NCBI GenBank assembly: GCA_964572155.1
Contig: CAZNDZ010000001.1
Span: 1,146,786-1,210,785 of the forward strand
Source: an uncultured Planctomycetales bacterium
GTDB lineage: Bacteria; Omnitrophota; Gorgyraeia; Zapsychrales; Fredricksoniimonadaceae
Length of the DNA stretch: 64,000 bases
Direction of reading: 5' to 3'
In this document: positions 1-64,000 of the stretch, in pieces
Layout: each line of letters starts with the position of its first letter
Position numbering within the stretch: position 1 is the stretch's first letter
Position numbers and translations under genes: made by a program
The notes under the pieces: generated by a model
Database searches by the model: none
Seen by the model: the letters and a program-made list of their open reading frames with translations, nothing else
Told to the model about the DNA's origin: nothing

Positions 1-139
1 AATGAAAAATATTATATTACTTATATTGGCTCAAGTCAGGTTTTATGGACCTTAGCCTATATTATTTTTATTTATGTTTATTACCCAATCTTAACCTCAC
101 CACGCCCTGATGGCAAATTAGGCTAGTCCTAAACAAAAT

Positions 140-168
140 TTGTCATAAATGGCTTTGTGGTATATACT
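140..168 (+). promoter_or_regulatory. sigma70-like promoter: -35 TTGTCA (140-145), 17-bp spacer, -10 TATACT (163-168). The predicted TSS falls at about 175, coinciding with the ATG.
   Basis: Hexamers and spacing read directly from the sequence. No Shine-Dalgarno between the -10 and the ATG at 175, which suggests a leaderless transcript. Confidence 0.35.
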
Positions 169-174
169 TTCCAC

Positions 175-2238
175 ATGAACCACGCAGTTTTACTTAAGAA
201 GAATCTTTTAAGGTTCAGTGTTTTTTTTGTCTTGCTTGGTAGCGCTACCCAGCCCAGCTTTGCTCTAACTACTCCAGAGCGAACAGCACAAATCACCCAA
301 GAATTTGCCACAACCATCAAACGATTATCTGACCGTTCAACGGGTATTGCCCCCAGCCATTATGGTCATCCTGGCTATGAATCTTTGTCGTTTTTATATG
401 ATATCACCGTCAATGCCATGATCCTTAAAGTCGCAGGCCAACAAAAATCTGCTGAAAAAATCATGGATTATTTTGCCTCACGCCTAGAAATTCCCGTTGA
501 TGTTGTCATGCGTAAACAGGATTCAAATAAGATTTATGGTATTTTGAAAGTCTTTAAAACAGAAAATAAGGCGGTTGGTTTTGTTAATTCTATTAATTTG
601 GGTTCAGGTCATGATGAGGGTCGTGGTGAGTTGGAATTTTTAACCACCCCTGGGCCTGTGTCATTTATGATCATGGCTTTTCTTCAAATAAATAAGGAAA
701 AGTATCAGGCGGTTGCTGAAAAATTGGGCTTAACCATGTTGGCCATGCAACGTGACGATGGGGCTATCTTCGACGGGGATCGCTTTACACAAAAAGTTCA
801 TACGGAGCCTCACGTGGATGCAGCCAATGCCTTTTATCAATTATACGAGGTCACCAAAGATCCGAAATGGAAAGATGCGGCAGATAGGGCGGCACAATGG
901 TTTAAGGCCAATGTATTTATTCCTAAGAATAAACAGATTTATCAAGGTATTTGGGAGAATGGGCCCAATGACATTTTTGCAACGGATGTCTACTCTTGGA
1001 CGATGGCAGGAAGATTTGGTGATTTCTTCACCATTGAAGAGCTTGAAGGCATTACAGAGACGATGTTAAGTAAATGTTTGTCTCGTGTTAATGTCGAATT
1101 GCCAGGGGGAATTCGCAAATCAATCATCATGACAGATTTTGCGGACTCTCAAGATTATCGCATTAAGAGCCAACGTAATGGTTTTCATCCCATGGGCTCC
1201 CCGGAGTGGAGTGGGGGTGTTATTTTAGCGTTACAAAAAAATGCGGTTAGATTCTGGGAGAATGGTTATCAAGGCAAAGCAAGGTTTTATAAAGCCATGG
1301 CCGAACTCCTTGAACGAGAGGTCTTAAAATCTGGTTATTACGTTAAGAAAATGTTGATGTTTCCCTACGCAACAGGCCAAGGCATTGAAGTGGGCCACGG
1401 TTGGAAAACGCCCTACTTTTATGTCAAAAGCCTCAAAACCCCTGTGCGTGGTGGTAGTTTGGTTGGAGGTTGGCCAATCTTTCCACTCAATGGATTTAAT
1501 CCATTTATTCTTAACGATAAGTATATGTTGACCTACCAAACCATTGATCTATCAGAAATGTACGAGACAAAAGCCAGTCGTTATATAGATCAGATTGTGT
1601 CAAAACATACGTTTAAAGAAGACGTTGTCACTAAAATAAAAATTGATAAACGAGATCAGATTGTAGAACCAGGGCAATTTAACAAAGTTGCGTGGAAAGC
1701 ATTTAATAAACGTAACTTTAAAGAGGCCATCCATTGGGCTGGGCGAGTTATTGATGATCCTAAGTGGGTTGAATTAGCTCGTCGAGAAGAAAAATTAAAA
1801 GCCAAGGAGTTAGGTGGTATCGTAGATTATCCGTGGGGTAAGACGTATAAAAATAACGATCATCCTTTGCACGCTGAGATTTGGAAATATCCGCTGCTCA
1901 ATGAAGTCGGGGCAGCCATGTGGTTATTGGCTGCAAGTTATTATGAGATGGGCAATATGGACAAGGCTAAGTTCTGGCTTAAGCGCATTGTATTAGAGGT
2001 GCCTCATCATCAGATTGCTGACGTTGTGATTAATCCTGAAACAGGGAAAAGGGATTTGATCGATGGATATTGGAATGCGGTCATCTCGTGGGTTTATAAT
2101 CCTGCTGGTTCAACACGGGATACTAAGATGGGTAAGCTGGTTAAAGAATTAGGGTTTAAGGTCAAAGCCCCTGAATCGGTGGTGCTTCAAAACACAGGGC
2201 AACTTGTGCAATTACCTACCAAAACCAATGTGCCTTAG
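175..2238 (+). CDS. Hypothetical secreted protein of about 687 aa with an N-terminal signal peptide (MNHAVLLKKNLLRFSVFFVLLGSATQPSFA) and no family I can recognise. The ORF track starts at GTG 157, but that lies inside the putative promoter.
   Basis: Long uninterrupted ORF. Canonical n/h/c signal-peptide regions follow the ATG at 175. No catalytic motif identified. Confidence 0.6.
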   Translation: MNHAVLLKKNLLRFSVFFVLLGSATQPSFALTTPERTAQITQEFATTIKRLSDRSTGIAPSHYGHPGYESLSFLYDITVNAMILKVAGQQKSAEKIMDYFASRLEIPVDVVMRKQDSNKIYGILKVFKTENKAVGFVNSINLGSGHDEGRGELEFLTTPGPVSFMIMAFLQINKEKYQAVAEKLGLTMLAMQRDDGAIFDGDRFTQKVHTEPHVDAANAFYQLYEVTKDPKWKDAADRAAQWFKANVFIPKNKQIYQGIWENGPNDIFATDVYSWTMAGRFGDFFTIEELEGITETMLSKCLSRVNVELPGGIRKSIIMTDFADSQDYRIKSQRNGFHPMGSPEWSGGVILALQKNAVRFWENGYQGKARFYKAMAELLEREVLKSGYYVKKMLMFPYATGQGIEVGHGWKTPYFYVKSLKTPVRGGSLVGGWPIFPLNGFNPFILNDKYMLTYQTIDLSEMYETKASRYIDQIVSKHTFKEDVVTKIKIDKRDQIVEPGQFNKVAWKAFNKRNFKEAIHWAGRVIDDPKWVELARREEKLKAKELGGIVDYPWGKTYKNNDHPLHAEIWKYPLLNEVGAAMWLLAASYYEMGNMDKAKFWLKRIVLEVPHHQIADVVINPETGKRDLIDGYWNAVISWVYNPAGSTRDTKMGKLVKELGFKVKAPESVVLQNTGQLVQLPTKTNVP

Positions 2239-3142
2239 ATTCTTTGGCCGCGTCAAGCTTTCCTAAGAACCGCACTTCTCGAGCAATTGTAAATCCAAAT
2301 TTATCTTGAACAATTTGTATCATTTTTGAATGCAGATGATAGACATCGTTTGCTGTGCCATTCGTATCCTTGACGATGATATTGGCATGTTTATCAAAGA
2401 TATAAGCGCCACCGACGCGTAAATCTTTACCACCGGCCTGTTCTAAGAACCAGCCTGTGGCTTGACGCTTTTCTGCTTTTGAGGTCGGTTCAATATTACG
2501 AAAGAAACTGCCAGCACAAGGATGTGTGTTTAGATTAGGATGCTTGTCGCTACGTTTTTTTAAAATATCAGCTCGCTCTAAACTTAATGTGAGGGGATCA
2601 CCCGCTTTTAACGTAAAGGTTACTTGGGCGATGATGTCATGTGTATCTTTTAGACGAGAATGACGGTAGGCAAAGCCAAAATAATCAGGGCCTACTTCCT
2701 TGATATTACCATCAGCATCGATGATAAGGGCACTCTTTAAGATGTCGCCTACTTGTTTACCCCAAGCACCTGCATTCCCTAAAACAGCACCACCAACCGT
2801 ACCAGGAATACCAGACGTGAAAGTTAATCCATCTAAACCTTCATCGACGCTAAAAATAGCAGCATGATCTAAATAAGTGGAACCAGAAATGATGAGATCG
2901 TTCTGATTGCGGGTGATTAAGGGTGTTTGAGATACATAACGGATAACAACAGCATCAATGCCATTATCAGCAGCCACAATATTAGATCCGCCACCGATTA
3001 AAATGTAAGGCGTCTTGGTTTGAAGTAGCTCTTTGATGGTATTTTGTAATGAGGCAACCGTGTCGCATTCGATTAAATAGCGGCAGGGGCCGCCTAGTTT
3101 AAACGTAGTAAAATCTGAGAGTAATGCGTTAGGAATCCGCAT
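2216..3142 (-). CDS. murB: UDP-N-acetylenolpyruvoylglucosamine reductase
   Basis: FAD-binding N-terminus (LGGPCRYL, GGGSNIV) and the GNAGAWG motif, with MurB-like length and layout. Confidence 0.85.
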   Translation of the reverse strand: MRIPNALLSDFTTFKLGGPCRYLIECDTVASLQNTIKELLQTKTPYILIGGGSNIVAADNGIDAVVIRYVSQTPLITRNQNDLIISGSTYLDHAAIFSVDEGLDGLTFTSGIPGTVGGAVLGNAGAWGKQVGDILKSALIIDADGNIKEVGPDYFGFAYRHSRLKDTHDIIAQVTFTLKAGDPLTLSLERADILKKRSDKHPNLNTHPCAGSFFRNIEPTSKAEKRQATGWFLEQAGGKDLRVGGAYIFDKHANIIVKDTNGTANDVYHLHSKMIQIVQDKFGFTIAREVRFLGKLDAAKESKAHWFW

Positions 3143-3464
3143 AACCGTTATCTTTTAAATATTTATTAAATGCAGCCATGCCATTATTAACAGAGAGGGC
3201 ATGTATGCCTCGAGATTGCAGGATTTCTGCGAGATAATGACTACGCCCGCCTTTGGCACAAACCAGCAAGTAGGAATTCTCCTTGGTGAATTGATCAATT
3301 TTTTCTTGGAGTTGAGACAAGGGCACAAAGTCGATATTTTTTGTTAATGGTGCAAAAGCCTGCGTCTCTTCGGGTTCACGAATATCTACAGCTTTAAACT
3401 CTGTGAATTTTTTAGGATCAAGCGAATGAATGTCGAGGTCAATGTTGGTCATAGGGTCACACAA
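3129..3464 (-). CDS. Single-domain rhodanese-like sulfurtransferase
   Basis: Active-site loop CAKGGRS (Cys-X2-G-X-R) of the rhodanese fold, about 110 aa. Confidence 0.65.
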   Translation of the reverse strand: MCDPMTNIDLDIHSLDPKKFTEFKAVDIREPEETQAFAPLTKNIDFVPLSQLQEKIDQFTKENSYLLVCAKGGRSHYLAEILQSRGIHALSVNNGMAAFNKYLKDNGYADS

Positions 3465-3888
3465 TCACGGGGGTTTGCTCGCCATAAATCCAACGGGCGG
3501 AGCCATCGGTTAATATTTCTTTTTTCCAAATGACTAAACGTTTCTTTACATTTTCAATGATGTATTGGCAGGCTTCAAAACATTGTGCACGATGTGATGA
3601 CCAAACACCAATCCATATGGCACTTTGACCTGCATGCACTTGCCCATAACGTTGCACACAAACAGCTTGAGCAACCGGAAACTTTAATAAAACCTCTTCA
3701 GTGATTTTATTGCCTTCGATCTTACATAAAGGAATATCAGCAATGTACAAAAGTGCCTCAACATCAGATCGTGATTTTTGATCTGCCCGAACCATGCCTT
3801 CAAAACTCACCAAAGCCCCGTAAGCATTATTGGCGTAGGTGTCTTTGAGCAAGGGGATATTGATGGGTTGTTCTTGAAGGATAAACAT
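3457..3888 (-). CDS. moaE: Molybdopterin synthase catalytic subunit
   Basis: GALVSFEGMVR and IWIGVWSSHRAQCFEACQYIIENVKKRLVIWKKE align with the MoaE motifs GAVVTFTGKVRN and VGVTSAHRSSAFEAGQFIMDYLKTRAPFWKRE. Confidence 0.75.
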   Translation of the reverse strand: MFILQEQPINIPLLKDTYANNAYGALVSFEGMVRADQKSRSDVEALLYIADIPLCKIEGNKITEEVLLKFPVAQAVCVQRYGQVHAGQSAIWIGVWSSHRAQCFEACQYIIENVKKRLVIWKKEILTDGSARWIYGEQTPVIV

Positions 3889-4142
3889 TAGAAGGTGATT
3901 TTCACAACCCCCGAAAGGATTTTACATTGGCAGCTTAGACGATGATTACGATCCATGGCTAGCTCTGTTTCTTCGCGGTTAAGTTCATTTAAACAATCTG
4001 CACCTTCGAGGATTTCAATTTGACACGTCCCACAAACCCCAGAGTTGCACGAGAAGGGAATGCCTGCGGCTTCACAGACTTCGGCAATCGGTGCGCCATC
4101 TTCAATGTCATGTTCTGTTTGATCGATATGTAATTTAGCCAT
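3888..4142 (-). CDS. 2Fe-2S ferredoxin, 84 aa. The real start is MAKLHID at 4142, not the longer ORF beginning at 4277.
   Basis: Cys ligand pattern CNSGVCGTC...C...C. The upstream extension of the ORF overlaps ispH in another frame. Confidence 0.7.
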   Translation of the reverse strand: MAKLHIDQTEHDIEDGAPIAEVCEAAGIPFSCNSGVCGTCQIEILEGADCLNELNREETELAMDRNHRLSCQCKILSGVVKITF

Positions 4143-4143
4143 A

Positions 4144-5070
4144 TTATTCTTTAAATTGCAGTACAGGAAAGACGATGTTTTTTTCAGGATTATCAAATTC
4201 ATGCACGTTGGCATCAGGGTATTCTGAGAGAATCTCGTCGATGATCTCATCAACCAAATACCGCGGCACAGAGGCACCCGAACTTAAACCAATCTTTGTT
4301 TTGCCTTTGAGAAAACCCAAATTCAATTGCTTGGCATTATCAATGATATGGCTTTCAACGCCGCATTGCTCACCGGTCTCACGCAAGCGATTGCTGTTGG
4401 AAGAATGGGGTGAACCGCAGATGATGATGACATCGCAAAAAGAAGCTAATTCTTTAACGGCGTCTTGTCGATTTTGAGTGGCATAGCAAATATCTGAACG
4501 CAAGGGTGCTGTTAATTTGGGGAACTTGGCTTTTAATTTTTCGATAATGCCCTTGGTTTCATCAACCGATAGGGTTGTTTGGGTGATATAGGCGACATTT
4601 TTTTTAGGATCTAATTTTAATTTCTCAACGTCTTTTTCATTTTCAACAATATGTAATAAATCAGGGCGAACATAGCCAGATGTGCCGATTAGTTCTTGAT
4701 GACCCAAATGTCCGATTAAGACCGTATCAATGTCTTGCCCAGAAAATTTTACCGCTTCTTTATGAACCTTGGTAACTAAAGGACATGTAGCATCAACAAA
4801 TTTGAGTTTACGTTCGCGAGCTTTGGGGATGATTTCAGGGGGCACGCCATGTGCTGAGAAAATAATACGGCTGCCAATGGGGACTTCATCGAGATTCTCA
4901 ACAAAGACGACACCACGTTTTTTCATATCCTCGACAACAGCGGTGTTGTGCACGATGTCATGATAGACATATAAGGGCGTGCCGTAGGTATTTAAGGCAA
5001 GCTCTACAATGTCGATCGCACTGGCAACGCCAGCACAAAATCCTTGGGTTTTAGCGAGGTATATATCCAT
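4144..5070 (-). CDS. ispH: 4-hydroxy-3-methylbut-2-enyl diphosphate reductase
   Basis: IspH/LytB N-terminus MDIYLAKTQGFCAGV, conserved Cys and His (HNTAVVE, SAHGV) motifs, 308 aa. Confidence 0.9.
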   Translation of the reverse strand: MDIYLAKTQGFCAGVASAIDIVELALNTYGTPLYVYHDIVHNTAVVEDMKKRGVVFVENLDEVPIGSRIIFSAHGVPPEIIPKARERKLKFVDATCPLVTKVHKEAVKFSGQDIDTVLIGHLGHQELIGTSGYVRPDLLHIVENEKDVEKLKLDPKKNVAYITQTTLSVDETKGIIEKLKAKFPKLTAPLRSDICYATQNRQDAVKELASFCDVIIICGSPHSSNSNRLRETGEQCGVESHIIDNAKQLNLGFLKGKTKIGLSSGASVPRYLVDEIIDEILSEYPDANVHEFDNPEKNIVFPVLQFKE

Positions 5071-5150
5071 TATGTATTTGATTAATACGGGTTTATTTCC
5101 TATAATGTGGCTTCAATTATAACACTTTTAAAATTAGAGTAAAACACTTT
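5071..5150. promoter_or_regulatory. Divergent ispH/ispG intergenic promoter region, AT-rich and containing TATAAT at about 5101-5106.
   Basis: An 80-bp spacer between divergently oriented genes. The -10-like hexamer was read directly. Confidence 0.3.
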
Positions 5151-6365
5151 ATGCATCCAATAACCCGTCGAAAAACGCCCACAGTGACAATCGGCAACTT
5201 GAAGTTGGGCAGTGATTGCCCCATACGCATCCAGTCCATGACCGATACGCCAACGGCTGATGTCGAGGCCACCTATGCCCAAACCATGGCATTGATCGAG
5301 GCTGGTTCTGAATTAGTCCGATGGACGGTAAACGATCATGAGGCGGCCAAAGGTGCGGTTGAGGTGATCAAGCGCTTGCGCGCCAAAGGCATACAAACAC
5401 CCATCATTGGTGATTTTCATTTTAATGGTCATTTGATTCTAGCTAAAAATCCTGAAGCTGCAGCCTTGCTTGATAAATACCGTATTAACCCAGGTAATGT
5501 GGGTAAGGGAAAATTACACGACGATAATTTTGCGCAAATTGTTAACATTGCAATTGCCAATAAAAAAGCTATCCGTATTGGGGTTAATTGGGGATCGCTC
5601 GACCCTGAGCTGTTAACTGCATGCATGGATGCCAATGCAAAATTATCCACGCCTAAAGATTTTAGTTTTGTTACGCAAGAAGCCATGGTGCAAAGCGCGC
5701 TTCAAAGTGCTGCCTATGCCATGAAACTCGGGCAACCCAAAGAAAAGATTGTTCTAAGTGTTAAAATGTCGGTGTTGCAAGACATGGTGGCCGTTTATGA
5801 ACGTTTGGCCAAAGAATGTGATTATGCCCTACACTTAGGCTTGACTGAGGCGGGTGCAGATATCAAAGGCGCTGTTTCATCCGCTGCGGCATTATCGATT
5901 TTGATGCAGCAAGGCATTGGCGATACCATCCGTGTTTCTTTAACACCACAACCTAATGTTACGCGCGCGAAAGAAGTTGAAGTATGTAAAGAGATCTTGC
6001 AAGCCATGGGCTTTCGCTATTTTGCACCGTCGGTCACCAGTTGCCCAGGATGTGGCCGCACCAGCAGCAATTATTTTCAATACCTAGCTCAAGATATCAA
6101 TGCCCACATCAAATTAAAAATGCCGTTGTGGAAAAATAAATATAAGGGTGTCGAACAAATGAAGATTGCGGTCATGGGCTGTGTGGTTAATGGCCCAGGC
6201 GAAAGCCGTCATGCCGATATCGGTATCAGCTTACCAGGGGCCTCGGAACAACCCATTGCACCGGTTTATGTTGATGGCAAAGAGTTTAAGATTTTACGAG
6301 GTGAGAATATAAAGCAGGAGTTTATTGATATTTTAGAAAGTTATATCAATACAAGATATAAATAA
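5151..6365 (+). CDS. ispG: 4-hydroxy-3-methylbut-2-en-1-yl diphosphate synthase
   Basis: GcpE-family TIM-barrel N-terminus (TVTIGNLKLGSD.PIRIQSMT) and C-terminal 4Fe-4S cysteines (CPGCGRT...GCVVNGPGE). Confidence 0.9.
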   Translation: MHPITRRKTPTVTIGNLKLGSDCPIRIQSMTDTPTADVEATYAQTMALIEAGSELVRWTVNDHEAAKGAVEVIKRLRAKGIQTPIIGDFHFNGHLILAKNPEAAALLDKYRINPGNVGKGKLHDDNFAQIVNIAIANKKAIRIGVNWGSLDPELLTACMDANAKLSTPKDFSFVTQEAMVQSALQSAAYAMKLGQPKEKIVLSVKMSVLQDMVAVYERLAKECDYALHLGLTEAGADIKGAVSSAAALSILMQQGIGDTIRVSLTPQPNVTRAKEVEVCKEILQAMGFRYFAPSVTSCPGCGRTSSNYFQYLAQDINAHIKLKMPLWKNKYKGVEQMKIAVMGCVVNGPGESRHADIGISLPGASEQPIAPVYVDGKEFKILRGENIKQEFIDILESYINTRYK

Positions 6366-6385
6366 GATTTGAAAGAGGAAGCATG

Positions 6386-6829
6386 TTAACCAAGAAATTT
6401 TATTGCATCAATAATTTCTTGATTGTGACCTTCAGGTTTGACCTTCTCAAAGATCTTTGCAATCTTACCATTTGTATCGATGATAAATGTCGTGCGTGCA
6501 ACGCCCATGTATTTTTTGCCGTACATGGATTTTTCAACCCAAACTCCATAAGCTTGTGAAATGCTTTTATCTTCATCGGGGATGAGGGTGAAGGGTAATT
6601 GGAATTTGGTGATGAATTTGTCATGGGATTTTTGGCTGTCAGGGGAGACGCCAAAGATGACGGTGTTAAGTTTGGTGATATCTTTGTAACTATCGCGCAA
6701 ACCACAGGCTTCGACGGTGCAGCCAGGGGTGTCGTCTTTAGGATAAAAATAGAGGACAATGTTTTTGCCCTTGTTTTCTTTGAGCCCTGCAAATGCGGGT
6801 GCTTTGTCGCCAACGTTTAAATTACTCAT
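6386..6829 (-). CDS. bcp: Peroxiredoxin of the Bcp type (thiol peroxidase)
   Basis: FYPKDDTPGCTVEAC peroxidatic-Cys motif, 147 aa. Confidence 0.8.
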   Translation of the reverse strand: MSNLNVGDKAPAFAGLKENKGKNIVLYFYPKDDTPGCTVEACGLRDSYKDITKLNTVIFGVSPDSQKSHDKFITKFQLPFTLIPDEDKSISQAYGVWVEKSMYGKKYMGVARTTFIIDTNGKIAKIFEKVKPEGHNQEIIDAIKFLG

Positions 6830-7286
6830 ATTTTGTCCACGCTTTCGTTTTACTGCTGTAGATTTCTTTCACACGACGTTCGGCAGGCAAGCCATCTTCT
6901 AACGGCCATGCGGTTGCTTCTAATTTATTGCCGTCGATGTCATAAAAATATAAAGACCAACTTTTGGGGCGTTTCTTAGCATATTCAATTGTGACCCCGT
7001 GCTTTTCTAAATGTTCGATCATGGGGACAAAGTCATCAGAATGGATGCGAAAGGAAAAATGATTCGCGCCTAAACCTTCGTGAGCAAAGGGATGGTTGTT
7101 GGTCAAATCTTTGGCTTGAATGATGCCAATGAGCGACGGGCCGCAATCTAAGAAATATTCAATCCCTGCCTTGGATGGTTCGCGTTGGGTAATGTTTAAG
7201 CCCAACACGTTTGTATAGAAGGCCACGGTTTTATCTAAATCACGCACGTTAAAAGCAACGTGATCAATGCCTGCAATCTTAATCAT
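6822..7286 (-). CDS. VOC / glyoxalase I-fold family protein
   Basis: HVAFNVRDLDKTVAFYTNVLGL N-terminal motif of the glyoxalase/bleomycin-resistance fold. Confidence 0.6.
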   Translation of the reverse strand: MIKIAGIDHVAFNVRDLDKTVAFYTNVLGLNITQREPSKAGIEYFLDCGPSLIGIIQAKDLTNNHPFAHEGLGANHFSFRIHSDDFVPMIEHLEKHGVTIEYAKKRPKSWSLYFYDIDGNKLEATAWPLEDGLPAERRVKEIYSSKTKAWTKYE

Positions 7287-8089
7287 ATTTTATTCCTTCC
7301 AGAAATTTTACCTTTCGTAAAAACCAAATGCTCGCTGTAACCAGCAGCTTTAGCTAACTCAACGGCTTCTTTAAAATTCTTACCGACATCTTGCGGGGTA
7401 TGTGAGTCAGAACCAAATGTTAAAGGTACACCAGCTTCACAATAAATTTTTAAATAAGCAGGGCAAGGGTACATTTCTTTAATGGGTTTACGCAAACCAG
7501 AAGTATTGATCTCAACTGCAACACCAGTTTCTTTAAAAACCTTGGCAGTCGCTTTAACCTCGTCGGTCATATCGACCGTGGGGCGATATCCAAATTTCTT
7601 AGGTAAATCACTATGGCCAATGATATGAAACATGCCCGTTTGCGCGCTTTGACGCAAGAGCTTAAAATAGTCATGCCAAATTTGATTGACGTCTTGTGTT
7701 TTCCAACGTTCTATCGTCGCTGGATCATCAACCGCCCAGCCGTTGACATAATGCACGGACCCAATGATGTAATCGTAAGGGTAAGCATCAATGATGGCTT
7801 TGGTTTTATCTTCAAATCCAGGGATAAAATCAGCTTCCAAGGCATATTTAATGATGATCTTATCAGCATATTTCGCCTTCACCTCATCAATCAAGCGATG
7901 ATATAAGGGAAGCTGGCGATAATCCATGGTAACGCCTTGCAAACGCTCGTGCACCATGGGTGCATGATCTGAAAAGCCCATTTCTGTAAGGCCAATCGAT
8001 ATGGCATGTTGAACATATTCTTCTAAACTACCAACGGCATGCCCGCAAAGAGCGGTGTGCATGTGATAATCAATTTTGGGAATTTGCAT
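7283..8089 (-). CDS. PHP-family histidinol-phosphate phosphatase (HisK type)
   Basis: N-terminal metal-binding motif YHMHTALCGHA, further conserved His/Asp residues and 268 aa are typical of HisK/PHP phosphoesterases. Confidence 0.6.
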   Translation of the reverse strand: MQIPKIDYHMHTALCGHAVGSLEEYVQHAISIGLTEMGFSDHAPMVHERLQGVTMDYRQLPLYHRLIDEVKAKYADKIIIKYALEADFIPGFEDKTKAIIDAYPYDYIIGSVHYVNGWAVDDPATIERWKTQDVNQIWHDYFKLLRQSAQTGMFHIIGHSDLPKKFGYRPTVDMTDEVKATAKVFKETGVAVEINTSGLRKPIKEMYPCPAYLKIYCEAGVPLTFGSDSHTPQDVGKNFKEAVELAKAAGYSEHLVFTKGKISGRNKI

Positions 8090-8165
8090 GTTGGGATTAT
8101 AACACCCAGCTTGTTTTAATCAAGGGGGTGTGTTAATATTGCTATCTATTAAAAACGGAGAAAAC

Positions 8166-8705
8166 ATGGAAAATTCATATAAGAAGATCATTTTAGATAT
8201 AGGCGAAGACCCCACTCGCGAAGGTTTACTCAAAACCCCTGCGCGTGCTGCCAAGGCAATGGAATTTATGACCCAAGGTTATAAGAAGAACTTGGATGAC
8301 ATTGTCAACGGAGCTATTTTTAAATCCAATAATGATGAGATGGTCATTGTTAAGGACATTGAACTATATTCATTGTGCGAACATCATTTATTACCATTTT
8401 TTGGTCGTGCTCATGTGGGGTATATCCCAAAGGGTAAGATCATTGGTTTATCAAAAATAGCGCGCATTGTGGATATGTATGCGCGTCGCTTGCAAGTCCA
8501 AGAAAATTTAACGCGTGAAATCGCTGTCAGTTTACAACAAGTCACAGGGGCTTTAGGTGTGGCTGTTGTTATCGAAGCCAAGCATTTGTGTATGATGATG
8601 CGTGGTGTTGAAAAACAAAACTCCATGATGAAAACTTCCTGCCTTTTAGGTGCTTTTCGTAACGAAGATTCAACCCGCAAGGAATTCTTAAGTTTAATCC
8701 AATGA
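8166..8705 (+). CDS. folE: GTP cyclohydrolase I. Start chosen at MENSYKK, with GGAG 8 nt upstream.
   Basis: [12 protein letters not shown], the CEHHLLPF zinc site and the GRAHVGYIP motif. Confidence 0.9.
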
Positions 8706-9424
8706 GCAAAGGTAAACACACAGCGTTGGTTACAGGCGCCGCCAAACGTTTAGGCCAACAGATGGCCTTGCATTTGGCTGATCAGGGATATAATATCGCC
8801 CTTCACTATAATAGCTCAAAACCTGAGGCTATGAAAACTGCTCAAGCCATTTATAAAAAGGGTGTGCGTTGTGAACTTTTTGCAGCGGATTTAAATGATA
8901 CCTCCCAAGTGAAAGCATTATTACCAGCGGTGTATAAAGCTTTTGGTAATTTATCGGTGTTAATCAATAGTGCGTCTGTGTTTATCCCCAATGAATTTGG
9001 TGATGAAGATTTGACGCTTTTTAATAAGCATTGGCAGATTAATTATCAAGCGCCTTACATTTTATCTTGCGCGTTTAAGCGACTTGTTAAAAAAGGTCAT
9101 ATCATCAATTTGATTGATACCAATGTGGCTAAATATCATAGTAAGTATGCAGATTACTTAACTACGAAGAAAGCCTTGGCTGAATTTACCAAGATGTCCG
9201 CTGTCGCATGGGGCCCACATATCAAGGTCAATGGCATTTCTCCAGGAATGATCTTAGCTCTAGTTAATAATCAAAAAGATGACAGGAAAGTACGGGCTAA
9301 TAAAATCCCACTTCAAGATGTGGGCAATCCCGATTATATTTTACGTGCGTTGGACTATTTATTAGGAAATGATTATGTCACAGGTCAAATCATCGCTGTT
9401 GATGGCGGGGAGAGTTTAGTATAA
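8702..9424 (+). CDS. Short-chain dehydrogenase resembling pteridine reductase (PTR1/FolM-like)
   Basis: Nucleotide-binding signature VTGAAKRLG, as in PTR1. SDR catalytic Y...K ([10 protein letters not shown]). The gene is overlapped on both sides by folE and folB. Confidence 0.6.
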
Positions 9425-9774
9425 TGGCAACTATTCGTATTGTGGATTTAAAAGTCAGAGGCATTATAGGTACGCATCCTTGGGAGCGTCTGAATCAACA
9501 GGAAGTCGTGGTCAATGTCATCCTTGATTATGATGCATCTAAAGCTGCAACATCAGATAATCTTAAAGATGCCTTGGATTATGAGCGCATTGGCAATCAG
9601 ATCATCAAGACGGTGGAAGGTACTAAGTACCATTTATTAGAAAAACTGGCAGCAAAGCTCTTAAAAGATATTTTAGCGGATAAGCGGGTGATTTGTGCTA
9701 CGGTTAAGATCGATAAGCCCCATGCCATGGCTCAAGCTAAACATATCGCCTATGAGCTTTCTGGTAAAAATTAA
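9424..9774 (+). CDS. folB: Dihydroneopterin aldolase
   Basis: 116 aa, N-terminal IRIVDLKVRGIIG and a E...K..L pattern typical of FolB. Pterin context with folE. Confidence 0.7.
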   Translation: MATIRIVDLKVRGIIGTHPWERLNQQEVVVNVILDYDASKAATSDNLKDALDYERIGNQIIKTVEGTKYHLLEKLAAKLLKDILADKRVICATVKIDKPHAMAQAKHIAYELSGKN

Positions 9775-9818
9775 GAATTTATCCTTGCAGCATACAAAAG
9801 AATTGTTAACATACGCTT

Positions 9819-10559
9819 ATGCAATTTAAAGATCAAGTAGCACTAATTACAGGTTCAACACGCGGCATTGGTCGCGCCATTGCTCAAGCCTTTGCGGATC
9901 AAGGTGCTTTGGTCATTATCATTGGCCGAGATGATGCTCAAGCCAAGGCTGTGGCCGCAGAAATCAAGGCTAAAGGCGGTTTAGCCGATGGTTTTGGCTG
10001 TGATGTCACCGACTTTAATAAAGCCCAAGAAACTATCAATAAAATTCTTGACATTCATAAGCGCATTGATATATTAGTCAACAACGCAGGGATTACGCGT
10101 GATAATTTGCTCTTAAGGATTAACGAAGCCGATTTTGATGATGTGATTCGCATCAACTTAAAAGGCGTTTTTAACGTGACCAAGGCGGTTGTAAAGCCTA
10201 TGGTTAAGGCACGTAAGGGTAAGATTATCAGTATCGCGTCGGTCATTGGAATCACAGGAAATGCAGGGCAAGCAAATTATGCCGCGAGCAAAGCTGGTAT
10301 TATAGGTTTTTCTAAATCCGTGGCAAAAGAGCTAGCATCCAGAGGGATCACCGCGAATGTGGTGGCCCCAGGTTATATTCAAACCGATATGACCGATCAA
10401 TTATCCGATGCTGTTAAAGCCCAAGTCCTCGAGCATATTCCTTTGAATTGTTTCGGTACAGCAGCAGATGTAGCCCAAGTTTGTATATTCTTAGCGTCAA
10501 GTGCTGCCGATTATGTAACCGGTCAGACAATTGTTGTAGACGGTGGATTAGCAATTTAA
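9819..10559 (+). CDS. fabG: 3-oxoacyl-ACP reductase
   Basis: ITGSTRGIG Rossmann motif, NNAGI, YAASKAG catalytic motif. Sits immediately upstream of acpP and fabF. Confidence 0.85.
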   Translation: MQFKDQVALITGSTRGIGRAIAQAFADQGALVIIIGRDDAQAKAVAAEIKAKGGLADGFGCDVTDFNKAQETINKILDIHKRIDILVNNAGITRDNLLLRINEADFDDVIRINLKGVFNVTKAVVKPMVKARKGKIISIASVIGITGNAGQANYAASKAGIIGFSKSVAKELASRGITANVVAPGYIQTDMTDQLSDAVKAQVLEHIPLNCFGTAADVAQVCIFLASSAADYVTGQTIVVDGGLAI

Positions 10560-10577
10560 TTAACCAGGAGGCATTCA

Positions 10578-10814
10578 ATGGCAGTAGAAGAGAAAATCAA
10601 AGCAATTATCGCAGAACAACTCGGTGTAAAGCCTGAGGAAGTAACACCTAAAGCATCTTTCGTAGATGATTTAGGGGCAGATTCCTTGGATACCGTCGAG
10701 CTAATCATGGCGTTAGAAGAAGAATTCAGCATCGAAATTCCTGACGAAGAAGCAGAAAAGATGAAGACAGTTGGGGATGCGATCAAGTATATTGAAGAAA
10801 AAGCCAACGCGTAA
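10578..10814 (+). CDS. acpP: Acyl carrier protein
   Basis: [20 protein letters not shown] phosphopantetheine-attachment motif, 78 aa, AGGAGG Shine-Dalgarno. Confidence 0.95.
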
Positions 10815-10836
10815 TCATTGACGTTTTAGTTATATC

Positions 10837-10877
10837 TTGCCCCCGCTGTTTCTAAAAAAGAAACATCGCGGGGGCAA
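10837..10877 (+). terminator. GC-rich hairpin between acpP and fabF (TTGCCCCCGC ... GCGGGGGCAA) without a good U-tract. Probably a partial terminator or an mRNA processing site.
   Basis: Inverted repeat read directly from the sequence. A weak T-run follows. Confidence 0.3.
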
Positions 10878-10895
10878 AACTTTAATAGGGGTTCT

Positions 10896-12149
10896 TTGCT
10901 TATGGCAACACGACGCGTAGTTATCACAGGGATGGGGGTTGTATCTCCTGTCGGTATTGGGGTAGAGAATTTTTGGAAGGCCTTGTTAGCCGGCCAAAGT
11001 GGCATTCGTGCCGTCACGCATTTTGATGCCAAGGATTTTGATTCGCGGATCAATGGCGATATTCTTAATTATGACCCGTTACAATATTTTAATTCTAAAG
11101 ATGCGCGTAATTTATCACACTTTATCCAATTTGCTGTCGTCGCTGCTAATGAAGCCATTGCTCACGCGAAGTTAGATGTGCAAGCGGCAGATCCTTCTAA
11201 AGTTGGTGTTGTCATTGGTTCTGGTATTGGTAGCATTGTCTCCGCAGAAGAAGAATATGATAAGTTGATCACCAAGGGCCCAAGCCGCATATCACCATTT
11301 TTCATCACCCGTATGATTATTAATGAAGCCGCAGGTCAAGTGTCGATCAATTCAGGGGCAACAGGTCCTTGTTTTGCGATTGCAACCGCCTGTGCGACGG
11401 CCAATAATTGTATCGGGGAGGCCATGCGCATGATCCAGCATGGTGAAATCGATGTGGCGATCGCCGGTGGTACCGAAAGTGCAACATCAAAATTAGGTTT
11501 AGGTGGTTTTTGTTCACTCAAAGCTTTATCAAAGCAACATAATGATAACCCTACAAAAGCAAGCCGTCCGTTTGATTTAAACCGCGATGGTTTTGTCATG
11601 GGCGAAGGTGCAGGGGTTATGATTTTAGAAAGTTTAGAGAAAGCCCAAGCTCGCGGGGCAAATATTTTAGCGGAATTGGTTGGTTATGGCCGTACCGCAG
11701 ATGCATATCACATCACCGCACCTCATTCAGAAGGTTTAGGAGCGATTCGTGCGATGGAGTTAGCCATCAAAGATGCGGGTTTAAAACCCACAGACGTGAA
11801 TTACATCAATGCGCATGGTACGTCGACAAAGTTGAATGATCAAATTGAAACATTGGCGATTAAAAAAGTTTTTGGCGATCATGCCAAGAAGGTTCCTATT
11901 TCATCGACCAAATCGATGACAGGGCATTTATTAGGTGCGGCAGGTGCGGTTGAATTAGCAGCCTGTGTTATGTCCATTCGTGATAATCGTGTGCACCCAA
12001 CCATTAATTATGAAACCCCTGATCCTTTATGTGATTTGGATTATGTCCCTAACGCTGCGCGCAATGTCGCGGTGGATGTGGCTTTATCAAACTCCTTAGG
12101 ATTTGGCGGTCACAATGCCACCTTGGTGGTTAAACGTTATCGAGGATAA
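10896..12149 (+). CDS. fabF: 3-oxoacyl-ACP synthase II
   Basis: VVITGMGVVSP N-terminus, active-site region GPCFAIATACAT, His-His (NAHGTST) and GHLLGAAG motifs. Confidence 0.9.
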   Translation: MLMATRRVVITGMGVVSPVGIGVENFWKALLAGQSGIRAVTHFDAKDFDSRINGDILNYDPLQYFNSKDARNLSHFIQFAVVAANEAIAHAKLDVQAADPSKVGVVIGSGIGSIVSAEEEYDKLITKGPSRISPFFITRMIINEAAGQVSINSGATGPCFAIATACATANNCIGEAMRMIQHGEIDVAIAGGTESATSKLGLGGFCSLKALSKQHNDNPTKASRPFDLNRDGFVMGEGAGVMILESLEKAQARGANILAELVGYGRTADAYHITAPHSEGLGAIRAMELAIKDAGLKPTDVNYINAHGTSTKLNDQIETLAIKKVFGDHAKKVPISSTKSMTGHLLGAAGAVELAACVMSIRDNRVHPTINYETPDPLCDLDYVPNAARNVAVDVALSNSLGFGGHNATLVVKRYRG

Positions 12150-12151
12150 AT

Positions 12152-13207
12152 ATGAAGTCTTATAAGATTGCGATCATCGCGGGCGACGGTACAGGCCCTG
12201 AAGTTGTACGTGAAGGTTTGAAGGTTTTAGATGCGGCAGGTTCCAAGTTTGGTTTTAAAATCGAACAAACCCCATTTGATTTTGGCGGCGAACGTTATTT
12301 GAAAACCGGCAAGACCTTAGATGATGCTGATATTGCTAATTTAAAGAAGTATCAAGCGATTTTCTTAGGCGCTATTGGTCATCCTGATGTTAAGCCCGGA
12401 ATTTTAGAAACAGGCATTTTATTAAAGTTGCGCTTTGCCTTGGATCAATACATCAATTTGCGTCCTGTAAAATTATATGATGCGCGCTATTGTCCACTCA
12501 AAGATAAAACGCCGGCAGATATTGATTTTGTCGTCGTGCGCGAGAATTCCGAAGGTCTTTATAAAGGCATGGGTGAGTTCCAAAATAAAGATACCAAGGA
12601 TGAAGTCGCCATTCAAATTTCTTATAATACCCGCAAAGGTGTAGAACGTTGTTTGCGTTATGCGTTTGAATATACCCGCAAACGCAACAAGGGGATGAAA
12701 TTAACCTTGTGCGGTAAGACTAATGTTTTGACGTATGCATGGGATTTGTGGCAACGCACGTTTAATGAAATTTCAAAAGAGTATCCCGACGTAAAAACAG
12801 ATTATAATAACGTCGATGCGACCACCATGTGGTTTGTTAAAAATCCTGAATGGTTTGATGTGATTGTGACGGATAATATGTTTGGGGACATCATCACCGA
12901 TTTAGGTGCAATGATCCAAGGTGGTATGGGTATTGCCGCCGGTGGTAACATTAATCCTAATGGCGTCTCAATGTTTGAGCCTATTGGAGGTAGCGCACCA
13001 AAATATACAGGTAAGAATGTCATCAACCCATTGGCTGCCATTTGTGCCGCGGGCATGATGATGGAACATTTAGGTGAAGAAAAAGCAGCTCGAGCAATAG
13101 AAACAGCCGTAATCAATTTTGTAACAACAAAAGTGAAATCACTCAATGCCGGTCAAATGGGGTACTCCACAACAGAAATCGGCGACATGATAGCAAAGGC
13201 AATATAA
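12152..13207 (+). CDS. 3-isopropylmalate / isocitrate dehydrogenase family enzyme. It is LeuB-like, but the exact substrate is uncertain.
   Basis: IAIIAGDGTGPEV N-terminus and DNMFGDIITD...GGSAPK motifs of beta-decarboxylating dehydrogenases. Confidence 0.55.
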   Translation: MKSYKIAIIAGDGTGPEVVREGLKVLDAAGSKFGFKIEQTPFDFGGERYLKTGKTLDDADIANLKKYQAIFLGAIGHPDVKPGILETGILLKLRFALDQYINLRPVKLYDARYCPLKDKTPADIDFVVVRENSEGLYKGMGEFQNKDTKDEVAIQISYNTRKGVERCLRYAFEYTRKRNKGMKLTLCGKTNVLTYAWDLWQRTFNEISKEYPDVKTDYNNVDATTMWFVKNPEWFDVIVTDNMFGDIITDLGAMIQGGMGIAAGGNINPNGVSMFEPIGGSAPKYTGKNVINPLAAICAAGMMMEHLGEEKAARAIETAVINFVTTKVKSLNAGQMGYSTTEIGDMIAKAI

Positions 13208-13208
13208 G

Positions 13209-14186
13209 ATGAAAAAATACAATGTGGCAATTTTAGGGATACGTGGTGCGGTTGGGCAATGCATGTATCAAATTGTTAAGGCACGCAAATTTCCTGTAAA
13301 TAAATTGGTATTGATCTCACCCAGCGGTGCTGACGGTGAAATGGATGGCATTAAGTTTGTGCCATTAACCAAGGATGTCTTTAATGGCATCGACATTGTA
13401 TTGTCTTCTCCAGGAGCAGAAATTTCTAAAGTTTGGGCGCCAATCGCAGCCAAGGCGGGTGCTGTTGTGATTGATAACACCTCACAATTTCGTATGGATC
13501 CAGATGTGCCGCTGGTTGTTCCAGAAGTTAATCCTGAAGACATTAAAAATCAACGCGGCATCATCGCGAATCCTAATTGCTCGACGATACAAATGCTTGT
13601 TGCCTTAAAGCCATTGCATGATTATGGCAAGATCAAACGCATCGTTGTCTCAACCTACCAAGCTGTATCAGGGGCAGGGGCTGAGGCTGTGGATGAATTG
13701 CGCGCGCAAAATAGCGGCAATAAAGATGTGAAGAAATTCCAATATCAGATCGCACACAATTTAATCCCTCAAATTGACGTTTTTACGGACAATCATTACA
13801 CCAAAGAAGAAATGAAGATGGTGAATGAAACCAAGAAGATTTTGCATGACGACAACATTCAAGTCAGCGCCACATGCGTGCGCGTGCCGGTGTTTAATAG
13901 TCATAGTGAATCGATCAATATTGAAACAGCTAAGAAAATTTCCCGTGCGAAAGCTATTGAATTATTAACCAAGGCGCCCGGAGTAAAAATAGTTGATGAT
14001 ATCAAGTCATCGACATACCCATTGCCTATCAATGCCGACGGCAAAGACGACACCTTTGTTGGCCGCATCCGCGAAGATATTTCCATTCCAAATGGACTTA
14101 ATCTTTGGGTTGTTGCTGATAATTTACGCAAAGGTGCCGCTTTAAACGCTGTCCAAATCGCTGAAAAGTTAATTGGCAAAAAGTAA
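13209..14186 (+). CDS. asd: Aspartate-semialdehyde dehydrogenase
   Basis: VAILGIRGAVGQ N-terminus and active-site region NPNCSTIQ, 325 aa. Confidence 0.85.
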   Translation: MKKYNVAILGIRGAVGQCMYQIVKARKFPVNKLVLISPSGADGEMDGIKFVPLTKDVFNGIDIVLSSPGAEISKVWAPIAAKAGAVVIDNTSQFRMDPDVPLVVPEVNPEDIKNQRGIIANPNCSTIQMLVALKPLHDYGKIKRIVVSTYQAVSGAGAEAVDELRAQNSGNKDVKKFQYQIAHNLIPQIDVFTDNHYTKEEMKMVNETKKILHDDNIQVSATCVRVPVFNSHSESINIETAKKISRAKAIELLTKAPGVKIVDDIKSSTYPLPINADGKDDTFVGRIREDISIPNGLNLWVVADNLRKGAALNAVQIAEKLIGKK

Positions 14187-14922
14187 TTTTAAGCTCACCA
14201 TAGAATATGACGGTACTGATTTTGCTGGATGGCAAATTCAGAAGAATGGTGAACGCACGGTCCAAGCTGAAATTAAAAAAGCTTGTGACAGTATTTTTAA
14301 GGCAGATGTCACCGTCATTGCTTCAGGCAGAACAGATAGTGGTGTGCACGCTGAAGGTCAGGTTGTTCATTTTCATGTGCAAACACGCATGAAGCCGGCT
14401 GAGATTCAAAAAGCATTAAATAGCTGTTTGCCCAAAGACATTGCGGTCCTCGACGTAAAAAATGTTCCCGACAGCTTTCACGCGCAATATGATGCTAAAG
14501 AGAAAACATATCGTTACATTGTCTTAAACAGCAAGCAACGCAGTGCCTTTTTACGTAATCACGTGTATCATTTTACGTATCCTTTAAACTTAGCCCAGAT
14601 GCGTAAAGCCGCCAAAGTGCTGGTGGGGCGACATGATTTTAAGTCTTTTCAAGCCCATGATCCATTAAGGGCAGATAAAGATACAATTAGGACTATTAAG
14701 AAGTTGCTGATTAAAAAAGATGGTGATTTTGTAACAATAGACATTACCGCAAATGGTTTTCTCTATAAGATGGTGCGCAATATTGTTGGCACTTTATTGG
14801 CTGTTGGAACAGCGCAAATTCCGGTTGAGAAAATGGCGTTAATACTAAAAGGAAAGGATCGTTCTGCGGCAGCGGCCACAGCCCCAAGTCATGGCTTGTG
14901 TCTAATGCGTGTAAAATATTAA
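14173..14922 (+). CDS. truA: tRNA pseudouridine(38-40) synthase. Probable TTG start, with a 14-nt overlap of asd.
   Basis: IEYDGTDFAGWQ and RTDSGVHAEGQVVHF (catalytic Asp) motifs. Confidence 0.8.
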   Translation: MAKSNFKLTIEYDGTDFAGWQIQKNGERTVQAEIKKACDSIFKADVTVIASGRTDSGVHAEGQVVHFHVQTRMKPAEIQKALNSCLPKDIAVLDVKNVPDSFHAQYDAKEKTYRYIVLNSKQRSAFLRNHVYHFTYPLNLAQMRKAAKVLVGRHDFKSFQAHDPLRADKDTIRTIKKLLIKKDGDFVTIDITANGFLYKMVRNIVGTLLAVGTAQIPVEKMALILKGKDRSAAAATAPSHGLCLMRVKY

Positions 14923-14928
14923 AAATTA

Positions 14929-14956
14929 TTGACAATTACTCTAAAACGAGTATACT
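14929..14956 (+). promoter_or_regulatory. sigma70-like promoter for rplM-rpsI: TTGACA (14929-14934), 16-bp spacer, TATACT (14951-14956).
   Basis: Consensus -35 and near-consensus -10 read directly from the sequence. Confidence 0.45.
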
Positions 14957-14991
14957 TTAGAATCTTCAAATAAAACACTAGGATTATGTAT

Positions 14992-15423
14992 ATGAAAACT
15001 TATTTGCCCAAAGTTGCTGAACTTAAAACAGAATGTTATTTGATCGACGCTACAGACAAGGTCTTAGGCCGTGTTGCAGCGAAAGCCGCGCATATTTTAC
15101 GTGGTAAACACAAACGCATTTACACACCATTTCTAGATACGGGCGACACCGTTGTTATCATCAACGCTGAAAAAGTCCGTGTCACAGGTAAGAAATTGAC
15201 AGATAAAATCCACAGCCGTTTTACCGGTTACCCAGGTGGTAAACGTGAAGTGGCATTAGGGGATATGTTACGTAAGAGCCCAGCAAAAGTTATGGAATTA
15301 GCCGTCACCCGTATGTTACCAAGTGGCGCATTAGCTTATAAGCAAGGCAGTAAATTACGCGTGTATGCCGGTGAATCTCATCCTCATGCCGCTCAAAAAC
15401 CAACAGTTTTAGAAATTAAATAA
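14992..15423 (+). CDS. rplM: 50S ribosomal protein L13. Start chosen at MKTYLP, because AGGA at 14980-14983 lies 8 nt upstream. The ATG at 14986 is only 2 nt from that SD.
   Basis: MKTYLPKVAELKTECYLIDA matches the L13 N-terminus MKTF.AKP..V.R.WYV.DA. Confidence 0.9.
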   Translation: MKTYLPKVAELKTECYLIDATDKVLGRVAAKAAHILRGKHKRIYTPFLDTGDTVVIINAEKVRVTGKKLTDKIHSRFTGYPGGKREVALGDMLRKSPAKVMELAVTRMLPSGALAYKQGSKLRVYAGESHPHAAQKPTVLEIK

Positions 15424-15441
15424 CTAAATTAGGAGTCTTAG

Positions 15442-15837
15442 ATGGTTGAAGTAGTCAAATATGCAGGTACAGGTCGTCGTAAATCTTCCGTGGCGCGTGT
15501 TGTATTAAGCCCAGGGGAAGGTAAAATTTCTGTTAATAAACGTGAATTCGCGGATTATTTTCCACGCGAAACCGACCGACTATTAATCATGGTTCCTTTG
15601 AAATTAACTAATTTAGAAAATAAATTTGATATAGCCGTTCGTGTGACCGGTGGTGGTTCAACGGGTCAAGCCGGTGCTTTTAAAATGGGTTTATCCCGCG
15701 CCATCTTGGCATGCGATCCTAACACCAAGCCAGTGTTAAAGAAAGCTAGCTGCTTAACTAGAGATGACAGAATGAAAGAAAGAAAGAAACCTGGTCAGAA
15801 GGGGGCGCGTCGTAAGTTCCAATGGGTTAAGCGTTAA
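15442..15837 (+). CDS. rpsI: 30S ribosomal protein S9
   Basis: GTGRRKSSVARV N-terminus and basic C-terminus (RRKFQWVKR). AGGAG SD. Conserved rplM-rpsI gene order. Confidence 0.95.
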   Translation: MVEVVKYAGTGRRKSSVARVVLSPGEGKISVNKREFADYFPRETDRLLIMVPLKLTNLENKFDIAVRVTGGGSTGQAGAFKMGLSRAILACDPNTKPVLKKASCLTRDDRMKERKKPGQKGARRKFQWVKR

Positions 15838-15862
15838 ACCTAAAAAATATAGAATAATAAAT

Positions 15863-15910
15863 AAGCCTATCTCCCTTCACAAATGCGTTGACGAGATAGG
15901 CTTTTTTATT
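15863..15910 (+). terminator. Rho-independent terminator after rpsI: stem AAGCCTATCTC / GAGATAGGCTT followed by TTTTTTATTT.
   Basis: 11-bp perfect inverted repeat plus a T-tract, read directly. Confidence 0.6.
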
Positions 15911-15945
15911 TATTATAAATCTTTCATTTACGTCGGGAAAAACAT

Positions 15946-16974
15946 ATGCAAAATCAAAAAATTCGAGTTGGTATCGTCGGAGTTAGTGGGTATACAGGTA
16001 AGGAAGTTTTATCGATCCTTTTATCGCATCCCCATGTCCGTATTACGTATGTGGCGGCCCATAGCACGGTTGGCGCTATCAGTGACATCTACCCAGAATT
16101 CCTCAATCGCACGACATTGGTTTGTGAAAAGTTTGCGTTAGATAAAGCGGTTAAGAAGTGTGATGTGGTTTTTTTAGCGTTGCCGCATACAGAGTCCATG
16201 TTGGTGGCAGGCAAGTTGTTGGCAAAGGGCGTCAAGGTCATTGACTTAAGTGCCGATTATCGACTCAAAGATCCAATTGTTTATGCCACGTGGTATGGCC
16301 ATAAACATCGTGATGTTAAAAATATTTCAAAAGCCATTTATGGTTTGCCAGAGCTTTATCGTACCAAAATCAAGAAATCTAATTTCATTGCAAATCCAGG
16401 TTGTTATCCAACAGCGGCGATCCTTGGTTTAGCGCCGTTGGTTGCGACACGTAAAGATATTTTGTCCATTATCATTGACGCTAAATCAGGTGTGTCGGGT
16501 GCTGGCCGCAAAGCGTCAGTAGGTTTATTGCACGCTGAGGTTGGAGAAAATTTTAAAGCATATAAAGTTTTAAGTCATCAACATAATCCCGAGATTGAAC
16601 AAACATTGTCTGCATTATCTGGCAAGGCAGTTCAAACGCATTTCGTGGCGCACTTATTGCCCATTCACCGAGGGATTCTAGACACTATCTATGTTCAGGT
16701 AAAGAACACAACGGACATTAATAAAGTTTATGATTTATATAAAAAGTTTTATAAAGCCGAACCATTTGTGCGATTGCACCCGCTAGGCAACCAGCCCGAA
16801 GTTAAAAATGTCGCGCATACTAATTTCTGCGACATAGGGATTGCCGTATCAGCAGATAAAAAGATGATCGTAATCACCTCGGCCATTGATAATTTAGTTA
16901 AAGGGGCGGCGGGACAAGCGGTTCAAAATATGAATATCATGTCAGATTTTAATGAGATTGAGGGGTTGATATGA
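15946..16974 (+). CDS. argC: N-acetyl-gamma-glutamyl-phosphate reductase
   Basis: IRVGIVGVSGYTG N-terminus and active-site PGCYPTA, 342 aa. Confidence 0.9.
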   Translation: MQNQKIRVGIVGVSGYTGKEVLSILLSHPHVRITYVAAHSTVGAISDIYPEFLNRTTLVCEKFALDKAVKKCDVVFLALPHTESMLVAGKLLAKGVKVIDLSADYRLKDPIVYATWYGHKHRDVKNISKAIYGLPELYRTKIKKSNFIANPGCYPTAAILGLAPLVATRKDILSIIIDAKSGVSGAGRKASVGLLHAEVGENFKAYKVLSHQHNPEIEQTLSALSGKAVQTHFVAHLLPIHRGILDTIYVQVKNTTDINKVYDLYKKFYKAEPFVRLHPLGNQPEVKNVAHTNFCDIGIAVSADKKMIVITSAIDNLVKGAAGQAVQNMNIMSDFNEIEGLI

Positions 16975-18113
16975 AAATTGTCAACGGCGGTGTTTGCGCT
17001 CCAAAAGGTTTTCAAGCCAATGGTATGTCTGCGGGGATCAAGCGTTCTGGCAAGCCTGATCTAGGGCTTATCATTAGCGAAGTGCCAGCGGTAACCGCAG
17101 GTGTGTTTACCATTAATTCGATCAAAGCTGCGCCACTTCTGGTAAGCATGAAACATATTAAGTCAGGTATTTCTCGTGCTGTTTTGGTTAATTCCGGCAA
17201 TGCCAATTGTTATACAGGTGCTTTTGGTTTGAAGTATGCAGAAGAGTCAACAGTGTTGATTGGAAATCTGCTGGGTGTAAAACCACAAGATGTCTTAGTG
17301 ACATCGACGGGCATCATTGGTAAACAATTGCCATACAATAAAATTGTTGAGTCAGCAGCGAACTTGGTTAAGGGTTTGGTTAGCAATGGTGGCAAGAAAT
17401 TTGCCACGGCCATCATGACCACCGACTTAAAGCTTAAAGAAATCGCTGTTCAAATCACCTTAGGTGGTAAGACGGTAACTATCGGCGGTTGTGCTAAGGG
17501 TTCAGGCATGATTGAGCCCAATATGGCCACCATGTTAGGTTTTATCACGACGGACGTTGCCATTAGTTTGTCGTTATTAAAAGCAGCATTACAAGATGCG
17601 AATACCAAATCATTTAATAGCATCACGGTCGACGGTTGCATGAGTACCAATGACATGGTAACGATTCAAGCCAATGGTTTGGCTAATAATAAAAAAATCA
17701 CGACCAAGGGTACTGATTATCAAAAGTTTGTCGATGCTTTGATTGTTGTATCGCGTGATTTGGCTAAGAAGATTGTTTTAGACGGAGAAGGAGCGACTAA
17801 GTTTATTACGATCAATGTTGTGGGTAGCGCAAATGAGCCTCAGGCACAAAAGATTGCGAAAGCCATCGCCAACTCTGCGCTGGTTAAGACCGCGGCTTTT
17901 GGTAGCAATCCTAATTGGGGGCGTGTTGGTGCGGCGGTAGGCAGCCTTGGGATCAAGGGGATTAATGAAGAAACCATGAAGATTTCTTTTAGCCCATTTG
18001 ATAAGAAAGATATTGCGATCAATGTGGAATTACGTTTAGGTAAAGCCAAAGCCACCGTCTATACCTGCGATTTTTCCTACGACTACGTTAAAATCAATGG
18101 GGAGTATAATTAG
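16971..18113 (+). CDS. argJ: Bifunctional ornithine acetyltransferase / N-acetylglutamate synthase
   Basis: Autoproteolytic cleavage motif ATMLGFITTD, 380 aa, ATGA overlap with argC. Confidence 0.9.
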   Translation: MKIVNGGVCAPKGFQANGMSAGIKRSGKPDLGLIISEVPAVTAGVFTINSIKAAPLLVSMKHIKSGISRAVLVNSGNANCYTGAFGLKYAEESTVLIGNLLGVKPQDVLVTSTGIIGKQLPYNKIVESAANLVKGLVSNGGKKFATAIMTTDLKLKEIAVQITLGGKTVTIGGCAKGSGMIEPNMATMLGFITTDVAISLSLLKAALQDANTKSFNSITVDGCMSTNDMVTIQANGLANNKKITTKGTDYQKFVDALIVVSRDLAKKIVLDGEGATKFITINVVGSANEPQAQKIAKAIANSALVKTAAFGSNPNWGRVGAAVGSLGIKGINEETMKISFSPFDKKDIAINVELRLGKAKATVYTCDFSYDYVKINGEYN

Positions 18114-18967
18114 TGGAAACATTTGTTAAAAAAGCTTCTGTCTTAATTGAAGCGATTCCATATATCCATGAATTTCGTCGTAAAATTTTCGTCATTAAAT
18201 ATGGCGGCAGTATTTTAGACGATGACAAAATCCGTCATCAAGTTTTACAAGACATTGTGTTTTTAAGCTATGTCGGCATTCGTGTCATCATCGTTCATGG
18301 CGGCGGGCCACACATTAGTGCGCGCATGAAGGAACAGGGATTAAAGTCGGAGTTTGTTGATGGCATCCGCGTGACGGACAAAGCAACGCTTAAAATTGTT
18401 GGTGAAGAATTAGAAAAGCTCAATGAGCGTATTGTAACAGAGATCAAGAAATACAAGGGTGATGTGACGGGCTTAAAGGGACAAGAAAATATTATTTTTG
18501 TTAAAAAGAAAAAAGCCGTCAAAGATTTAGGTTACGTGGGAACAATCACGTCGGTTAATATGAAAGATTTAACAGAGCATTTAGAAAAAGGACACATCAC
18601 CGTTGTCTCACCCATGGGCGTCACGCTTGAAAAAGAATCACATAATGTGAATGCTGATGAAGTGGCCTCGGCGATTGCCAATTCCATGAAGGCAGAAAAA
18701 TTGGTTTTATTGACGGATGTGCCTGGGGTCATGCGCGACTTAAAAGATCCCGATACTTTGTTTTCTACGCTCACACTTAAAGAAGTCGATGAATTAATCA
18801 AAAGTGGAGTTATTGCCGGTGGCATGATTCCAAAAGTAAGTAGTTGCGTTGAGGCGTTAAAAGGTGGTGGCGTTCATAAGACTCACATTGTTGATGCGCG
18901 TTTGCCACATGCTTTATTACTGGAATTTTTTACGGATCAGGGTGTTGGGACACAGATCATCAAATGA
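18113..18967 (+). CDS. argB: Acetylglutamate kinase (GTG start)
   Basis: VIKYGGS and VHGGGP amino-acid-kinase motifs, 284 aa. Confidence 0.9.
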   Translation: METFVKKASVLIEAIPYIHEFRRKIFVIKYGGSILDDDKIRHQVLQDIVFLSYVGIRVIIVHGGGPHISARMKEQGLKSEFVDGIRVTDKATLKIVGEELEKLNERIVTEIKKYKGDVTGLKGQENIIFVKKKKAVKDLGYVGTITSVNMKDLTEHLEKGHITVVSPMGVTLEKESHNVNADEVASAIANSMKAEKLVLLTDVPGVMRDLKDPDTLFSTLTLKEVDELIKSGVIAGGMIPKVSSCVEALKGGGVHKTHIVDARLPHALLLEFFTDQGVGTQIIK

Positions 18968-20154
18968 CCATGAAAGAAATTTTAGAATCCTACAACGATC
19001 ATATTTTACTGACTTATACGCGTCAGCCCATTGTTTTTGTTAAAGGCAAGGGTTCGATATTGACGGATATGACGGGCAAAAAATATTTAGATTTTTTCCC
19101 AGGCTGGGGCGTGAGCAATTTAGGTCATTGCCATCCCAAGGTCATGGGCGCGGTGCGTGAACAAATTGGGAAGTTGATTCATATCCCGAATAATTTTTAT
19201 AATCCGCATCAAGCAAAGTTGGCGAAAGAACTAAATCGTATTGCATTTGCATCCAAAGTGTTTTTTTGCAATAGCGGTGCCGAAGCCAATGAAGCGGCGA
19301 TCAAATTTGTGCGTGCATGGGGACAGACTAAGAAGTTTGAAATCATCACCACCGTAAATGCTTTTCATGGTCGCACCATGGGAGCTTTGACCGCAACGCC
19401 TCAAGAAAAATATCAAAAGCCTTTTGTGCCATTGCTAGAAGGTTTTAAGCATGTGCCGTTTAATGATATTGATGCGCTTGAGAAGGCGATCACCCCGGCC
19501 ACAGCGGCGATCATGATTGAACTTGTGCAAGGTGAAGGCGGGATTAATGTGGCTACCAAAGAATATGTCCAAGCCATACGTAAGATCTGTGATGCAAAAA
19601 AGATTTTGTTTGTCGTTGATGAAGTGCAAACAGGCATGGCCCGTACAGGTAAGATGTTTGGATATGAAAATTATGGCATTACACCAGATATCATGACCTT
19701 AGCCAAAGCCTTGGGTGGCGGTTTACCCATTGGGGCGATGTTGGTTAAGAAAGATTTGGCTGATGTTTTTAAACCAGGGATGCATGGGTCAACCTTTGCG
19801 GGTAGTCCACTCGTTACTAAAGTTGCTTTAGGTGTTATCAAAGCAATTGGTGAAGATAAGATTTTATCAAATGTTAAAACCCAAGGTGCGTATTTGACCC
19901 AAAAGCTTGAGGGTTTAAAAACGAAACATCAAATCATCAAAGAAGTTCGTGGCTTAGGTTTGATGATTGGCGTCGAGTTAACCCAAGAGGGTGCGCAGAT
20001 TTTTAAGGAATGTTTAAATCGAGGACTCATTATTAACTGCACCCAAGGCAATGTGCTGCGCATCATGCCAGCTTTGAATGTCACCAAGCGGCAAATTGAT
20101 AAAGCCATCTTTATCTTGGACAAAGCCATGGAAACCGTAGGGAAAACATCATGA
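18964..20154 (+). CDS. argD: Acetylornithine aminotransferase
   Basis: Class-III aminotransferase motifs (FFCNSGAEANEAA, DEVQTGMARTG, LAKALGGG). Confidence 0.85.
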   Translation: MTMKEILESYNDHILLTYTRQPIVFVKGKGSILTDMTGKKYLDFFPGWGVSNLGHCHPKVMGAVREQIGKLIHIPNNFYNPHQAKLAKELNRIAFASKVFFCNSGAEANEAAIKFVRAWGQTKKFEIITTVNAFHGRTMGALTATPQEKYQKPFVPLLEGFKHVPFNDIDALEKAITPATAAIMIELVQGEGGINVATKEYVQAIRKICDAKKILFVVDEVQTGMARTGKMFGYENYGITPDIMTLAKALGGGLPIGAMLVKKDLADVFKPGMHGSTFAGSPLVTKVALGVIKAIGEDKILSNVKTQGAYLTQKLEGLKTKHQIIKEVRGLGLMIGVELTQEGAQIFKECLNRGLIINCTQGNVLRIMPALNVTKRQIDKAIFILDKAMETVGKTS

Positions 20155-21065
20155 AAAAAGATTTTATCAGCATGCTCGAATATACCCCAGCTGAAGTTCT
20201 AAAGCTGGTCGCTGTTGCCGATCAATTAAAGCGTCAAAAGGGCAAGATCCGCGCTGACCTTAAGGGTAAAAGTGTGGCTATGATTTTTCAAAAGCCGTCG
20301 AATCGTACCCGTGTATCATTTTCGGTGGGCGTACACGAGTTAGGTGGTCATAGTTTATATTTAGGCCCAGATGAAATTAGTTTAGGAAAACGTGAGACAA
20401 CGCATGATGTGGCAAAGACCTTATCGCGTTATGTTCAATGCATTGTGGCGCGCGTTTTTGATCATAAAGATATTGTTGATTTAGCCAAGCACGCTGATGT
20501 GCCTGTGATCAATGCCTTGTGCGATTTGTATCATCCTTGCCAAGCATTGGCAGATATTCAAACTATCAAGGAACACTTTGGTAAATTTAAAGGTTTAACA
20601 TTGGCCTATGTTGGCGACGGGAATAATGTGTTTCACTCATTAGCCATTGCTTGTGCCAAGGTTGGTATCAATGTGCGTTTTGCAGGGCCTAAGGGTTATG
20701 ATCCTAACCCCGCCATTTTAAAACAAGTGGAAGTGATCGCTAAAGCCAATGGTGCAACCGTTACATGTGGGCGTGATGCGAAGGCTGCGGTTAAGGGTGC
20801 GCATATCATTTATTCCGACGTGTGGGTAAGTATGGGGCAAGAAAAAGAAACAGCGCGTCGCATTAAAGAGTTTAAGGGTTATCAAATCAATGAAGCCTTG
20901 GTTTCTCTTGCAGCAAAAAATTATATTTTCATGCACTGTTTACCAGCGCATCGTGGTTTAGAAGTAACGGAAGGTGTGATTGACGGCAAACATTCTGTGA
21001 TCTTTGATCAAGCGGAAAATCGTTTGCATGCACAAAAAGCTGTCATGCTTAATTTGATTGGTTAA
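20151..21065 (+). CDS. argF: Ornithine carbamoyltransferase
   Basis: STRTR carbamoyl-phosphate motif (SNRTRVSF), HPCQ and HCLP motifs. Confidence 0.9.
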   Translation: MKKDFISMLEYTPAEVLKLVAVADQLKRQKGKIRADLKGKSVAMIFQKPSNRTRVSFSVGVHELGGHSLYLGPDEISLGKRETTHDVAKTLSRYVQCIVARVFDHKDIVDLAKHADVPVINALCDLYHPCQALADIQTIKEHFGKFKGLTLAYVGDGNNVFHSLAIACAKVGINVRFAGPKGYDPNPAILKQVEVIAKANGATVTCGRDAKAAVKGAHIIYSDVWVSMGQEKETARRIKEFKGYQINEALVSLAAKNYIFMHCLPAHRGLEVTEGVIDGKHSVIFDQAENRLHAQKAVMLNLIG

Positions 21066-21085
21066 TTAACGATAGTGAGGACAAA

Positions 21086-22249
21086 ATGAAAAAAGTTGTA
21101 TTAGCTTACTCAGGTGGTTTGGACACATCATGTTTGATCCGTTGGTATAAAGATAAAGGTTATGACGTCGTCGCGTTCATGGCCGACGTTGGTCAAGGCA
21201 GTGATTTTAAATTGATTGAAAAACGAGCGCTGGCAACCGGTGCGTCTAAAGTTTACATCATGGATTTGAAAGAAGAATTCGTGAAAGATTATGTTTTTCC
21301 TGCTATCAAGGCCAATGCAGTTTATGAAGGAAAATATTTTTTAGCGACGGCTTTATCTCGTCCGTTGATTGCCAAGCATCAAGTCGCTGTGGCTAAAAAA
21401 GAAAAAGCCAATGCGATTGCGCATGGGTGTACAGGTAAGGGTAATGATCAAGTGCGTTTTGAAGTGACGGCGAAAATCTTAGCACCGCACTTAGAGTTAC
21501 TCGCACCATTACGCACATGGGAATTTAAAACCCGTGAACAAGAAATTGATTATGCCTTAAAGCATAAAATCCCCATCGATGTGAGCAAAAAGAGCCCATA
21601 CTCGACGGATATTAATTTATATGGTCGTTCCATTGAATGCGGTGTGTTGGAAGATCCTTGGGTTGAGCCACCTGAAGAAATTTATGCCATGACCAAAGAT
21701 CCCATGAAATGTCCTAACAAACCTGAGTATGTTGAAATTGAATTTGCTAAAGGCATTCCGGTTAAAGTTAATGGCAAGGCCTATAAGCCTGTTGAGTTAT
21801 TGATTAAGCTCAATGAAATTGGCGGGCGTAACGGGGTTGGTCGTGTTGATATGGTCGAGAATCGTTTGGTTGGGATTAAATCGCGTGAGATTTATGAAAA
21901 CCCAGCAGGTACGCTGCTTATGAGCGCACACAAAGAACTCGAAGCCATGGTTTTAGATCGTGAGACATTGCACTATAAAGAATTGATTTCTCCTCGGTAT
22001 GCGGAGCTTACCTATTACGGATTGTGGGAAACACCACTCAAGCAACAATTAGATGCGTATATCAACAAAACACAAGAACGCGTCAGTGGTGTTGTGCGTT
22101 TGAAATTGTATAAAGGTAATTCTTCCGTCGTGGGACGCAAGTCACCTTTCTCACGTTATAAGGAAGAATTAGCAACTTATGGGGATAAGGATATCTTTGA
22201 TCCAAAATTATCCGAAGGTTTTATTCGCATCTGGGGCATGCCTTACTAA
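21086..22249 (+). CDS. argG: Argininosuccinate synthase
   Basis: AYSGGLDTS PP-loop and GCTGKGNDQVRFE motif. Confidence 0.95.
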   Translation: MKKVVLAYSGGLDTSCLIRWYKDKGYDVVAFMADVGQGSDFKLIEKRALATGASKVYIMDLKEEFVKDYVFPAIKANAVYEGKYFLATALSRPLIAKHQVAVAKKEKANAIAHGCTGKGNDQVRFEVTAKILAPHLELLAPLRTWEFKTREQEIDYALKHKIPIDVSKKSPYSTDINLYGRSIECGVLEDPWVEPPEEIYAMTKDPMKCPNKPEYVEIEFAKGIPVKVNGKAYKPVELLIKLNEIGGRNGVGRVDMVENRLVGIKSREIYENPAGTLLMSAHKELEAMVLDRETLHYKELISPRYAELTYYGLWETPLKQQLDAYINKTQERVSGVVRLKLYKGNSSVVGRKSPFSRYKEELATYGDKDIFDPKLSEGFIRIWGMPY

Positions 22250-22260
22250 AAGGGGAGCAC

Positions 22261-23637
22261 ATGGCTAAATTATGGGGTGCACGATTTTCTGGTGGTAGTG
22301 ATAAGCTAGCGGATTTATTTACCTTTAGCATTAGCTACGATTATCGCCTTGCACAATATGATTGTGTGGGTTCGATTGCTCATGCCTTGATGTTGGGCAA
22401 GCAGGGCATTATCACCAAAGCAGAAGCACAAAAAATCGTTGCGGGTTTAACCAAGATATTGAATCAAATTAAAGCAGGTAAGTTTAAATTTGATCCCAAA
22501 GCCGAGGATGTGCATACCAATATTCAGCAAGCGCTTAAGAAATTGATTGGCGCGCCGGCGGATAAATTGCATACCGCACGTTCTCGCAATGATCAAGTGG
22601 TGCTTGATGTGAAATTATATTGCATCGATCATATTGATCAAATGGTTAGCGCGATTACACATTTACAAAAAGCTATTCTTGGGTTTGCCACACGTAATGG
22701 GGATGTCATCATCCCTGCATATACGCATTTGCAAGGTGCTCAAGTGGTTTTGTTGGCGCATCATATGTTGGCTTATATTGAAATGCTCGAACGTGATAAA
22801 ACACGTTTGCAAGATGCGTTCATGCGTTTTAATACATTGCCGCTAGGAAGTTGCGCCTTATCTGGCACGTCGCTAAAGATAGACCGTTTAAGCGTTGCTA
22901 AAACCCTCGGGTTTGCCAGCGTTGCTAATAATAGCATGGATGTGGTGAGCTCTCGTGATTTTATTGCCGAGATCATATTCGATTGCGCTCAAAATGCCGT
23001 GCATTTATCTCGCATCAGCGAGGATTTAATCCTTTGGGCGACCAAAGAATTTGATTTTGTCGATATTGACATGTCCATGTGCACGGGCTCGTCGATCATG
23101 CCGCACAAGAAAAACCCTGACGTATTAGAGTTGTTGCGCGGTAGCAGTGCAAAATTGATAGCGAATTCAAATGCAATTTTGACCTTACAAAAAGGCTTAT
23201 CGTTAACATATAACCGTGATCTGCAATTAGATAAACCGCCATTGTTTGAGAGTGTTGAAACCACGGAAAATGCTTTGGCCGTATTAGCCAAGTTATTTTC
23301 GACGTTAAAAATGAAAAAACAAAATGTGGCCGCGCGTGTTGATGATGAAAGTTTCTTTAGTGTGGATGTGATGGATTATTTGATCAAAAAAGGCGTGTCA
23401 TACCGCGATGCCCATGACATTTTAGGTCGCATGGTGAAAGATTGTTTAGATAAAGGACAAAAGATCAGTGATCTTTCTAGTAAGGCGTTAAAAGCTTATT
23501 CACCACACTTTAGCGATGATGTAAAAAAACTTTTCAATGCCAAAATGTCTGTTACAATTAAATCTTCTTTGGGTTCAACAAATCCAAAATTAGTTGCTGT
23601 GCAAATAGCACAATGGAGTAAGAAATTACATGCATGA
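22261..23637 (+). CDS. argH: Argininosuccinate lyase
   Basis: LWGARF N-terminus, fumarate-lyase signature GSSIMPHKKNPD. Confidence 0.95.
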   Translation: MAKLWGARFSGGSDKLADLFTFSISYDYRLAQYDCVGSIAHALMLGKQGIITKAEAQKIVAGLTKILNQIKAGKFKFDPKAEDVHTNIQQALKKLIGAPADKLHTARSRNDQVVLDVKLYCIDHIDQMVSAITHLQKAILGFATRNGDVIIPAYTHLQGAQVVLLAHHMLAYIEMLERDKTRLQDAFMRFNTLPLGSCALSGTSLKIDRLSVAKTLGFASVANNSMDVVSSRDFIAEIIFDCAQNAVHLSRISEDLILWATKEFDFVDIDMSMCTGSSIMPHKKNPDVLELLRGSSAKLIANSNAILTLQKGLSLTYNRDLQLDKPPLFESVETTENALAVLAKLFSTLKMKKQNVAARVDDESFFSVDVMDYLIKKGVSYRDAHDILGRMVKDCLDKGQKISDLSSKALKAYSPHFSDDVKKLFNAKMSVTIKSSLGSTNPKLVAVQIAQWSKKLHA

Positions 23638-24886
23638 TTTTAATTTTAAGAACAATGAATTGTTCTGTGAGAATGTAAAAGTATCGACGATCGCATCCAA
23701 AGTTGGGACGCCGTTCTATCTATATAGCTACAAGACCATCGCAGATCATTTCACCAAAATTCAAAAAGCCTTTGCACCGCTTAACCCAATCATTTGTTTT
23801 GCCATGAAAGCCAATGGTAATTTGGCGATCATCAAAAGTTTGGTTGATTTAGGGGCGGGGATTGACATTGTTTCAAAGGGTGAGCTTGAAAAAGCATTAA
23901 TGGTTGGGGCAGATCCAAAGAAAATTGTTTTTGCCTCTGTTGGTAAAACCGATGATGAGATTTCATTTGCGTTAAAGACAGGCATTCTATTCTTTAATGT
24001 GGAGTCAAAACCAGAGCTTGAACGCATTAATGCCGTTGCTAAGAAATTAAACAAACGTGCCCAAGTGGCGTTGCGCATTAATCCCGATGTCCCAGCACCA
24101 ACACATGAATATATCACGACGGGATCCTTAAAGAAAAAGTTTGGTATTGATTTGCGCACTACAAAAGCCATTTTCAAAGATCGTAAAACCTATCCATTTA
24201 TCGATATCAGTGGCGTGCACATTCACATTGGTTCTCAGATTACCGAAGGTGCACCGTTTGTCAATGCGATTAAGAAAGTCATTAAATTTATAGAGGAATT
24301 AAAAAGCGAGGGTGTAAAGCTTGAATATTTAGATATCGGTGGTGGGCTTGGTATCATCTACAAAGATGAAAAACCACAAAGTGCAGCAGATTATGCGGCC
24401 AAGGTTGTGCCGCTGTTAGCTAAGACGGGTTTAAAAATTATCATGGAGCCTGGGCGATTTATTGTTGGTAATGCCGGTATTTTTGTGACCAAGGTTTTAT
24501 ATGTGAAGGACAATGGTGTCAAGCGTTTCGTCATCGTAGACGGTGGTATGAATGATTTGATTCGTCCGATGTTGTATGATGCGTATCATGAAATTGTTCC
24601 TGTTAAGAATGTAAAAGCACCAAAGGTTAAAGTTGATGTGGTAGGACCAATCTGTGAGAGTGGCGACTTTTTTGCGCATGACCGCATGTTACCTAAAGTC
24701 GGCGCCAATGACTTGCTTGCTGTCATGAGTGCGGGTGCTTATGGGTATGTCATGGCCAGCAACTATAATGTGCGTGGTCGTGTTCCAGAAATCATGGTTA
24801 AGGGTAATAAATTTGAAACCACAAAAGATCGTGAAACATTTAAAGATTTGATAAAGGGTGAAAGAATCCCATCTTTCTTAAAATAA
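23630..24886 (+). CDS. lysA: Diaminopimelate decarboxylase
   Basis: PLP Lys motif (FAMKAN), HIHIGSQ, and EPGRFIVGNAG Orn/DAP-decarboxylase motifs. Confidence 0.9.
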   Translation: MHDFNFKNNELFCENVKVSTIASKVGTPFYLYSYKTIADHFTKIQKAFAPLNPIICFAMKANGNLAIIKSLVDLGAGIDIVSKGELEKALMVGADPKKIVFASVGKTDDEISFALKTGILFFNVESKPELERINAVAKKLNKRAQVALRINPDVPAPTHEYITTGSLKKKFGIDLRTTKAIFKDRKTYPFIDISGVHIHIGSQITEGAPFVNAIKKVIKFIEELKSEGVKLEYLDIGGGLGIIYKDEKPQSAADYAAKVVPLLAKTGLKIIMEPGRFIVGNAGIFVTKVLYVKDNGVKRFVIVDGGMNDLIRPMLYDAYHEIVPVKNVKAPKVKVDVVGPICESGDFFAHDRMLPKVGANDLLAVMSAGAYGYVMASNYNVRGRVPEIMVKGNKFETTKDRETFKDLIKGERIPSFLK

Positions 24887-24887
24887 T

Positions 24888-25733
24888 ATGAAAGTTCCTT
24901 TTGTAAAAATGGTTGGTGCGGGCAATGATTTTATCGTCATTGAGCCAAACCCAAAATTAGATTATGTGGCCTTCACCAAACAGGTATGCGCCCGTAATTT
25001 TGGTATTGGGGCTGACGGCGTTTTGGTTTTAGATAAAAGCAAATCCAGCGATTATCGTATGCGCATCATCAATGCTGATGGCTCAGAGGCGGAGATGTGC
25101 GGCAATGGCGCACGTTGCATGGCCGCTTACATTGTGGCTCATCATGCACCAAAAAAGAAATTCTTTGGCATGGAAACCTTGGCCGGTGAAATCTTAGCTG
25201 AAGCGAAAGGCGAAGAAGCCTGCGTGCGTCTGTCTAACCCTAAAGATTATCAACCTAATATTGATATCAAGGTTGATGGCAAGGTCATGACGGTGCACTA
25301 TATTGATACCGGTGTACCGCACGTGATTGTCTTTGTTGAAGGGTTGCAAGAAGTTAATGTTAATGCGTTAGGTCGTGTCATTCGCAATCACCAACGTTTT
25401 GCCCCTCGTGGGACAAATGTTAACTTTGTCGAAGCAGCCTCGAAGGCAGGCGGTAAAGGCCAGAATGCCATGGTCACCGTGCGTACCTATGAGCGTGGTG
25501 TTGAAGCGGAAACATTGGCATGTGGTACAGGTTCTGTGGCTGCAGCTTTGGTTTCATTTATGCAATTGAATCCCACGGTCAAAGAAAAAAAAGGTGCGGC
25601 TATTAAAGTTTTAACGTCGAGCAAAGAAGTTTTAGAAGTGGCATTTGACTTGCATAAAGATGGCAAGATCGATAATGTTTGGTTATACGGCACAGCAAAA
25701 ACAATCGCCGAGGGCGAGTATTACTATCATTAG
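24888..25733 (+). CDS. dapF: Diaminopimelate epimerase
   Basis: MVGAGNDFIVIE N-terminus, catalytic Cys motifs (CGNGARC and ACGTGSVA). Confidence 0.9.
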   Translation: MKVPFVKMVGAGNDFIVIEPNPKLDYVAFTKQVCARNFGIGADGVLVLDKSKSSDYRMRIINADGSEAEMCGNGARCMAAYIVAHHAPKKKFFGMETLAGEILAEAKGEEACVRLSNPKDYQPNIDIKVDGKVMTVHYIDTGVPHVIVFVEGLQEVNVNALGRVIRNHQRFAPRGTNVNFVEAASKAGGKGQNAMVTVRTYERGVEAETLACGTGSVAAALVSFMQLNPTVKEKKGAAIKVLTSSKEVLEVAFDLHKDGKIDNVWLYGTAKTIAEGEYYYH

Positions 25734-25745
25734 GAGAGCGTATAA

Positions 25746-26630
25746 ATGTTCAAAGGTTCAATCGTTGCGTTAGTCACACCGTTTAAAGGCGATCACATTG
25801 ATGAGGCAGCCTATAAAAAATTAGTAGAGTTTCAAATCAAAGAAGGGACCAGTGGCATTGTTCCTTGTGGTACAACGGGTGAATCGCCAACGCTAAGTGC
25901 CGATGAGCATGCACAGGTTGTCAAGGTTTGTATCGACGCTGTAAAAGGACGTATCCCTGTTATTGCTGGAACAGGTTCTAATTCAACTGCTGAAGCTGTT
26001 GCTTACACAAAGCATGCTGCCAAAGCAGGCGCAGATGCCGTCTTGGTTGTCACGCCTTACTATAATAAGCCAACAAATAAAGGCATATATCTGCATTATA
26101 AAGCTATTGCAGAATCTGCTAAGATTCCCATCATTTTATATAATATTGCTGGTCGAACAGCACGTAATATAGAACCAGACTTGATTGCAAAATTAGCCCA
26201 TGATTTTAAAAACATCGTTGGTGTTAAAGAGGCGTCGGGTTCTTTAGAGCAAATGTTGCGCATCAAAGAACTTTGTCCAAAGAACTTTGACTTAATGTCT
26301 GGCGACGATGCCTTAACGTTGCCTATCTTGGCTATTGGTGGTACAGGTGTTATTTCTGTGGCAGCCAATATTGTGCCGCGAGATATCGCCAATTTAATCA
26401 CAGCTTTTGAAAGTGGTGATTTAGCTAAAGCACAAGCCATCAATATGAAATTAATGCCACTCATTCGCGCCTTATTTATTGAGACAAATCCTATTCCTGT
26501 CAAAACAGCGACATCTCTGATGGGTTATGGCAGTGCTGATTTGCGTCTACCGATGTGTGCGATCGAAGACACAAATTTGGATAAGCTAAAGAGCGCGTTG
26601 AAACAATATGGGATTAAATTAAAAGGATAA
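25746..26630 (+). CDS. dapA: 4-hydroxy-tetrahydrodipicolinate synthase
   Basis: VALVTPF, GIVPCGTTGESPTLS, and YNIAGRT motifs. 294 aa. Confidence 0.9.
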   Translation: MFKGSIVALVTPFKGDHIDEAAYKKLVEFQIKEGTSGIVPCGTTGESPTLSADEHAQVVKVCIDAVKGRIPVIAGTGSNSTAEAVAYTKHAAKAGADAVLVVTPYYNKPTNKGIYLHYKAIAESAKIPIILYNIAGRTARNIEPDLIAKLAHDFKNIVGVKEASGSLEQMLRIKELCPKNFDLMSGDDALTLPILAIGGTGVISVAANIVPRDIANLITAFESGDLAKAQAINMKLMPLIRALFIETNPIPVKTATSLMGYGSADLRLPMCAIEDTNLDKLKSALKQYGIKLKG

Positions 26631-26633
26631 GAC

Positions 26634-27353
26634 ATGATTAAATTAGCTGTTTCAGGTTGTCAGGGACGCATGGGTCAACGCATCACCGCATTGGCTTTAG
26701 CGGATAAGGCGTTTAAAATTTCAGCGTTATTAGAAAATAAAAATCGTCCTGATGTTCCATTGCTCAGCAACCAAATCCCTGTCAATTTTGATCCTAATGC
26801 TTTAAAGGGAAGTAAGGTCTTAATTGAATTTACGTCGCCTGAAGCAACCATGGAGCATTTAAAGATTTGCCAAAAATATGGCGTTAATATGGTCATTGGC
26901 ACAACAGGTTTAACTAAGCCACAAATTGCCCATATTAAAAAGGCGTCATCAAAGATTGCCATCGTTTTTTCGTCGAACATGTCAGTTGGAGTTAACTTGG
27001 TTTTTGGCTTAATCAAAAGAGCTGCAGAGATCACTGGTAAGAATTACACCATGAATTTAACAGAAACGCATCACGTACATAAAAAAGATGCGCCGTCGGG
27101 TACAGCTAAGACCATGGCGGAAGTTGCCGAACAATATTCTAAAACCAAAGTTAAAAATATTGAGTCTTTAAGAGAAGGTGAAGTTATTGGAGATCACACG
27201 ATTACTTTTGAAAGTGGTGTTGATTTAATTTCCATTCATCATCATGCAAAGACGCGGGATATCTTTGCTGAAGGTTCACTCGTGGCTGCTAAGTTTTTAG
27301 GTAACAAGAAAAAAGGTTTGTATAACATGCAAGATGTATTAGGCATTAAATAA
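26634..27353 (+). CDS. dapB: 4-hydroxy-tetrahydrodipicolinate reductase
   Basis: KLAVSGCQGRMGQ N-terminus and the E.HH..K.D.PSGTA motif (ETHHVHKKDAPSGTA). Confidence 0.9.
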   Translation: MIKLAVSGCQGRMGQRITALALADKAFKISALLENKNRPDVPLLSNQIPVNFDPNALKGSKVLIEFTSPEATMEHLKICQKYGVNMVIGTTGLTKPQIAHIKKASSKIAIVFSSNMSVGVNLVFGLIKRAAEITGKNYTMNLTETHHVHKKDAPSGTAKTMAEVAEQYSKTKVKNIESLREGEVIGDHTITFESGVDLISIHHHAKTRDIFAEGSLVAAKFLGNKKKGLYNMQDVLGIK

Positions 27354-27364
27354 CAGGAGTTTAC

Positions 27365-28543
27365 ATGAGCGCTGAGACAGCATTTAAAATTGAATTTTCT
27401 GATCGTTTAAAATCATTGCCACCATATTTGTTCGTCGAGATTGATAAAGCCAAGCGTGCTGCGATGGCTCAAGGCCGTGATGTTATTAATTTAGGTGTGG
27501 GTGATCCAGATCAACGCACCCATCAGCCGATCATTGATGCGTTAAACAAAGCTTCTCAAGATGTGAACAATCATCATTATCCCTTTGATGCTGGCGTGCC
27601 TCAACTCCGAACTGAAATCGCCAAATGGTTTAAAGGACGTTTTGGTGTTGAGCTTGATCCAATGACAGAATTGTATCCGTTAATTGGTTCTAAAGAAGGT
27701 ATTGCTCATTTGCCTTTGGGTATCATTAATCCAGGCGATAAAGTCGTTTTGACTGAGCCTGCCTACCCAGCATACCAAGCAGCCGTCACCTTTGCCGGCG
27801 GGAAGATACAGTATTTGCCTTTAAAAGCAGGCAATGGTTTCTTACCACGCATTGAAGATATCGAAGCGCTTAAAGATGTCAAAGCCATCTTTGTTTGCTA
27901 TCCAAATAATCCAACAGCAGCGATTGCCGATAAGAAATTTTATCAAGAGTTGGTCAACGTTTGTAAGGCCAAAGGCATTATCATCGTCTCTGACCTTGCT
28001 TATTCTGAAGTTTATTATGATGGGATTAAGCCTCCAAGTATTTTAGAAATTGAAGGGGCGAAAGATATTGCCATTGAATTTCATTCATTTTCAAAAACAT
28101 ATTTTATGACAGGTTGGCGTTTAGGTTGGGCTTGTGGTAATCCAACACTTGTTGCAGCGCTCGCTAAAGTTAAATCCAATTGTGATTCCGGTGTTTTTAA
28201 TGCCATCCAATATGCAGGGATTGCGGCATTGAATATGGATCCCCGTGATATTGAAGATATGCGCGCCGAATATCAAATGCGTCGTGACGCGTTGATCAAT
28301 GGATTACGTGGCATTGGCTGGAAGATCGATCCTCCCAAAGCAGCCTTTTATGTTTGGGCTAAAATACCATCGAAGTTTGCTGATTCCATGGAATGCTGCA
28401 AGGCATTTTTAGATCAAGCGGATATCGTGGTGACCCCAGGGGTTGGTTTTGGTAAAGCGGGTGAAGGTTATGTGCGCATGGCACTGACATTGCCAGTTGA
28501 CCGTATCAACCAAGCCGTAAGCCGATTAGCCAAGATCTTGTAG
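27365..28543 (+). CDS. dapL: LL-diaminopimelate aminotransferase (class I/II aminotransferase). Assigned as DapL from its position in the dapA-dapB-(dapL)-dapF-lysA set.
   Basis: PLP-Lys motif SFSKTYFMTGWRLGW, LPPYLF N-terminus, 392 aa, in a lysine operon with no dapD/dapC/dapE. Confidence 0.6.
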   Translation: MSAETAFKIEFSDRLKSLPPYLFVEIDKAKRAAMAQGRDVINLGVGDPDQRTHQPIIDALNKASQDVNNHHYPFDAGVPQLRTEIAKWFKGRFGVELDPMTELYPLIGSKEGIAHLPLGIINPGDKVVLTEPAYPAYQAAVTFAGGKIQYLPLKAGNGFLPRIEDIEALKDVKAIFVCYPNNPTAAIADKKFYQELVNVCKAKGIIIVSDLAYSEVYYDGIKPPSILEIEGAKDIAIEFHSFSKTYFMTGWRLGWACGNPTLVAALAKVKSNCDSGVFNAIQYAGIAALNMDPRDIEDMRAEYQMRRDALINGLRGIGWKIDPPKAAFYVWAKIPSKFADSMECCKAFLDQADIVVTPGVGFGKAGEGYVRMALTLPVDRINQAVSRLAKIL

Positions 28544-28548
28544 GACAT

Positions 28549-28968
28549 ATGCCCATTGCTTATTTAAGCTTAGGTTCTAATTTAGGTGATCGCAGTGATT
28601 ATATTCAACGTGCCTTGCTTCTCTTAGGAGAGCAAGGCATTGTTGTTAAAACGTCCTCCATCATTGAAACAGAACCGGTGGGTGGGCCTAAACAAGGCCA
28701 ATATTTAAATGCCGTAGTCAAATATGAAACTACATTATCGGTCGAAGAACTATTTTTGCTTACTTCAAATATTGAGAAACAATTAGGTCGAATCCGCAAG
28801 TTAAAGAATGGCCCGCGCGTCATTGATATTGATATTTTATTGTATGAAGATGTAAAATTAATCACCAAAGATTTAATCGTACCGCATCCGCGCATGTTTG
28901 AACGAGATTTTGTCATGCGCCCACTTAAACAAATAGAGCCAGCATTATGCGCGTCATTCGCAATATAA
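28549..28968 (+). CDS. folK: Hydroxymethyldihydropterin pyrophosphokinase (HPPK)
   Basis: AYLSLGSNLGDR N-terminus, ETEPVGGP, IDIDILLY motifs. 139 aa. Confidence 0.9.
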   Translation: MPIAYLSLGSNLGDRSDYIQRALLLLGEQGIVVKTSSIIETEPVGGPKQGQYLNAVVKYETTLSVEELFLLTSNIEKQLGRIRKLKNGPRVIDIDILLYEDVKLITKDLIVPHPRMFERDFVMRPLKQIEPALCASFAI

Positions 28969-29816
28969 AAACATTGCAAACCACACTTGCAAAACTTAGG
29001 GCCGAAGGCAAATCAATTAGCTTTGTTCCGACGATGGGGTATTTTCATGAGGGGCATTTGTCTTTAATGCGCCAGGCGAAAAAGCAGCATGATATTTGTG
29101 TGGTGAGCGTTTATGTAAACCCTAAACAATTTGGTCCCAAGGAAGATTTAAGCCGTTATCCTCGTGACTTTAAGCGAGACTCGTCGCTGATGGTAAAAGA
29201 AAATGTTGACATTTGTTTTTTTGCGTCTGATAATGACATTTATCCGAATGGTTATTTGACATACATCGATGTAAACAAAATTTCTGATGTGCTTTGCGGC
29301 GCTTATCGTCCCAATCATTTTCAAGGCGTAGCCACCATTGTAGCAAAATTATTGAATATGGTCGGACCCAGCACCATGTATTTGGGGGCCAAAGATGCCC
29401 AACAAGTGGTTGTTTTAAAGCGCATGGTTGTGGATTTAAACTTTCCGGTTAAGGTGGTTGTTGGAGCAACAATCAGGGAAGCCGATGGTTTGGCATTAAG
29501 TAGCCGCAATGTTTTTTTAAGTTCTTTAGAACGTGCGCAAGCCGTGGTTATAAGCAAAGCCTTGTTTGCTGCTAAAGAGAGCATTGCAAAGGGAGAGCGC
29601 AAAGCCAAGAACGTTATCGCCATCATGCAACACATGATCAGTAAAGCATCATTGGCTAAGATTCAATACATCGCATGTGTGGATGCGCAACAATTAACCC
29701 CTTTAAGAACGTTGCAAGGGGATGTGTTATTCGCAGTAGCTGTATATTTTGGTAAAACCCGTTTGATTGATAATGTTGTTGTAAAAATTAATGGCTCAAA
29801 AAAAATCAAAAATTAG
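28947..29816 (+). CDS. panC: Pantoate-beta-alanine ligase
   Basis: PTMGYFHEGHLSLM HIGH-type motif, 289 aa. Confidence 0.9.
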   Translation: MRVIRNIKTLQTTLAKLRAEGKSISFVPTMGYFHEGHLSLMRQAKKQHDICVVSVYVNPKQFGPKEDLSRYPRDFKRDSSLMVKENVDICFFASDNDIYPNGYLTYIDVNKISDVLCGAYRPNHFQGVATIVAKLLNMVGPSTMYLGAKDAQQVVVLKRMVVDLNFPVKVVVGATIREADGLALSSRNVFLSSLERAQAVVISKALFAAKESIAKGERKAKNVIAIMQHMISKASLAKIQYIACVDAQQLTPLRTLQGDVLFAVAVYFGKTRLIDNVVVKINGSKKIKN

Positions 29817-30618
29817 GGTTGGCATACTAGGATGTGGGGCCATTGGTTCTCGCATCGCACGCAGCATCAAAACAGAGTGTGATCAATACGCTACGGTCAC
29901 AGCTTTGTTTGACATTAACCCTGTCAAAGCAGAAAATCTTGCCCGGCATCTTCCTCACAAAAATATCATTAAACTTAAGTACAAAGAACTCTTAGATAGT
30001 TGCGACATCATTGTCGAAGCTGTAAATGCGCCAGATACGTATCAGCTTGTAAAGCAAGCATTGATGGCTAAAAAAGATGTTTTGGTGATGAGTGTTGGTA
30101 AATTTATCGATAGTGATGCTATCATCAAGTTAGCTCACAAACATGGCAGTCTTTTATTAATACCGTCGGGAGCGATTGCTGGTATTGATGCCATCAAGGC
30201 GGCAGCGCTAGGAAAAATTCATCAAATTGTTTTAACCACACGTAAGCCTATCTATGGTTTTGCCGACAATGCCTATGTACAGGCCCGTCGGATAAATTTG
30301 TCACAAATAAAAAAAGAAACAATTTTATTTGACGGGAACGTCAAAGAGGCTGTACATTGTTTTCCACAGAACATTAACGTGGCGGCGACGATCGCGTTGG
30401 CATCTGGTTGTAAAGATAAGTTAAGGATTCGCATTAGCACGTCGCCAGAGTATAAAGTTAATTCTCATGAAATTGAAGTGGTGGGTGAATTTGGAAGGTT
30501 AACAACAAAAACAGAAAATGTTGTTTGTCCAGATAATCCTAAAACAAGTTATCTGGCGGTATTATCCGCTATCGTTACGTTAAAGCAGTATTTTCAGGGT
30601 GTGAAAATCGGCACCTAA
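29791..30618 (+). CDS. nadX: L-aspartate dehydrogenase-like protein (NadX family)
   Basis: VGILGCGAIG Rossmann N-terminus, PSGAIAGIDA and HEIEVVGEFG motifs, as in Thermotoga-type aspartate dehydrogenase. 275 aa. Confidence 0.55.
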   Translation: MAQKKSKIRVGILGCGAIGSRIARSIKTECDQYATVTALFDINPVKAENLARHLPHKNIIKLKYKELLDSCDIIVEAVNAPDTYQLVKQALMAKKDVLVMSVGKFIDSDAIIKLAHKHGSLLLIPSGAIAGIDAIKAAALGKIHQIVLTTRKPIYGFADNAYVQARRINLSQIKKETILFDGNVKEAVHCFPQNINVAATIALASGCKDKLRIRISTSPEYKVNSHEIEVVGEFGRLTTKTENVVCPDNPKTSYLAVLSAIVTLKQYFQGVKIGT

Positions 30619-30640
30619 CAACCAAGAAAGGGGTGGTAGT

Positions 30641-30940
30641 ATGGCTTCAAAAAAAGTCGCTAAAGTTGGGGTAAAGAAAGAAAAAGGTTATCTTTATTTC
30701 GTAGACAAACAAGGTGACATCTCTGCTGCTAAGATGGCTCGTGGGGATAAAAAAGGTGGATCTCCTAAAAAAGTCGCTAAAGTTGGTATCAAACGTGAAG
30801 AAGGTTACTTATACTTCATCGATAAACAAGGCGATATCTCTGCCGCTAAGATGGTTCGCGGTGGCACCAAGAAAAAAGCTAAATCTGCTGCTAAAAAGCC
30901 AGCTAAAAAAGCTGCAAAGAAAACAGCAAAACGTAAATAA
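30641..30940 (+). CDS. Small lysine-rich protein of 99 aa: two tandem 32-aa repeats (KKVAKVG.K.E.GYLYF.DKQGDISAAKM.RG) plus a KKAAKK histone-H1/Hc1-like tail.
   Basis: Good SD (AAGGGGTGG). Strong terminator immediately downstream. The repeat copies differ mostly at synonymous sites. Confidence 0.65.
   Translation: MASKKVAKVGVKKEKGYLYFVDKQGDISAAKMARGDKKGGSPKKVAKVGIKREEGYLYFIDKQGDISAAKMVRGGTKKKAKSAAKKPAKKAAKKTAKRK
30650..30862 (+). repeat. Intragenic tandem duplication: a 96-bp unit at 30650-30745 and again at 30767-30862, about 80% nt identity, separated by a 21-bp linker.
   Basis: Direct comparison of the two DNA segments and their translations. Confidence 0.7.
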
Positions 30941-30958
30941 GTCTACGTTTTTATTGTT

Positions 30959-30999
30959 CAACAACCCCTGTATTTTACTATACAGGGGTTGTTTTTTTT
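30959..30999 (+). terminator. Strong rho-independent terminator: 13-bp perfect stem AACAACCCCTGTA / TACAGGGGTTGTT, 8-nt loop, T8 tract.
   Basis: Read directly. A TATAAT at 31003-31008 follows and may be the uvrA -10. Confidence 0.8.
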
Positions 31000-31016
31000 G
31001 TATATAATAGCGCCTT

Positions 31017-33815
31017 ATGAATCAGTCCGATGCTATCATTATCCGTGGCGCCAAAGAACATAATTTAAAGAACATTGACCTAACGATCCCACGCAATCAA
31101 TTTGTGGTCGTCACAGGTTTAAGTGGTTCTGGAAAATCCTCCTTAGCGTTTGATACCATTTATGCAGAAGGTCAGCGCCGTTATGTCGAGAGTTTGTCAG
31201 CATATGCGCGGCAATTTTTGGATCAAATGCAAAAGCCGCATGTTGAACATATCGAGGGCTTGTCTCCAACCATATCGATTGAACAAAAGACAGTTAGCCG
31301 TAATCCACGTTCTACCGTTGCCACTCAAACAGAAATTTATGACTATCTGCGTTTGTTATTCGCGCGTGTAGGTATTCCGCATTGCTACCAATGTGGCAAA
31401 CGCATTGAACAGCAAAGCGCTCAAGAAATCGTTGGTCATATCTTGGCGTTGCCAGAAGGCAGCAAGATCAATATTTTAGCCCCAATGGTGCGTGGGCGTA
31501 AGGGTGAGTACCGCGACATCGGCGCCCAAGTGACTAAGGCGGGTTTTGCACGTTTGCGTGTTGATGGCAAGATGTTTGAAGCCTCTGACGATATCAAGCT
31601 TGATAAATTCAAAGTCCATCACATTGAAGCGGTGGTTGATCGCTTGAGCATTCGCCAAGATATTAAGAAACGTTTATTTGATTCTGTTGAGACTGCCCTT
31701 AAAATTGGCGAAGGCATTTTGATGGTGGATTTTAATGGGAGTGCGCCAGATAAAACATTTAGTGAAAAATATGCCTGTGTTGATTGTGGCACATCCTTAA
31801 GTGAAATTGAACCACGCATATTTTCATTTAATTCGCCTTATGGAGCTTGCCCTCAATGCAATGGCCTTGGCACCATGATGGAGATTGATCCTGCCGCGAT
31901 TGTGCCAGATGATACTAAGCCTTGGACGACGGCGATTGTGCCTTGGAAAAAGGGGCAAGGCGGTTACATGATTTACTACCGCGCGGTATTGCGTGAAATT
32001 GCCGGCCGTTTTCGCATTGATTCCAAGTTGCCATTTAAAGATTTAGATAAAAAATTTAAACATGTCGTCTTGCATGGGTCAGAAGACATTGAAGTTTGGG
32101 GTCGTCCTTTCGAAGGGGTTGTAAAATATTTAGAACGTTTATTTAGAGAAACGGACAGTGATTGGTTAAAAGAAGAAATTTCTACCTATATGTCCGAATC
32201 AGCATGTTCATTATGTGCGGGTAAACGTTTAAAGAAAGAATCTTTAGCTATTACTGTGGGAGATCAAAACCTTGCCGATGTGGTGGAGCTTTCTATTAAA
32301 GAATGTAAGCATTTCTTTAACGAGCTTACCTTAAGTAAAGACAAAAAGAAAATTAGCGAAGAGATTTTGAAAGAAATCAATCGACGCTTAGATTTTTGTA
32401 TCAATGTAGGTTTGGAATATTTAACGCTTGATCGTCGTAGTTCAACCTTGTCCGGCGGCGAGGCTGAACGTATCCGTTTGGCAACTCAAGTAGGTTCAGG
32501 GTTAGTTGGCGTTATCTATGTTTTAGATGAGCCAAGTATTGGTTTGCATCAACGTGATAATGATCGATTATTGTCAACCTTACATGCCTTGAGAGATCTA
32601 GGCAACACCTTGATCGTTGTTGAACATGACGAAGACACCATCCGGCGTGCAGATTATGTCATTGATCTAGGCCCTGGGGCTGGTGAAGGTGGTGGCGAGG
32701 TCTTATATGCAGGTGATGTCAAAGGCATCCTCAAATGCAAGAAATCCCTAACGGGGCAATATTTAAGTGGCGAATATAAAATACCTGTCCCTGCAAAGAG
32801 ACGTGCAGCCATTAAAGATCAATATATAAAAATTATAGGCGCTAGCGAACACAACTTAAAAAATATAGATGTGCAAATTCCTCTAGGAACGTTTACCTGC
32901 ATTACTGGCGTATCTGGGTCGGGTAAATCAACCTTGGTTGAAGACATTTTATTTAAAGCCCTATCGAATAAAGTCATGGGGACCAAGGCAAAAGCAGGTG
33001 CTCATAAAAAGATCACAGGTACGGAGCATATTGATAAAGTCATTGTCGTCGACCAATCACCGATCGGTCGTACGCCACGCTCTAATCCAGCAACGTATAC
33101 AGGGGTGTTTTCTGATATCCGTGATATCTTTGCACAATTACCTCAGTCAAAAATGCGTGGGTATAAGCCAGGTCGTTTTAGTTTTAATGTCAAGGGTGGA
33201 CGTTGTGAGGCGTGCGGTGGTGATGGGATTAAGAAGATTGAAATGCATTTCTTACCTGACGTGTACGTGGAATGTGAAATTTGCCATGGTAAACGTTTTA
33301 CGGATCAAACTTTGGAAGTTGAATTTAAAGGCAAGAACATCGCCCAAATTTTAGACCTGAGTGTAGAGGAAGCCTTAGGTGTTTTTGATAGTGTGCCACG
33401 CATAAAGAATGTGTTACAAACATTACACGAAGTTGGTTTAGGTTATATTTGCTTAGGCCAAAGCGCGACAACCTTGTCGGGTGGTGAAGCGCAGCGAGTT
33501 AAATTAGCAAGTGAGCTTTGTAAACCAGCCACAGGAAAAACATTTTATATTTTGGATGAACCCACAACGGGCTTACATTTTGCCGACGTTGATAAATTGT
33601 TGCAAGTGATGCAACGCCTCGTTGATCGAGGCAATACCGTTTTGGTCATTGAACATAATTTGGACATTGTTAAATCAGCAGACTACATCATTGATTTAGG
33701 GCCTGACGGTGGTGACAAGGGCGGACAATTGATTGCCAGCGGTACGCCAGAAGCCATCATGCAGGTGACACATTCTCATACAGGAAAATACTTAAAGAGA
33801 TTTTTAGAAAAATGA
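31017..33815 (+). CDS. uvrA: Excinuclease ABC subunit A
   Basis: Two ABC modules ([18 protein letters not shown]), zinc-finger cysteines, LSGGE signatures, 932 aa. Confidence 0.95.
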
Positions 33816-36253
33816 AAATAAAAATATTCTTAACGGCATTGTTTTGTTCGTTTTCATTAATAGTCTTTGCACAAAGTGATCCAGATGAATTAATCACGAC
33901 GGCACAAAGAGCATTTGATGATGGCTTTCATGATGTGGCTATTAAATATTTAGAGGAATTTGTACCAGCTTATCCTCAAAATCCCAAAATATCTCAAGCG
34001 AAGGTATTGCTTGGGCAATGTTACTTTTTAAAAGGTAATTATGCAAAAGCCATGGAAATGTTCGAACAATTAGCAAATCAAAAAGAAAATAAAGACATGG
34101 TTTTGTTTTGGACGGCAGAGACGCAATTAAAATTATCGAACTTTCCAAGAGCTCAAGAGCTTTACCAAGATTTGCTTAAAAGTTTTACTAACTCTGTTTA
34201 TGTTCCTCAGGCTTTGTATTCTTTAGGTTGGTCGTATTTTGATCAAAAGCAGTATGCCAGCGCTAAAACCATGTTCGCTAAATTAACAGCCCAATTTCCT
34301 AAGCATCAATTAAGCGAAGATGCTTTGGCAAAATCTGCGGAATGCGATTACAACTTAGGCAATTTTGCAGATGCCATTAAGGCGCTCGAAAATTACCAAC
34401 AAAGCTATCCAACTAGTTCACGCTTAGGGTCAATCCGATTAAATATCGCTGATGCTTATTATTACATGGATGATTATGCGCATGCCATGGATTATTATGA
34501 TCAATCAGCAAAAACAGTTACGAGTGATCCTGCAACGGTGCATGCTGCCAACGTCGGTAAAATCTGGTGTGCCCTAAAACGTAAAATGTATGAACAAGCT
34601 CAAAAGTATATTAAAGAAGCATCTGATTTTGCAAAATCTAAAAATTTAAGCACTGAAAACATTTTGTTAGCTTCTGGGCAAATGTATTTTGAAAAAGGGG
34701 AGATGGATCAAGCGGTTAATGCGTATAGTGATTTGATCCGTGCTTACCCCACAGGTGATTATAGGTTAGAGGCATATTTAGGGCGAGCCAATGCGCTCTA
34801 TGAAGATAAAAAATACAATAAGGCTCAAGTAGATTTTCAATTTGTTATCGATCATCATCAAGAAGCGGACGTAGATTTGGTCGATAAAGCCAATTTTGGT
34901 TTGGGGTGGGTTTTGGTAAAAGCGGGCGATGTAACGGCAGGTATTCGCTGTTTTCAATCGGTGTATGAACGCACCAACAACGATATGATAAAAAATAATG
35001 CCTTAATTCAAATGGCAGATGCATATCAAGAGGGCGGTCGATTTAATGATGCCATTGGCATTTATGAGAAGATCAATAAAACAGGCTCAGCCAATGGTTT
35101 GGAAGATTATATTCAATACCGTCTAGGGGTTGCATTATTAAAAGCTGAAAAATTTGAATTGGCTCAATCGGGTTTTGACACCTTGGTCAATAAATATCCT
35201 AATAGCCGATACTTAGAAGACGTAAATTACTACCTCGGTGTGATTCAATTTAAAAGTAATAATTGGAACAAAGCTGCGCAGTACATGGATGCATTCCTCA
35301 AGGCCTTAACACATCCAAGTGAGTTTGCACCAGAAGCTAATTATATCTTAGCGTTAGCATATTTAAATTTAAAGCAAAGTGATGAAGCATTAAAAATATT
35401 TCAAAAAATTCTGCGCTTATATCCCGACGATGAGGATGTGGCTAAAAATTCTGATATTGGTATTGCCAAGTGTCAATTTGAATTAGGGCAGATTAAAGAC
35501 GCTATTAAGCGATTTAAATTGATCATTTTTAAGTACCCCAAATCAGATGTAGAGCAGGAAGCTTTATTATGGTTAGCACAAGATGCTATGAAAAATTTTC
35601 AATACGCGCAAGCCATTGATTATTACCATACTTTGCTTGATCGCAATCTTGATCCATCTCATCAGGACCAGATTAATTATGAGTTGGGTCAAGCCTATGA
35701 AGTTCAAGGCGCATTAGATGAGGCATTAGCGCAATATAAATCAGTAAGTGATAAGGATGAAGTTTTAGCATCGAAAGTAAAACTAGCCATTGCAGGCATA
35801 TTATCTAAAGAGTTTGATCCACAAAAAGCTATTACAGCGTATGCGAACATTGCTAGCACCAGCCCTGATTATGCGCGTGATGCTTATTTAAAGATGGCGC
35901 AATTATATCGCAATGCACAAAATTATGAGCAAGAGATAACGGTTTATGAAAAAGCGTTGAAATGCGATCAGGGTAAATCTGTAGTAACCAATGTAGAGCT
36001 TTTATTTAGTTTAGGGGATGCCTATGAATCATTAGACCGCATCGAAGAAGCCGTAGATTATTATTTAAAAATTCCAACCCAATATCATGATCAGACCACA
36101 TGGGTGGTTAAGGCTTATTTACGGGTTGCAAAAATTTTTGAAGATCGCAAGGATTGGGAAGGGGCTCGTGTAACATATCAGAAAATTGTGCAGTTAAAAG
36201 TTGATGAATCAAAATTTGCTTTAGAACGATTAGATTTGTTAAAAAAGAAATGA
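33812..36253 (+). CDS. Large secreted or lipoprotein-like tetratricopeptide-repeat protein of 813 aa. Signal peptide [20 protein letters not shown].
   Basis: Many TPR-like 34-aa A/Y/L-rich repeats across the protein. ATGA overlap with the uvrA stop. Confidence 0.6.
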
Positions 36254-36260
36254 GGTAAAA

Positions 36261-36938
36261 ATGAATGTAGTCATGATGAACGCGGGCCAGATTTTGTTTA
36301 AAGGTGGCCCCATGATGTGGCCGATCCTGTTCTTATCTATCCTTGCAACAGCGATCGCAATTAATCGCATTATGTTTTTAAGTCGTGAGGAAAAAACTTT
36401 CACGCAGCAGCACAAGCTACTGTTGGAATCTTTACGAAAAGGAAATTTAAAAGATACGCTTAAGATGTGTGAGGCCAATGAAGGCGTCGTCGCAAGCCTG
36501 ATAAAATCAGGGATAATACGCTCTGGATCTTCGACAGAGTTGATTCGTTTAGCGATGGATGAAGTTTGGGATCATCAGAAAATGCGTTTTAATAGTTTCA
36601 TGTCGATCTTAGGCATGATTGTTAATGTGGCGCCACTTCTAGGTTTGCTTGGGACGGTGAATGCCATGACGGTGGTTTTTCATGCGTCGGTGATCCGATC
36701 CAATGTTTTAAATCCTGTGACGGCAGGGGAATTGGCAACGGGTATTTGGCAAGCATTGTTGACAACCACCGCAGGTCTTGTGGTTGGAATATTCGGTTAT
36801 GTCATGTATACATTTTGTGTGGCGCGCATCAACGTTTATACAACATGGGTTAATCACTTGATGGTTGAGACAGTCTATGTATTGGCTTCACTTAAAGAAT
36901 TAAAAGCATCTGCAGGTCAGGGAGAGTATGAAGGTTAA
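36261..36938 (+). CDS. MotA/TolQ/ExbB-family proton-channel protein
   Basis: GGPMMWPILFLSILATAIAINR N-terminus, three TM segments and the LGLLGTV motif typical of ExbB/TolQ. Confidence 0.75.
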   Translation: MNVVMMNAGQILFKGGPMMWPILFLSILATAIAINRIMFLSREEKTFTQQHKLLLESLRKGNLKDTLKMCEANEGVVASLIKSGIIRSGSSTELIRLAMDEVWDHQKMRFNSFMSILGMIVNVAPLLGLLGTVNAMTVVFHASVIRSNVLNPVTAGELATGIWQALLTTTAGLVVGIFGYVMYTFCVARINVYTTWVNHLMVETVYVLASLKELKASAGQGEYEG

Positions 36939-37323
36939 TACATTACAAGCTCCTACAACAGTATTTTCGCCCATTCTGATCATTGCCTTTATAAATTTTG
37001 TGATCTTGATGTTGGCTTTTGTTGTGTTCTATTCATTCTTTGCGACGCCAGCTGGTATTGAAATCCAAATGCCGACAGTAGCTGCACGTACAGCTTCAAT
37101 AGGAGGTACGTTAACAATACGCATTAATGCTGAGAACGTATTATTCTTAAATGACAAGGTTGTGACGCTAAGCGATCTAAGAAAAAGTTTATTGAAACTA
37201 AGTACACCGAATCAAACATTGTATGTTCAAGTAGACAGTCGAGCATCCATGGCGCGTGTTGCTGATGTCTGGGAGATGTGCAAAGGTTTAGGTGTGGCAC
37301 AAGTAAAAGTGAGTACTTTCTAA
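36928..37323 (+). CDS. ExbD/TolR-family biopolymer transport protein
   Basis: Single N-terminal TM segment then a periplasmic domain with ExbD-like layout (PTVFSPILIIAFINFVILMLAF; TLYVQVDSRASMARVADVWEMC). 131 aa, overlaps exbB. Confidence 0.7.
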   Translation: MKVNTLQAPTTVFSPILIIAFINFVILMLAFVVFYSFFATPAGIEIQMPTVAARTASIGGTLTIRINAENVLFLNDKVVTLSDLRKSLLKLSTPNQTLYVQVDSRASMARVADVWEMCKGLGVAQVKVSTF

Positions 37324-37568
37324 TGTTAAGCATTGGTAAAACAACCCTCATTGCTCTAGCACTGCACATCATCGTATTTTCATTCATTTGGATTGGTTTT
37401 CCTATCATTCGTGTTAAAGACAATGTGGTGTTTTATTACAGCCAAATGTCATTGCAGGATCCAACAGATGATATTATTTTTAATGATCATATGCCAATCA
37501 AGGCTGGCGGGTCGTCGGATAGTCAGGTTTGGAAGCAATTAAGAATGTTAGATAAGCCTAAGAGGTAG
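37323..37568 (+). CDS. Small membrane-anchored protein of 81 aa with a His-containing TM helix (LIALALHIIVFSFIW), reminiscent of the TonB/TolA signal anchor but lacking the C-terminal domain.
   Basis: TAATG overlap with the exbD stop. Hydrophobic N-terminus. Confidence 0.4.
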   Translation: MLSIGKTTLIALALHIIVFSFIWIGFPIIRVKDNVVFYYSQMSLQDPTDDIIFNDHMPIKAGGSSDSQVWKQLRMLDKPKR

Positions 37569-37570
37569 TC

Positions 37571-37795
37571 ATGTTTATTTGGGATTTTACAGCACTGTTT
37601 GCCGTTTGGGGATTTTTATTTCTAACCATTGTTTTGTTGATGTGGGTGTTCTATACTTTAAGGAGAGCCAAACCACTGGCTGTGTTTAAAGATGTAGAAA
37701 ATTTTAGGCACTGTGTTTATTGCGGTTATGTTTACTTAGATTACTTCAAAGCGGATGTGTGTCGATGTCCAAGATGTTTCAGTTATCATGATTAA
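37571..37795 (+). CDS. Small membrane protein of 74 aa with a C-terminal C4 zinc ribbon (CVYCG...CRCPRC)
   Basis: N-terminal TM segment. Two CxxC pairs 15 aa apart. Tight spacing in the operon. Confidence 0.4.
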   Translation: MFIWDFTALFAVWGFLFLTIVLLMWVFYTLRRAKPLAVFKDVENFRHCVYCGYVYLDYFKADVCRCPRCFSYHD

Positions 37796-37803
37796 AGGTG
37801 ACC

Positions 37804-38127
37804 ATGAGATTAAAAAGATTGCATAATGATTCAGGGATGGTTTTAGTAACGGTTGTTATGATCGTTTTTGTCATGTCATTATTGCTCACGGCCATTTTAA
37901 GTCAAAACTTGAGTCAAGCATCTGTAACGCAAGCACAAATCGATGAAATTAAAGCGAAACAATTGGCCATTGGGGCATTTTGGAAAGCCCAAGCAGATAT
38001 GACCAATGTTGCTGGTAACCCGACAGCTGTGGCAGCAGAGAATCTAGATGGTAAAACCTTTACTGTGGCAGTTGATCCTCGTCCAGCAAGTTCTGCGGCA
38101 GCTTATACAGTCACCGTTTCATATTAA
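37804..38127 (+). CDS. PilX-like minor pilin / pilus assembly protein with an N-terminal hydrophobic segment (GMVLVTVVMIVFVMSLLLTAIL)
   Basis: AAAGGTG SD before the ATG at 37804. N-terminal domain resembles PilX_N. 108 aa. Confidence 0.45.
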   Translation: MRLKRLHNDSGMVLVTVVMIVFVMSLLLTAILSQNLSQASVTQAQIDEIKAKQLAIGAFWKAQADMTNVAGNPTAVAAENLDGKTFTVAVDPRPASSAAAYTVTVSY

Positions 38128-38189
38128 TATATATAAGATAGTTCAAATGAAGATTGACATTTGCCCTCAGTGGAGGTGTAATATTTCCA

Positions 38190-39722
38190 ATGGCAAGTGG
38201 CAAGCGTATAGGATTCTATTTATCAGAGTCCAAATTCTATTTTGTTGAATCTTCCGATAATAACCTATTGCGGGTTATTGCTTCTTTGCCATTTCTTTCC
38301 GCAGAACAAAATTCTTCAGAAGATGTTCGTTTGATTGCTTCAATTCAAAAAACAATGCGCGAGCAAAACATCAATCAAAATGATGTGCGTTTTGCCATTC
38401 CTCAATCAGAAGTCATCATCCGTTCATTCTTAATCCCTGTGATGAAGCCAAGTGAGCTTAACGCGGTGGTCGATTATGAATTAAGAAAGCATATCCCATT
38501 TGATTTAAAGGAGTTTACGTATACATTTAATACCATAAACGTCGTCGATAATAAGGTAAAGAAGTTAAGGGTTTTGGTGTCTGCTGCCAGACAATTGTTA
38601 TTGGAGCGGCATGAGCAGATTTTAAATCAGGCAAAATTAAATGTCATTGTGAGCGAACCAGCCCCATTTGGTTTGGTCAGGGTATTGTTTGCTAAGAAAG
38701 TTATTAGTCCTTCAGCGCGTTTTGCGCTTGTTCATATAGGGCAAACGGTGGGTCGTATTTTATTTGTGCATGAAGGCATGGTTTTGTTTATCCGTGAATT
38801 TCAACTCAATCAAGGTGACATTCAGACCGATGCCCAACAAGAAGAAAATTTATTCAAGGCCCGTTTTGTCAACGAAATCCAAAACTCATTAGACTTCTTT
38901 ACCCGTGCCCATGAGCAAATGGCTGTGCAACAAATCATTATTTTAAGACAAGGTGATGAGAGGCCCTATGAGCAATGGTTGCAAGATGAAGTTACAATTC
39001 CTAAGAAAGTCGTTGATGTCACCGCATTGATTGGAACTCAGAATCCCGAAGACACGTCAGGTATTTTATACGCTTTTGGGGCATCATTAGCAGATCCAAG
39101 ATCGCCAACTATTTTTAATTTATCGCGTAAAGCTATTAAGAAAGCACCTGCGGTTAGTTTGTTGCCGGATGTTGATTTTAAAGAATATATGACCGCGATC
39201 AAGACAGCGGTTGTTGCGGTTGTTCTGTTGGCTTTGTTGTATTTCTTGTTTGCTTATAAAACATCTGAGTTACAAAAGACAAAAGATAGTTTAAGTTTAC
39301 AACAAGGTAATATGGCTGATCTTGCCACGGAAGATATTCAAAAGAAAGTCGATAAAAATAAAACGCGGTTAAAACAATATCGATCTATCGTAATAAAAAA
39401 TAAGGTCACTGATATCTTTGTAGATATAGGCAAGAGTATTCCTAAGGGTTTGTGGTTGACAAATTTGAATATTCGAAGCTTGGTGACCTCTGTCAAAGAG
39501 GGTGATGTATTAATTGCAAAAAGTGGATGGGAAGTTGCGTTTAATGCGATTGTTTATAACAAAGATCCGAATCAAGAAATACGCATTGTGAATACATTCA
39601 TGAGCAAGTTAAAGAAAGATAAACGCTTGGCGGAATTCTTTAAGAATGTCAGTTTGGTGAGCATGTTTCAACAAGAAATTAATGGTCATAAGGTTGTCTT
39701 AATCAATGTGAAGTGTAATTAA
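38190..39722 (+). CDS. Type IV filament assembly protein: a PilM-like actin-fold cytoplasmic domain fused via one TM helix (AVVAVVLLALLYFLFAY) to a PilN-like periplasmic domain. The architecture is GspL-like.
   Basis: Domain order read from the translation: about 330 aa cytoplasmic, then a TM, then about 150 aa of coiled-coil and periplasmic sequence. Alternative TTG start at 38154. Confidence 0.55.
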   Translation: MASGKRIGFYLSESKFYFVESSDNNLLRVIASLPFLSAEQNSSEDVRLIASIQKTMREQNINQNDVRFAIPQSEVIIRSFLIPVMKPSELNAVVDYELRKHIPFDLKEFTYTFNTINVVDNKVKKLRVLVSAARQLLLERHEQILNQAKLNVIVSEPAPFGLVRVLFAKKVISPSARFALVHIGQTVGRILFVHEGMVLFIREFQLNQGDIQTDAQQEENLFKARFVNEIQNSLDFFTRAHEQMAVQQIIILRQGDERPYEQWLQDEVTIPKKVVDVTALIGTQNPEDTSGILYAFGASLADPRSPTIFNLSRKAIKKAPAVSLLPDVDFKEYMTAIKTAVVAVVLLALLYFLFAYKTSELQKTKDSLSLQQGNMADLATEDIQKKVDKNKTRLKQYRSIVIKNKVTDIFVDIGKSIPKGLWLTNLNIRSLVTSVKEGDVLIAKSGWEVAFNAIVYNKDPNQEIRIVNTFMSKLKKDKRLAEFFKNVSLVSMFQQEINGHKVVLINVKCN

Positions 39723-39724
39723 CC

Positions 39725-40333
39725 ATGTTTGATCTTGAAAAACTAAAGAATTTTGATTATCAAAATATTGACTATAAAAAGTTATTAGAAACGCTTTTGA
39801 CCAAAAAAGATTTATTTGCATCGGTCATTATCGGTGGCGTTGCGCTTGTTTTACTCATAGGTTTGGCCAAGAATTTTTTTAGTCAAACAGCATCCATTAA
39901 TTCAGAAATTTCTTTGTTAAAAACAAAAATCGACGTGATTGCTGATTATGAGTCGAGCCATAAGCAGATCACAAAATTCCTAAAATCTGTTCCGTCGCCG
40001 TTAGACGAGGATTTGTTTTCTACAACTATTGCCGATATGGCTGCGACGAATAATGTGACGATTGTGTCATTTGTGCCGGGTGTAAAAAAAGAAGAAGAGC
40101 TTTCTAATACAATTTCAGCTGCGTTTGAGATTGAGGTTTTGAATTATCAGTCGTTGTTAATGTTTTTAAGTGCCCTTGAGAAAGCGCCACTGGCATTGAG
40201 GGTTGATAATTGTGTTGTAACAAATGCATCAACTCGAAACAGCATGATGGATGATATTAAAAAGAATCAAGACAAAGACCAGCAAACAATTTCAGTTCAT
40301 TTAGATTTAAGTTCTGTTGAGTTGAAAAAATGA
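39725..40333 (+). CDS. pilO: PilO/GspM-like inner-membrane assembly protein
   Basis: Short cytoplasmic N-terminus, one TM (VIIGGVALVLLIGL), then a coiled coil and C-terminal domain. Position after the PilM/N fusion. 202 aa. Confidence 0.5.
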   Translation: MFDLEKLKNFDYQNIDYKKLLETLLTKKDLFASVIIGGVALVLLIGLAKNFFSQTASINSEISLLKTKIDVIADYESSHKQITKFLKSVPSPLDEDLFSTTIADMAATNNVTIVSFVPGVKKEEELSNTISAAFEIEVLNYQSLLMFLSALEKAPLALRVDNCVVTNASTRNSMMDDIKKNQDKDQQTISVHLDLSSVELKK

Positions 40334-40767
40334 TAAAGATATTCTTATATAGCATTTTGTTCTCTACGCTTCTTTTGAGTGGTCGTGTTCAGGCAGAAGA
40401 GGATCGTGCCGTTGATACGCCCTTGGAAGATGATGTGGTTGATTTTCTAAAACTCGAAAATCCATTCTTGTCGCAATTACCTAAACAACAAATAATTAAA
40501 ACACCTGTTGAACAACCGAAACAAACAGATAATAATGTAAATAAGTTATTTAATGGAATACCACCCATTGAGCAAACCCCTGTGCTTTTACCAAACTTTG
40601 ATATTCAAGGTGTGGTATATGGGGTTAAAGATCCACAGGTCATTATCAATGACCAATCGTATGGGCTAAATGAATATGTGTTGGGCGCTCAAATTAAATC
40701 AATTAGTAAAAAAGGCATAACATTCTTATTTGGTGGGAGGGACTTTAGTGTTGCATTGGACAATTAA
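40330..40767 (+). CDS. pilP: PilP-like periplasmic protein with a signal peptide
   Basis: Signal peptide, low-complexity linker, C-terminal beta-domain (IQGVVYGVKDPQVIINDQSYGLNEYVLGAQIKSI). Lies upstream of the secretin. Confidence 0.5.
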   Translation: MIKIFLYSILFSTLLLSGRVQAEEDRAVDTPLEDDVVDFLKLENPFLSQLPKQQIIKTPVEQPKQTDNNVNKLFNGIPPIEQTPVLLPNFDIQGVVYGVKDPQVIINDQSYGLNEYVLGAQIKSISKKGITFLFGGRDFSVALDN

Positions 40768-42271
40768 GATAACGGTGCTGTTTTTATTAATTTTTCTTAT
40801 CCCTAATCAGTTTATTCTGGCAAGTTACGACTTGGCGGATAGCCATTTTATCAATCCTAAATTTTCTAAAAAGATTTCACTCGATTTTAAGAATGCCCCC
40901 TTGACGGAAGTGCTGAAAGTGTTTTCAAAACAAGCAGGCATGAACTTTGTTGCAAAAGTTGATATAAGCGCGATGCGTGTCACGATGTACCTAGACAATG
41001 TGCCTGTTGAAGAAGCGTTGGAGTATGTTTTGAGTTCTAATGATTTACAGTCAGAAGTGTTGACCGATGATAATACTTTTGCTGTTTCAAAGAAAAAAGA
41101 TACAAGTGCCCGAATGGTAACAAAAGTATTTAATCTAAAGCATGCTTCAGTGACCACATCTGCACTAAAAAATACGTTTTCATCATCTTCGTCATCGTCT
41201 TCTTCGTCTTCCTCATCATCTTCATCTGGTTCATCAGATGCTTTTAGTGTTGCATCGTTGGGGGGGATAGTTGATGCGGTTAAGATGGTGCTTACAAAAA
41301 ATGGCAGTTTAGTTGAAGATTCTAGAACTAATAGTTTGGTGATTACGGATTTAGAGAGTCAAATGCCTCTTATAGAAGAGACAATTAATAAGTTGGATGT
41401 TGTTGTTGCCCAAATTCTCATAGACGTAGATATGTTAGATATTTCAAAAGCAACATCAGACTTAATGGGCGCGAAGTGGGGAGATACAATATTTAATTTT
41501 CAAGGTGCGGCTAAGAACTCCGTCTTGCCTTTTAATGAATCAGCAATTTTAAAAAATGGTAAAGCAGATTTAACCTCGACATCTATTGGAACATTAAGCG
41601 ATAATTCAGGGGATAGTCCATATTCTGCAGGTAAGGTTGATTTTACAGGTATGAATGTGATTATGAATTTCTTAAGAACACGTACGGACACCAAGAACCT
41701 CGCTCGTCCAAGAATTCTAACATTGAATAATCAAATGGCTCAAATTCAAGTTTCTGCAAATGAAGCTGTTGGTACTAAAACCAATAATTTCTCAAGTACA
41801 AGTACAACGTCGAGCGTTGAAGCAGAACGTACGCAAACTGGTGTTTTTCTAACGGTGACGCCACAAGCAGATCTAGAAACACGAGAGATATTAATGGCAG
41901 TATATCCAAAAGTCATTCAGTCTCGAACTGGTGCGACGTTTGGTTCAACAACATATAAAGATGCTGAAGAGCGTGGTACAAAATCATTCTTGCGCGTCAA
42001 AGATGGAGAAACAATCATTTTAGGTGGCTTGCTACGTAACGATGATTCAAACACCATTACCAAAGTTCCTTTCTTAGGTGATATTCCTTTTCTAGGAAAT
42101 GCTTTTAAACATAAAAATCTTCAAGGAACAAAACGAGAACTAATTATTTTCTTAACCCCACATATCTTAGATGATTATCGCAGTTATCAAGATCAAATCA
42201 AGATGCATACGCCTCAGTTCCGTTGGGATGAAGTCAACAAAGCCATCGCTGAGATAGAAAAAGAAAACTAA
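40730..42271 (+). CDS. pilQ: Secretin of the PilQ/GspD family. The start is a TTG or GTG codon between 40730 and 40751. Contains a 16-residue poly-Ser tract.
   Basis: C-terminal secretin motifs (ETIILGGLL, VPFLGDIPFLGNAFK, LIIFLTPHIL). Secretin_N-like repeats. 513 aa. Confidence 0.85.
   Translation: MVGGTLVLHWTIKITVLFLLIFLIPNQFILASYDLADSHFINPKFSKKISLDFKNAPLTEVLKVFSKQAGMNFVAKVDISAMRVTMYLDNVPVEEALEYVLSSNDLQSEVLTDDNTFAVSKKKDTSARMVTKVFNLKHASVTTSALKNTFSSSSSSSSSSSSSSSSGSSDAFSVASLGGIVDAVKMVLTKNGSLVEDSRTNSLVITDLESQMPLIEETINKLDVVVAQILIDVDMLDISKATSDLMGAKWGDTIFNFQGAAKNSVLPFNESAILKNGKADLTSTSIGTLSDNSGDSPYSAGKVDFTGMNVIMNFLRTRTDTKNLARPRILTLNNQMAQIQVSANEAVGTKTNNFSSTSTTSSVEAERTQTGVFLTVTPQADLETREILMAVYPKVIQSRTGATFGSTTYKDAEERGTKSFLRVKDGETIILGGLLRNDDSNTITKVPFLGDIPFLGNAFKHKNLQGTKRELIIFLTPHILDDYRSYQDQIKMHTPQFRWDEVNKAIAEIEKEN
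41180..41236 (+). repeat. Serine tract ((TCN)16 GGT TCA TCA) inside the secretin gene.
   Basis: Read directly. Encodes S16-G-SS. Confidence 0.9.
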
Positions 42272-42277
42272 TATTTT

Positions 42278-44008
42278 ATGGCCCGCGCCCGCTTAGGTGA
42301 AATATTAATCAAGCAAGGCTTGGTTACCGAGAAGCAGCTGCAAGAAGCGATCAATGCCCAGAAAATTCAAAAAGCGCGCATTGGTGATGTTTTGCTTAAG
42401 TTAGGCATGATCAAAGAAGAGGATTTGGCAGCGGCGCTCGGTGCTCAGTTGTTAATCCCGTATGTCACCTATATGTCAGGTCTACTTAAGCCCAAGCAGG
42501 GCCAAGGCCTTGAAACTATCATTCCCCACGAGTTTGCTCAAAAAAACATTATCTTACCACTATCACGCAATGGTAATTCTTTAACATGTGCCGTATATGA
42601 TCCATTGGATTACTTGCTCCTTGATAACTTAAAGATTTTAACCAATTGTGAATTAAATCTAGTTATTGCCACTCGCAGCGATTTAGTGAAAGCCATCAAA
42701 GAGTTTTATTTGTTTGATGGTGGTTCTGAGAATAAAGGTGGGTTGTTAGATAAGGCTGTTGAGAGTTCATATGATTTTGATGCAGGAAATCCAGCGCCGA
42801 TAACATCAACATCGTCGGGAGATACTGAGCTTAGCATTGACAGCCTTGTTGCTAAAGCCGAAGAAGCGCCTGTTATTAAGCTAGTTGATTTGATCATTCG
42901 ACAAGCCATCGATGAGAAAGCCAGTGATATTCACATTGAGCCCTTCAAGGATAAAATTGAAATTCGATATCGTATCGACGGTGTTTTATATCAAATCCCA
43001 CCACCGGCAAATCATTTGCATTTACCCATAGTGTCGCGTATCAAAATTCTATCTAAAATGGATATTGCAGAGAAGCGTTTGCCTCAAGATGGTGCTATTT
43101 CAGCAAGACTGGAAGATCGTACGGTAGATTTGCGTGTGTCTACATTGCCCACGGTGTGGGGTGAAAAAGTTGTTTTGCGTATTTTGGATAAAGGTGCAAC
43201 AAAACTAGAACTTAGCCAATTAGGTTTTGATCAAAAACAATTGGGTTTAATTCGCAAAGCCTTGGAGTCTTCTTATGGTTTAGTTTTTGTCACGGGACCA
43301 ACAGGTAGCGGTAAATCAACCACCTTGTATTCAACGCTCAATGAAGTGCTTGACCCAACGAAGAATATCATGACAGCTGAAGATCCTGTTGAATTTAAAA
43401 TCGAAGGAATTAATCAAGTTGGGGTACGCAATGAAATTGGCTTAACCTTTGCAACCGCTCTTAAAGCATTTTTACGTCAAGATCCCGACATCATCATGGT
43501 CGGGGAAGTCCGTGATATTGAGACCGCGCAAATTTGTGTGCGTGCCGCTTTAACAGGTCACTTGGTTCTAAGTACATTACACACCAATGATGCGCCTTCG
43601 GCTGTAACCCGTTTGGTTGACATTGGTGTTCCTTATTATTTATTAACTCCTTCTTTGTTGCTCGTTATTGCGCAACGCTTGGCACGGAAATTATGTTCTA
43701 AATGCAAAGAACCCTACGAAGCTGCCGGCCAAATGGTTGGTGAATACAAGATCAAGGCGGATTTGATTTACAAAGCCAAGGGTTGTGAAGAATGTAATCA
43801 TAGTGGTTATAAGGGGCGTGTTGTTATTTCAGAAGTTATGTCATTAAATGATGAGATTAGGCGTTTAATGGCTCAAAGCGGCGCATATAGTGACATTCGA
43901 GATGCGGCTAGAAAGAACGGCATGGACACTTTATTTGAATCTGGGATGAAAAAAGTTGAAGAAGGTGTAACAAGTCTGGATGAAGTCTTAGGCATTGTTG
44001 CAGATTAG
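42278..44008 (+). CDS. pilB: Type IV filament assembly ATPase (PilB/GspE family)
   Basis: Walker A GPTGSGKSTT, Asp box, His box, tetra-Cys zinc motif (CSKC...CEEC), N-terminal GspE_N-like domain. 576 aa. Confidence 0.9.
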   Translation: MARARLGEILIKQGLVTEKQLQEAINAQKIQKARIGDVLLKLGMIKEEDLAAALGAQLLIPYVTYMSGLLKPKQGQGLETIIPHEFAQKNIILPLSRNGNSLTCAVYDPLDYLLLDNLKILTNCELNLVIATRSDLVKAIKEFYLFDGGSENKGGLLDKAVESSYDFDAGNPAPITSTSSGDTELSIDSLVAKAEEAPVIKLVDLIIRQAIDEKASDIHIEPFKDKIEIRYRIDGVLYQIPPPANHLHLPIVSRIKILSKMDIAEKRLPQDGAISARLEDRTVDLRVSTLPTVWGEKVVLRILDKGATKLELSQLGFDQKQLGLIRKALESSYGLVFVTGPTGSGKSTTLYSTLNEVLDPTKNIMTAEDPVEFKIEGINQVGVRNEIGLTFATALKAFLRQDPDIIMVGEVRDIETAQICVRAALTGHLVLSTLHTNDAPSAVTRLVDIGVPYYLLTPSLLLVIAQRLARKLCSKCKEPYEAAGQMVGEYKIKADLIYKAKGCEECNHSGYKGRVVISEVMSLNDEIRRLMAQSGAYSDIRDAARKNGMDTLFESGMKKVEEGVTSLDEVLGIVAD

Positions 44009-44020
44009 GGGTAAGGCTTT

Positions 44021-45244
44021 ATGCCAATGTTTTCATATGTAGCTAAAGATTCTAGTGGTAAGACCAAGAAAGACATGGTGGAATCTTTAAATGAGCAAAC
44101 CCTCATTGACCGATTGCAAAATGATGGGTATTTTATCATTTCAATTGCACCCGCGATTCAAAAAGAAGCACCAAAATCTGACCAACCAAAAGTTCAAGTA
44201 AGAAAATTCTCGCACAATAACGTTACACTAGAAGATCAGCTTGTTTTTGCCAGACAATTGGCAACCATGTTGGATTCAGGTGTTACGTTGATGCGTTCAT
44301 TAACGGTTATTGTGGATCAGGTGGAAAGTAAGAAGCTTTACGAGATCATCACGGATTTACGGAATAACGTTGAGCAAGGTAAAACGTTAAGTAGTTCTGT
44401 CGCTAAATATCCAAAAGTATTCTCTCAATTTTGGGTTAGTTTGATTGAAGTTGGGGAAGCGTCCGGTACCATGCCGATGGTTTTAGAGAAATTAACACAA
44501 TATACTGAACAGCAAGCCGCATTTAGATCAACCATTGTTTCTGCGCTTGTCTATCCTGGGGTTCTTTTTGTGATTTGTATGGGGGCGATCGTCTTTTTCG
44601 CATTATTTGTGGCGCCACGATTTGAAACAATTTTTACAACCATGCACGTTGAGCTTCCAGGATTAACGGTAGTTTTATTATTTGTTTTTAAGTTTGTAAA
44701 ATCAAATTTTCTCTTAATTATCGGAGCTTTTGTAGGGGCCTACTATTTTATAAAACAGTATTTAAGTACTCATTTGGGTAAGTTAACGTTTGAGCGGATC
44801 ATGTTTAATATGCCTGCTGTCGGTAAGATTTATAAGTTAATCATCGTTGAACGTTTTGCTGCACAAATGGCGATTCTCGTTGATAGTGGGGTACCTATCC
44901 TGTATGCCTTAGAGATCACGGAAAAATTAGTTGAGAATATCACCTGTTCTGTAATCGTGGCTCAAATTCGTGAGGCTGTGCGTGAAGGTAAGCTGTTGGC
45001 TGACCCAATGCAAGAAAGTGGGTTTTTCCCATCTATGGCGGTGCAAATGATCAAAGTAGGGGAAGAAACAGGTCAGCTTGGAAAAATGCTCAAACATGTG
45101 GCTGAATTCTATGAGCGTACAGTCCAAGAGTTTATGAAACGCATTGGTACAATCATTGAGCCAGTCATGCTTGTTTTTATGGGTGGAATCATTGGGACCA
45201 TTGTTTTGGCTATGTTCTTGCCAATGTTTAGTTTAACAGGCTAG
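44021..45244 (+). CDS. pilC: Inner-membrane platform protein (PilC/GspF family)
   Basis: Duplicated GspF domain with three TM segments, 407 aa, follows the ATPase. Confidence 0.85.
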   Translation: MPMFSYVAKDSSGKTKKDMVESLNEQTLIDRLQNDGYFIISIAPAIQKEAPKSDQPKVQVRKFSHNNVTLEDQLVFARQLATMLDSGVTLMRSLTVIVDQVESKKLYEIITDLRNNVEQGKTLSSSVAKYPKVFSQFWVSLIEVGEASGTMPMVLEKLTQYTEQQAAFRSTIVSALVYPGVLFVICMGAIVFFALFVAPRFETIFTTMHVELPGLTVVLLFVFKFVKSNFLLIIGAFVGAYYFIKQYLSTHLGKLTFERIMFNMPAVGKIYKLIIVERFAAQMAILVDSGVPILYALEITEKLVENITCSVIVAQIREAVREGKLLADPMQESGFFPSMAVQMIKVGEETGQLGKMLKHVAEFYERTVQEFMKRIGTIIEPVMLVFMGGIIGTIVLAMFLPMFSLTG

Positions 45245-45456
45245 GGCCAAAGCCCAGCGTAGCCAAAAGTAAAACATTACTGGCGAAGCTGGGTTGCAGA
45301 GGGGCAAAAAATATGTTATATTCGTTGCATAGTAGAAGTAATGATGATATAAAAACATTGTATAAAGGTAAACTATCCGCAAGGGTGGGGCACAAAGCTA
45401 TAGGGCCTGTTGATATAGGACAGGCAGCCAGTTACCAATGGAAAGCTGTAATGTGC

Positions 45457-45498
45457 ATCCATGCTGCGGAAAATAAATAACGCGGGATGGATTTTTTT
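45457..45498 (+). terminator. Terminator-like hairpin (12-bp stem with one mismatch and one G-U, 12-nt loop) followed by T7. It sits inside the 300-nt pilC-pilin spacer, about 50 nt before the pilin ATG.
   Basis: ATCCATGCTGCG ... CGCGGGATGGAT TTTTTTT, read directly. Confidence 0.4.
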
Positions 45499-45545
45499 AT
45501 TTTAAAACACATTTATTCATAACATAACAAAAAAAGGAGAGTTAC

Positions 45546-45992
45546 ATGAAATTAAGTAATAAACGCAATCAAGGGTTTACACTCATAGAAATCATCATCG
45601 TTATTGTCATCTTAGGTATCTTAGCAGCTATTGCCTTGCCAAAATTGACAGAAAACATTGACCGTGGTCGCGCAGCAGAAGCCTTCTCAATCGGTTCCTC
45701 TGTAGCTAAAGCATTTGATCGTTGTTTATCTGTTGAAACAGGTGGTGCAACGCCAAGTTCAACAAATGTGGGTAATTGTAATTCATTTGCTAAAATTAAT
45801 ATGGCAACACCTCCAGCCACTAATTTCACGTATTCTTTAGCTAGCTCTGGTACAACCTTGACATTCGGTGCTGTTGGCGCTTTCACTGGTGCTGCAGCAG
45901 CGGATTCAATCACATTTACATTCGTGGGTGATACAGGTGTTACAACAAGAACCTGCGGTACAGCAGGTAAGTTTGACAAAATGTGTAAATAG
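45546..45992 (+). CDS. pilA: Major type IV pilin / pseudopilin with a class III signal peptide (MKLSNKRNQG|FTLIEIIIVIVILGILAA)
   Basis: Prepilin peptidase site G|FTLIE with Glu+5, hydrophobic N-terminal helix, Ser/Thr/Gly-rich C-terminus. AGGAG SD. Confidence 0.85.
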   Translation: MKLSNKRNQGFTLIEIIIVIVILGILAAIALPKLTENIDRGRAAEAFSIGSSVAKAFDRCLSVETGGATPSSTNVGNCNSFAKINMATPPATNFTYSLASSGTTLTFGAVGAFTGAAAADSITFTFVGDTGVTTRTCGTAGKFDKMCK

Positions 45993-46020
45993 TTGAGTAC
46001 TGTTTCTTTCTTAGTGTGGT

Positions 46021-46055
46021 ACACGGGGCGAGTTTAACTCGCCTCGTGTTGTTTA
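46021..46055 (+). terminator. Hairpin downstream of the major pilin gene (12-bp stem ACACGGGGCGAG / CTCGCCTCGTGT, 5-nt loop) with a weak T-tract. Probably a partial terminator.
   Basis: Read directly. Confidence 0.4.
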
Positions 46056-46079
46056 GAGTGCAATAATCGAGGAGTATGT

Positions 46080-46505
46080 ATGTCTAAAAAGGGTTTTACG
46101 ATCATTGAAGTCATTATCGTTGTTGTCATGTTGGGCATCTTGGCCGCTGTTGCTATACCAAAAATCCTTGCCCCTAATGAAATAGTGATTTCATCTGAAG
46201 GGCAACATACGCTAACTGTTTTGTTAAGTGCTCAAAAAAGATATAAGTTAGAGAATAGTGCGTACACCACAACATTAGACAACCTTGATGTTTCCATAAC
46301 ACCAAAGTATTTTGACACGGTCACGGCATTAGATGGTTCGAGTGCAAAGACAGAAGTGGCGTCGCTTGCACGGATAAGTAATTTGGTATACACGCTGTCT
46401 ATTGGTGCGGAAGGTGCCAATGCAGGGATTATCTATTGTTCTGGTGCGGGTTGTACCTCTATTAAATGTACTAAAGGTGCGGGGAGCAATCAATGCAATC
46501 TATAA
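46080..46505 (+). CDS. Pilin-like protein 2 (MSKKG|FTIIEVIIVVVMLGILAAVAIPKI)
   Basis: Prepilin N-terminal motif and GAGGAG SD. 141 aa. Confidence 0.8.
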   Translation: MSKKGFTIIEVIIVVVMLGILAAVAIPKILAPNEIVISSEGQHTLTVLLSAQKRYKLENSAYTTTLDNLDVSITPKYFDTVTALDGSSAKTEVASLARISNLVYTLSIGAEGANAGIIYCSGAGCTSIKCTKGAGSNQCNL

Positions 46506-46918
46506 AAGCTTTTACAATGATTGAGCTGATCATGGTGGTTGTCATTATAGGTATGATGGCGCTGTTTGCTGTGCCAAATTATAATAAGTCTGTTGGTAAA
46601 ACATACGAGAAAGCGGGATCCAATAATCTATTAATCATGTATTCGGCGCAGAAGATTAAAAAGATTGGCGGGGAAAATTATCAGGCATGTAACAGTACAA
46701 GTACCTGTAATACGAATTTAAATTTGAGTCTTATCGCAAACGGTGTTGATTATTCCTGCACCACAACGGGTGGAGGAACGCCAACGGGCTTTTATTGTTA
46801 TGGGAATCGCTCGGATAATTCATTTAAGTTAAAAATAACAGAAACAGGTGGCACACCATGTTGTTGTACGGCAAATACGTGTCCATCAATCACCACAACT
46901 TGTGCAAGTTGTCCGTAG
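46493..46918 (+). CDS. Pilin-like protein 3 with a cysteine-rich C-terminus (MQSIKA|FTMIELIMVVVIIGMMALFAVP)
   Basis: Prepilin motif with Glu+5. 9 Cys in the last 90 aa, including CCC. 141 aa. Confidence 0.7.
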   Translation: MQSIKAFTMIELIMVVVIIGMMALFAVPNYNKSVGKTYEKAGSNNLLIMYSAQKIKKIGGENYQACNSTSTCNTNLNLSLIANGVDYSCTTTGGGTPTGFYCYGNRSDNSFKLKITETGGTPCCCTANTCPSITTTCASCP

Positions 46919-46925
46919 AAAAAAT

Positions 46926-47288
46926 ATGAACTTAAAGATGAACAATGCTGGTTTTTCTTTAGTTGAAGTCATCGTTGCTTCTGTTATTTTTTCTATTGCT
47001 GTTGTTGGTATTTATGCTTCTTTGTCCTCCGTTAAAGAGCAGTCACAAAATATTAGTGAAGTTGCTTTAGGTGCAGCGCTTTGTGCTCAACAATTTCTTG
47101 AGAGTAAGCGTGCGGCGGTTGATATGCGAGATTGGGGTTCAGGAGGCCAATTGGCCGTTACAGGAAGTGCTCAGAATGCCGCTGATTGCACTCAAACAAC
47201 CGGTGCTACAGCAACCACATATCATTTAACATATCTTATTACGGATGCAGGTAATGCAAGGAAAGCTACGGTTACAGTGACATGGTAA
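46926..47288 (+). CDS. Pilin-like protein 4 (MNLKMNNAG|FSLVEVIVASVIFSIAVVG). Start chosen at 46926, not the ORF-track start at 46848.
   Basis: Prepilin cleavage motif G|FSLVE. The upstream extension overlaps the preceding gene. Confidence 0.7.
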   Translation: MNLKMNNAGFSLVEVIVASVIFSIAVVGIYASLSSVKEQSQNISEVALGAALCAQQFLESKRAAVDMRDWGSGGQLAVTGSAQNAADCTQTTGATATTYHLTYLITDAGNARKATVTVTW

Positions 47289-47872
47289 AAAGTCCAAAAA
47301 TCCATAATGCCAAGGGTATAACGTTAAGTGAGTTGTTGATTTCCGCTGTAATTGTGGGGATTGTGATGTTGGGCGTTGTATCTGCTGATTTTGCCATTCA
47401 GAAATTTTATCGCGACTCTTCATCTGGAGCGGTCTCAGGATTTAATGCGATTGCAATGCTTAATAATATTTCGAACACTGCCTATAGAGCGACAGGGAGT
47501 TTTACAAATTCTTCAGGTATATCAGATCCAGGGATTCTGGTTGATACCAGCATTGCAACAGCCAATGGCGCGAGTGGTGTTGGCGCTAAGACATTTTGTA
47601 TTCGAACGACGGACAATCCTCCATGGCAATGCTATTATAGGGATGATGATGGGTATTTATATTACTGTTCAAAGAATTCAGCGACTATATGCACATTATC
47701 AGATACCAAGGTAAGACTTGAACGATTAACGAGTATGTCCGCATCATTTGTAAGTAATACTAATGTTGGAAGTCAAAGTTGTATCTTTACTATTTCTCTC
47801 ACTGTTCCTGACACAGATTCCACTACTAAAACATATACCGCTAAAATATCACCTCCAAACCATCGGCTATGA
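47282..47872 (+). CDS. Pilin-like protein 5 (MVKSPKIHNAKG|ITLSELLISAVIVGIVMLGVV), a larger minor (pseudo)pilin
   Basis: Prepilin-type N-terminus with Glu+5. 196 aa. Confidence 0.65.
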   Translation: MVKSPKIHNAKGITLSELLISAVIVGIVMLGVVSADFAIQKFYRDSSSGAVSGFNAIAMLNNISNTAYRATGSFTNSSGISDPGILVDTSIATANGASGVGAKTFCIRTTDNPPWQCYYRDDDGYLYYCSKNSATICTLSDTKVRLERLTSMSASFVSNTNVGSQSCIFTISLTVPDTDSTTKTYTAKISPPNHRL

Positions 47873-49278
47873 CAAGTTTTTTTCTGGCATTGTTGATGTT
47901 CTTATCTTTTGTTCTAAATATTTACATGCTTAAAGATGGCCACAATTGGGGGGATGATTTTGCCCAGTACATCATCAATGGTTTTAATTTCATTCAATTA
48001 AAGCCATACATGAGTGGTGTCATGTTGGATCAATCATTAATTTCGTTCCCAGGTTTTAGCCTAATGTTAGCGCCATTCTTAAAAATATGGGGATTAAATT
48101 TTTTGATCCTTAAATGTTTGATGGTGGTGTTTTGGTATGTTGCTGTTTTGGCGATCTATAAAATTTTAAGAGATATGACAAACAAAGATTATGCGTTTTT
48201 GATCGCTGCATTATTATCGTTGTCTTCATTCTTTTTTATCTTTAAGCAGAATATATTGTCGGATGTGCCGTTTTTTTGTCTTGTCTGCATTGCGCTTTAT
48301 CTATTTGAGAAGCATAAATGTTGGAATCTGTTTTTAGTTATTGTATCTTTAGCATTTTGGACGAGACCAGTTGGGTGTTTGCTCTTTTTTGCAGGAGCTA
48401 TTGCCTTGATACAAAGAAAATCTTGGGGGCGGGCGTTTGCAGTACTTGCACTTTTTTTAATTAATTGCGTTGCAATATTGATGGTGATGGGGGTTTCGAA
48501 GGATTATGCCAGTTTAATCCATTTTAATCCTGCGTCGATATTTTATGATGTTAAACATGGGGCAGAAGTATTGTTTTGCGCTTTGTTCATGTTGATTTTA
48601 CCTGCACAAACAGATTTGTCCTTGATGATTGTGATCGGTTTTATCAAAATCATTAAAATCTTATCGGTCTTTATTTTGGCAGGCATTGTTCTCAACGTAT
48701 TATTAAATATATTGGCTAGGCGTTTAACATTTTTAGAATGTTTTGCTTGTTTGTATTTAGTTGTATTCATATATTTTGCATCGCATAGCCAAACGCCACC
48801 AGATGCATTCGCTCGGTTTATGTTGCCTTTACTACCTATTGTGTTCATTCAAATGTATTCTGTGTATAAGTTGAGCATATGGGGACGTCTAAGATTTAAC
48901 CTGTGTTTCATTTTGATTTGGATTTGTTTGATTGTGAATGTTTACAATATCTATTTTAATAGAAACTTTAATGATTCTGTTCTAACAAGAGGCAATGTTG
49001 AAATGATAGAGTGGGTGAAGAATAATGTTAGTATTGATGAGCATTTTATGTTCCGTCGACCAAGGTTTTTAGCTTTAATGACAGGAAGGGTTGGCGCTGC
49101 GCCTCTAGCTTCTTCTCAACAACGAGGCAATTTCGATGAAAGAATTGCGACATTAGGTATCAAATATATTATTCTATTTAAGGAAACAAGTGTGTATCTA
49201 TTGAATCAATTGAAGGATGATGCTCATTTTGAAGTTGTTTGGGAAAATTCAACGTTTAAGGTATTTAAGGTTATTTAA
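47869..49278 (+). CDS. Polytopic membrane glycosyltransferase, GT-C fold (ArnT/PMT-like), 469 aa
   Basis: At least 10 predicted TM helices. Acidic first-loop motif HNWGDDFAQY, as in the DE/DD motif of GT39/GT83 enzymes. Soluble C-terminal domain. Confidence 0.5.
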   Translation: MTSFFLALLMFLSFVLNIYMLKDGHNWGDDFAQYIINGFNFIQLKPYMSGVMLDQSLISFPGFSLMLAPFLKIWGLNFLILKCLMVVFWYVAVLAIYKILRDMTNKDYAFLIAALLSLSSFFFIFKQNILSDVPFFCLVCIALYLFEKHKCWNLFLVIVSLAFWTRPVGCLLFFAGAIALIQRKSWGRAFAVLALFLINCVAILMVMGVSKDYASLIHFNPASIFYDVKHGAEVLFCALFMLILPAQTDLSLMIVIGFIKIIKILSVFILAGIVLNVLLNILARRLTFLECFACLYLVVFIYFASHSQTPPDAFARFMLPLLPIVFIQMYSVYKLSIWGRLRFNLCFILIWICLIVNVYNIYFNRNFNDSVLTRGNVEMIEWVKNNVSIDEHFMFRRPRFLALMTGRVGAAPLASSQQRGNFDERIATLGIKYIILFKETSVYLLNQLKDDAHFEVVWENSTFKVFKVI

Positions 49279-50957
49279 TGCGCGTCAAATGCATCTTATT
49301 TATTTTGCTTTTAGTCACCATCACATATACAAATTCACTTTTCAATGATTTTGTTGGTGATGACAGCGTCCTTTTTGTCTCAAATACTTTTTATAAGTCT
49401 TGGGACAATCTGCATCGATTATTTGAGAGGGGTTATGCATTTGATAGTAGTAAGGTGGATATCAAGTCACAGACAGATTTTGGGAGTGGGAGCGTTGCTT
49501 ATAGACCGGTCGATAATCTAACATACTTTATTGATTATTGGTTATGGGGGATGAAGCCTTTCGGGTTTCATCTTACGAACCTATTGTTGCATTTGTGCAA
49601 CGTTGTACTTGTTTTTTTATTGCTACTACGGCTAGGGGTTTCAACATATGTTGGTTGTTTTGTCGCGCTTTTATTTGGATTACATCCCGTTTTATCTGAA
49701 GCTGTTTGTGCCATTGGATATCGCGCTGATTTATTAGCCGCATTCTTTGTGCTTTTGTCGTTTTATACGTGGATTATCTATACTCAACATCAACGAATGT
49801 TGATGTATTCTTTGTCTCTTTTATTCTTTTTCCTTGCAGTCTTTTCCAAAGAATCAGCCATTGTTTTGCCAGTTTTTATTCTTGCTTATGAAGGCATTGC
49901 GGGCCGTAGATCATGGGTTAGGCAAAGTTTTTTTTGGTTGATTATGATGTTTTATTTGTATGTTTATTTATTTGTTTTTCCGTCTCCGGAACTTCATGTA
50001 AAACGATTATTAGGGCAAGATATTCTTGAACATGTCCATGTGATGTTAAAGATTTTTGTAACGTATATTCAAATGCTTTTATGTCCGTGGCAAACACATC
50101 CCATACCATCGTTATATATCCCTACATTACATAAGAATTTGGCAGAAACTTTACAGATTATATTTCTGATGATCGGGCTAATGAGTATTGTTTTGTTTTT
50201 TAAGAAGCGTAATAAGATTATTTTTCTAATGTTTCTATGGTTTTTGGTTTTTTATATTCCTATTTCTAATCTTGTTTCTATCCCAAGTCCGATAGCTTTA
50301 AGATTTATGTATTTACCGTCTATTGGTTTTATTTGTGCTGTAGCAATATTGTTGCATCAGAGCATTGGCATGATCTCAAAGAGATTCCTAAATTTTTTTA
50401 TTATGTTTATTTTAATCATATGTATGTTTTCTACGATATTGTTGAACACCATTTGGAAATCTTTGCCTGATGTTATGTTAACGTGGTCAAAATATTACAC
50501 TGATTCCTGGAAGGCTGATTTAATGATGGGTCGTTTATATCATAAGAATAAAGACTACAAGAAAGCGCTTGAGTATTATTTTCAGTCTATCCTTAAGGAG
50601 GCAAGAGTGCAAGATGTGAGGATTGATTATTATACAGCTTTAAGCCTTCTTGAATTAGGGCAAAAAGATAGGGCCCAACGTCATTTGGAATTTGTAATAC
50701 ATGCTTGGCCAACTTTCTCAAGAGCTTCTTATGTTTTGGGGGGATTACACAGAGAAAGAAAAGATTTTGAGAAAGCTATAAAATACTATGTTATCGCCGC
50801 TTCGTATGACCCCAAAAGTGTTGGGTATTATGTGCCTTTGATAGATATGTACACTCAGCTGGGAGAGAAGGAAAATATTACGGAACTATTGAATATTGCG
50901 AAAGATTTTCTCACACCTGAAGAATTCCATTCATTAGAAAACAGAAGTTTGTTATAA
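49278..50957 (+). CDS. Polytopic GT-C-like glycosyltransferase with C-terminal TPR repeats (TMTC/PMT_2-TPR architecture), 559 aa
   Basis: First-loop FVGDDSVLF motif, many TM helices, C-terminal TPR units (YKKALEYYFQSI..., FEKAIKYYVIAASYDP). Paralogous to 52788-54260. Confidence 0.5.
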   Translation: MRVKCILFILLLVTITYTNSLFNDFVGDDSVLFVSNTFYKSWDNLHRLFERGYAFDSSKVDIKSQTDFGSGSVAYRPVDNLTYFIDYWLWGMKPFGFHLTNLLLHLCNVVLVFLLLLRLGVSTYVGCFVALLFGLHPVLSEAVCAIGYRADLLAAFFVLLSFYTWIIYTQHQRMLMYSLSLLFFFLAVFSKESAIVLPVFILAYEGIAGRRSWVRQSFFWLIMMFYLYVYLFVFPSPELHVKRLLGQDILEHVHVMLKIFVTYIQMLLCPWQTHPIPSLYIPTLHKNLAETLQIIFLMIGLMSIVLFFKKRNKIIFLMFLWFLVFYIPISNLVSIPSPIALRFMYLPSIGFICAVAILLHQSIGMISKRFLNFFIMFILIICMFSTILLNTIWKSLPDVMLTWSKYYTDSWKADLMMGRLYHKNKDYKKALEYYFQSILKEARVQDVRIDYYTALSLLELGQKDRAQRHLEFVIHAWPTFSRASYVLGGLHRERKDFEKAIKYYVIAASYDPKSVGYYVPLIDMYTQLGEKENITELLNIAKDFLTPEEFHSLENRSLL

Positions 50958-50999
50958 GCATTGAATCTTAGAAGTTAAATCAGTTCTTGGTCAGATTAT

Positions 51000-52787
51000 A
51001 TGTCATATAATAACGACATGATGCAGAAAAAAGATCCTTTTATAACTGTCTTATGGGGTATTTATTTTGTCTATGCGTTTTTATTGTTTTATCACCCCGT
51101 TGAAACAGAAGATGTTTGGTGGCATTTAGCTACGGGTAAATGGATTCTTACGTGTGGACAGATTCCTGCTTTTGATCCATTTCCTTATGGGTCAGAAAAA
51201 ACGCCATGGATATGTCTACATTGGTTAGGAAGTTCTTTCTTATACTTTATTTATAGTATTGGTGATTTATTTGCTTTAAAAGTATTTCGGTCTGTTTTTC
51301 TAGTCTTGGTTTTAATTATTCTTTATTGGAAAACTAAATCTAGGATGCCCATAGGATTGCTTTTTATATTAATGATATTTATAGCCTTTGCTTTAGATAG
51401 TCGTGGATTATTAAGACCAGATATTTTTAACCATTTATTTATTACAATATATTTGATCATTTTCTTTGAGTATTTTCATGATTTGAGATCTAAGCGTTTA
51501 GTGCTTATTCCTTTCCTTGGGTTGCTTTGGTTTAACATACATATGGGAGCTTATATTTATGGCCTTGGTATCATTTGTGCGTTTCTTTTTGTGGCCATTA
51601 TAGAAAGGTCAATTCAGAAAGTTAGAGCATTGATTTGGGTTCTTTTGTTTTCTCTTTTAGCCTTCTTAATTAATCCATATGGCTTAGATGGTCTGCTATA
51701 TCCAGTTAAAGTTTTCTTAATCCCAGAATTCTTTGATTTTTACGCTAAAACTAGCACAACAGGTGAATCTAGGTCTTCCATTGAGTTATTATTTAGTCTG
51801 GAGACCGCATATTATATCCCACTGGCCATCACAAGTATTTGGGCTATCTGGCACTCAAAAAATAAGCAGTTTGCTTTATCAATTTTGTTTTTATTGGGAC
51901 TTTTTGCGTTTATTTCCATGAAGAGGAATTGTGTGTTCTTTGCACTGATGAGTTTCTGTGTAATCTTTTATGGTTTGAGGGATTTTGATGTGTTTGAGCG
52001 GCTCTCTAAAAACAAATATTATAAGATTATTACTAAGGGTATTCTTTGTGCTGTGTTAATTTTTTTATGTTTATCAATATTTAATATTTTTCGCTTAGCT
52101 GGAATTTATGAACAAAAGAAAATTTCTTATTTAACTATTGATGCTAATTTATACCTTGAGAAAGCTATGCTTCAGTTGAAAAGAGCAAATGTATATGGTG
52201 GTGTTTATACGAATGATATAATTGGTAATAAAGTAATCTGGTCAGGTTATCCACATCTAAAGCCATTTTATGATGGGAGGCAATTAGATAATCAGAGATT
52301 TAGAGATTATGTGTCATTGAACTTAAATACGAAGGAGTCTTGGGAAAGAATACAGCAGAAATATGGTTTTAACATAGCAATAATTACTTCTGCAGACATG
52401 GTATTTGATTATTTAAAAACAAGAGAAGATTGGCAGTTAATTGCTTTGTCGGGATACATTTTAATTTATGTGAAGAAGGGAGTTTTTAACTTGCCACAAG
52501 AATTTGATCAATATGAAGAAAAGTTAAATAAAGAAGTGTTTTCTAATAATGAGAGAGATAAGTTGAAGGCCTTGCTTTCTGGTCCGAGGGAAGCAAGATG
52601 GTATGAAAAGTTTGTCATGCAAGATTTTGTGATGATAGACACATATTCAGAAGCGATTGTCTTGTTTAAGCTTTCTTTAAAAGACGCGGGATTAAAGCGT
52701 TTATTGGCAACATTGGAATTTAATAAAGATTATTTGACTGTTCAAAGAGTTAAAGAAGCATTGAAGAGAATGTCCATATTAATATAA
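51000..52787 (+). CDS. Polytopic membrane glycosyltransferase-like protein (GT-C fold), 595 aa
   Basis: Acidic first-loop ETEDVWWHLATGKW, at least 11 TM helices, large C-terminal soluble domain. Confidence 0.45.
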   Translation: MSYNNDMMQKKDPFITVLWGIYFVYAFLLFYHPVETEDVWWHLATGKWILTCGQIPAFDPFPYGSEKTPWICLHWLGSSFLYFIYSIGDLFALKVFRSVFLVLVLIILYWKTKSRMPIGLLFILMIFIAFALDSRGLLRPDIFNHLFITIYLIIFFEYFHDLRSKRLVLIPFLGLLWFNIHMGAYIYGLGIICAFLFVAIIERSIQKVRALIWVLLFSLLAFLINPYGLDGLLYPVKVFLIPEFFDFYAKTSTTGESRSSIELLFSLETAYYIPLAITSIWAIWHSKNKQFALSILFLLGLFAFISMKRNCVFFALMSFCVIFYGLRDFDVFERLSKNKYYKIITKGILCAVLIFLCLSIFNIFRLAGIYEQKKISYLTIDANLYLEKAMLQLKRANVYGGVYTNDIIGNKVIWSGYPHLKPFYDGRQLDNQRFRDYVSLNLNTKESWERIQQKYGFNIAIITSADMVFDYLKTREDWQLIALSGYILIYVKKGVFNLPQEFDQYEEKLNKEVFSNNERDKLKALLSGPREARWYEKFVMQDFVMIDTYSEAIVLFKLSLKDAGLKRLLATLEFNKDYLTVQRVKEALKRMSILI

Positions 52788-54260
52788 ATGCTGCTGAGTT
52801 TTCTTGATTCAGATCAATGGATACCCGTGAAATTTAACGATATTTTAAAATCCTATATTTTCGTAACTAGCCTAATCTTAGTAGTTTTCTTTGTCTATTA
52901 TCCTTGTTTGCAAGCTCAGTTTATTAATTTAGATGACCCCAATCATGTGATAAATAATCGCGGTGTTTATTTGCCTTTATTTGATTCTTTTGGTGTTATT
53001 TTTGGTCAGCTAGTTAATAAAGTTTATATTCCTTTAACAACCCTTTCTTTTAATTTAGAGCAACATTTCTTTGGGTTTAATCCATTTGTTTATCACTTTG
53101 ATAACATTTTATTACATATTCTAAATGCTATTTTGGTGTTGTTATTAGCAAAGCGTTTTGGGTTATCAACTTTAAGTAGTTTTCTTGTTGCACTATTATT
53201 TGCAATTAATCCAATGAAAGTTGAATCTGTGGCGTGGGTATCTGAACGTAAGGATTTATTGTATGCGTTCTTTTATATTTTGTCGTTAAATCTATATTTA
53301 TCATATTGTAAAAGTAGGTCATCATGGTTATTCATTGCTACATTATTGATGGGGATCTTAAGCATATTAGCTAAACCTATGGCAATAAGTTTACCGTTGA
53401 TATTATTGTTATTTGATTGGTATTTTGGTCGTTTAAATGAAAAAAATGTTTTACTTGAGAAGCTTCCGTTCTTTTTATATTGCATAATCATTGGTTGGAT
53501 TAGTTTTTATTTAAATAGTAGTCATTCAGTTCACAATATTTTTGAGTCGATTTTGATATGGATTTGGTGTTTTGATTTTTATTTATGGAAGTTTTTCTGG
53601 CCTTTTCAAGTTTATCCTTATTATCAACTGCCAGAACCTATTAGCATATTAAACTGGCCATATTTTCTATCATCATTTGGATTTCTATTGCTCTTATCTG
53701 CGTTGATTTATTGGCGAAATAACAAACATCTTATTTTTGGTTTTCTTTACTATTTATTCTCAATTTTTTTCTTAATTTCTTTTGAGAATTGGGGTTTTAG
53801 TGTGGTTTGTGATCGATACATGTATTTGCCTTGTTTGGGTTTTTGCTTGATGATAGGTGTGGCATTCTTTGAAAAAGTTCGGATTAAATCTTTATCCTTG
53901 ATTTTCATTGTTTTTTATTTATTTCTTTTAGGAATCAAAAGTTTTTATCAGTGTAGTATCTGGGAAAATTCGTCGACTTATTGGAATGAAATGTTGAAAC
54001 ATTATCCTGCAAGGTCTTATGTTCTACGCGGGGACGCCTACTTTGGGTACGGTCAAGATAGTAAAGCGTTAATGGATTATTCCAGTGCAATTCGATTCAA
54101 TCCTTTATATGCAGAAGCCTATTTTAAACGTGGATTTATTTATTTTAAGATAGGGGAGTATAAGAATGCTTTAAACGATTTTCAATATGCTGTTTCTTTG
54201 GGGTATAAAGACCCAGAGCTTTATATTGGTTTATCAAAAGTTAAAGAAATCTTGAAATGA
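52788..54260 (+). CDS. Polytopic GT-C-like glycosyltransferase with C-terminal TPR repeats, 490 aa
   Basis: First-loop NLDDPNHV, a conserved block (FNPFVYHFDNILLHILNAILVLLLAKRFGLS) shared with 49278-50957, C-terminal TPRs. Confidence 0.5.
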   Translation: MLLSFLDSDQWIPVKFNDILKSYIFVTSLILVVFFVYYPCLQAQFINLDDPNHVINNRGVYLPLFDSFGVIFGQLVNKVYIPLTTLSFNLEQHFFGFNPFVYHFDNILLHILNAILVLLLAKRFGLSTLSSFLVALLFAINPMKVESVAWVSERKDLLYAFFYILSLNLYLSYCKSRSSWLFIATLLMGILSILAKPMAISLPLILLLFDWYFGRLNEKNVLLEKLPFFLYCIIIGWISFYLNSSHSVHNIFESILIWIWCFDFYLWKFFWPFQVYPYYQLPEPISILNWPYFLSSFGFLLLLSALIYWRNNKHLIFGFLYYLFSIFFLISFENWGFSVVCDRYMYLPCLGFCLMIGVAFFEKVRIKSLSLIFIVFYLFLLGIKSFYQCSIWENSSTYWNEMLKHYPARSYVLRGDAYFGYGQDSKALMDYSSAIRFNPLYAEAYFKRGFIYFKIGEYKNALNDFQYAVSLGYKDPELYIGLSKVKEILK

Positions 54261-54324
54261 GCATCTTTATGGTTGAATGCTTGTTATATAAAAATTCTTT
54301 TGTTACGATATGTTTTTAATATTT

Positions 54325-54401
54325 GGGTCGGTAGCTCAGTTTGGTAGAGCGCGTCGTTCGCAATGACGAGGCCAAGGGTTCGATCCCCTTCCGATCCACC
54401 A
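54325..54401 (+). tRNA. tRNA-Ala, anticodon CGC, with encoded CCA
   Basis: Manual cloverleaf fold: acceptor GGGTCGG/CCGATCC with the G3:U70 Ala identity pair, D-arm GCTC/GAGC, anticodon stem CGTCG/TGACG, loop TTCGCAA, T-arm AAGGG-TTCGATC-CCCTT, discriminator A. Confidence 0.9.
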
Positions 54402-54478
54402 GCCTTCGTCAAAGGGCTTTCGCATTTGACTACGGCTGGCTGTGGGGGCAGCAACTTTTGATCTTCGATTAAAATAAT

Positions 54479-55213
54479 ATGCATAGATTCTATCTAGAAA
54501 ACGCCAATTTTGATAAGAGCACGATCCTTATTGCTGATAAGGATGAGTTGCATCATATGAAGCATGTTCTTCGCTTGAAGGTGGGGGATGCTGTTGCTAT
54601 TTTTAATGGGAAGGGTCAAGAAGCGCATGTTGTGATTGAGAAAATGGGGGATGTTGACATTGCGGCGAAGGTTGGGCAAGTCAAACAGTCGGATAATGCA
54701 TCGGGTGTTAGAATTATTTTAGCGTGCGCTGTCCCTAAGAAGGCAAAGTTTGAGTTTATCATTGAGAAATGTACGGAACTTGGCGTCCATGAAATAATAC
54801 CTTTACGAACAAAACGATCTGATGTAGTTTATGCGAAAGAGAAGTTGGGTCCCAAGCAAGAACGGTTCTTAAAAGTAGCGATCAATGCGGCAAAACAGTG
54901 TAAACGCACCGATATTCCCGTAATTGCCGCCATGACCGATTTAAAAGATGTTTTACTCAAACGAGATCGCAACACATTAGCCATTTTCCCTTGTTTGACC
55001 GATACGCAGCAACACATTCATGCGGTTTTAAAGTCACATCGTAACATAAAAAGTGTGTACATTTTTATCGGTCCGGAAGGTGACTTCACCCCCCAAGAAG
55101 TTCAAATGGCTGTGGAACAAGGTTGCATGCCTGTTTCACTAGGAAAAACAGTGCTCAAAGTCGACACAGCAGCCATAGCCACCGTGGCTTTTGTTCGGTT
55201 ATTAGCTGAATAA
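54479..55213 (+). CDS. rsmE: 16S rRNA (uracil1498-N3)-methyltransferase
   Basis: N-terminal PUA-like domain (HRFYLEN...HHMKHVLRLKVGD), C-terminal SPOUT motifs (IFIGPEGDFT). 244 aa. Confidence 0.75.
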   Translation: MHRFYLENANFDKSTILIADKDELHHMKHVLRLKVGDAVAIFNGKGQEAHVVIEKMGDVDIAAKVGQVKQSDNASGVRIILACAVPKKAKFEFIIEKCTELGVHEIIPLRTKRSDVVYAKEKLGPKQERFLKVAINAAKQCKRTDIPVIAAMTDLKDVLLKRDRNTLAIFPCLTDTQQHIHAVLKSHRNIKSVYIFIGPEGDFTPQEVQMAVEQGCMPVSLGKTVLKVDTAAIATVAFVRLLAE

Positions 55214-55231
55214 TACGAGCCTGTTAAGCGA

Positions 55232-55260
55232 TTGACAATAGATTCCCCCAAAGGTATAAT
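55232..55260 (+). promoter_or_regulatory. Perfect consensus sigma70 promoter for recA: TTGACA, 17 bp, TATAAT.
   Basis: Read directly. GGAGG SD at 55287-55291 and ATG at 55296. Confidence 0.6.
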
Positions 55261-55295
55261 CATCCACTCATATAATGTAAATAATTGGAGGCAAT

Positions 55296-56330
55296 ATGGC
55301 GCAAGAAAAGGCAGTTATCGAGAAGTCAAACCCAGAAAAAGAAAATCGCACAAAGGCGTTGGATCTTGCTTTATCCCAAATTGAAAAGCAATTTGGTAAA
55401 GGGTCCATCATGCGTTTAGATAGTAAGACGGTTGTTGAGATTCCTGTTATATCCACAGGATCCTTAAGTTTGGATTTGGCCTTAGGTGTTGGTGGTGTTC
55501 CAAAGGGGCGTGTCATTGAAATTTATGGTCCTGAATCTTCCGGTAAAACCACACTAACGTTGTCTATCATCAAGCAATTACAAATCAGTGGCGGTGTTGC
55601 TGCGTTTATCGACGCTGAACATGCCTTTGATTCTAAATATGCCCAAACCTTGGGTGTGAAGCTAGATGATTTATTGGTGTCTCAGCCAGATACCGGTGAA
55701 CAAGCTTTAGAAATCGCTGAAACCTTGGTGCGTTCTAATGCCGTTGATTTGATTGTCATTGACTCTGTGGCAGCGTTAACGCCGCGTGCTGAAATTGAAG
55801 GTGAAATGGGTGATTCACACATGGGTTTACAAGCCCGTTTGATGAGCCAAGCATTGCGTAAATTAACCGCCGCGATCAATAAGTCTAAGGCATGTGTGAT
55901 TTTCATCAACCAAGTGCGCATGAAGATCGGTGTTATGTTCGGCAACCCTGAAACAACGACGGGTGGACGCGCGTTGAAATTTTATGCATCGGTGCGCATT
56001 GATCTTCGTAAAGTTGAGTCAATCAAGTCTGGTGAAGATATCATTGCCAATCGGGTGAAGGCAAAAGTCGTTAAAAATAAAGTTGCGCCACCATTTAAAG
56101 AAGCGGAATTTGAAATTTACTTCGATGAAGGCATTTCAAAGGCGGCAGATATCTTAGACGTGGGTGTTGCACAAGAGGTTGTCGCTAAATCAGGTTCTTG
56201 GTTATCATTTGAAAATGAAAAGATTGGCCAAGGCCGCGAAGTTGCCCGTAAGTTTTTGAAGGAAAATCCTAAAGTGTTGGCAAAGATTGAAAAAGCCATC
56301 CTTGATAAGATGAAGGTTAAAAAGGTCTAA
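55296..56330 (+). CDS. recA: Recombinase A
   Basis: Walker [11 protein letters not shown]1/L2 loop regions, [13 protein letters not shown]. 344 aa. Confidence 0.97.
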
Positions 56331-56335
56331 TTACA

Positions 56336-56797
56336 ATGGCTTCTGACGTTAAGTCAGCGGCGCTGCGTTATTTAAAGATTAGGCCACGCAGTGTTTTTGA
56401 GTTACAACAAAAGCTTAAACTTAAAGGTTTTGATTTAAAAGAAATTGATGAGGTGCTAAAACACCTTCTCAATGTGAAATTACTAAACGACCGGGTTTTC
56501 GCTGACGCATGGATACGTTATCGATTAGCCCGGCCGTTTGGTTTTGGAAGGATTATTCGGGAGTTGCAGGAAAAGGGTGTCCCGTCGGAAATTATTGATC
56601 AAGCTGTTAGTAAAGCCCGTGATCAATATGCAGAAAGTGATGTGGTTTTAGAATTAGCGTTACGCAAAGCGGCGCGTTTAAGAGGCATAGATAAAGAAAA
56701 ACGTAAGAAACGCATTGTTGACTTTTTAATACGACGAGGTTTTAAAGTCGACGAAGCATTAAAGGCTATTCGAAAATTAGGGAATCAAACATGTTAA
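56336..56797 (+). CDS. recX: RecA regulator RecX
   Basis: 153 aa three-repeat helical protein directly after recA. RecX-like pattern (LLNDRVFADAWIRYRL, FGRIIRELQEKGV). Confidence 0.75.
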   Translation: MASDVKSAALRYLKIRPRSVFELQQKLKLKGFDLKEIDEVLKHLLNVKLLNDRVFADAWIRYRLARPFGFGRIIRELQEKGVPSEIIDQAVSKARDQYAESDVVLELALRKAARLRGIDKEKRKKRIVDFLIRRGFKVDEALKAIRKLGNQTC

Positions 56798-59319
56798 GTA
56801 CCAATGAAATTAGATCAAAATATTTAAACTTTTTTAAATCCAAAGGGCACACGATTGTCAAGAGTGATTCCGTTGTTCCTAAAGATGACCCAACGGTTTT
56901 ATTTACAACAGCGGGGATGCAGCAATTTAAACCCCAATTTCTAGGCCGTGATTTGACATATACGCGTGCTAGCACCTCACAAAAATGTTTGCGTACCGAT
57001 GATTTGGATGTGGTGGGGAAGACTAATTTTCACCACACTTTTTTTGAAATGTTGGGTAACTTCTCATTCGGTGATTACTTCAAGAAAGAAGCGATTGCTT
57101 GGGCATGGGAATTCTTTACCCAAGAAATGAAATTACCAGAAGAAAAACTATGGGTTTCTGTCTATCAAGATGACGATGAAGCATATAACATTTGGGTAAA
57201 CGATATCCGAATACCTAAGAATAAGATTGTTAAGTTTGGTGATAAGAGCAATTTTTGGCCATCGAATGCACGTTTAAATGGGCCTAATGGTCCATGCGGA
57301 CCATGTTCAGAAATCTTTTATGATTATGGTGTTAATCTTAATTGTCCAAATGGTGATAAATGTGATCCAGATTGTTCTTGTGGTCGTTTTGCGGAAGTCT
57401 GGAATTTAGTGTTCACACAATTTAACCGTAAAGATGGCGGTGTATTAGACCCATTGCCAGCAAAGAACATTGATACAGGCATGGGTTTGGAACGTTTAGC
57501 AGCCGTCGTACAGGGCAAGCGCAGTAATTATGAAAATGATGTATTCGTCCCCATCATCAATGAGATTAATAGTCGTATGCCAGGCATTAGTCAAAGAGAT
57601 GCGCGTGTTATTGCGGACCACATGCGCGCGATCATTTTTGGTATTTGCGATGGGGTTATTCCATCTAATGAAGGCCGTGGTTATGTCATGCGTAAGCTTA
57701 TTCTTATTTTAGCAGATATAGCCGCACGTATGCGTATGGACAAGCCTGTGATTTATACATTTGTTGATGTGGTCATTGCTCAAATGAAATACGCTTATCC
57801 TGAAATTGAAGGACGCGCAAAAGAAATCAGCCAAATCATTGAGCGTTTAGAAGAACAATATATAAAACTCAAGAATGAACGAATTCCTGAATTTAAGTCA
57901 AAGATTAATTCACAGAAAAGCGTTGAAGAATTATCAGAGATCTCATTCTTTTATAGAGATACGTATGGTTTGTCAGTTCCATCAATCATCGATGTGCTTG
58001 ATGAGGCATCCATTCCAGCTGATAAAATTAATGCCATAGAACATGGCATTGAGAAATTAATGAATGAGCAGCGTGAACGTTCTCGTGCTGGTAGTAAAAT
58101 GACGGGTGATGTATTTACGGATGCGGGCATTGATTTGAATGTGCCTAAGACTAAGTTTTTAGGCTATGAACAATTAGAAACCAAGGCAAAAATTCTAAAA
58201 GTCGTTCAAGATGGTATGAAGATTAAAGTGATTGTTGATCAGTCTCCATTTTATGCGCAGTCCGGCGGGCAAACAGGTGATGCGGGTGTTTTATTTAACG
58301 ATGGTGCGTCGGTGATGATTTTAGATACACAAAAGATCAATGACATTTATATTCACGATGGTGTGATTGAACGCGGGCAAATCAAAGAGGGTGATGTGGT
58401 TGAATTGCGTGTTGATGCTAAACGTCGTCAGGCAATTATGCGTAATCACAGTGCAACCCATTTATTGCAATCAGCCCTGCGTCAAACGTTAGGCGTTCAT
58501 GTAAAACAACAAGGTTCTTTAGTTGCGCCCGAGCGTTTACGTTTTGACTTTACACATCCCATGGGTGTGAAAAAAGAAGAGATGGCAAAGATCGAAGCCA
58601 TCGTCAATGATTATGTCAATCGCGGCAATGCCGTGAGTGTTGAAGTGTTGCCCATTGAAGAAGCGAAGAAAAAAGGCGCACTCGCATTTTTTGCCGAAAA
58701 ATATGGGGACACAGTGCGTGTTGTGACCATGGGCGACTACTCTACGGAATTTTGTGGTGGTACGCATGTCAAGAATACCAAGGACATTGAGTCGATTAAG
58801 ATTGTGAGCGAAGGTTCGGTTGCTCAAGGCATTCGTCGTCTAGAAGCTGTGACTGGCAAAGCGGCGGTTGATGAAGTATTGAATCAACAAAAAGTTCAAG
58901 AGGAACAAAACAAACAGGCTCAAGAAGTTAAAGACAATGAACGTAAACAACAACAAGCACGCATTGATGCAATTAAAAAATTAGACCCCATTAAAGAAAA
59001 TATTAAAGGTGTAGAGATTACATCTGTCATGGTTGATGATTTAGACATTGCGTCTCTTAGAAAAGTAAATGATATCATTAAACAAAAAGCGCCAAATGCT
59101 ATTGTTGTAACAGCCTCAACAACAGCAATTTCCGGAGTGATGGTTGTTTCAGCTAGTGGTGATGTGATTACTCGAGGGTTTAATGCCAAAGACATTATAG
59201 CTAAGATCATGCCAAAGATTGATGGAAAAGGTGGTGGTAAGCCAGAATTAGCTCAAGTAGGTACAAATAATCCCACTAAATTAAAAGAAGTATTTGAAAA
59301 TATTAAGGACTTTATTTAA
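56791..59319 (+). CDS. alaS: Alanine--tRNA ligase
   Basis: Class II catalytic core (FTTAGMQQFKP, FEMLGNFSFGDYFK), editing-domain HxxxH...CGGTH motifs (HSATHLL, FCGGTHV), C-terminal DHHA1 domain. 842 aa. Confidence 0.95.
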   Translation: MLSTNEIRSKYLNFFKSKGHTIVKSDSVVPKDDPTVLFTTAGMQQFKPQFLGRDLTYTRASTSQKCLRTDDLDVVGKTNFHHTFFEMLGNFSFGDYFKKEAIAWAWEFFTQEMKLPEEKLWVSVYQDDDEAYNIWVNDIRIPKNKIVKFGDKSNFWPSNARLNGPNGPCGPCSEIFYDYGVNLNCPNGDKCDPDCSCGRFAEVWNLVFTQFNRKDGGVLDPLPAKNIDTGMGLERLAAVVQGKRSNYENDVFVPIINEINSRMPGISQRDARVIADHMRAIIFGICDGVIPSNEGRGYVMRKLILILADIAARMRMDKPVIYTFVDVVIAQMKYAYPEIEGRAKEISQIIERLEEQYIKLKNERIPEFKSKINSQKSVEELSEISFFYRDTYGLSVPSIIDVLDEASIPADKINAIEHGIEKLMNEQRERSRAGSKMTGDVFTDAGIDLNVPKTKFLGYEQLETKAKILKVVQDGMKIKVIVDQSPFYAQSGGQTGDAGVLFNDGASVMILDTQKINDIYIHDGVIERGQIKEGDVVELRVDAKRRQAIMRNHSATHLLQSALRQTLGVHVKQQGSLVAPERLRFDFTHPMGVKKEEMAKIEAIVNDYVNRGNAVSVEVLPIEEAKKKGALAFFAEKYGDTVRVVTMGDYSTEFCGGTHVKNTKDIESIKIVSEGSVAQGIRRLEAVTGKAAVDEVLNQQKVQEEQNKQAQEVKDNERKQQQARIDAIKKLDPIKENIKGVEITSVMVDDLDIASLRKVNDIIKQKAPNAIVVTASTTAISGVMVVSASGDVITRGFNAKDIIAKIMPKIDGKGGGKPELAQVGTNNPTKLKEVFENIKDFI

Positions 59320-60545
59320 TGAAGCTTATCAAACAAACAGGTCAAAACATCGACAAGCTCTATAACCGTCATTTGAGCATGCGCCGTAAAGCTGTTGAGG
59401 AGAAAGTGCGCACGATCATTGATGATGTGCGTTTAAATGGCGACGATGCCTTGATCAAATATACCAAACGTTTTGATGGGGTGAAATTAACCACGCGCCA
59501 AATCAAGGTTGCTGAGAGTGAAATTTCTAGTGCCTTTGGCAGTATCACACCGGAGTTTGTTGGTCATTTAAAGACAATCATTAATAATGTGTCGAGCTAT
59601 TATAAGAAGCAAGTGCATAAGCCCTGCAAGATAAAAAATAGCGACGGAGTGATGCTTAAAGAAGAAATTAAGCCGCTTGATTCAGTTGGTATTTATATCC
59701 CGGCTGGAACAGCGCCATTGGTGTCATCGGTTTATATGACAGCGGTGCCTGCCATTATTGCTGGTGTTAAGCGTGTGGTCATCGTGACGCCACCCAATAA
59801 GTCGGGACAAGTAAATCCCTATATTTTAGCGGTAGCCAATTTATTGAAGGTCAATGAGATTTATAAATTAGGCGGGGCACAAGCGATTGCCGCTTTAGCG
59901 TTGGGCACCAAGACGGTTGCTAAAGTCGATAAGATTGTTGGGCCCGGTAATATGTTTGTGACAGAAGCCAAGCGTCAATTATTTGGATATGTGGATATTG
60001 ATATGTTGGCAGGTCCGACGGAATTGGTCGTCATTGCTAATCGTTATAGTAACCCTGAATTTGTCATTGCCGATTTAGAAGCACAAATGGAACACATCGG
60101 CGGCATGTCGATTCTATTATCAACATCCAAGCAGTTGATCAAGCAAGTCAAAGACAGGGTGGCGAATGGGTATTGCATTTTGTGCAAGAATACCGATGAA
60201 GCTGTGGATATTGCTAATCGCATCGCTCCCGAACATTTACAAATCATGACCAACAATGCTCACAGCGTTGCTAAGAATGTCCGTCATGCAGGGGCAATCT
60301 TTTTAGGGCCATATAGTCCAACAGCTTTGGGTGATTATGCGGCAGGTCCAAGCCATGTGTTGCCGACCATGGGCACGGCAAGGTTCTTTTCAGGTCTTTG
60401 TGTGTCGTCATTCCAAAAGTCTAATCACGTCATTGCTTATTCCAAAAAAGCATTAGAACGTATTCGGGAGCCTCTCGAGAAAGTGGCTCATTTAGAAGGT
60501 TTAGTTAAACACGCGGACTCCGTTAATGTGAGGTTCAAGTCATGA
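59319..60545 (+). CDS. hisD: Histidinol dehydrogenase
   Basis: HisD-family length (408 aa) and motifs (IYIPAGTAPL, AGPTELVVIA, GDYAAGPSHVLPT). Confidence 0.9.
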   Translation: MKLIKQTGQNIDKLYNRHLSMRRKAVEEKVRTIIDDVRLNGDDALIKYTKRFDGVKLTTRQIKVAESEISSAFGSITPEFVGHLKTIINNVSSYYKKQVHKPCKIKNSDGVMLKEEIKPLDSVGIYIPAGTAPLVSSVYMTAVPAIIAGVKRVVIVTPPNKSGQVNPYILAVANLLKVNEIYKLGGAQAIAALALGTKTVAKVDKIVGPGNMFVTEAKRQLFGYVDIDMLAGPTELVVIANRYSNPEFVIADLEAQMEHIGGMSILLSTSKQLIKQVKDRVANGYCILCKNTDEAVDIANRIAPEHLQIMTNNAHSVAKNVRHAGAIFLGPYSPTALGDYAAGPSHVLPTMGTARFFSGLCVSSFQKSNHVIAYSKKALERIREPLEKVAHLEGLVKHADSVNVRFKS

Positions 60546-61141
60546 GAACAGCATCAATCAGTCGCAAGTCCAATGAAACACAAATTGAAGGCACATTGAA
60601 TGTCGATGGCAGTGGCATTACAAAAATTAAGACCCCCATTGGTTTCTTAAGTCACATGCTAGAGTTATTTGCTTTTCATGGCCATTTTGATCTAGATTTA
60701 GCCGTTAGCGGTGATACGCATATTGATATTCATCACACCAATGAAGATATTGGCATAGCTTTAGGCAAAGCATTTAAGAAAGCTCTTGGTGAAGATAAGG
60801 CAGGGATCAAGCGTTTTGGTTCTGCTTTTGCGCCGATGGAAGCAACTGTTGGGCGATGTGTTATTGATATTTCTGGTCGTGGGTATTTCAAGTTAAATGG
60901 AAATGTTGCCGGTGCAACCGATGAAGACGGGTATAAGGCAGCTTATTTTGAACACTTCATGGAAAGTTTTGCGCATCAATTAGGCGCCACGCTTAGTTTA
61001 TCGATTGAAAATCCAAGCGATGATTTGCATACTAATTTGGAAACGATGTTTAAGTCATTGGGCTTAGCGTTAGACCAAGCCACAACCGTTGATCCACGTC
61101 GAGCGGGTAAAGTCCCGTCTACCAAAGGCATCATCGATTAA
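60542..61141 (+). CDS. hisB: Imidazoleglycerol-phosphate dehydratase, monofunctional with no phosphatase domain
   Basis: 199 aa with IGPD metal-binding His motifs (DTHIDIHHTNEDIGIALG, EHFMESFA.Q). Confidence 0.9.
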   Translation: MRTASISRKSNETQIEGTLNVDGSGITKIKTPIGFLSHMLELFAFHGHFDLDLAVSGDTHIDIHHTNEDIGIALGKAFKKALGEDKAGIKRFGSAFAPMEATVGRCVIDISGRGYFKLNGNVAGATDEDGYKAAYFEHFMESFAHQLGATLSLSIENPSDDLHTNLETMFKSLGLALDQATTVDPRRAGKVPSTKGIID

Positions 61142-61142
61142 T

Positions 61143-61742
61143 ATGATCGCAATCATTGACTATGGCATGGGGAATTTGCAGAGTGTGCAGAAGGCTTTTG
61201 AGAAAGTCGGTGCGGTCACGCAAATCACCAAGGTGCCTCAAGTCATTTTAAATGCCTCGCATGTGGTTCTGCCTGGGGTTGGTGCCATGGCACCGGCCAT
61301 GCAAAAACTACAAGAGTTAGGTTTAACTGATGCGATTAAGAAGGTTATTGCTGATGGCAAACCTTTCTTAGGGATTTGTTTGGGCTTTCAATTGATGTTT
61401 GATCGAAGCAGCGAAGGTGGTAACACGCAAGGCTTAAAAATATTTGCAGGGACCGTTGAAAAATTTACCGTAGGTAAAGTCCCGCATATGGGTTGGAATC
61501 AATTAAAGTTTCAACCAGCAGCGGGCAACATGTTTCAAGGTTTAAAAAATAATGACGATGTTTATTTTTGTCATTCCTATTATGTAAAGCCAGCAGATCC
61601 TAACATTGTCGCAGCCACAACTGATTATGGCCTTGAATATACATCAGCCATTGCTAAGGGTAAGACGTGGGGGGTGCAGTTTCACCCTGAAAAAAGTCAA
61701 GCTGTTGGTTTAACCATTTTAAAAAATTTTACGAAACTATGA
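61143..61742 (+). CDS. hisH: Imidazole glycerol phosphate synthase glutaminase subunit. Start at MIAIIDYGMGNL, not the ORF-track start at 61089.
   Basis: Class-I glutamine amidotransferase triad (GICLGFQ, HPEKS). The upstream extension overlaps hisB. Confidence 0.9.
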   Translation: MIAIIDYGMGNLQSVQKAFEKVGAVTQITKVPQVILNASHVVLPGVGAMAPAMQKLQELGLTDAIKKVIADGKPFLGICLGFQLMFDRSSEGGNTQGLKIFAGTVEKFTVGKVPHMGWNQLKFQPAAGNMFQGLKNNDDVYFCHSYYVKPADPNIVAATTDYGLEYTSAIAKGKTWGVQFHPEKSQAVGLTILKNFTKL

Positions 61743-62458
61743 TCTTAATCCCTGCCATTGATATCAAAGACGGTAAGGTTGTTCGCTTATTCCAAGGTAA
61801 GTTCTCCGACGTGACAGAGTATGGGGATGATCCTTTAACCATGGCATTGCAATGGCAAACCCTTGGGGCTAAGTGGTTGCATGTGGTTGATTTAGATGGT
61901 GCTAAAGATGGTGTTATGAAAAATAAAGATGTGATCTTTCGCATCGCCCAAACATTAAAGATCCCTGTTGAAGTTGGCGGCGGTATTCGCAATAAAGCAA
62001 TTGTTGATGAATTAATTAATGTTGGAAAAGTTTCTCGTGTCATCTTAGGCACCAAAGCCATCGAGCATGATGGTTTTTTAAGCGATTTGATACAAAATTA
62101 TAAAGAAAAAATTTGTGTCAGCTTAGACTGTTTTAATGGTTTGGTTGCAGCCAGAGGTTGGACAGAAACAAGCAGTGTGAAAGCAACGGATCTTGCTGCC
62201 CGTTTAGAAAAGATGGGCTTAGAGTGGATGGTCTATACCGACATCGCCCGCGACGGTGCCTTAACAGGACCCAATTTCGAACAATTAGAAACAATGGTTA
62301 AAGCTGTGACTAAAATCAATATCATTGCCTCCGGTGGGGTGTCGAATATTGATGATGTCTATCGTTTGTCACAAATGAAGGGCATCGCTGCGGCCATTAC
62401 AGGTAAGGCGATTTATGAAGGTAAATTAGATTTTTCAGCGGCGCTTAAAATATGTTAA
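61739..62458 (+). CDS. hisA: ProFAR isomerase
   Basis: [16 protein letters not shown]-terminus, (beta/alpha)8 phosphate-binding GG motifs. 239 aa. Confidence 0.9.
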
Positions 62459-63204
62459 ATCGACGTATTATTCCCTGTTTAGATGTCAAAGATGGCCGCG
62501 TGGTTAAAGGGGTTAACTTTGTCCAGTTGCGCGACGCGGGTGATCCGGTTGATTGCGCCAAGGCCTATGATGCCGCTGGTGCGGATGAATTAGTCTACTT
62601 AGATATTACGGCGTCGGTTGAAGCGCGCACAACATTTTTAGATGTCGTTAAGCGCACCGCTCAAGAAGTGTTTATGCCCTTAACCGTGGGTGGCGGGATT
62701 AGCAATGTGGTTGATATTCGCCAATTGCTCATGGCCGGCGCTGATAAGGTGTCACTTAATACGGCGGCCGTTAAAGAACCTGGGATTATTCGCGCTGGAG
62801 CTAATATGTTTGGTAGCCAATGCATCGTGGTTGCCATCGACGCTAAACGGGTGGGAAATCACTTTGAAGTTTTTACACATGGGGGTCGCAATCCCACGGG
62901 GAAAGATGTTATACTTTGGGCTAAACATGTTGTGGAATTAGGCGCGGGAGAGATCTTGCTAACCAGCATGGATGCTGATGGAACAAAGAATGGGTATGAC
63001 CTAGCACTAACCAAGGCGGTGTGTGATGCGGTCAATGTCCCTGTGATTGCCTCCGGTGGCGCAGGGAAGTTAGAACATTTTTATGATGTCTTTAACCAAA
63101 CAACCGCGGATGCTGCTTTAGCAGCGTCAGTGTTTCATTTTGGAGAAATACCAATACCTAATGTGAAAAAGTACTTAAAAGAAAAGCGAGTGGCCATACG
63201 ATGA
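62452..63204 (+). CDS. hisF: Imidazole glycerol phosphate synthase cyclase subunit
   Basis: [17 protein letters not shown]-terminus. DELV..DITAS and SGGAG motifs. Confidence 0.95.
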
Positions 63205-63566
63205 GCGACCCAAAATTAACAGAAATTGAAACGATACAAATCACCAAAGATAATCTAGACAAATTAAAATTTACCTCAGAAGGTTTGATACCTGCCATTG
63301 CCCAAGATATTAAAAATGGCGAAGTCTTAATGATGGCCTGGATGAATATTGATTCGCTCAAAGCCACCATCGAAACTGGCAAGGCTTCTTACTGGTCTAG
63401 ATCCCGTAAAAGTTTTTGGGTTAAAGGTGAAACGTCAGGTCACGTCCAACATGTAAAAGAAATTTATTATGATTGTGATTGTGATGTGTTGCTCATGAAG
63501 GTTGATCAAGTTGGTTCAGCGTGCCACACCATGAAGCGCAGCTGTTTTTATAGGAAATTATTATAA
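63201..63566 (+). CDS. hisI: Phosphoribosyl-AMP cyclohydrolase (HisI domain only, no HisE)
   Basis: 121 aa. Conserved WSRSR...GETSGH and CDCD metal-site motifs. Confidence 0.85.
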
Positions 63567-64000
63567 TGCATGTTTTGTCGTTCGAAGATTTTTTGAAGTA
63601 TTCTACCAAAGGCAATTTAATTCCCGTCTATCGCGAGATCTTGGGGGATTTAGAGACGCCCGTGTCCGCCTATTACAAATTGGCAGGAACATCTAAGTAT
63701 GCGTTTTTGCTTGAATCTGTTGAAGGTGGCGATAAATTTGCACGCTATTCATTTATTGCGCGTGATCCGCAATTGATTGTGCGTAGTCGTGGCCGAAACG
63801 CTGCGATTATTCGTTTTGAAAACGGCAAGAAAACAGTTGAAGACAAAGTCTTTGATGATTCACCCTTGTCTATATTGCGTGAACTGATGAAAGATATCAA
63901 AGCGGTTGATATTCCTCAATTGCCTAAATTTTTTGGCGGCATGGTGGGATACTTAAGCTATGATTGCGTGCGTTTTTTTGAAAAATTACCCAACACGGCT
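63566..64000 (+). CDS. trpE: Anthranilate synthase component I, 5' portion only, truncated by the window end
   Basis: The ATG at 63566 overlaps the hisI stop (TAATG). N-terminal TrpE-like sequence (LIPVYREILGDLETPVSAY, FLLESVEGG). Open to the window end. Confidence 0.7.
   Translation, partial: MHVLSFEDFLKYSTKGNLIPVYREILGDLETPVSAYYKLAGTSKYAFLLESVEGGDKFARYSFIARDPQLIVRSRGRNAAIIRFENGKKTVEDKVFDDSPLSILRELMKDIKAVDIPQLPKFFGGMVGYLSYDCVRFFEKLPNTA

Follow-up and report, generated by a model that had tools for sequence, protein, structure and literature searches.

A stretch of 64,000 nucleotides from an uncultured Omnitrophota bacterium, hereafter the window, carries just upstream of uvrA a short gene for a lysine-rich protein, and the question raised by this locus is what such a protein does. 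An original prediction, made from the letters of the DNA, saw in it a possible nucleoid-associated or DNA-binding protein of an uncharacterized family. Bacterial chromatin is usually told via HU/IHF, Fis, H-NS-like proteins, Dps and, recently, bacterial histones. New architectural chromatin proteins are, to our knowledge, rare, and each one changes the reading of the genome biology of its lineage. The protein studied here is present in most of the Omnitrophota species genomes scanned and is better conserved than UvrA, yet it has been missed by the curated family libraries and the PDB.

A gene encoding two β-modules and a basic tail

The coding sequence spans 30641..30940 on the forward strand, stop codon included, and opens with an ATG. 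Its basic product of 99 amino acids, with 28 lysines, 4 arginines and 15 alanines, is exactly the translation transcribed in the original prediction, and the two 32-residue modules and lysine-rich tail described there are present. An internal repeat, offset by 39 residues, relates residues 4-35, KKVAKVGVKKEKGYLYFVDKQGDISAAKMARG, to residues 43-74, KKVAKVGIKREEGYLYFIDKQGDISAAKMVRG, with 27 of 32 positions identical. Module 1 (30650..30745, forward strand), delimited by the repeat register, the dN/dS analysis and the strands predicted by AlphaFold2 (AF2), is composed of a strand, a lysine-rich loop and a GYLYFVDKQGDISAAKM β-hairpin, and module 2 (30767..30862, forward strand) was likewise placed by its identity to module 1 and by AF2 strands. 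To the layout first proposed we add a Gly/Lys linker of seven residues, DKKGGSP (residues 36-42; 30746..30766, forward strand), which separates the two copies and whose counterparts across the family measure 3-11 amino acids. The C-terminal Lys/Ala-rich tail occupies residues 76-99 (30866..30937, forward strand) and reads TKKKAKSAAKKPAKKAAKKTAKRK, with 12 lysines, 1 arginine, 7 alanines and 1 proline among its 24 residues, 13 of which are basic. The tail, also written KKAKSAAKKPAKKAAKK, is only 24 amino acids long and has no regular tandem unit.

At the DNA level, the two module copies are identical at 75 of 96 positions (78%, against roughly 80% in the earlier reading). Sixteen codons differ, 11 of them synonymously and five through conservative replacements (V/I, K/R, K/E, V/I and A/V), and the Nei-Gojobori method yields a dN of 0.107, a dS of 1.58 and a dN/dS of 0.07. 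Synonymous sites are near saturation, so that recent gene conversion can be discounted, and both modules of the protein are under purifying selection, as had been proposed.

This open reading frame is a genuine gene. The notion of a chance ORF or a low-complexity artifact can appeal to the small size and lysine-rich composition of the product and to nothing else; it is refuted by the 4,858 clusters of homologs, the dN/dS of 0.07, an identity of 72-98% maintained over 78 loci, the conserved Shine-Dalgarno (SD) sequence and terminator and the confidently predicted fold, and we grant it practically no probability.

Synteny and conservation of the locus in Omnitrophota

The gene is preceded by an aspartate dehydrogenase gene (29791..30618, forward strand; Asp_DH_C, E = 1e-28), whose stop codon is 22 nt away from the start of the target, and followed by uvrA (31017..33815, forward strand), where it was expected. 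Aspartate dehydrogenase is found upstream in 76 of 80 loci and uvrA downstream in 57 of 80, many of the loci being truncated contigs. Most of them keep the order dapB - aminotransferase - folK - panC - aspartate dehydrogenase - target - uvrA - TPR protein. Within the 64-kb window the gene is single-copy.

Compared with the window copy, orthologs display a median identity of 82% (range 72-98%, 78 loci), whereas the flanking genes fall to 35-60% identity. The corresponding medians are 73% for UvrA, 70% for the aminotransferase, 60% for DapB, 56% for aspartate dehydrogenase, 54% for FolK and 51% for PanC, and of the 30 loci containing all seven genes, 27 have the target as their best-conserved protein.

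Expression signals and codon usage

Reading the sequence upstream of the ATG reveals a Shine-Dalgarno motif, GAAAGGGGTGG, at about 30626..30636 (forward strand), which ends 4-5 nt 5' of the start codon; an equivalent motif, AAGGAGGTGA or GGGGGTGA, is found ahead of the start codon at practically every one of the 77 orthologous loci. Downstream, an intrinsic terminator (30960..31001, forward strand) with a 14-bp GC-rich stem and a 6-nt loop (30960-30993) followed by T8 stands between the target and uvrA. Its folding energy is -22.6 kcal/mol (z = -6.35), and none of 200 shuffled sequences folds as well. A comparably strong hairpin with a T-rich tail lies at most 110 nt 3' of the gene in 52 of the 77 orthologous loci, with a median of -22 kcal/mol. 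The strong SD and strong terminator attributed to the gene from a single sequence are therefore recovered at orthologous loci too. Upstream, where the gap to the preceding gene is 22 nt, no convincing sigma-70 site could be recognized; as what aligns there codes for aspartate dehydrogenase, its conservation is uninformative about a promoter. The transcript may begin within the preceding gene or further upstream.

Codon weights were trained solely on the L13 (14986-15423) and S9 (15442-15837) ribosomal protein genes of the window. Among 52 window genes, the target ranks first for likeness to this pair (z = 3.6). Twelve of its 15 alanine codons are GCT (background 0.26, p = 2e-5) and C is used over T in 10 of its 15 NNY codons (background 0.25, p = 7e-4). 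Taken with the SD and the terminator, this codon bias indicates an apparently highly expressed gene; the protein hence displays the traits of nucleoid-associated proteins, being small, basic and, as far as sequence signals tell, highly expressed.

Family size and taxonomic spread

Among 5.8 billion proteins searched, homologs form 4,858 clusters (90% identity clusters, E ≤ 1e-3). The best 120 of these 4,858 clusters encode proteins of 79-107 amino acids that are 67-100% identical and lack a Pfam domain, and each named one is a 'hypothetical protein' from metagenome-assembled genomes (MAGs) of Candidatus Omnitrophica/Omnitrophota. An exhaustive HMMER search with a profile of the core against 1.84 billion representatives at 50% identity gave 974 clusters at E ≤ 1e-3, including 308 at E ≤ 1e-10. 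In the GTDB scan described next, the titles of the best 80 loci comprise 47 Omnitrophota, 27 'uncultured Planctomycetales/-ia' placeholders, 3 Deltaproteobacteria, 2 'bacterium' and 1 Woesearchaeota.

The distribution across genomes, which the original prediction had put forward as a check, was assessed in GTDB with one genome per species and two peptide patterns of the Omnitrophota type. Relatives were found in 487 species genomes, mostly Omnitrophota, archaea being included. GTDB R232 holds approximately 705-714 Omnitrophota species representatives (bioRxiv 10.64898/2026.06.07.730766). Given the incompleteness of MAGs and a scan limited to these patterns, the gene is probably near-universal across Omnitrophota.

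The common plan of the family is a protein of 70-110 amino acids with two modules, a linker of 3-11 amino acids and a basic tail of 0-37 amino acids. The consensus common to both modules family-wide is (E/K)KVAKVGIKKEKGYLYF(V/I)DKQGDVSRAKM(A/V)RG. In distant members, identities between modules 1 and 1, 2 and 2, and 1 and 2 are all of approximately 0.43-0.47, and such similar values imply that the two halves are held to one common requirement, which suggests that the module pair forms a pseudo-symmetric domain. The median pI of the family is 10.3, that of the core alone 10.1. Tails contain 64% K+R and 3% D+E. Among orthologs they extend from GGKKKKK to more than 50 amino acids, and (A/P)KK(A)AKK-like arrays recur elsewhere in the family (P0164, P0177, P0204, P0217 and P0257). 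Because the tail varies in this manner, the conserved functional unit is the double β-module and not the tail; the long Lys/Ala tail that featured in the first description is specific to the clade of the window protein and not a family-wide character.

Family members also occur in an Endomicrobium MAG and a Woesearchaeota MAG, and others lie on contigs that are clearly archaeal by their neighbors (aEF1A, Rpp14, Kae1, Hef, a histone and RNase J). One archaeal contig, L057, harbors a copy of the Omnitrophota type that is 78% identical and ends in a long (AVKKK)n tail, together with MCM, an SSB-like OB-fold protein and a Mre11-like phosphoesterase. Unless this contig is chimeric, the copy points to inter-domain transfer. 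A mainly viral family was also considered and ruled out, tblastn against 50,697 GenBank phage records having found no relative of the target, and only 11 IMG/VR contigs containing one.

Searches for a known domain and predicted structure

The window protein matches no family in Pfam (E ≤ 10), NCBIfam or PADLOC, and only weakly a PHROG family that has no assigned function (phrog_9154, E = 7.8e-5). An NCBIfam match to BaiB (E = 2e-4; 20 bits for a cutoff of 650) was rejected, as it reflects the generic 'DGYLYF' hairpin of AMP-binding enzymes. When 60 aligned diverse members were compared with Pfam at E ≤ 1, scattered hairpin look-alikes appeared: DotY in 9 of the 60, DUF5050 in 8, Proteasome in 5 and Choline_bind_1 in a single one (E = 0.029). 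The JGI name '20S proteasome subunit' given to one member (P0219) is an artifact of such a Proteasome match. Two profile searches (A1 and A2) of PDB sequences retrieved nothing significant; below threshold stood the YWTD blades of LRP6 (E = 0.02), choline-binding repeats and glucan-binding repeats, no stretch of which passes. All of these sub-threshold PDB and Pfam resemblances are to a generic G-aromatic-L-Y-aromatic-x-D β-hairpin. The C-terminal extension domain found in P0237-type relatives likewise has no Pfam or PDB match.

Profiles of known chromatin and ribosomal proteins were compared individually. The linker histone H1/H5 winged helix (PF00538) is matched neither by the target (E ≤ 10) nor by the 60 members (E ≤ 1), and homology to Hc1 or AlgP, or a long tandem KPAA array, is absent from the Pfam and NCBIfam results. 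The tail does show the Lys/Ala/Pro-rich, disordered C-terminal character of H1, with a length not kept among orthologs; its description as histone-H1-like is consequently reduced to a compositional resemblance. The HU/IHF profile (PF00216) finds no match in the target or the 60 members, and tblastn with Escherichia coli HupA and Bacillus subtilis Hbsu returned nothing from the window and loci covered, a negative that is uninformative. Sul7d and Cren7 give no Pfam match and are not among the Foldseek PDB matches. Neither the target nor the 60 members match a ribosomal-protein or KOW profile, and the PDB sequence searches retrieved no ribosomal chain.

Structure prediction by AF2 was uninformative with a shallow alignment of 14 sequences (pLDDT 54) and became usable after the addition of representatives at 50% identity. 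With the resulting 60 diverse sequences, the mean pLDDT is 86, reaching 91-97 for residues 1-72 and 63-66 for the tail. The core is confidently predicted to be all-β and the tail to be disordered. Six strands (residues 3-7, 17-21, 27-31, 43-46, 56-60 and 66-70), three per module, make up the predicted core, with no helices. Foldseek, for which small β proteins are hard, produced no significant match in the two libraries covered, the PDB (best E = 0.45, TM ≤ 0.30) and BFVD (best E = 0.7); matches to ribosome chains had E > 1.8 and TM ≤ 0.23. As the fold is matched to neither DNA-binding nor other folds, no function can be transferred from structure.

Literature on Omnitrophota, DPANN, nucleoid-associated proteins and the Velamenicoccus proteome held nothing on the protein, and no paper containing its motif strings, nor any proteomic or transcriptomic record of it, was found in the literature search. 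The supplements of PMC12583861 are without uvrA or aspartate dehydrogenase rows that would place the ortholog. The family and its predicted fold are undescribed in Pfam, NCBIfam, PADLOC, the PDB and the literature searched. The expectation of an uncharacterized family has thereby held, with a single weak PHROG match, and the profile and structure searches suggested at the time have yielded neither a ribosomal-protein or KOW match nor a fold match.

Domain fusions and genomic neighbors of relatives

The strongest functional clue suggested by these comparisons is the domain architecture of relatives, in which the module pair is fused to DNA-acting enzymes. In one recurrent family, P0171 and P0278-P0284, whose members are 41-53% identical from end to end, the module pair is combined with a coiled coil and an HNH nuclease. 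Sister nucleases with a near-identical HNH domain bear in the same N-terminal slot an FtsK-gamma winged-helix domain (PF09397), which binds dsDNA, so that the module pair takes a place otherwise occupied by a known DNA-binding domain. In P0269, it lies N-terminal to an McrA-like type IV restriction HNH domain (E = 1e-20), and in P0260 it follows ParB_N and HTH_ParB and precedes a basic tail. The Endomicrobium protein P0157 joins it to a region matching the candidate defense family PDC-S18, which by eye looks like a PD-(D/E)xK nuclease, and P0267 has an aprataxin-like layout of HIT, module pair and basic tail. Other partners are zinc ribbons, GAF, Prok-RING, transmembrane anchors and OmpA; these fusions show a general-purpose module with nothing DNA-specific about it. 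There are also multi-repeat relatives, with six modules in P0123 and at least five in P0121.

Genes of the family often lie beside DNA-transaction genes in independent lineages, a suggestive pattern that was noticed post hoc. The neighbor is uvrA in Omnitrophota, Hef adjoins a family gene in two archaeal lineages, in different orientations, and the other neighbors include RecG with GreA, holB, and gyrB/gyrA 3 kb away. Some contexts are without any repair gene, and a ribosomal-protein operon was never the setting in the eight contexts inspected. A histone gene lies 2 kb from one Woesearchaeota member, which indicates that the protein is not simply a replacement for a histone or HU.

Proposed function and alternative explanations

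On balance, and with moderate confidence, we propose that the protein belongs to a new family, is abundant and, as a nucleoid-associated protein, binds DNA non-specifically. The reading relies on the fusions to HNH, McrA-like nuclease and ParB domains, on the codon bias typical of high expression and on the extreme conservation, and we infer from them all four of its elements, namely that the protein binds DNA, does so without sequence specificity, is abundant in the cell and acts in the nucleoid. Mechanistically, the two near-identical 32-residue β-modules would fold together into one compact all-β domain, and this domain would bind nucleic acid, most likely dsDNA, without sequence specificity. 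The disordered poly-Lys/Ala tail may add charge neutralization and thereby compact or bridge DNA, to an extent that would vary by clade. The protein would then be a candidate nucleoid-associated (chromatin) protein of Omnitrophota, from a domain family also found in DPANN-type archaea and other uncultured bacteria. The nucleoid-associated or DNA-binding idea of the original prediction has thus gained the indirect support of fusions, codon bias and conservation, while DNA binding itself, and DNA over RNA as the ligand, are what we infer from that support. A bolder version, tentative and rather doubtful in our view, would have the double β-module be an unrecognized nucleic-acid-binding fold and the target the principal chromatin protein of Omnitrophota, unrelated to HU, histones, Alba, Sul7d and Cren7, exchanged between ultra-small bacteria and DPANN archaea, with the fold serving a second time in HNH, McrA-like and ParB enzymes as their DNA-targeting module.

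Much of what argues for a chromatin protein would also suit a small basic protein that binds RNA or associates with the ribosome, i.e. a lineage-specific ribosomal protein or an RNA chaperone whose GYLYF hairpins stack on bases and whose tail binds rRNA or mRNA. The protein is small, very basic and the best conserved of its neighborhood, has ribosomal-protein-like codons, a strong SD and a strong terminator, and its KGYLYF-turn-strand recalls, by eye, the RNP1/RNP2 hairpin of cold-shock domains. We nevertheless judge this unlikely: none of the 60 members matches a ribosomal, KOW, CSD or S1 profile at E ≤ 1, ribosome chains of the PDB are unmatched by sequence or fold, a ribosomal-protein operon was the setting in 0 of 8 contexts, and the partners in fusions are DNA enzymes (HNH, McrA-like and ParB), the module pair standing in for the dsDNA-binding FtsK-gamma domain in the HNH family. 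The neighborhood would suit a dedicated accessory factor of DNA repair instead of a general chromatin protein, acting as a sensor of damage or structure or in DNA protection, alongside UvrA in bacteria and elsewhere alongside Hef, RecG or Mre11-type enzymes. Such a role would fit the position directly ahead of uvrA in 57 of the 80 Omnitrophota loci, the adjacency to Hef in two archaeal lineages, the RecG + GreA and holB neighbors and the Mre11-like, MCM and SSB genes of contig L057. The whole dapB-to-TPR block is syntenic in Omnitrophota, however, so that adjacency to uvrA may be inherited order; moreover, a strong terminator separates the two genes, other contexts have no repair gene and a high-expression codon bias is unusual for a repair accessory factor. 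These observations make a repair role quite improbable.

The hairpin motif itself leads to another explanation, in which the protein is an oligomerizing block of two β-hairpin repeats (three chains could, for example, close into a propeller-like ring of six blades, as two-blade lectins do) that binds a polyanion other than nucleic acid or a component of the envelope. The sub-threshold likeness to LRP6 YWTD blades (E = 0.02), to choline- and glucan-binding repeats and to DUF5050 and Choline_bind goes in this direction, as do the multi-repeat relatives P0123 and P0121 and the membrane-anchored and OmpA-fused forms. Those matches fall below the domain threshold and all reduce to the generic G-aromatic-L-Y-aromatic-x-D hairpin, three strands are predicted per module and not four, and an extracellular lectin would agree poorly with the extreme positive charge and with the cytoplasm-facing position that the positive-inside rule implies in transmembrane fusions. 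The nuclease and ParB fusions would in addition be left unexplained, and we consider a scaffold of this type very improbable.

Comparison with known systems

A small basic chromatin protein with a lysine-rich tail is a functional kind already known; the family and the predicted fold of the target are undescribed in the resources covered. If DNA binding is true, the double module would be a DNA-binding fold not described before. It would then also provide a marker for an uncultured phylum, whose nano-sized bacteria depend on hosts, as well as a handle on that phylum for experiments, and would mean that bacteria and DPANN archaea have exchanged a chromatin protein. Should the protein bind RNA or the ribosome instead, it would be a phylum-specific translation component, new as well.

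If the DNA-binding proposal is right, the class that the target would work like is that of Sul7d (Sso7d/Sac7d) and Cren7 of Crenarchaeota, with which it shares a size of 60-100 amino acids, a very basic character, an all-β monomeric core, restriction to a lineage and a known or presumed high expression. The archaeal proteins are single SH3-like barrels, whereas the target pairs an internally duplicated module with a basic tail predicted to be disordered, and belongs to a family of bacteria and archaea. Basic tails rich in Lys, Ala and Pro are found in the C-terminal domain of eukaryotic H1, chlamydial Hc1, Pseudomonas AlgP and actinobacterial HupB/Hlp. The target tail, 13 of 24 residues basic and predicted to be disordered, resembles them, but the folded part is all-β, unlike the winged helix of H1 or the HU fold, and the tail is dispensable in this family, many orthologs ending in GGKKKKK.

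FtsK-gamma (PF09397) shares with the module pair its slot as N-terminal domain, the coiled-coil linker and the near-identical HNH domain. In contrast, the two are unrelated in fold and sequence, FtsK-gamma being helical and sequence-specific (KOPS). Finally, the YWTD (LDL-receptor class B) blades and the choline- and glucan-binding repeats have the hairpin motif G-[YFW]-L-Y-[FYW]-x-D-x-x-G and a period of approximately 40 amino acids in common with the target. Here the resemblance is sub-threshold (E ≥ 0.02), and the target differs by having two repeats versus at least six, by being highly basic and by belonging to a family fused to DNA enzymes. The exposed aromatics on the GYLYF β-hairpin would suit the binding of ssDNA or RNA too.

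Genomic context of the small basic protein gene

The gene encoding the small basic protein (30641-30940, + strand) lies within an order that is found throughout the Omnitrophota, namely dapB, aminotransferase, folK, panC, aspartate dehydrogenase, small basic protein, uvrA and an 813-aa TPR protein (26634-36253 in the window; loci L001-L080, the best 80 loci encoding relatives), and that persists even where the enzymes have diverged down to 35-50% identity.

A sigma-70-like site lies between this gene and uvrA on the + strand (TATACA - 18 nt - TATAAT; 30979-31008; 10/12 matches). The site coincides in part with the terminator (30960-31001, + strand), at that element's descending arm and T-run, and the uvrA start codon follows 9 nt past the end of the site. 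It may serve as the uvrA promoter, but the leader would then be almost nil.

The Omnitrophota synteny is wholly absent around one Omnitrophota-type copy, found at 4998-5414 of locus L057 (contig JABMQF010000141.1, titled ‘Candidatus Woesearchaeota archaeon’), which encodes a 138-aa protein with 78% identity and an (AVKKK)n tail. The contig itself is genuinely archaeal, as it also encodes an MCM P-loop and lid, an SSB-like OB fold and an Mre11-like phosphoesterase. The copy was either acquired via inter-domain gene transfer or placed there by a chimeric assembly.

Sequence variation and relatives

Most orthologs carry a cysteine at the symmetric position of each of the two 32-aa modules (D[IV]SCAKM), while the window protein harbors alanine in both (ISAAKM), at aa 29 (codon 30725-30727) and aa 68 (codon 30842-30844). 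The paired cysteines, which may form a disulfide, a metal site or a redox switch, are thus common but not essential.

Four relatives from outside the window (P0181, P0209, P0237 and P0264) constitute a subfamily in which a conserved domain of ~90 aa, with the motif KPxVKYLVY ... VNxVPKKY[CQ], lies C-terminal to the module pair; no match to this domain was found in Pfam or PDB. The gene immediately upstream of that encoding P0237 encodes an archaeal Hef helicase-nuclease.

The GYLYF hairpin of the modules is also a source of database artefacts. The JGI name of the relative P0219, ‘20S proteasome alpha/beta subunit’, was rejected as such an artefact. A further relative, P0235, changes at GFLYFIGR into a stretch that by eye resembles the C-terminal portion of an AMP-binding enzyme, and is probably a chimeric assembly, a database artefact likewise tied to the hairpin.

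Other features of the window

A c-di-GMP-I riboswitch was detected at 45357-45439 (+ strand; Rfam RF01051, 59.3 bits, E = 4.5e-9), and a run of prepilin-type genes starts ~100 nt downstream. The N_methyl motif was found in the first of these (45546-45992; E = 1.9e-10), which ranks second in the window for ribosomal-protein-like codon usage, and was recognized by eye in the second and third (46080-46505 and 46493-46918). The sole tRNA gene within the window is a tRNA-Ala(CGC) at 54325-54401 (+ strand).

Follow-up and report, generated by a model that had tools for sequence, protein, structure and literature searches.

A Ton/Tol-type gene module with a shortened TonB and no membrane aspartate in ExbD, adjoining type IVa pilus genes in an uncultured Omnitrophota bacterium

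Our reading of the genome was confined to a 64,000-nt window of an uncultured member of the Omnitrophota (Fredricksoniimonadaceae; GCA_964572155.1, CAZNDZ010000001.1:1,146,786-1,210,785, forward strand). A gap-free string of genes on one strand begins with uvrA and continues through genes for an 813-aa TPR protein, an ExbB-like and an ExbD-like subunit, and two small proteins of 81 and 74 aa into a type IVa pilus cluster (Table 1). The anatomy described by the initial annotation was borne out by the ORFs: the TPR ORF overlaps the end of uvrA by 4 nt (ATGA), the ExbB-like and ExbD-like ORFs overlap by 11 nt (start at 36928, end at 36938), the ATG of the 81-aa ORF overlaps the ExbD stop by a single base (TAATG), both small products carry a TM segment, and the pilus genes start at 37798, after the 74-aa ORF. 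Its description of all these genes as lying within 10 nt of one another holds from uvrA to the PilX-like gene and breaks down at the PilX-like/PilM junction, which spans 26 nt if PilM begins at a TTG and 62 nt if it begins at the more probable ATG, position 38190. Across the window, 37 of 54 junctions are no longer than 10 nt, and the median junction is 1 nt. The hairpin preceding uvrA is the sole convincing terminator-like site ahead of the pilin genes; none was found between the exbBD and 74-aa genes and the pil genes.

Table 1. Features of the locus within the 64,000-nt window
Feature	Position	Strand	Remarks
Terminator-like hairpin	30960..30993	+	Strong; 14 pairs plus T run; directly 5' of uvrA
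uvrA	31017..33815	+	UvrA-type sequence, read by eye, without family scan
813-aa TPR solenoid	33812..36253	+	Signal-peptide-like N-terminus; about ten YbgF/CpoB- or BamD-type TPR units
ExbB/TolQ-like A subunit of 5:2 motor, 225 aa	36261..36938	+	PF01618, E 8e-21
ExbD/TolR-like B subunit, 131 aa	36928..37323	+	PF02472, E 6e-16
81-aa TonB remnant	37323..37568	+	TM with His15; no Pro-rich spacer, no TonB_C domain
74-aa membrane protein, C4 zinc ribbon	37571..37795	+	One TM segment; CxxC...CxxC
PilX_N-type minor pilin, first filament-cluster gene	37798..38127	+	Alternative ATG start 37805
Type IVa pilus/T2SS-like assembly genes	38154..45244	+	PilM-PilN fusion (likely ATG 38190), PilO/GspM-like, GspC/T2SSB-like, secretin, PilB/GspE ATPase, PilC/GspF
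c-di-GMP-I riboswitch aptamer	45357..45439	+	In 301-nt gap 5' of first pilin gene
Five prepilin-type genes (major and minor pilins)	45546..47872	+	

The ExbB-like and ExbD-like Pfam matches both lie above cut-off. In the ExbD-like protein, Asn23 (codon AAT, 36994-36996) aligns with Asp25 of E. coli ExbD, and comparison of the ExbD alignment profile with ExbD of PDB 6TYI likewise places the Asp position opposite D25. Residues 1-43 of the window protein contain no D or E, and across the window and 24 related loci the 30-residue stretch with the TM segment is free of both. Of the 150 nearest ExbD cluster representatives, 65 have N in the Asp25 column, 58 have D, 8 have S, 5 have G, 2 have H, and 1 has T. 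Contigs were inspected for five non-Asp variants (G, S, S, H, and N), and all five lie in the TPR-ExbB-ExbD-TonB-like-ZnR(-pil) context. In TM3 of the ExbB-like protein, Gln164 stands in place of ExbB E176 and TolQ E173, and no compensating acidic residue was found in the ExbB TM segments of Asn-type loci. The acidic pair to which the initial annotation had directed attention is Asn and Gln here, while the pore threonines Thr169 and Thr132, equivalent to E. coli T181 and T148, are conserved in 32/35 and 35/35 Asn-type loci, respectively. The ExbD-like protein also retains its periplasmic domain and the PsiXPsiX(L/M)P motif (IEIQMP).

Pairs of the MotA/ExbB and MotB/ExbD families have been recruited beyond TonB-dependent transport in AglRQS (Myxococcus gliding), MotAB, ZorAB, and GldLM as well; ZorB keeps the Asp, and GldL carries a Glu. 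The mid-membrane Asp is conserved in MotB, TolR, and AglQ/S according to a review of 5:2 motors (PMC9389320), whereas the axle helix of the window has no ionisable residue. In E. coli, D25 of ExbD has been described as the only residue of the system that could respond to protons, and D25N is a well-characterised inactive mutant that no longer responds to the PMF (bioRxiv 10.1101/797811), while MotB D22N serves as a protonation mimic (PMC9389320). The window thus carries the same chemical change at the same position as the laboratory mutants ExbD D25N, which assembles yet is PMF-unresponsive, and MotB D22N/D32N, which structurally mimic the protonated state. Unlike these mutations, the substitution in the window is natural, fixed, recurrent, and conserved over a large clade, with S, G, H, or T at this position in relatives.

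The slot between the ExbD and Zn-ribbon genes is always occupied by a TM-bearing protein, with a His in the TM in most orthologues, and its length follows a graded series, from 78-90 aa in close relatives through about 145-165 aa in intermediate ones to 219-258 aa in loci L038, L041, and L042, whose long forms match Pfam TonB_C at 33, 39, and 27 bits (cut-off 24.6). Judged by position and sequence, the 81-aa protein is a truncated TonB, the positional orthologue of the TonB_C proteins of deeper Omnitrophota. Its TM (ALALHIIVF) is, as initially read, a TonB/TolA-type anchor unaccompanied by an output domain, but a tail of ~50 residues, probably periplasmic, follows the TM, contrary to the claim that no periplasmic domain exists. 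The label 'TonB-less' was likewise inexact because a TonB remnant is present, although the ORFs scanned in the 64-kb window yielded no TonB_C, TolA, TolB, Pal, TonB-dependent receptor, or flagellar gene. Across about 25 loci, three blocks of conserved motif persist in the stub, which has a strand-like VVFYYSQ segment 20-26 residues past the His and ends in a W..LR..DKPKR tail that is also conserved. In the Ton system, S16/H20 of TonB touch S34/W38 of ExbB, and the ExbD dimer is bound by the D-box strand of TonB (PMC12215075); the window has His15 and a conserved F.Y.G strand in the stub, and the counterpart of the TonB/TolA-contacting Ser is ExbB-like Ser26, which is invariant in a 21-sequence alignment. 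None of the four Cys of the 74-aa protein varies among 23 orthologues, its uncharacterised family is always found 3' of the TonB-like gene in Omnitrophota and Verrucomicrobia, and the positive-inside rule predicts that its zinc ribbon is cytoplasmic. Both micro-ORFs are real genes, with position and motifs kept in about 50 related loci.

The TPR-exbB-exbD-pil order, the conservation of which had been proposed as a check, is kept in 33 related loci, with junction variants in which other small genes (DUF2582, HTH_17) are inserted or lost. The module ORFs are intact in about 50 loci, all five being syntenic over a clade where ExbB identity drops as low as about 40%, and in about 10 Omnitrophota loci and in Verrucomicrobia the module occurs without adjoining pil genes. 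The module is conserved across the phylum Omnitrophota and is read as ancestral in Omnitrophota and related PVC bacteria. The TPR protein is its most conserved member (75% identity to the related locus L002). Relative to that locus, dN was 0.30 for ExbB, 0.28 for ExbD, and 0.18 for the TPR protein, compared with 0.26 for PilMN and 0.23 for the secretin, with dS saturated, while the 81-aa protein evolves fast (36% identity, dN 0.62). The conserved block also holds dapB, an aminotransferase gene, folK (HPPK), panC, an aspartate dehydrogenase gene, and uvrA, the last of which has a function unrelated to the module yet is syntenic with it out to Verrucomicrobia. Because the conserved order includes dapB, panC, and uvrA, and because short junctions prevail in the window, adjacency to pil genes is weak evidence of shared function. 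No description of this arrangement in Omnitrophota was found in the literature searched, in agreement with the initial annotation.

Compared with the E. coli ExbB-ExbD-TonB (5:2) complex, the module shares the ExbB and ExbD Pfam domains, the exbB-exbD-tonB gene order, the pore threonines, the TM1 Ser through which ExbB contacts the TonB His, the TM His itself, the PsiXPsiXLP motif, and a D-box-like strand spaced similarly from that His. It differs in the Asn and Gln substitutions, in the lack of conservation of ExbB W38 and P190, in a TonB shortened to the point of losing the Pro-rich spacer and TonB_C, in the absence of a TonB-dependent receptor among the ORFs scanned, and in the addition of two conserved partners, the TPR and Zn-ribbon proteins. 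We consider it about 50% probable that the locus encodes a Ton-derived inner-membrane complex that no longer couples to the canonical proton cycle and has been kept, with the TPR protein, for a structural role rather than as a PMF motor. Positions 33812-37795 would then specify a Ton/Tol-type envelope module composed of a TPR solenoid, presumably periplasmic because of its signal-peptide-like N-terminus (23 residues, judged by eye), an ExbB-like pentamer protein, an ExbD-like axle, a TonB orthologue, and a Zn-ribbon membrane protein, and the lineage of the window would have lost both ends of the energy-transduction chain. Energy input would be gone because the ExbD membrane Asp, the proton carrier in every characterised motor of the class, is Asn and the matching ExbB/TolQ Glu is Gln, and energy output would be gone because the shortened TonB lacks the domain that grips outer-membrane partners. 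With both the proton-carrying Asp and the outer-membrane-reaching domain missing, the module probably cannot work as the proton-driven motor that the initial annotation proposed. The parts that would hold the complex together appear to have been kept, namely the ExbB pore threonines and TM1 Ser, the TonB TM His, the D-box-like stub strand, and the ExbD linker motif; since these persist while both chain ends are lost, the complex may be read as still assembling but unable to go through the canonical protonation cycle. Purifying selection would then maintain it, together with the TPR protein, as a static scaffold or anchor, and the conserved C-terminal peptide of the stub is a putative ligand of the TPR protein. 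The kept pore threonines and ExbD switch motif could equally accommodate a dynamic or ion-coupled function via an unrecognised route, and a column that is mostly D or N would also fit a machine that still moves and needs a hydrogen-bonding side chain shaped like Asp.

A possible but rather unlikely alternative is that the module, PMF-using or not, is dedicated to the adjacent type IVa pilus and installs, positions, or stabilises the secretin/PilMNOP complex. PocA-PocB-TonB3 of Pseudomonas aeruginosa provides the documented functional link between a Ton-like complex and type IVa pili: this ExbB/ExbD/TonB-homologous set has a known role other than nutrient uptake, governing how type IVa pili and the flagellum are produced and placed, is needed for pilus production and polar localisation, and is suggested to make a TonB3-PilQ N0 contact (PMC5285504). 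TonB2 affects natural transformation in Acinetobacter, as the title of one study states (PMC8811193). A pilus-dedicated role is consistent with the placement of the module directly 5' of the pilus genes in the 33 loci, junction variants included, with the lack of a terminator-like site between the 74-aa ORF and the pil genes, with a PilX_N-like pilin gene near the Zn-ribbon gene in the basal loci L056 and L041, and with a weak STN/N0-type match in the secretin (26 bits, below cut-off). Against it, dapB, panC, folK, and uvrA in the same block render synteny non-discriminating, tight junctions are normal in the window, the module also occurs apart from pil genes, and a rough UvrA tree reduces the adjacency to one or two rearrangement events. 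In contrast to the module, the Poc system has no described TPR or Zn-ribbon partner, and its genes are not known to be encoded beside pilus assembly genes. For the structural module that we favour, the adjacent pilus machine is the leading candidate client, a suggestion that stems from the Poc precedent and not from the window.

We consider it improbable that the locus is a canonical Ton or Tol system completed in trans by a full-length TonB/TolA and/or an Asp-type ExbD/TolR encoded elsewhere, serving TonB-dependent receptors or a Tol-Pal-like function, with the 81-aa protein a dispensable relic. A second Asp-bearing ExbD/TolR or a full-length TonB/TolA elsewhere in the 1.34-Mb genome may co-assemble with the module, a full TonB_C protein fills the same slot in deeper relatives, and two Omnitrophota KO lists (Seymour et al. 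source data) hold exbB, exbD, tonB, and the TonB-dependent receptor KO K02014, although the tolQ, tolR, tolA, tolB, and pal KOs are absent from both. Likeness to Tol-Pal with CpoB/YbgF extends to the YbgF/CpoB-type units of the TPR protein encoded in the cluster, the His-containing anchor that TolA also has, and the ExbB-like profile, which scored solved TolQ (64 bits) above solved ExbB (41 bits). The B subunit, in contrast, scored solved ExbD (116 bits) above solved TolR (54 bits), the former value being inflated, as E. coli ExbD itself was part of the profile. The window further differs from Tol-Pal in carrying Asn at the equivalent of TolR D23, in a TPR protein of 813 aa and about ten units against a CpoB model of 263 positions, and in the absence of TolA domains II/III, TolB, and Pal among the ORFs scanned, where no partner for completion was found. 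Asn-type ExbD is dominant-negative or inactive in studied systems, and the persistence of the three motif blocks in the stub is not relic-like. The inactivity of Asn-type ExbD in those systems (bioRxiv 10.1101/797811) also argues against completion in trans.

The PMF-driven ExbB/ExbD stator originally put forward, which would energise the filament or secretin in the manner of AglRQS of Myxococcus, draws on the ExbB/ExbD homologues and pil genes in one uninterrupted string, the conserved gene order, and the conserved pore threonines, but is very unlikely, given Asn23 (S, G, H, or T in relatives) and Gln164 with no compensating acidic residue in the ExbB TMs, the loss of PMF responsiveness in E. 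coli D25N (bioRxiv 10.1101/797811), the Asp conserved in MotB, TolR, and AglQ/S (PMC9389320), a synteny argument that is non-specific, and the occurrence of the module without adjoining pil genes. Least probable of all is a decaying relic heading for loss in a reduced genome, its function gone, as the lost key residues and domains, the fast-evolving 81-aa protein, and an apparently small genome (longest contig with this ExbB, 1.34 Mb) might suggest, because the five ORFs remain intact and syntenic over the clade, the TPR protein is well conserved and dN is comparable to that of pilus structural genes, the four Zn-ribbon Cys are invariant, and conserved motif blocks persist in the stub. Within the pilus cluster, the PilB/GspE ATPase carries an MshE-type c-di-GMP domain, and the c-di-GMP-I riboswitch marks the pilins as a separate regulatory unit.

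The + strand of the window carries, from 31 kb to 47.9 kb, a string of ORFs with few gaps, in which a TPR protein, an ExbB/ExbD-like pair and two small membrane proteins lie between uvrA and a set of filament genes. The ORFs, their order and their overlaps were as described in the initial annotation; its layout held in general, except for the coordinates of the 81-aa ORF and the claim that all of these genes lie within 10 nt of one another, as a 26-62-nt gap precedes pilM. The neighboring cluster is of the type IVa pilus/T2SS-like kind, with PilM, PilN, PilO, a PilP-like protein, a secretin, a PilB-type ATPase, PilC, and prepilins, and the ORFs scanned in the window included neither PilT nor a prepilin peptidase. 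A single strong terminator-like hairpin was found, upstream of uvrA, and promoter-like and terminator-like matches within the gene string were at background level. Housekeeping genes make up the remaining ORFs scanned and, with few exceptions, share the same strand; they cover the biosynthesis of isoprenoids, fatty acids, arginine, lysine, folate, and pantothenate, together with recA, recX, alaS, and his genes. The ORFs scanned in the 64-kb window contained no TonB_C, TolA, TolB, Pal, TonB-dependent receptor, or flagellar gene, in keeping with the initial annotation, which saw no TonB, TolA, Pal, or flagellar gene nearby; in this the module differs from Tol-Pal, in which TolA, TolB, and Pal accompany TolQR.

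Features of the ExbB/ExbD-like locus and its surroundings in the window
Feature	Coordinates	Strand	Remarks
693-aa ORF at window start	157-2238	+	no Pfam match at E ≤1e-4
orf99	30641-30940	+	99-aa basic protein
Terminator-like hairpin	30960-30993		
uvrA	31017-33815	+	
813-aa TPR protein	33812-36253	+	signal-peptide-like N-terminus; 4-nt ATGA overlap with uvrA
ExbB-like	36261-36938	+	PF01618, 74.5 bits (cut-off 22.9)
ExbD-like	36928-37323	+	PF02472, 59.1 bits (cut-off 25.4), residues 18-130; 11-nt overlap with ExbB
81-aa ORF	start 37323	+	one base common to ExbD stop
74-aa ORF (Zn-ribbon)	37571-37795	+	one TM segment, CxxC...CxxC
Filament genes, first members	from 37798	+	PilX_N-type pilin, PilM-PilN fusion, PilO/GspM-like, GspC/T2SSB-like, secretin
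Secretin	40730-42271		
Filament genes, later members		+	PilB/GspE ATPase with MshE-type c-di-GMP domain, PilC/GspF, five prepilins
c-di-GMP-I riboswitch aptamer	45357-45439	+	59 bits (gathering score 35)
PMT_2-type glycosyltransferase	47869-49278		low-GC island
Two proteins with C-terminal TPRs	49278-50957, 52788-54260		low-GC island
595-aa protein	51000-52787		no family match; low-GC island
tRNA gene	54325-54398		end of low-GC island
rsmE	54479		

Related loci were taken from one genome per species with a selection pattern containing the equivalent of ExbB Gln164, yielding 80 loci in which gene order was mapped by tblastn; the ExbB-like relatives with a named source were Candidatus Omnitrophica/Omnitrophota metagenome-assembled genomes. 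The ExbB-like protein is a member of the MotA/TolQ/ExbB family, and its profile matched the solved structures of TolQ and ExbB. Its pore threonines, T132 and T169 (ExbB T148/T181; TolQ T145/T178), line up with the GTV and ATA(I)GL motifs of TolQ, are invariant in a 21-sequence ExbB alignment, and are conserved regardless of whether the locus encodes an Asp-type or an Asn-type ExbD; Ser26, the counterpart of the TonB-contacting serine, is also invariant in that alignment. At the position of the acidic TM3 residue (ExbB E176/TolQ E173), the protein has Gln164 (GIWQAL versus GIAEAL in TolQ), which is not diagnostic by itself because relatives with an Asp-type ExbD carry the same glutamine. No compensating acidic residue was found in the ExbB transmembrane segments of Asn-type loci. 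The sole covarying position was residue 191 (36831-36833), which is Asp in most Asp-type and Asn in most Asn-type loci and is presumably cytoplasmic because it directly follows TM3.

The ExbD-like protein belongs to its family by profile and lacks the residue regarded as the universally conserved, defining proton carrier of 5:2 rotary motors. When 30 ExbD-like proteins were aligned with ExbD of E. coli, Asn23 of the window protein shared a column with Asp25, and comparison of the profile with ExbD of PDB 6TYI placed the Asp position opposite D25. Searches of the PDB with the family profile recovered ExbD (6e-33) and TolR (1e-13), the strength of the ExbD match being inflated because the profile contained the E. 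coli sequence; the column correspondence does not depend on the strength of this match; the profile was needed, as single-sequence phmmer gave no PDB match at E ≤1. In place of the essential aspartate (ExbD D25, TolR D23, MotB D32), the window thus encodes Asn23, and residues 1-43 are free of Asp and Glu, which can be seen without any alignment. The TM-containing ExbD stretch of 24 related loci is likewise free of both. The linker motif PsiXPsiXLP (NIBS), whose role has been described (bioRxiv 10.1101/797811), appears as IEIQMP (residues 44-49), in which P49 is nearly invariant, and the Pfam match (residues 18-130) takes in the periplasmic domain.

This replacement recurs among relatives. A HMMER scan of 1.84 billion cluster representatives returned 348 relatives at E ≤1e-3, and in the best 150 of these the D25 column held N in 65, D in 58, S in 8, G in 5, H in 2, and T in 1, with 10 fragments. 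All five non-Asp variants whose contigs were inspected (G, S, S, H, and N) lie in a TPR-ExbB-ExbD-TonB-like-Zn-ribbon context, followed by pil-type or pil-linked genes in four, the fifth contig ending after a DUF2582 gene. Direct reading showed Asp in ExbD of two of the related loci (L037 and L042). The non-Omnitrophota loci that were read (Deltaproteobacteria, Thermodesulfobacteriota, Nitrospinota, CSSED10-310, Ignavibacteriales, and others) have the canonical PL(I/V)DV motif, except for two Verrucomicrobia loci, L067 and L074, in which the ExbD-like proteins beside the ExbB homologue have Ser and Gly; Omnitrophota are thus not the only group to have lost the aspartate. Asp-type and Asn-type loci are intermingled on a rough UvrA neighbor-joining tree, implying several independent replacements. 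A conserved mid-membrane Asp in MotB, TolR, and AglQ/S is described in a review of 5:2 motors, and MotB D22N has been used as a protonation mimic (PMC9389320). ExbD D25N is a standard inactive, PMF-unresponsive mutant, D25 being regarded as the one residue of the Ton system with the potential to respond to protons (bioRxiv 10.1101/797811). In the searchable literature, we found no description of natural ExbD/TolR homologues without the transmembrane aspartate.

The slot between ExbD and the Zn-ribbon gene encodes a protein with an N-terminal TM segment in every locus, and its length falls into three classes: 78-90 aa in the window clade, approximately 145-165 aa in intermediate forms, and 219-258 aa in the loci L038, L041, and L042. 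These three longest proteins pass the TonB_C model (PF03544; 33, 39, and 27 bits; cut-off 24.6), the 150-165-aa forms have no domain match, and the 81-aa protein of the window has no Pfam match even at E ≤1. Its His15 lies within the TM segment and is kept in most orthologues (Tyr in L011 and L046), with Ala, Ile, and Phe at the Ser, Leu, and Ser positions of the TonB SHLS motif. The short forms share three blocks, namely the His-containing TM segment followed by (V/I)W(V/I)GF, a strand-like F.Y.G block of alternating hydrophobicity 20-26 residues past the His (VVFYYSQ in the window), and a C-terminal (F/Y)..W(I/L).(L/M)R...KP tail. In E. coli, TonB S16/H20 touch ExbB S34/W38, and a D-box strand 25-31 residues past H20 binds the periplasmic ExbD dimer (PMC12215075). 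Judged from these sequence features, the 81-aa protein is a truncated TonB that seems to retain the parts for docking to the motor but not the spacer or the output domain. The initial description of the pair as TonB-less is therefore not quite right, even though no TonB_C protein was found among the window ORFs scanned; similarly, the 81-aa protein, described there as a TonB/TolA-like anchor with no periplasmic domain, lacks TonB_C and yet has a tail of approximately 50 residues.

The other two partners are conserved and uncharacterized. The Zn-ribbon protein has four invariant cysteines; its family numbers at least 592 proteins, named only as hypothetical or by generic automated labels, with almost no precomputed Pfam domain (a Zn-finger-type hit in 3 of the 120 listed). 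A conserved acidic residue at its position 5 was considered as a substitute for the lost aspartate and rejected, being equally present in Asp-type lineages. The TPR protein gave 228 bits to TIGR02795, summed over 10 stretches of its 813 aa, and 81 bits to the full-length CpoB model (cut-off 383), so that the repeat type matches and the architecture does not. All five ORFs of the module are intact across the clade. Identity to the closest long relative, L002, was 75% for the TPR protein, 61% for ExbB, 63% for ExbD, 53% for the Zn-ribbon protein, and 36% for the stub, and dN was 0.18-0.35 (stub, 0.62), in the range of PilMN, PilO, and the secretin; only dN and amino acid identity are reported, without dN/dS, because dS was saturated. 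Together with the invariant cysteines, this pattern fits retention under selection rather than decay.

The order uvrA-TPR-ExbB-ExbD-small ORF-Zn-ribbon ORF-PilX-PilMN-...-secretin-ATPase-PilC was found in 33 loci, with ExbB identity down to approximately 30%, and the expected conservation of the TPR-exbB-exbD-pil order in relatives was thereby borne out. Approximately 10 Omnitrophota loci have the core from uvrA to the TonB-like and Zn-ribbon genes without adjacent pil genes. Partial versions occur in Verrucomicrobia: uvrA, TPR, and ExbB are present in L061 and L066, with an ExbD ORF and the Zn-ribbon gene in addition in L061, and the Zn-ribbon gene lies downstream of ExbB in L057 and L067. 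Where pil genes are not adjacent, the next genes are DUF2582 and CutA-like, followed by rsmE and a miaB-like gene; in the window, the pilus cluster and a low-GC island lie between the Zn-ribbon gene and rsmE, acting like an insertion or rearrangement in a conserved backbone. Upstream of uvrA, dapB, an aminotransferase gene, HPPK (folK), panC, an aspartate dehydrogenase gene, and orf99 are collinear in the same loci, and 37 of the 54 gene junctions in the window are ≤10 nt (median 1 nt). Order and tight spacing thus typify the whole region and lend little specific weight to a functional exbBD-pil link, and conserved synteny was dropped as evidence of pilus coupling because the genes from dapB to uvrA are conserved in the same loci.

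Several small genes accompany this backbone. Basal loci, including L041, L082, L084, L085, and L056, have genes absent from the window between the Zn-ribbon and pil genes, encoding a DUF2582 winged-helix protein and an HTH_17 (excisionase-like) protein; L038 and L041 have an additional gene for an 89-119-aa protein with a conserved GWWSAVVLV motif, and L056 has a PilX_N-like pilin gene downstream of the Zn-ribbon gene, without assembly genes. The product of orf99, always encoded immediately upstream of uvrA, consists of two copies of a ~40-aa repeat (KVAKVG.K.E.GYLYF.DKQGDISAAKM.RG) and a Lys/Ala-rich tail, without a Pfam match. This possibly nucleoid-associated protein is 76-98% identical in most related Omnitrophota loci and, in the closest relative, better conserved than UvrA.

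The module is classed with the Ton/Tol/Poc-type 5:2 complexes. On the most economical reading, which we consider about an even proposition (probability roughly 0.5), it is a Ton-derived complex kept as a structural module without a canonical proton cycle. The complex would still assemble from an ExbB pentamer, an ExbD dimer, the TonB stub at the periphery, and the Zn-ribbon subunit; it would be unable to run the canonical protonation cycle, would lack the TonB_C output, and would be retained together with the long periplasmic TPR solenoid, for which the conserved C-terminal peptide of the stub is a plausible ligand. Alternatively, an Asp-type ExbD or a full-length TonB encoded elsewhere in the genome could complete the complex in trans. 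The KO lists of two Omnitrophota (published source data, Seymour et al.) contain exbB, exbD, tonB, and a TonB-dependent receptor, which speaks for such completion, and we nevertheless regard it as unlikely. Both lists are devoid of tol/pal KOs. Given these gene contents as a whole, the ancestral role of the module was probably genuine TonB-dependent transport. Equally improbable in our estimation is a broader proposal of a 5:2 "pseudo-motor" class across Omnitrophota/PVC, in which an ExbB-like pentamer, an ExbD-like axle without an ionizable residue (N, S, G, H, T), a TonB stub, the Zn-ribbon subunit, and the giant periplasmic TPR protein would be mechanically coupled to the type IVa pilus, either as a static stator or anchor or as a rotor whose drive would come from the cytoplasmic side (e.g., via the Zn-ribbon protein and the PilB/PilM layer) rather than from the proton gradient. 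The PMF-energized stator driving the filament, proposed in the initial annotation from the gene order, is the least supported reading and is disfavored by the very check proposed for it, as the ExbD TM Asp and the ExbB TM3 Glu turned out to be Asn23 and Gln164.

The pilus machine is the obvious candidate client of the module, the evidence for coupling in the window being confined to adjacency, which does not discriminate here. A functional precedent for a Ton-like complex serving type IVa pili is the PocA-PocB-TonB3 system of P. aeruginosa, composed of ExbB/ExbD/TonB homologues and required for pilus production and placement, with a suggested contact between TonB3 and the N0 domain of the secretin (PMC5285504); this system is defined by its function. 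According to the main genomics paper on Omnitrophota, almost every member has type IVa pili, and some pilus clusters have F-type ATPases beside them; TonB, ExbB, and TolQ are never mentioned there, and a 2026 preprint mentions TonB-domain proteins in passing only. What is surprising is the recurrent natural loss of a "universal" aspartate together with stepwise TonB pruning and the conservation of two partners, namely the Zn-ribbon membrane protein and the giant TPR protein. The aspartate has been swapped repeatedly (N, S, G, H, T) in a large natural clade that keeps the channel-lining threonines and the genes and has cut TonB from ~250 aa to ~150 aa to ~85 aa, providing a natural experiment on complexes that presumably cannot cycle protons. 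The adjoining pilus system is the presumed means by which ultra-small, host-dependent Omnitrophota attach to their hosts. Should the module serve this pilus, the poorly understood PocAB-TonB3 link would extend to another phylum; if it does not, caution would be warranted in inferring function from operon-like packing in streamlined genomes.

The pilus cluster has further features of its own. Between its N-terminal domains, the secretin has a 19-residue stretch (~151-169) of 16 consecutive serines and then GSS, and its STN/N0-type match was sub-threshold (26.2 bits; cut-off 28.4). The c-di-GMP-I riboswitch lies within the 301 nt that separate pilC from the first pilin gene; both closest relatives checked have it too (L002, 19115-19197; L004, 9347-9422), and none was found in six more distant loci. 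Combined with the MshE-type c-di-GMP-binding N-domain of the PilB ATPase, this suggests that the pilus is c-di-GMP-controlled at two levels. The low-GC island (47869-54400) has a GC content of 0.30-0.35, against approximately 0.41, with a strongly negative AT skew, and possibly serves surface or pilin glycosylation after horizontal acquisition.

Follow-up and report, generated by a model that had tools for sequence, protein, structure and literature searches.

TXSScan detected type IVa pilus (T4aP) systems in most Omnitrophota, and the T4aP of Ca. Velamenicoccus archaeovorus is stated to be expressed (PMC10066038). The genome of the latter organism contains the locus described here (L058), and clusters of this kind are already in print as T4aP. 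In ordinary T4aP, PilM binds an N-terminal peptide of PilN, which is a protein of its own; in the present locus, the two are parts of a single protein, an arrangement which is that of GspL in type II secretion (T2SS), although the sequences of the fusion are those of PilM and PilN.

A preliminary sequence-only reading of the window (i.e., the whole stretch of 64,000 nucleotides that was analyzed) had proposed a filament system with mixed T4aP/T2SS architecture, and all genes that it listed were found on the + strand with their coordinates confirmed (37804-47872), encoded, as it held, in a single locus. We consider it likely (probability roughly 0.7) that this locus represents the T4aP-class pilus machine of nearly all Omnitrophota, with one structural peculiarity and, here, two layers of c-di-GMP control. 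Apart from the PilM-PilN fusion and a c-di-GMP riboswitch ahead of the pilin genes, it is a largely ordinary T4aP cluster: the PilM and PilN parts of the fusion, PilO, the secretin layout, the N-terminal layout of the ATPase and the first pilin are T4aP by sequence and fold. As the parts that discriminate between the classes (fusion, PilO, secretin and pilin) are T4aP parts, the locus is not an even mixture, and three T2SS hallmarks (GspG, a four-domain GspD and any GspL-family match) were absent from it. Nor is the cluster confined to this genome; it is the phylum-wide Omnitrophota locus, which has been catalogued as T4aP with TXSScan (PMC10066038). Gene order near the fusion is almost invariant, with the secretin following in all of 57 loci, the ATPase in all of 44 and the platform protein in 40 of 42.

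The PilM-PilN fusion and its periplasmic partners

The fusion gene (38190..39722, + strand) encodes 510 aa from the ATG at 38190, or 522 aa from the TTG at 38154, comprising a cytoplasmic actin-like PilM domain (residues 1-300), a membrane helix and a periplasmic PilN-like domain of the ferredoxin type. The protein matched the PilM families PF11104 (PilM_2; E = 1.2e-17) and TIGR01175 (E = 1.8e-21), and a PDB profile search returned Myxococcus PilM (4.6e-25), Thermus PilM (1.5e-18) and Myxococcus PilN (0.0046), with no GspL among the matches. Moreover, the fusion did not match the GspL families in a test in which E. coli GspL was strongly positive. The AF2 model (mean pLDDT 89.1) consists of the actin-like domain (1-300), a long helix that includes the hydrophobic segment (330-375) and an alpha-beta-beta-alpha-beta-beta domain (406-509), in agreement with the earlier description of a genuine PilM-TM-PilN protein with the GspL arrangement. 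The likeness to GspL is one of arrangement only; in Foldseek searches the model matched PilM:PilN1-12 (5eou, 4.7e-19) better than GspL (1yf5, 8e-9). Just after the PilM domain, residues 309-311 form a conserved motif, [F/L/I]-[N/D]-L, which, even within a single chain, probably continues to occupy the PilM groove.

The PilM-PilN fusion is conserved across Omnitrophota, and it is always fused. Species-representative genomes contained 276 relatives, almost all of them with an Omnitrophota label, and there were 477 protein clusters at E <= 1e-30; cluster lengths were approx. 500-556 aa among the best 150 of the 477 clusters (fragments apart), and full-length fused homologs had 498-556 aa with identities down to 20-27%. 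Contigs from three different sequencing runs also share the DNA of the locus at 100% identity over stretches of 13-17 kb, and its sequence is therefore not an assembly artefact. That a frameshift or assembly error joined two separate pilM and pilN genes was rejected as vanishingly improbable, given the fused homologs in 276 species genomes and 477 clusters, the identical DNA in three independent runs and the confident, continuous AF2 model.

The PilO-like protein (39725..40333, + strand; 202 aa) showed only weak T2SSM_b and GspM matches in a single-sequence search, while a profile of 42 orthologs matched Myxococcus PilO (5.5e-11) and P. aeruginosa PilO (4.5e-4). The following gene (40330..40767, + strand; 145 aa) encodes a PilP/GspC-HR-like connector that begins with a signal or anchor sequence and lacks any Cys suitable for lipoprotein processing. 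Its matches were weak (T2SSB, E = 4e-4; GspC, E = 2e-3), and a profile of 44 orthologs gave marginal matches only (GspC-HR and GspB, E = 0.05-0.44), by which it is marginally closer to the GspC HR domain and GspB than to PilP. Its position between PilO and the secretin suggests a PilP-like connector, and no GspC with a PDZ domain or coiled coil was found in the locus.

Secretin, ATPase and platform protein

The secretin gene (40730..42271, + strand) encodes a short PilQ-type protein of 513 aa (Secretin, E = 1.7e-39; Secretin_N and STN also matched) that consists of N0/STN, a poly-Ser linker, one N1 domain and the secretin domain, with no AMIN domains and no N2/N3. It aligned end to end with the PilQ model TIGR02515 (residues 47-480 with model positions 2-427 of 428), whereas only its C-terminal half aligned with the GspD model (residues 140-487 with positions 270-597 of 600). 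In the PDB, it was best matched, along its whole length, by PilQ of Neisseria and Vibrio.

The DNA-uptake porin HofQ is a further match of the short secretin (E = 9e-36), and T4aP secretins of Thermus and Vibrio act in DNA uptake. Together with the genes that flank the locus across the phylum, i.e., uvrA upstream and recA-recX downstream, these resemblances could point to a pilus used mainly for natural transformation rather than for adhesion or motility. This adjacency proves little, however, because uvrA and recA-recX are ordinary housekeeping genes in a phylum-wide conserved order, and comEA, comEC and dprA were not seen in the window. DNA uptake by a pilus, moreover, normally requires retraction, and no PilT was seen nearby: neither a T2SSE paralogue nor a Peptidase_A24 protein was present among ORFs of at least 150 aa in the window or in the 10 kb past each end, which upholds the earlier statement that PilT and PilD are missing from the window, and thus neither PilT nor a prepilin peptidase was found within approx. 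84 kb. A second ATPase adjoined none of 44 related loci. We regard a main role in DNA uptake as very unlikely.

The assembly ATPase (42278..44008, + strand; 576 aa) has a PilB/MshE layout with a tandem MshEN c-di-GMP-binding motif at residues 5-57 (NF053729, 59.7 against a cut-off of 38) that agrees with the published consensus (PMC5013675), and may bind c-di-GMP. In the PDB, Geobacter and Myxococcus PilB matched over the full length (496 and 488 bits) and GspE over the core only (404 bits). The earlier view that the system fits no class cleanly holds to the extent that none of the curated equivalog models (PilB, GspE, PilQ, GspD, GspF) reached its cut-off, the ATPase scoring 630.8 bits on TIGR02538 (675.65) and 580.7 on TIGR02533 (630.25), and that the catalytic core is as far from PilB as from GspE (48-50% identical to each). 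In a neighbor-joining tree, in which deep bootstrap support was <50%, the core did not group with PilB. The platform protein (44021..45244, + strand; 407 aa; T2SSF, E = 2.1e-55) likewise stayed below the cut-offs, and the GspF model (347 bits) scored slightly above the PilC models (313 bits for Thermus PilC, and 282 bits); Myxococcus PilC matched it over the full length (237 bits).

The gene order, M/N-O-P-secretin-ATPase-platform-pilins, corresponds to mshI-J-K-L-(M-N)-E-G-pilins in the Aeromonas MSH locus, and one homolog of the first pilin (pil1) is named MshA by JGI. A pilus of the MSH (mannose-sensitive haemagglutinin-like) type, which is related to T4aP and encoded in a single locus, would also account for the MshEN domain; this domain, however, also occurs in PilB and T2SS ATPases (PMC5013675). 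The secretin reached only 132 bits on the MshL model (cut-off 250), no MshM or MshN lies between secretin and ATPase, and Aeromonas MshE, at 41.6% core identity, was the second most distant of the long ATPases compared. The Omnitrophota profile barely found MshI1 and missed MshI2. Overall, an MSH-type assignment appears highly improbable.

Pilins and the comparison with type II secretion

Five consecutive prepilins (45546-47872), each with a class III signal (G/A|F/I-x-x-x-E), had been taken to correspond in number to GspG-K. This count is not diagnostic of T2SS, since a sixth pilin-like protein is encoded here, the number varies among relatives (1 to 9 pilin genes 3' of the platform gene, mode 4, in 38 relatives) and T4aP, too, has four core minor pilins. 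The sixth is a minor pilin-like protein of the PilX/GspK/ComGG type (37798..38127, + strand; 109 aa from GTG, or 107 aa from the ATG at 37804), which has Gly at -1, lacks Glu5 and matched PF14341 (E = 1e-4), NF041014 (ComGG N-terminus; E = 6.5e-6) and NF037980 (GspK N-terminus; E = 5e-5); in 38 related loci, an ortholog immediately precedes the gene of the fusion protein.

The putative major pilin pil1, of the T4a type (45546..45992, + strand; 148 aa; N_methyl, E = 1.9e-10), has conserved Cys60/Cys78 and Cys137/Cys147. A profile of 72 homologs matched T4a major pilins from end to end (PAK pilin, 5.7e-17; PilE, 7e-17; PilA, 2.6e-18), and GspG only over the N-terminal helix (12-66; E = 1.4e-10). 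In the AF2 model (pLDDT 93.3) a helix (13-65) precedes a four-stranded sheet, and the only high-probability Foldseek matches, statistically weak (E = 0.06), were to Acinetobacter PilA. Directly 3' of the pil1 stop codon, a 13-bp hairpin (46021..46049, + strand; z = -2.6) is a possible attenuator located between pil1 and the genes of the minor pilins. The remaining prepilins, all on the + strand, are pil2 (46080..46505; 141 aa; N_methyl, 25.8 bits; Pilin_GH, E = 3.6e-5) and the Cys-rich pil3 (46493..46918; 141 aa; Ala at -1; TIGR02532, 22.3 bits, above the cut-off of 16.3), both with orthologs in relatives; pil4, a small minor pilin of the GspI/PilV type (46926..47288; 120 aa; ORF open from 46848; N_methyl, 32.1 bits; weak XpsI, PilV and GspI matches); and pil5, a larger minor pilin (47282..47872; 196 aa; N_methyl, 24.4 bits; orthologs in 20 relatives), which is GspJ/PilW-like by size only and had no match in an NCBIfam search.

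Several of these observations would also fit a T2SS or T2SS-like machine in which a short pseudopilus, not a pilus, drives the export of hydrolases, adhesins or similar proteins through the outer membrane: the L-like fusion, the single locus with no PilT nearby either here or in 44 relatives, the weak GspM, GspC and T2SSB matches of the O-like and P-like proteins, the better GspF score of the platform protein and an ATPase core as near to GspE as to PilB. Non-canonical T2SS loci of Comamonas and Methylomonas also include an L-like protein with a "PilN domain", GspMb and a long GspE, and T2SS-like genes adjoining giant genes have been published in Omnitrophota. However, the Comamonas and Methylomonas loci, like that of Nitratiruptor, have an annotated GspG, while the best GspG score here was 44 bits (cut-off 88.85), over the N-terminal third to half of the model only; the giant-gene-adjacent locus contains RcpC and is therefore a different, Tad-like system. 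The secretin has one N1 domain instead of N0-N3, a PDZ or coiled-coil GspC is lacking from the locus, and the fusion, PilO and pilin match T4aP proteins. Furthermore, the pilins change faster than the motor (pil1 is 52% and the ATPase 90% identical to the closest relative) and are duplicated in relatives. Overall, we consider secretion unlikely.

Immediately downstream, four GT-C/PMT_2-like membrane proteins (47869..54260, + strand) matched PMT_2 and TPR, with a TPR tail in 3/4. The first of these genes shares 4 nt with the 3' end of pil5, stop codon included, and the block has a low GC content (0.30-0.35) and is missing in most relatives; it is uncertain whether these proteins belong to the system, to which they may possibly be tied through glycosylation of the pilins.

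Proposed assembly and c-di-GMP control

As a T4aP-class machine, the locus would operate as follows. Six pilin-like proteins would enter the inner membrane, with pil1 as the major subunit and pil2-pil5 and the PilX-like protein as minor or tip subunits, to be trimmed by a prepilin peptidase presumably encoded elsewhere. By homology, the PilC-like platform and a PilB-like hexameric ATPase would polymerise them. The cytoplasmic PilM domain would tether the ATPase to the membrane, and the membrane helix and periplasmic PilN-like domain of the fusion would pair with the PilO-like protein. The PilP/HR-like protein would connect this ring with the N0 domain of the secretin, a short PilQ-type protein, and the fibre would exit the cell through the secretin. 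Such a putative surface fibre may help the cell to attach to surfaces or to host cells.

The leader of the pilin genes contains a c-di-GMP-I (GEMM-I) riboswitch aptamer (45357..45439, + strand; RF01051, 59.3 bits against a gathering score of 35, E = 4.5e-9), which is found at the equivalent place in three related loci (L006, L007 and L022); in their alignment 97.9% of cells are paired, with compensatory changes in 5 pairs. As RF01051 also covers c-GAMP-sensing relatives, c-di-GMP is the presumed ligand. The aptamer is followed by a terminator-like hairpin with a U7 tract (45457..45499, + strand; -18.2 kcal/mol, z = -3.57), kept in L006 and L007 and, by eye, represented by a hairpin and T-run at the equivalent place in L022; this hairpin is likely the expression platform of the riboswitch. 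An alternative pairing of the terminator region with the aptamer is predicted, and would suggest an OFF switch, a direction that sits poorly with a c-di-GMP-activated ATPase. Both c-di-GMP elements, i.e., the riboswitch with its terminator (45357-45499) and the MshEN motif of the ATPase, had been overlooked in the sequence-only reading.

Gene content, spread and genomic setting of the locus

The locus consists of twelve tightly packed genes, all on the + strand (37798-47872). The first encodes a PilX-like protein (109 aa), whose N-terminus is pilin-like, with Gly at position -1 but without Glu5 (PilX_N, E = 1e-4; ComGG, E = 6.5e-6; GspK, E = 5e-5). It is followed by genes for a PilM-PilN fusion (510 aa; PilM_2, E = 1.2e-17; TIGR01175, E = 1.8e-21), a PilO-like protein (O-like; 202 aa), a PilP-like protein (P-like; 145 aa), a secretin (513 aa; Secretin, E = 1.7e-39), an ATPase (576 aa; T2SSE, E = 2e-138), a platform protein (407 aa; T2SSF, E = 2e-55) and five prepilins with class III signals (pil1 to pil5, 120-196 aa), of which pil1 is the putative major pilin. 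Contigs assembled from three separate sequencing runs matched the DNA of the locus over 13-17 kb at 100% identity. Neither a second T2SSE-family ATPase nor an A24 peptidase was found among the window ORFs of at least 150 aa or in the 10 kb beyond each end; likewise, no PilT was found in the window, in these flanks or within 10 kb of 44 related loci, and no prepilin peptidase PilD in the window or its 10-kb flanks. These gene matches, the lack of PilT and A24 proteins in the window and flanks and the identity among three runs confirm the inventory of the sequence-only reading, whose statement that the window holds no PilT and no prepilin peptidase applies to ORFs of at least 150 aa and also to the 10-kb flanks. 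Literature searches on pilT and pilD in Omnitrophota yielded nothing specific, and pilT is not mentioned in the supplements of Seymour et al. 2023.

A scan of one genome per species identified 276 relatives of the fusion, nearly all in genomes labelled Candidatus Omnitrophota, including the complete genome of Ca. Velamenicoccus archaeovorus; full-length relatives have 498-534 aa and range down to 27% identity. In an exhaustive profile search, 477 clusters (at 50% identity) reached E <= 1e-30, and the best 150 of these match end to end with about 500-556 aa, except for a few shorter, probably truncated entries. The relatives in 276 species and the 477 near-full-length clusters indicate that the fusion is a fixed feature of the phylum; a sequencing frameshift, which the earlier reading had raised as a possible source of the 510-aa protein, is excluded by these fused relatives and by the agreement of the three runs.

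The gene order around the fusion is near-invariant, i.e., uvrA, a TPR protein of approx. 830 aa, usually ExbB/ExbD, PilX, fusion, O-like, P-like, secretin, ATPase, platform, pilins, tRNA, RsmE and RecA. Among loci long enough to reveal the respective position, the secretin was found 3' of the fusion in 57/57, the ATPase in 44/44 and the platform gene in 40/42, while the TPR protein, uvrA and ExbB were found upstream in 51/57, 44/49 and 35/57, respectively; a second ATPase within 10 kb was found in 0/44 loci. The number of downstream prepilin genes, on the other hand, varies from 1 to 9 (mode 4) among relatives. The "exactly five" consecutive pilins that had been proposed as a trait of the system thus represent a property of this genome, in which six pilin-like genes are present if the PilX-like gene is included.

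Upstream of the pilus genes (31017-37568) are uvrA and genes for an 813-aa TPR protein, a TolQ-like protein, a TolR/ExbD-like protein and an 81-aa single-helix protein. The 813-aa protein is made up of approx. ten YbgF/CpoB-type TPR units (TIGR02795, 228 bits). We considered the TPR protein and ExbB/ExbD as parts of the machine and rejected them, as they resemble a Tol/CpoB-type set and ExbB is missing from 22/57 loci; this Tol-like envelope system on the uvrA side is probably a mere neighbour of the pilus genes. Downstream, between the last pilin gene and a tRNA-Ala(CGC) gene (54325-54401), four GT-C/PMT_2-like membrane proteins, three of them with C-terminal TPR, are encoded at 47869-54260. 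This block has a GC content of 0.30-0.35, as compared to about 0.40, and its first gene overlaps the pil5 stop codon by 4 nt. In most relatives the pilin genes are followed directly by tRNA, RsmE and RecA, without such a block, and PMT-like genes occur beside pilin genes again in three retrieved loci (L006, L017 and L035). The PMT_2-like genes may encode pilin glycosyltransferases or may represent an inserted island. Just outside the 5' end of the window (retrieved loci L102, L103 and L104) NnrS and a cytochrome c nitrite reductase of the NrfA/NrfH type are encoded, along with two MFS transporters and Rieske/Fe-S proteins; a 693-aa ORF that adjoins this region (157-2238) had no Pfam match. With these genes, this Omnitrophota genome looks respiratory rather than strongly reduced.

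The PilM-PilN fusion

A short peptide usually holds PilM and PilN together, and GspL is regarded as a fusion of the two. In the locus analyzed here, the separate PilM and PilN polypeptides that are the norm in type IVa pili (T4aP) are replaced by a single 510-aa ORF, and the two parts are fused in all full-length relatives; this fusion is the feature by which the locus departs from the T4aP norm. When a profile of 92 fusion proteins was compared to the PDB, PilM was matched strongly (Myxococcus, E = 4.6e-25; Thermus, E = 1.5e-18; also Pseudomonas), and the C-terminal part weakly matched Myxococcus PilN (E = 0.0046); GspL was not among the PDB matches of this profile. The PilM part scored 64.3 bits against PF11104 (cut-off 27). 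The T2SSL and GspL_C families (PF05134 and PF12693) did not match the fusion, while E. coli GspL strongly matched both in the same test, and comparison of the Omnitrophota fusion profile to E. coli GspL and XcpY gave E-values of only 0.43 and 2.4, respectively.

The AlphaFold model of the fusion (mean pLDDT 89.1) comprises an actin-like domain (residues 1-300), a poorly ordered segment (315-327), a long helix (330-375) and a ferredoxin-like domain (406-509). The model bears out the proposed GspL-like arrangement; as in GspL (E. coli GspL, P. aeruginosa XcpY, Vibrio EpsL; 1yf5, 4pht), an actin-like domain on the cytoplasmic side is joined by one membrane helix to a ferredoxin-like domain in the periplasm. 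However, there is no sequence match to GspL, and the cytoplasmic domain is a full-size PilM of approx. 300 aa as compared to approx. 240 aa in GspL. The best structural matches were the PilM:PilN(1-12) chimera of P. aeruginosa (5eou; E = 4.7e-19, TM-score normalised to target 0.64) and the Thermus PilM-PilN complex (2ych); EpsL/GspL cytoplasmic domains matched far less well (E = 8e-9 and weaker), i.e., ten orders of magnitude below PilM. Both in sequence and in closest fold the protein is therefore PilM/PilN and not GspL; it is the GspL arrangement built from PilM and PilN sequence.

The chimera 5eou is an engineered laboratory construct that carries only 12 PilN residues, whereas the natural fusion contains the whole of PilN; in both, PilM is covalently joined to the N-terminal peptide of PilN. 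Directly after the PilM domain of the fusion, residues 309-311 form a conserved [F/L/I]-[N/D]-L motif (F in 69/92 sequences, N or D in 81/92, and L, F or I in 92/92), which is similar to the N-terminal peptide through which PilN binds PilM. The model has high pLDDT at residues 301-310, which suggests that the motif may still dock on PilM in the fused protein. That a natural fusion fixed across a phylum is still PilM plus PilN by sequence indicates that such a fusion step is easy and stable, and the protein offers a clean single-chain subject for structural studies on the coupling of the cytoplasmic motor to the periplasmic ring.

Fusion-like proteins were also observed outside the Omnitrophota. 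In non-canonical, plasmid-borne type II secretion (T2SS) loci of "subtype b" from Comamonas odontotermitis and Methylomonas, the protein at the L position (438 and 362 aa, respectively) carries a PilN domain (Pfam) at its C-terminus and has GspMb as its partner, and on a plasmid of Ca. Manganitrophus a 553-aa "PilM" carries its PilM_2 domain at residues 7-341, followed by approx. 210 extra residues. These systems share with the Omnitrophota locus an L-position protein with a PilN domain or an extended PilM_2, a partner of the GspMb/PilO family and a long ATPase. On the other hand, both proteobacterial loci encode a genuine GspG, Comamonas also has an 817-aa GspD, and these fusion-like proteins are only marginally similar in sequence to the one from Omnitrophota (E = 4.7e-10 to 0.03, in a small database). 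Based on the Comamonas, Methylomonas and Ca. Manganitrophus proteins, the PilM/PilN-type fusion is an arrangement that recurs outside the Omnitrophota, and the Omnitrophota fusion is notable mainly for its phylum-wide fixation. A 509-aa protein encoded before PilO on an Allomeiothermus plasmid also appears to be a PilM/PilN-type fusion. The fusion-like proteins of other lineages are encoded in retrieved loci L089 (15999-17881), L093 (14780-16470), L098 (2506-4167) and L095 (10738-12267; locus-internal coordinates). No mention of a PilM-PilN fusion or of a riboswitch in Omnitrophota was found in the literature searched.

Assignment of the machine among type IV filament systems

Beyond the fusion, we compared the remaining components to T4aP, T2SS and mannose-sensitive haemagglutinin-like (MSH) systems. 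The profile of the O-like protein matched PilO with E = 5.5e-11, while the GspM model scored only 19.2 bits (cut-off 60). The secretin aligned end to end with the PilQ model (TIGR02515; 192 bits, below the cut-off of 284) and with the Neisseria and Vibrio PilQ structures, and its best PDB matches were PilQ; against the GspD model only the C-terminal half aligned (model positions 270-597 of 600; 189 bits, cut-off 351). The full N0-N3 set of GspD was not found, as the 513-aa protein has a single N1 (Secretin_N) domain, and Pfam found no AMIN domains in it. N0 and N1 are linked by 16 consecutive Ser residues and a GSS (residues 151-169; 41180-41236), and secretins of relatives carry other Ser/Gly-rich linkers, such as SSSSSSGGG and SSSSTGGGGSS. 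Over its full length the ATPase aligned with PilB of Geobacter (496 bits) and Myxococcus (488 bits), whereas GspE aligned over the core only (404 bits); the PilB model TIGR02538 scored 630.8 bits, below its cut-off of 675.65. When the ATPase was used as query in a protein search, all matches were of Omnitrophota type, so that none could serve as a reference.

For pil1, a profile of 72 homologs gave full-length alignments to T4a major pilins, among them PAK pilin and PilE (E = 1e-16 to 1e-19), while GspG in the PDB was matched over the N-terminal helix only (12-66). The pil1 model (pLDDT 93.3) shows a helix, a four-stranded sheet and a C-terminal Cys pair, as in T4a pilins; Foldseek gave high-probability matches to Acinetobacter PilA only, with weak E-values, which is consistent with this assignment but does not prove it. 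The best score of the GspG model TIGR01710 in the locus was 44.2 bits (cut-off 88.85; positions 1-68 of 134), and pil1 itself scored 42.1 bits (model positions 1-50), so that no GspG was recognized.

Several further observations leave some room for a role of the machine in secretion. No component reached the cut-off of any curated equivalog model; the catalytic core of the ATPase is 48-50% identical to PilB and GspE alike; the platform protein scored slightly higher on the GspF model; the P-like protein shows marginal similarity to GspC HR domains and GspB; and PilT is not encoded nearby. A neighbor-joining tree was computed from 375 core columns of 17 Omnitrophota ATPases and 13 reference ATPases (found in plasmid and E. 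coli records), for which 4 PilT sequences served as outgroup. Deep nodes had bootstrap values of 1.5-47%, and the tree thus does not place the ATPase with either PilB or GspE. Against a secretion role stand the poor scores and partial alignments with GspG, GspD, GspL and GspM, as well as the GspC model, which reached only 17.6 bits (E = 2e-3; cut-off 101.6) with the P-like protein, 145 aa in length and lacking a PDZ domain. Owing to the missed equivalog cut-offs and the ambiguity of ATPase core, platform, P-like protein and PilT, we retain a secretion role as a minor, unlikely alternative.

The components that can be distinguished point to a type IVa pilus. As compared to characterized T4aP machines (Myxococcus xanthus, 3jc8; Pseudomonas, Thermus and Neisseria), the parts of the locus match PilM, PilN, PilO, PilQ, PilB, PilC and the major pilin by sequence or profile, and the order M-N-O-P-Q, the N0-N1-secretin layout and minor pilins, including a K-type pilin without Glu5, are shared. 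The locus differs in that PilM and PilN form one chain, the secretin lacks AMIN, the P-like protein is neither recognizable as PilP nor a lipoprotein, all parts are held in one locus with no PilT or PilD nearby, and no equivalog cut-off is reached. The mixed T4aP/T2SS architecture suggested by the sequence-only reading held up only in part, as the alignments of fusion, O-like protein, secretin, ATPase and pil1 favor T4aP; the locus is best described as a pilus machine of type IVa class, in which PilM and PilN are fused in the manner of GspL, and not as a hybrid. A system that misses curated cut-offs is not unusual, since hundreds of "generic" type IV filament systems outside strict models were reported by Denise et al. 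2019 (PMC6668835).

An MSH-type pilus resembles the locus in its single-locus organization, gene order and MshEN-bearing ATPase (Aeromonas caviae, retrieved locus L086; Vibrio cholerae MshE). In contrast to MSH loci, MshM and MshN are absent here, with the secretin gene ending at 42271 and the ATPase gene starting at 42278, and the MshL model scored 132 bits on the secretin (cut-off 250). Moreover, the Aeromonas caviae PilM-like (291 aa) and PilN-like (197 aa) proteins in the mshI position are encoded by separate genes (L086 2447-3915). L086 comes from a 4.9-Mb record that is labelled "plasmid" but is in fact a chromosome.

We also considered whether the locus represents a distinct, anciently fixed filament lineage without a PilT motor, in which the fusion would be either the event that founded GspL, i.e., a surviving T4aP-T2SS intermediate, or an independent repeat of it. 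We regard this as improbable; if the fusion were the GspL-founding event, these uncultured nanobacteria would preserve a step from pilus to secretion machine. The assignment as a type IVa-class machine agrees with the TXSScan analysis of Seymour et al. 2023 (PMC10066038), which found type-4a pilus genes in 135/141 Velamenicoccia and in most genomes of other Omnitrophota classes. Our data do not overturn current understanding; this system was listed as T4aP before, and its classification is refined here.

Predicted c-di-GMP control of pilin transcription and motor

A c-di-GMP-I riboswitch that the sequence-only reading did not mention lies within the 300 nt that separate the platform gene from pil1. 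The aptamer (45357-45439, + strand) scored 59.3 bits with RF01051 (gathering score 35; E = 4.5e-9) and is followed by a terminator-like hairpin with a U7 tract (45457-45499, + strand; -18.2 kcal/mol, z = -3.57). Of 42 related loci that span the platform-pil1 junction, three, each from a related species, have a riboswitch at the same spot, i.e., L006 and L007 (identified with Rfam) and L022 (66.6 bits with a model that was not trained on L022); the remaining 39 lack it. In the alignment of the four sequences 97.9% of cells are paired and 5 compensatory pairs are present; none of 500 shuffles reached the observed covariation score. The GGC variant RF03167 was rejected in favor of the canonical class, as it scored 52.7 bits (gathering score 59) and, by eye, the sequence has A where the variant consensus has G.

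An alternative pairing is predicted between the aptamer and the 5' arm of the terminator, by which the element would be an OFF switch, although folding energies, which favor the terminator both with the aptamer and without it (-47.1 versus -43.4 kcal/mol), do not decide this point. In Clostridioides difficile, a c-di-GMP riboswitch with a terminator is also located directly 5' of the major pilin gene pilA1, which c-di-GMP turns on (PMC6366702); that riboswitch is of class II, whereas the one described here is of class I (RF01051) and belongs to a diderm of another phylum.

The N-terminus of the ATPase contains two 24-residue MshEN motifs separated by a 5-residue spacer, i.e., RLGEILIKQGLVTEKQLQEAINAQ, KIQKA and RIGDVLLKLGMIKEEDLAAALGAQ, and scored 59.7 bits with the MshEN model NF053729 (cut-off 38). 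These tandem motifs fit the published c-di-GMP-binding consensus (PMC5013675), and the ATPase is thus predicted from sequence to bind c-di-GMP. Together, the riboswitch before pil1 and the MshEN motifs suggest that c-di-GMP, as the probable ligand, acts on both pilin transcription and the motor.

The phylum Omnitrophota consists of uncultured bacteria, most of which are ultra-small and which may depend on hosts. Seymour et al. 2023 (PMC10066038) stated that V. archaeovorus expresses type-4a pilus genes and proposed a role in host-cell attachment. A conserved machine in a fixed context, with c-di-GMP wiring at the RNA and protein level in some lineages, bears on this idea and provides testable handles on the timing of pilus making in Omnitrophota.

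Further observations concern the pil1 leader and its surroundings. A 55-aa ORF predicted by gene callers at approx. 45313-45480 (12795-12962 in retrieved locus L001) overlaps the riboswitch and is probably spurious. A consensus scan for sigma-70 promoters and terminators showed no excess over shuffled sequences, and a sigma-54-like TGGC...TTGC in the pil1 leader was dropped because its spacing, judged by eye, is wrong. Directly 3' of the pil1 stop codon, a perfect 13-bp hairpin (46021-46049; z = -2.6) is followed by UUGUUU; as a partial terminator, it may determine how much major pilin transcript is made relative to minor pilin transcript.
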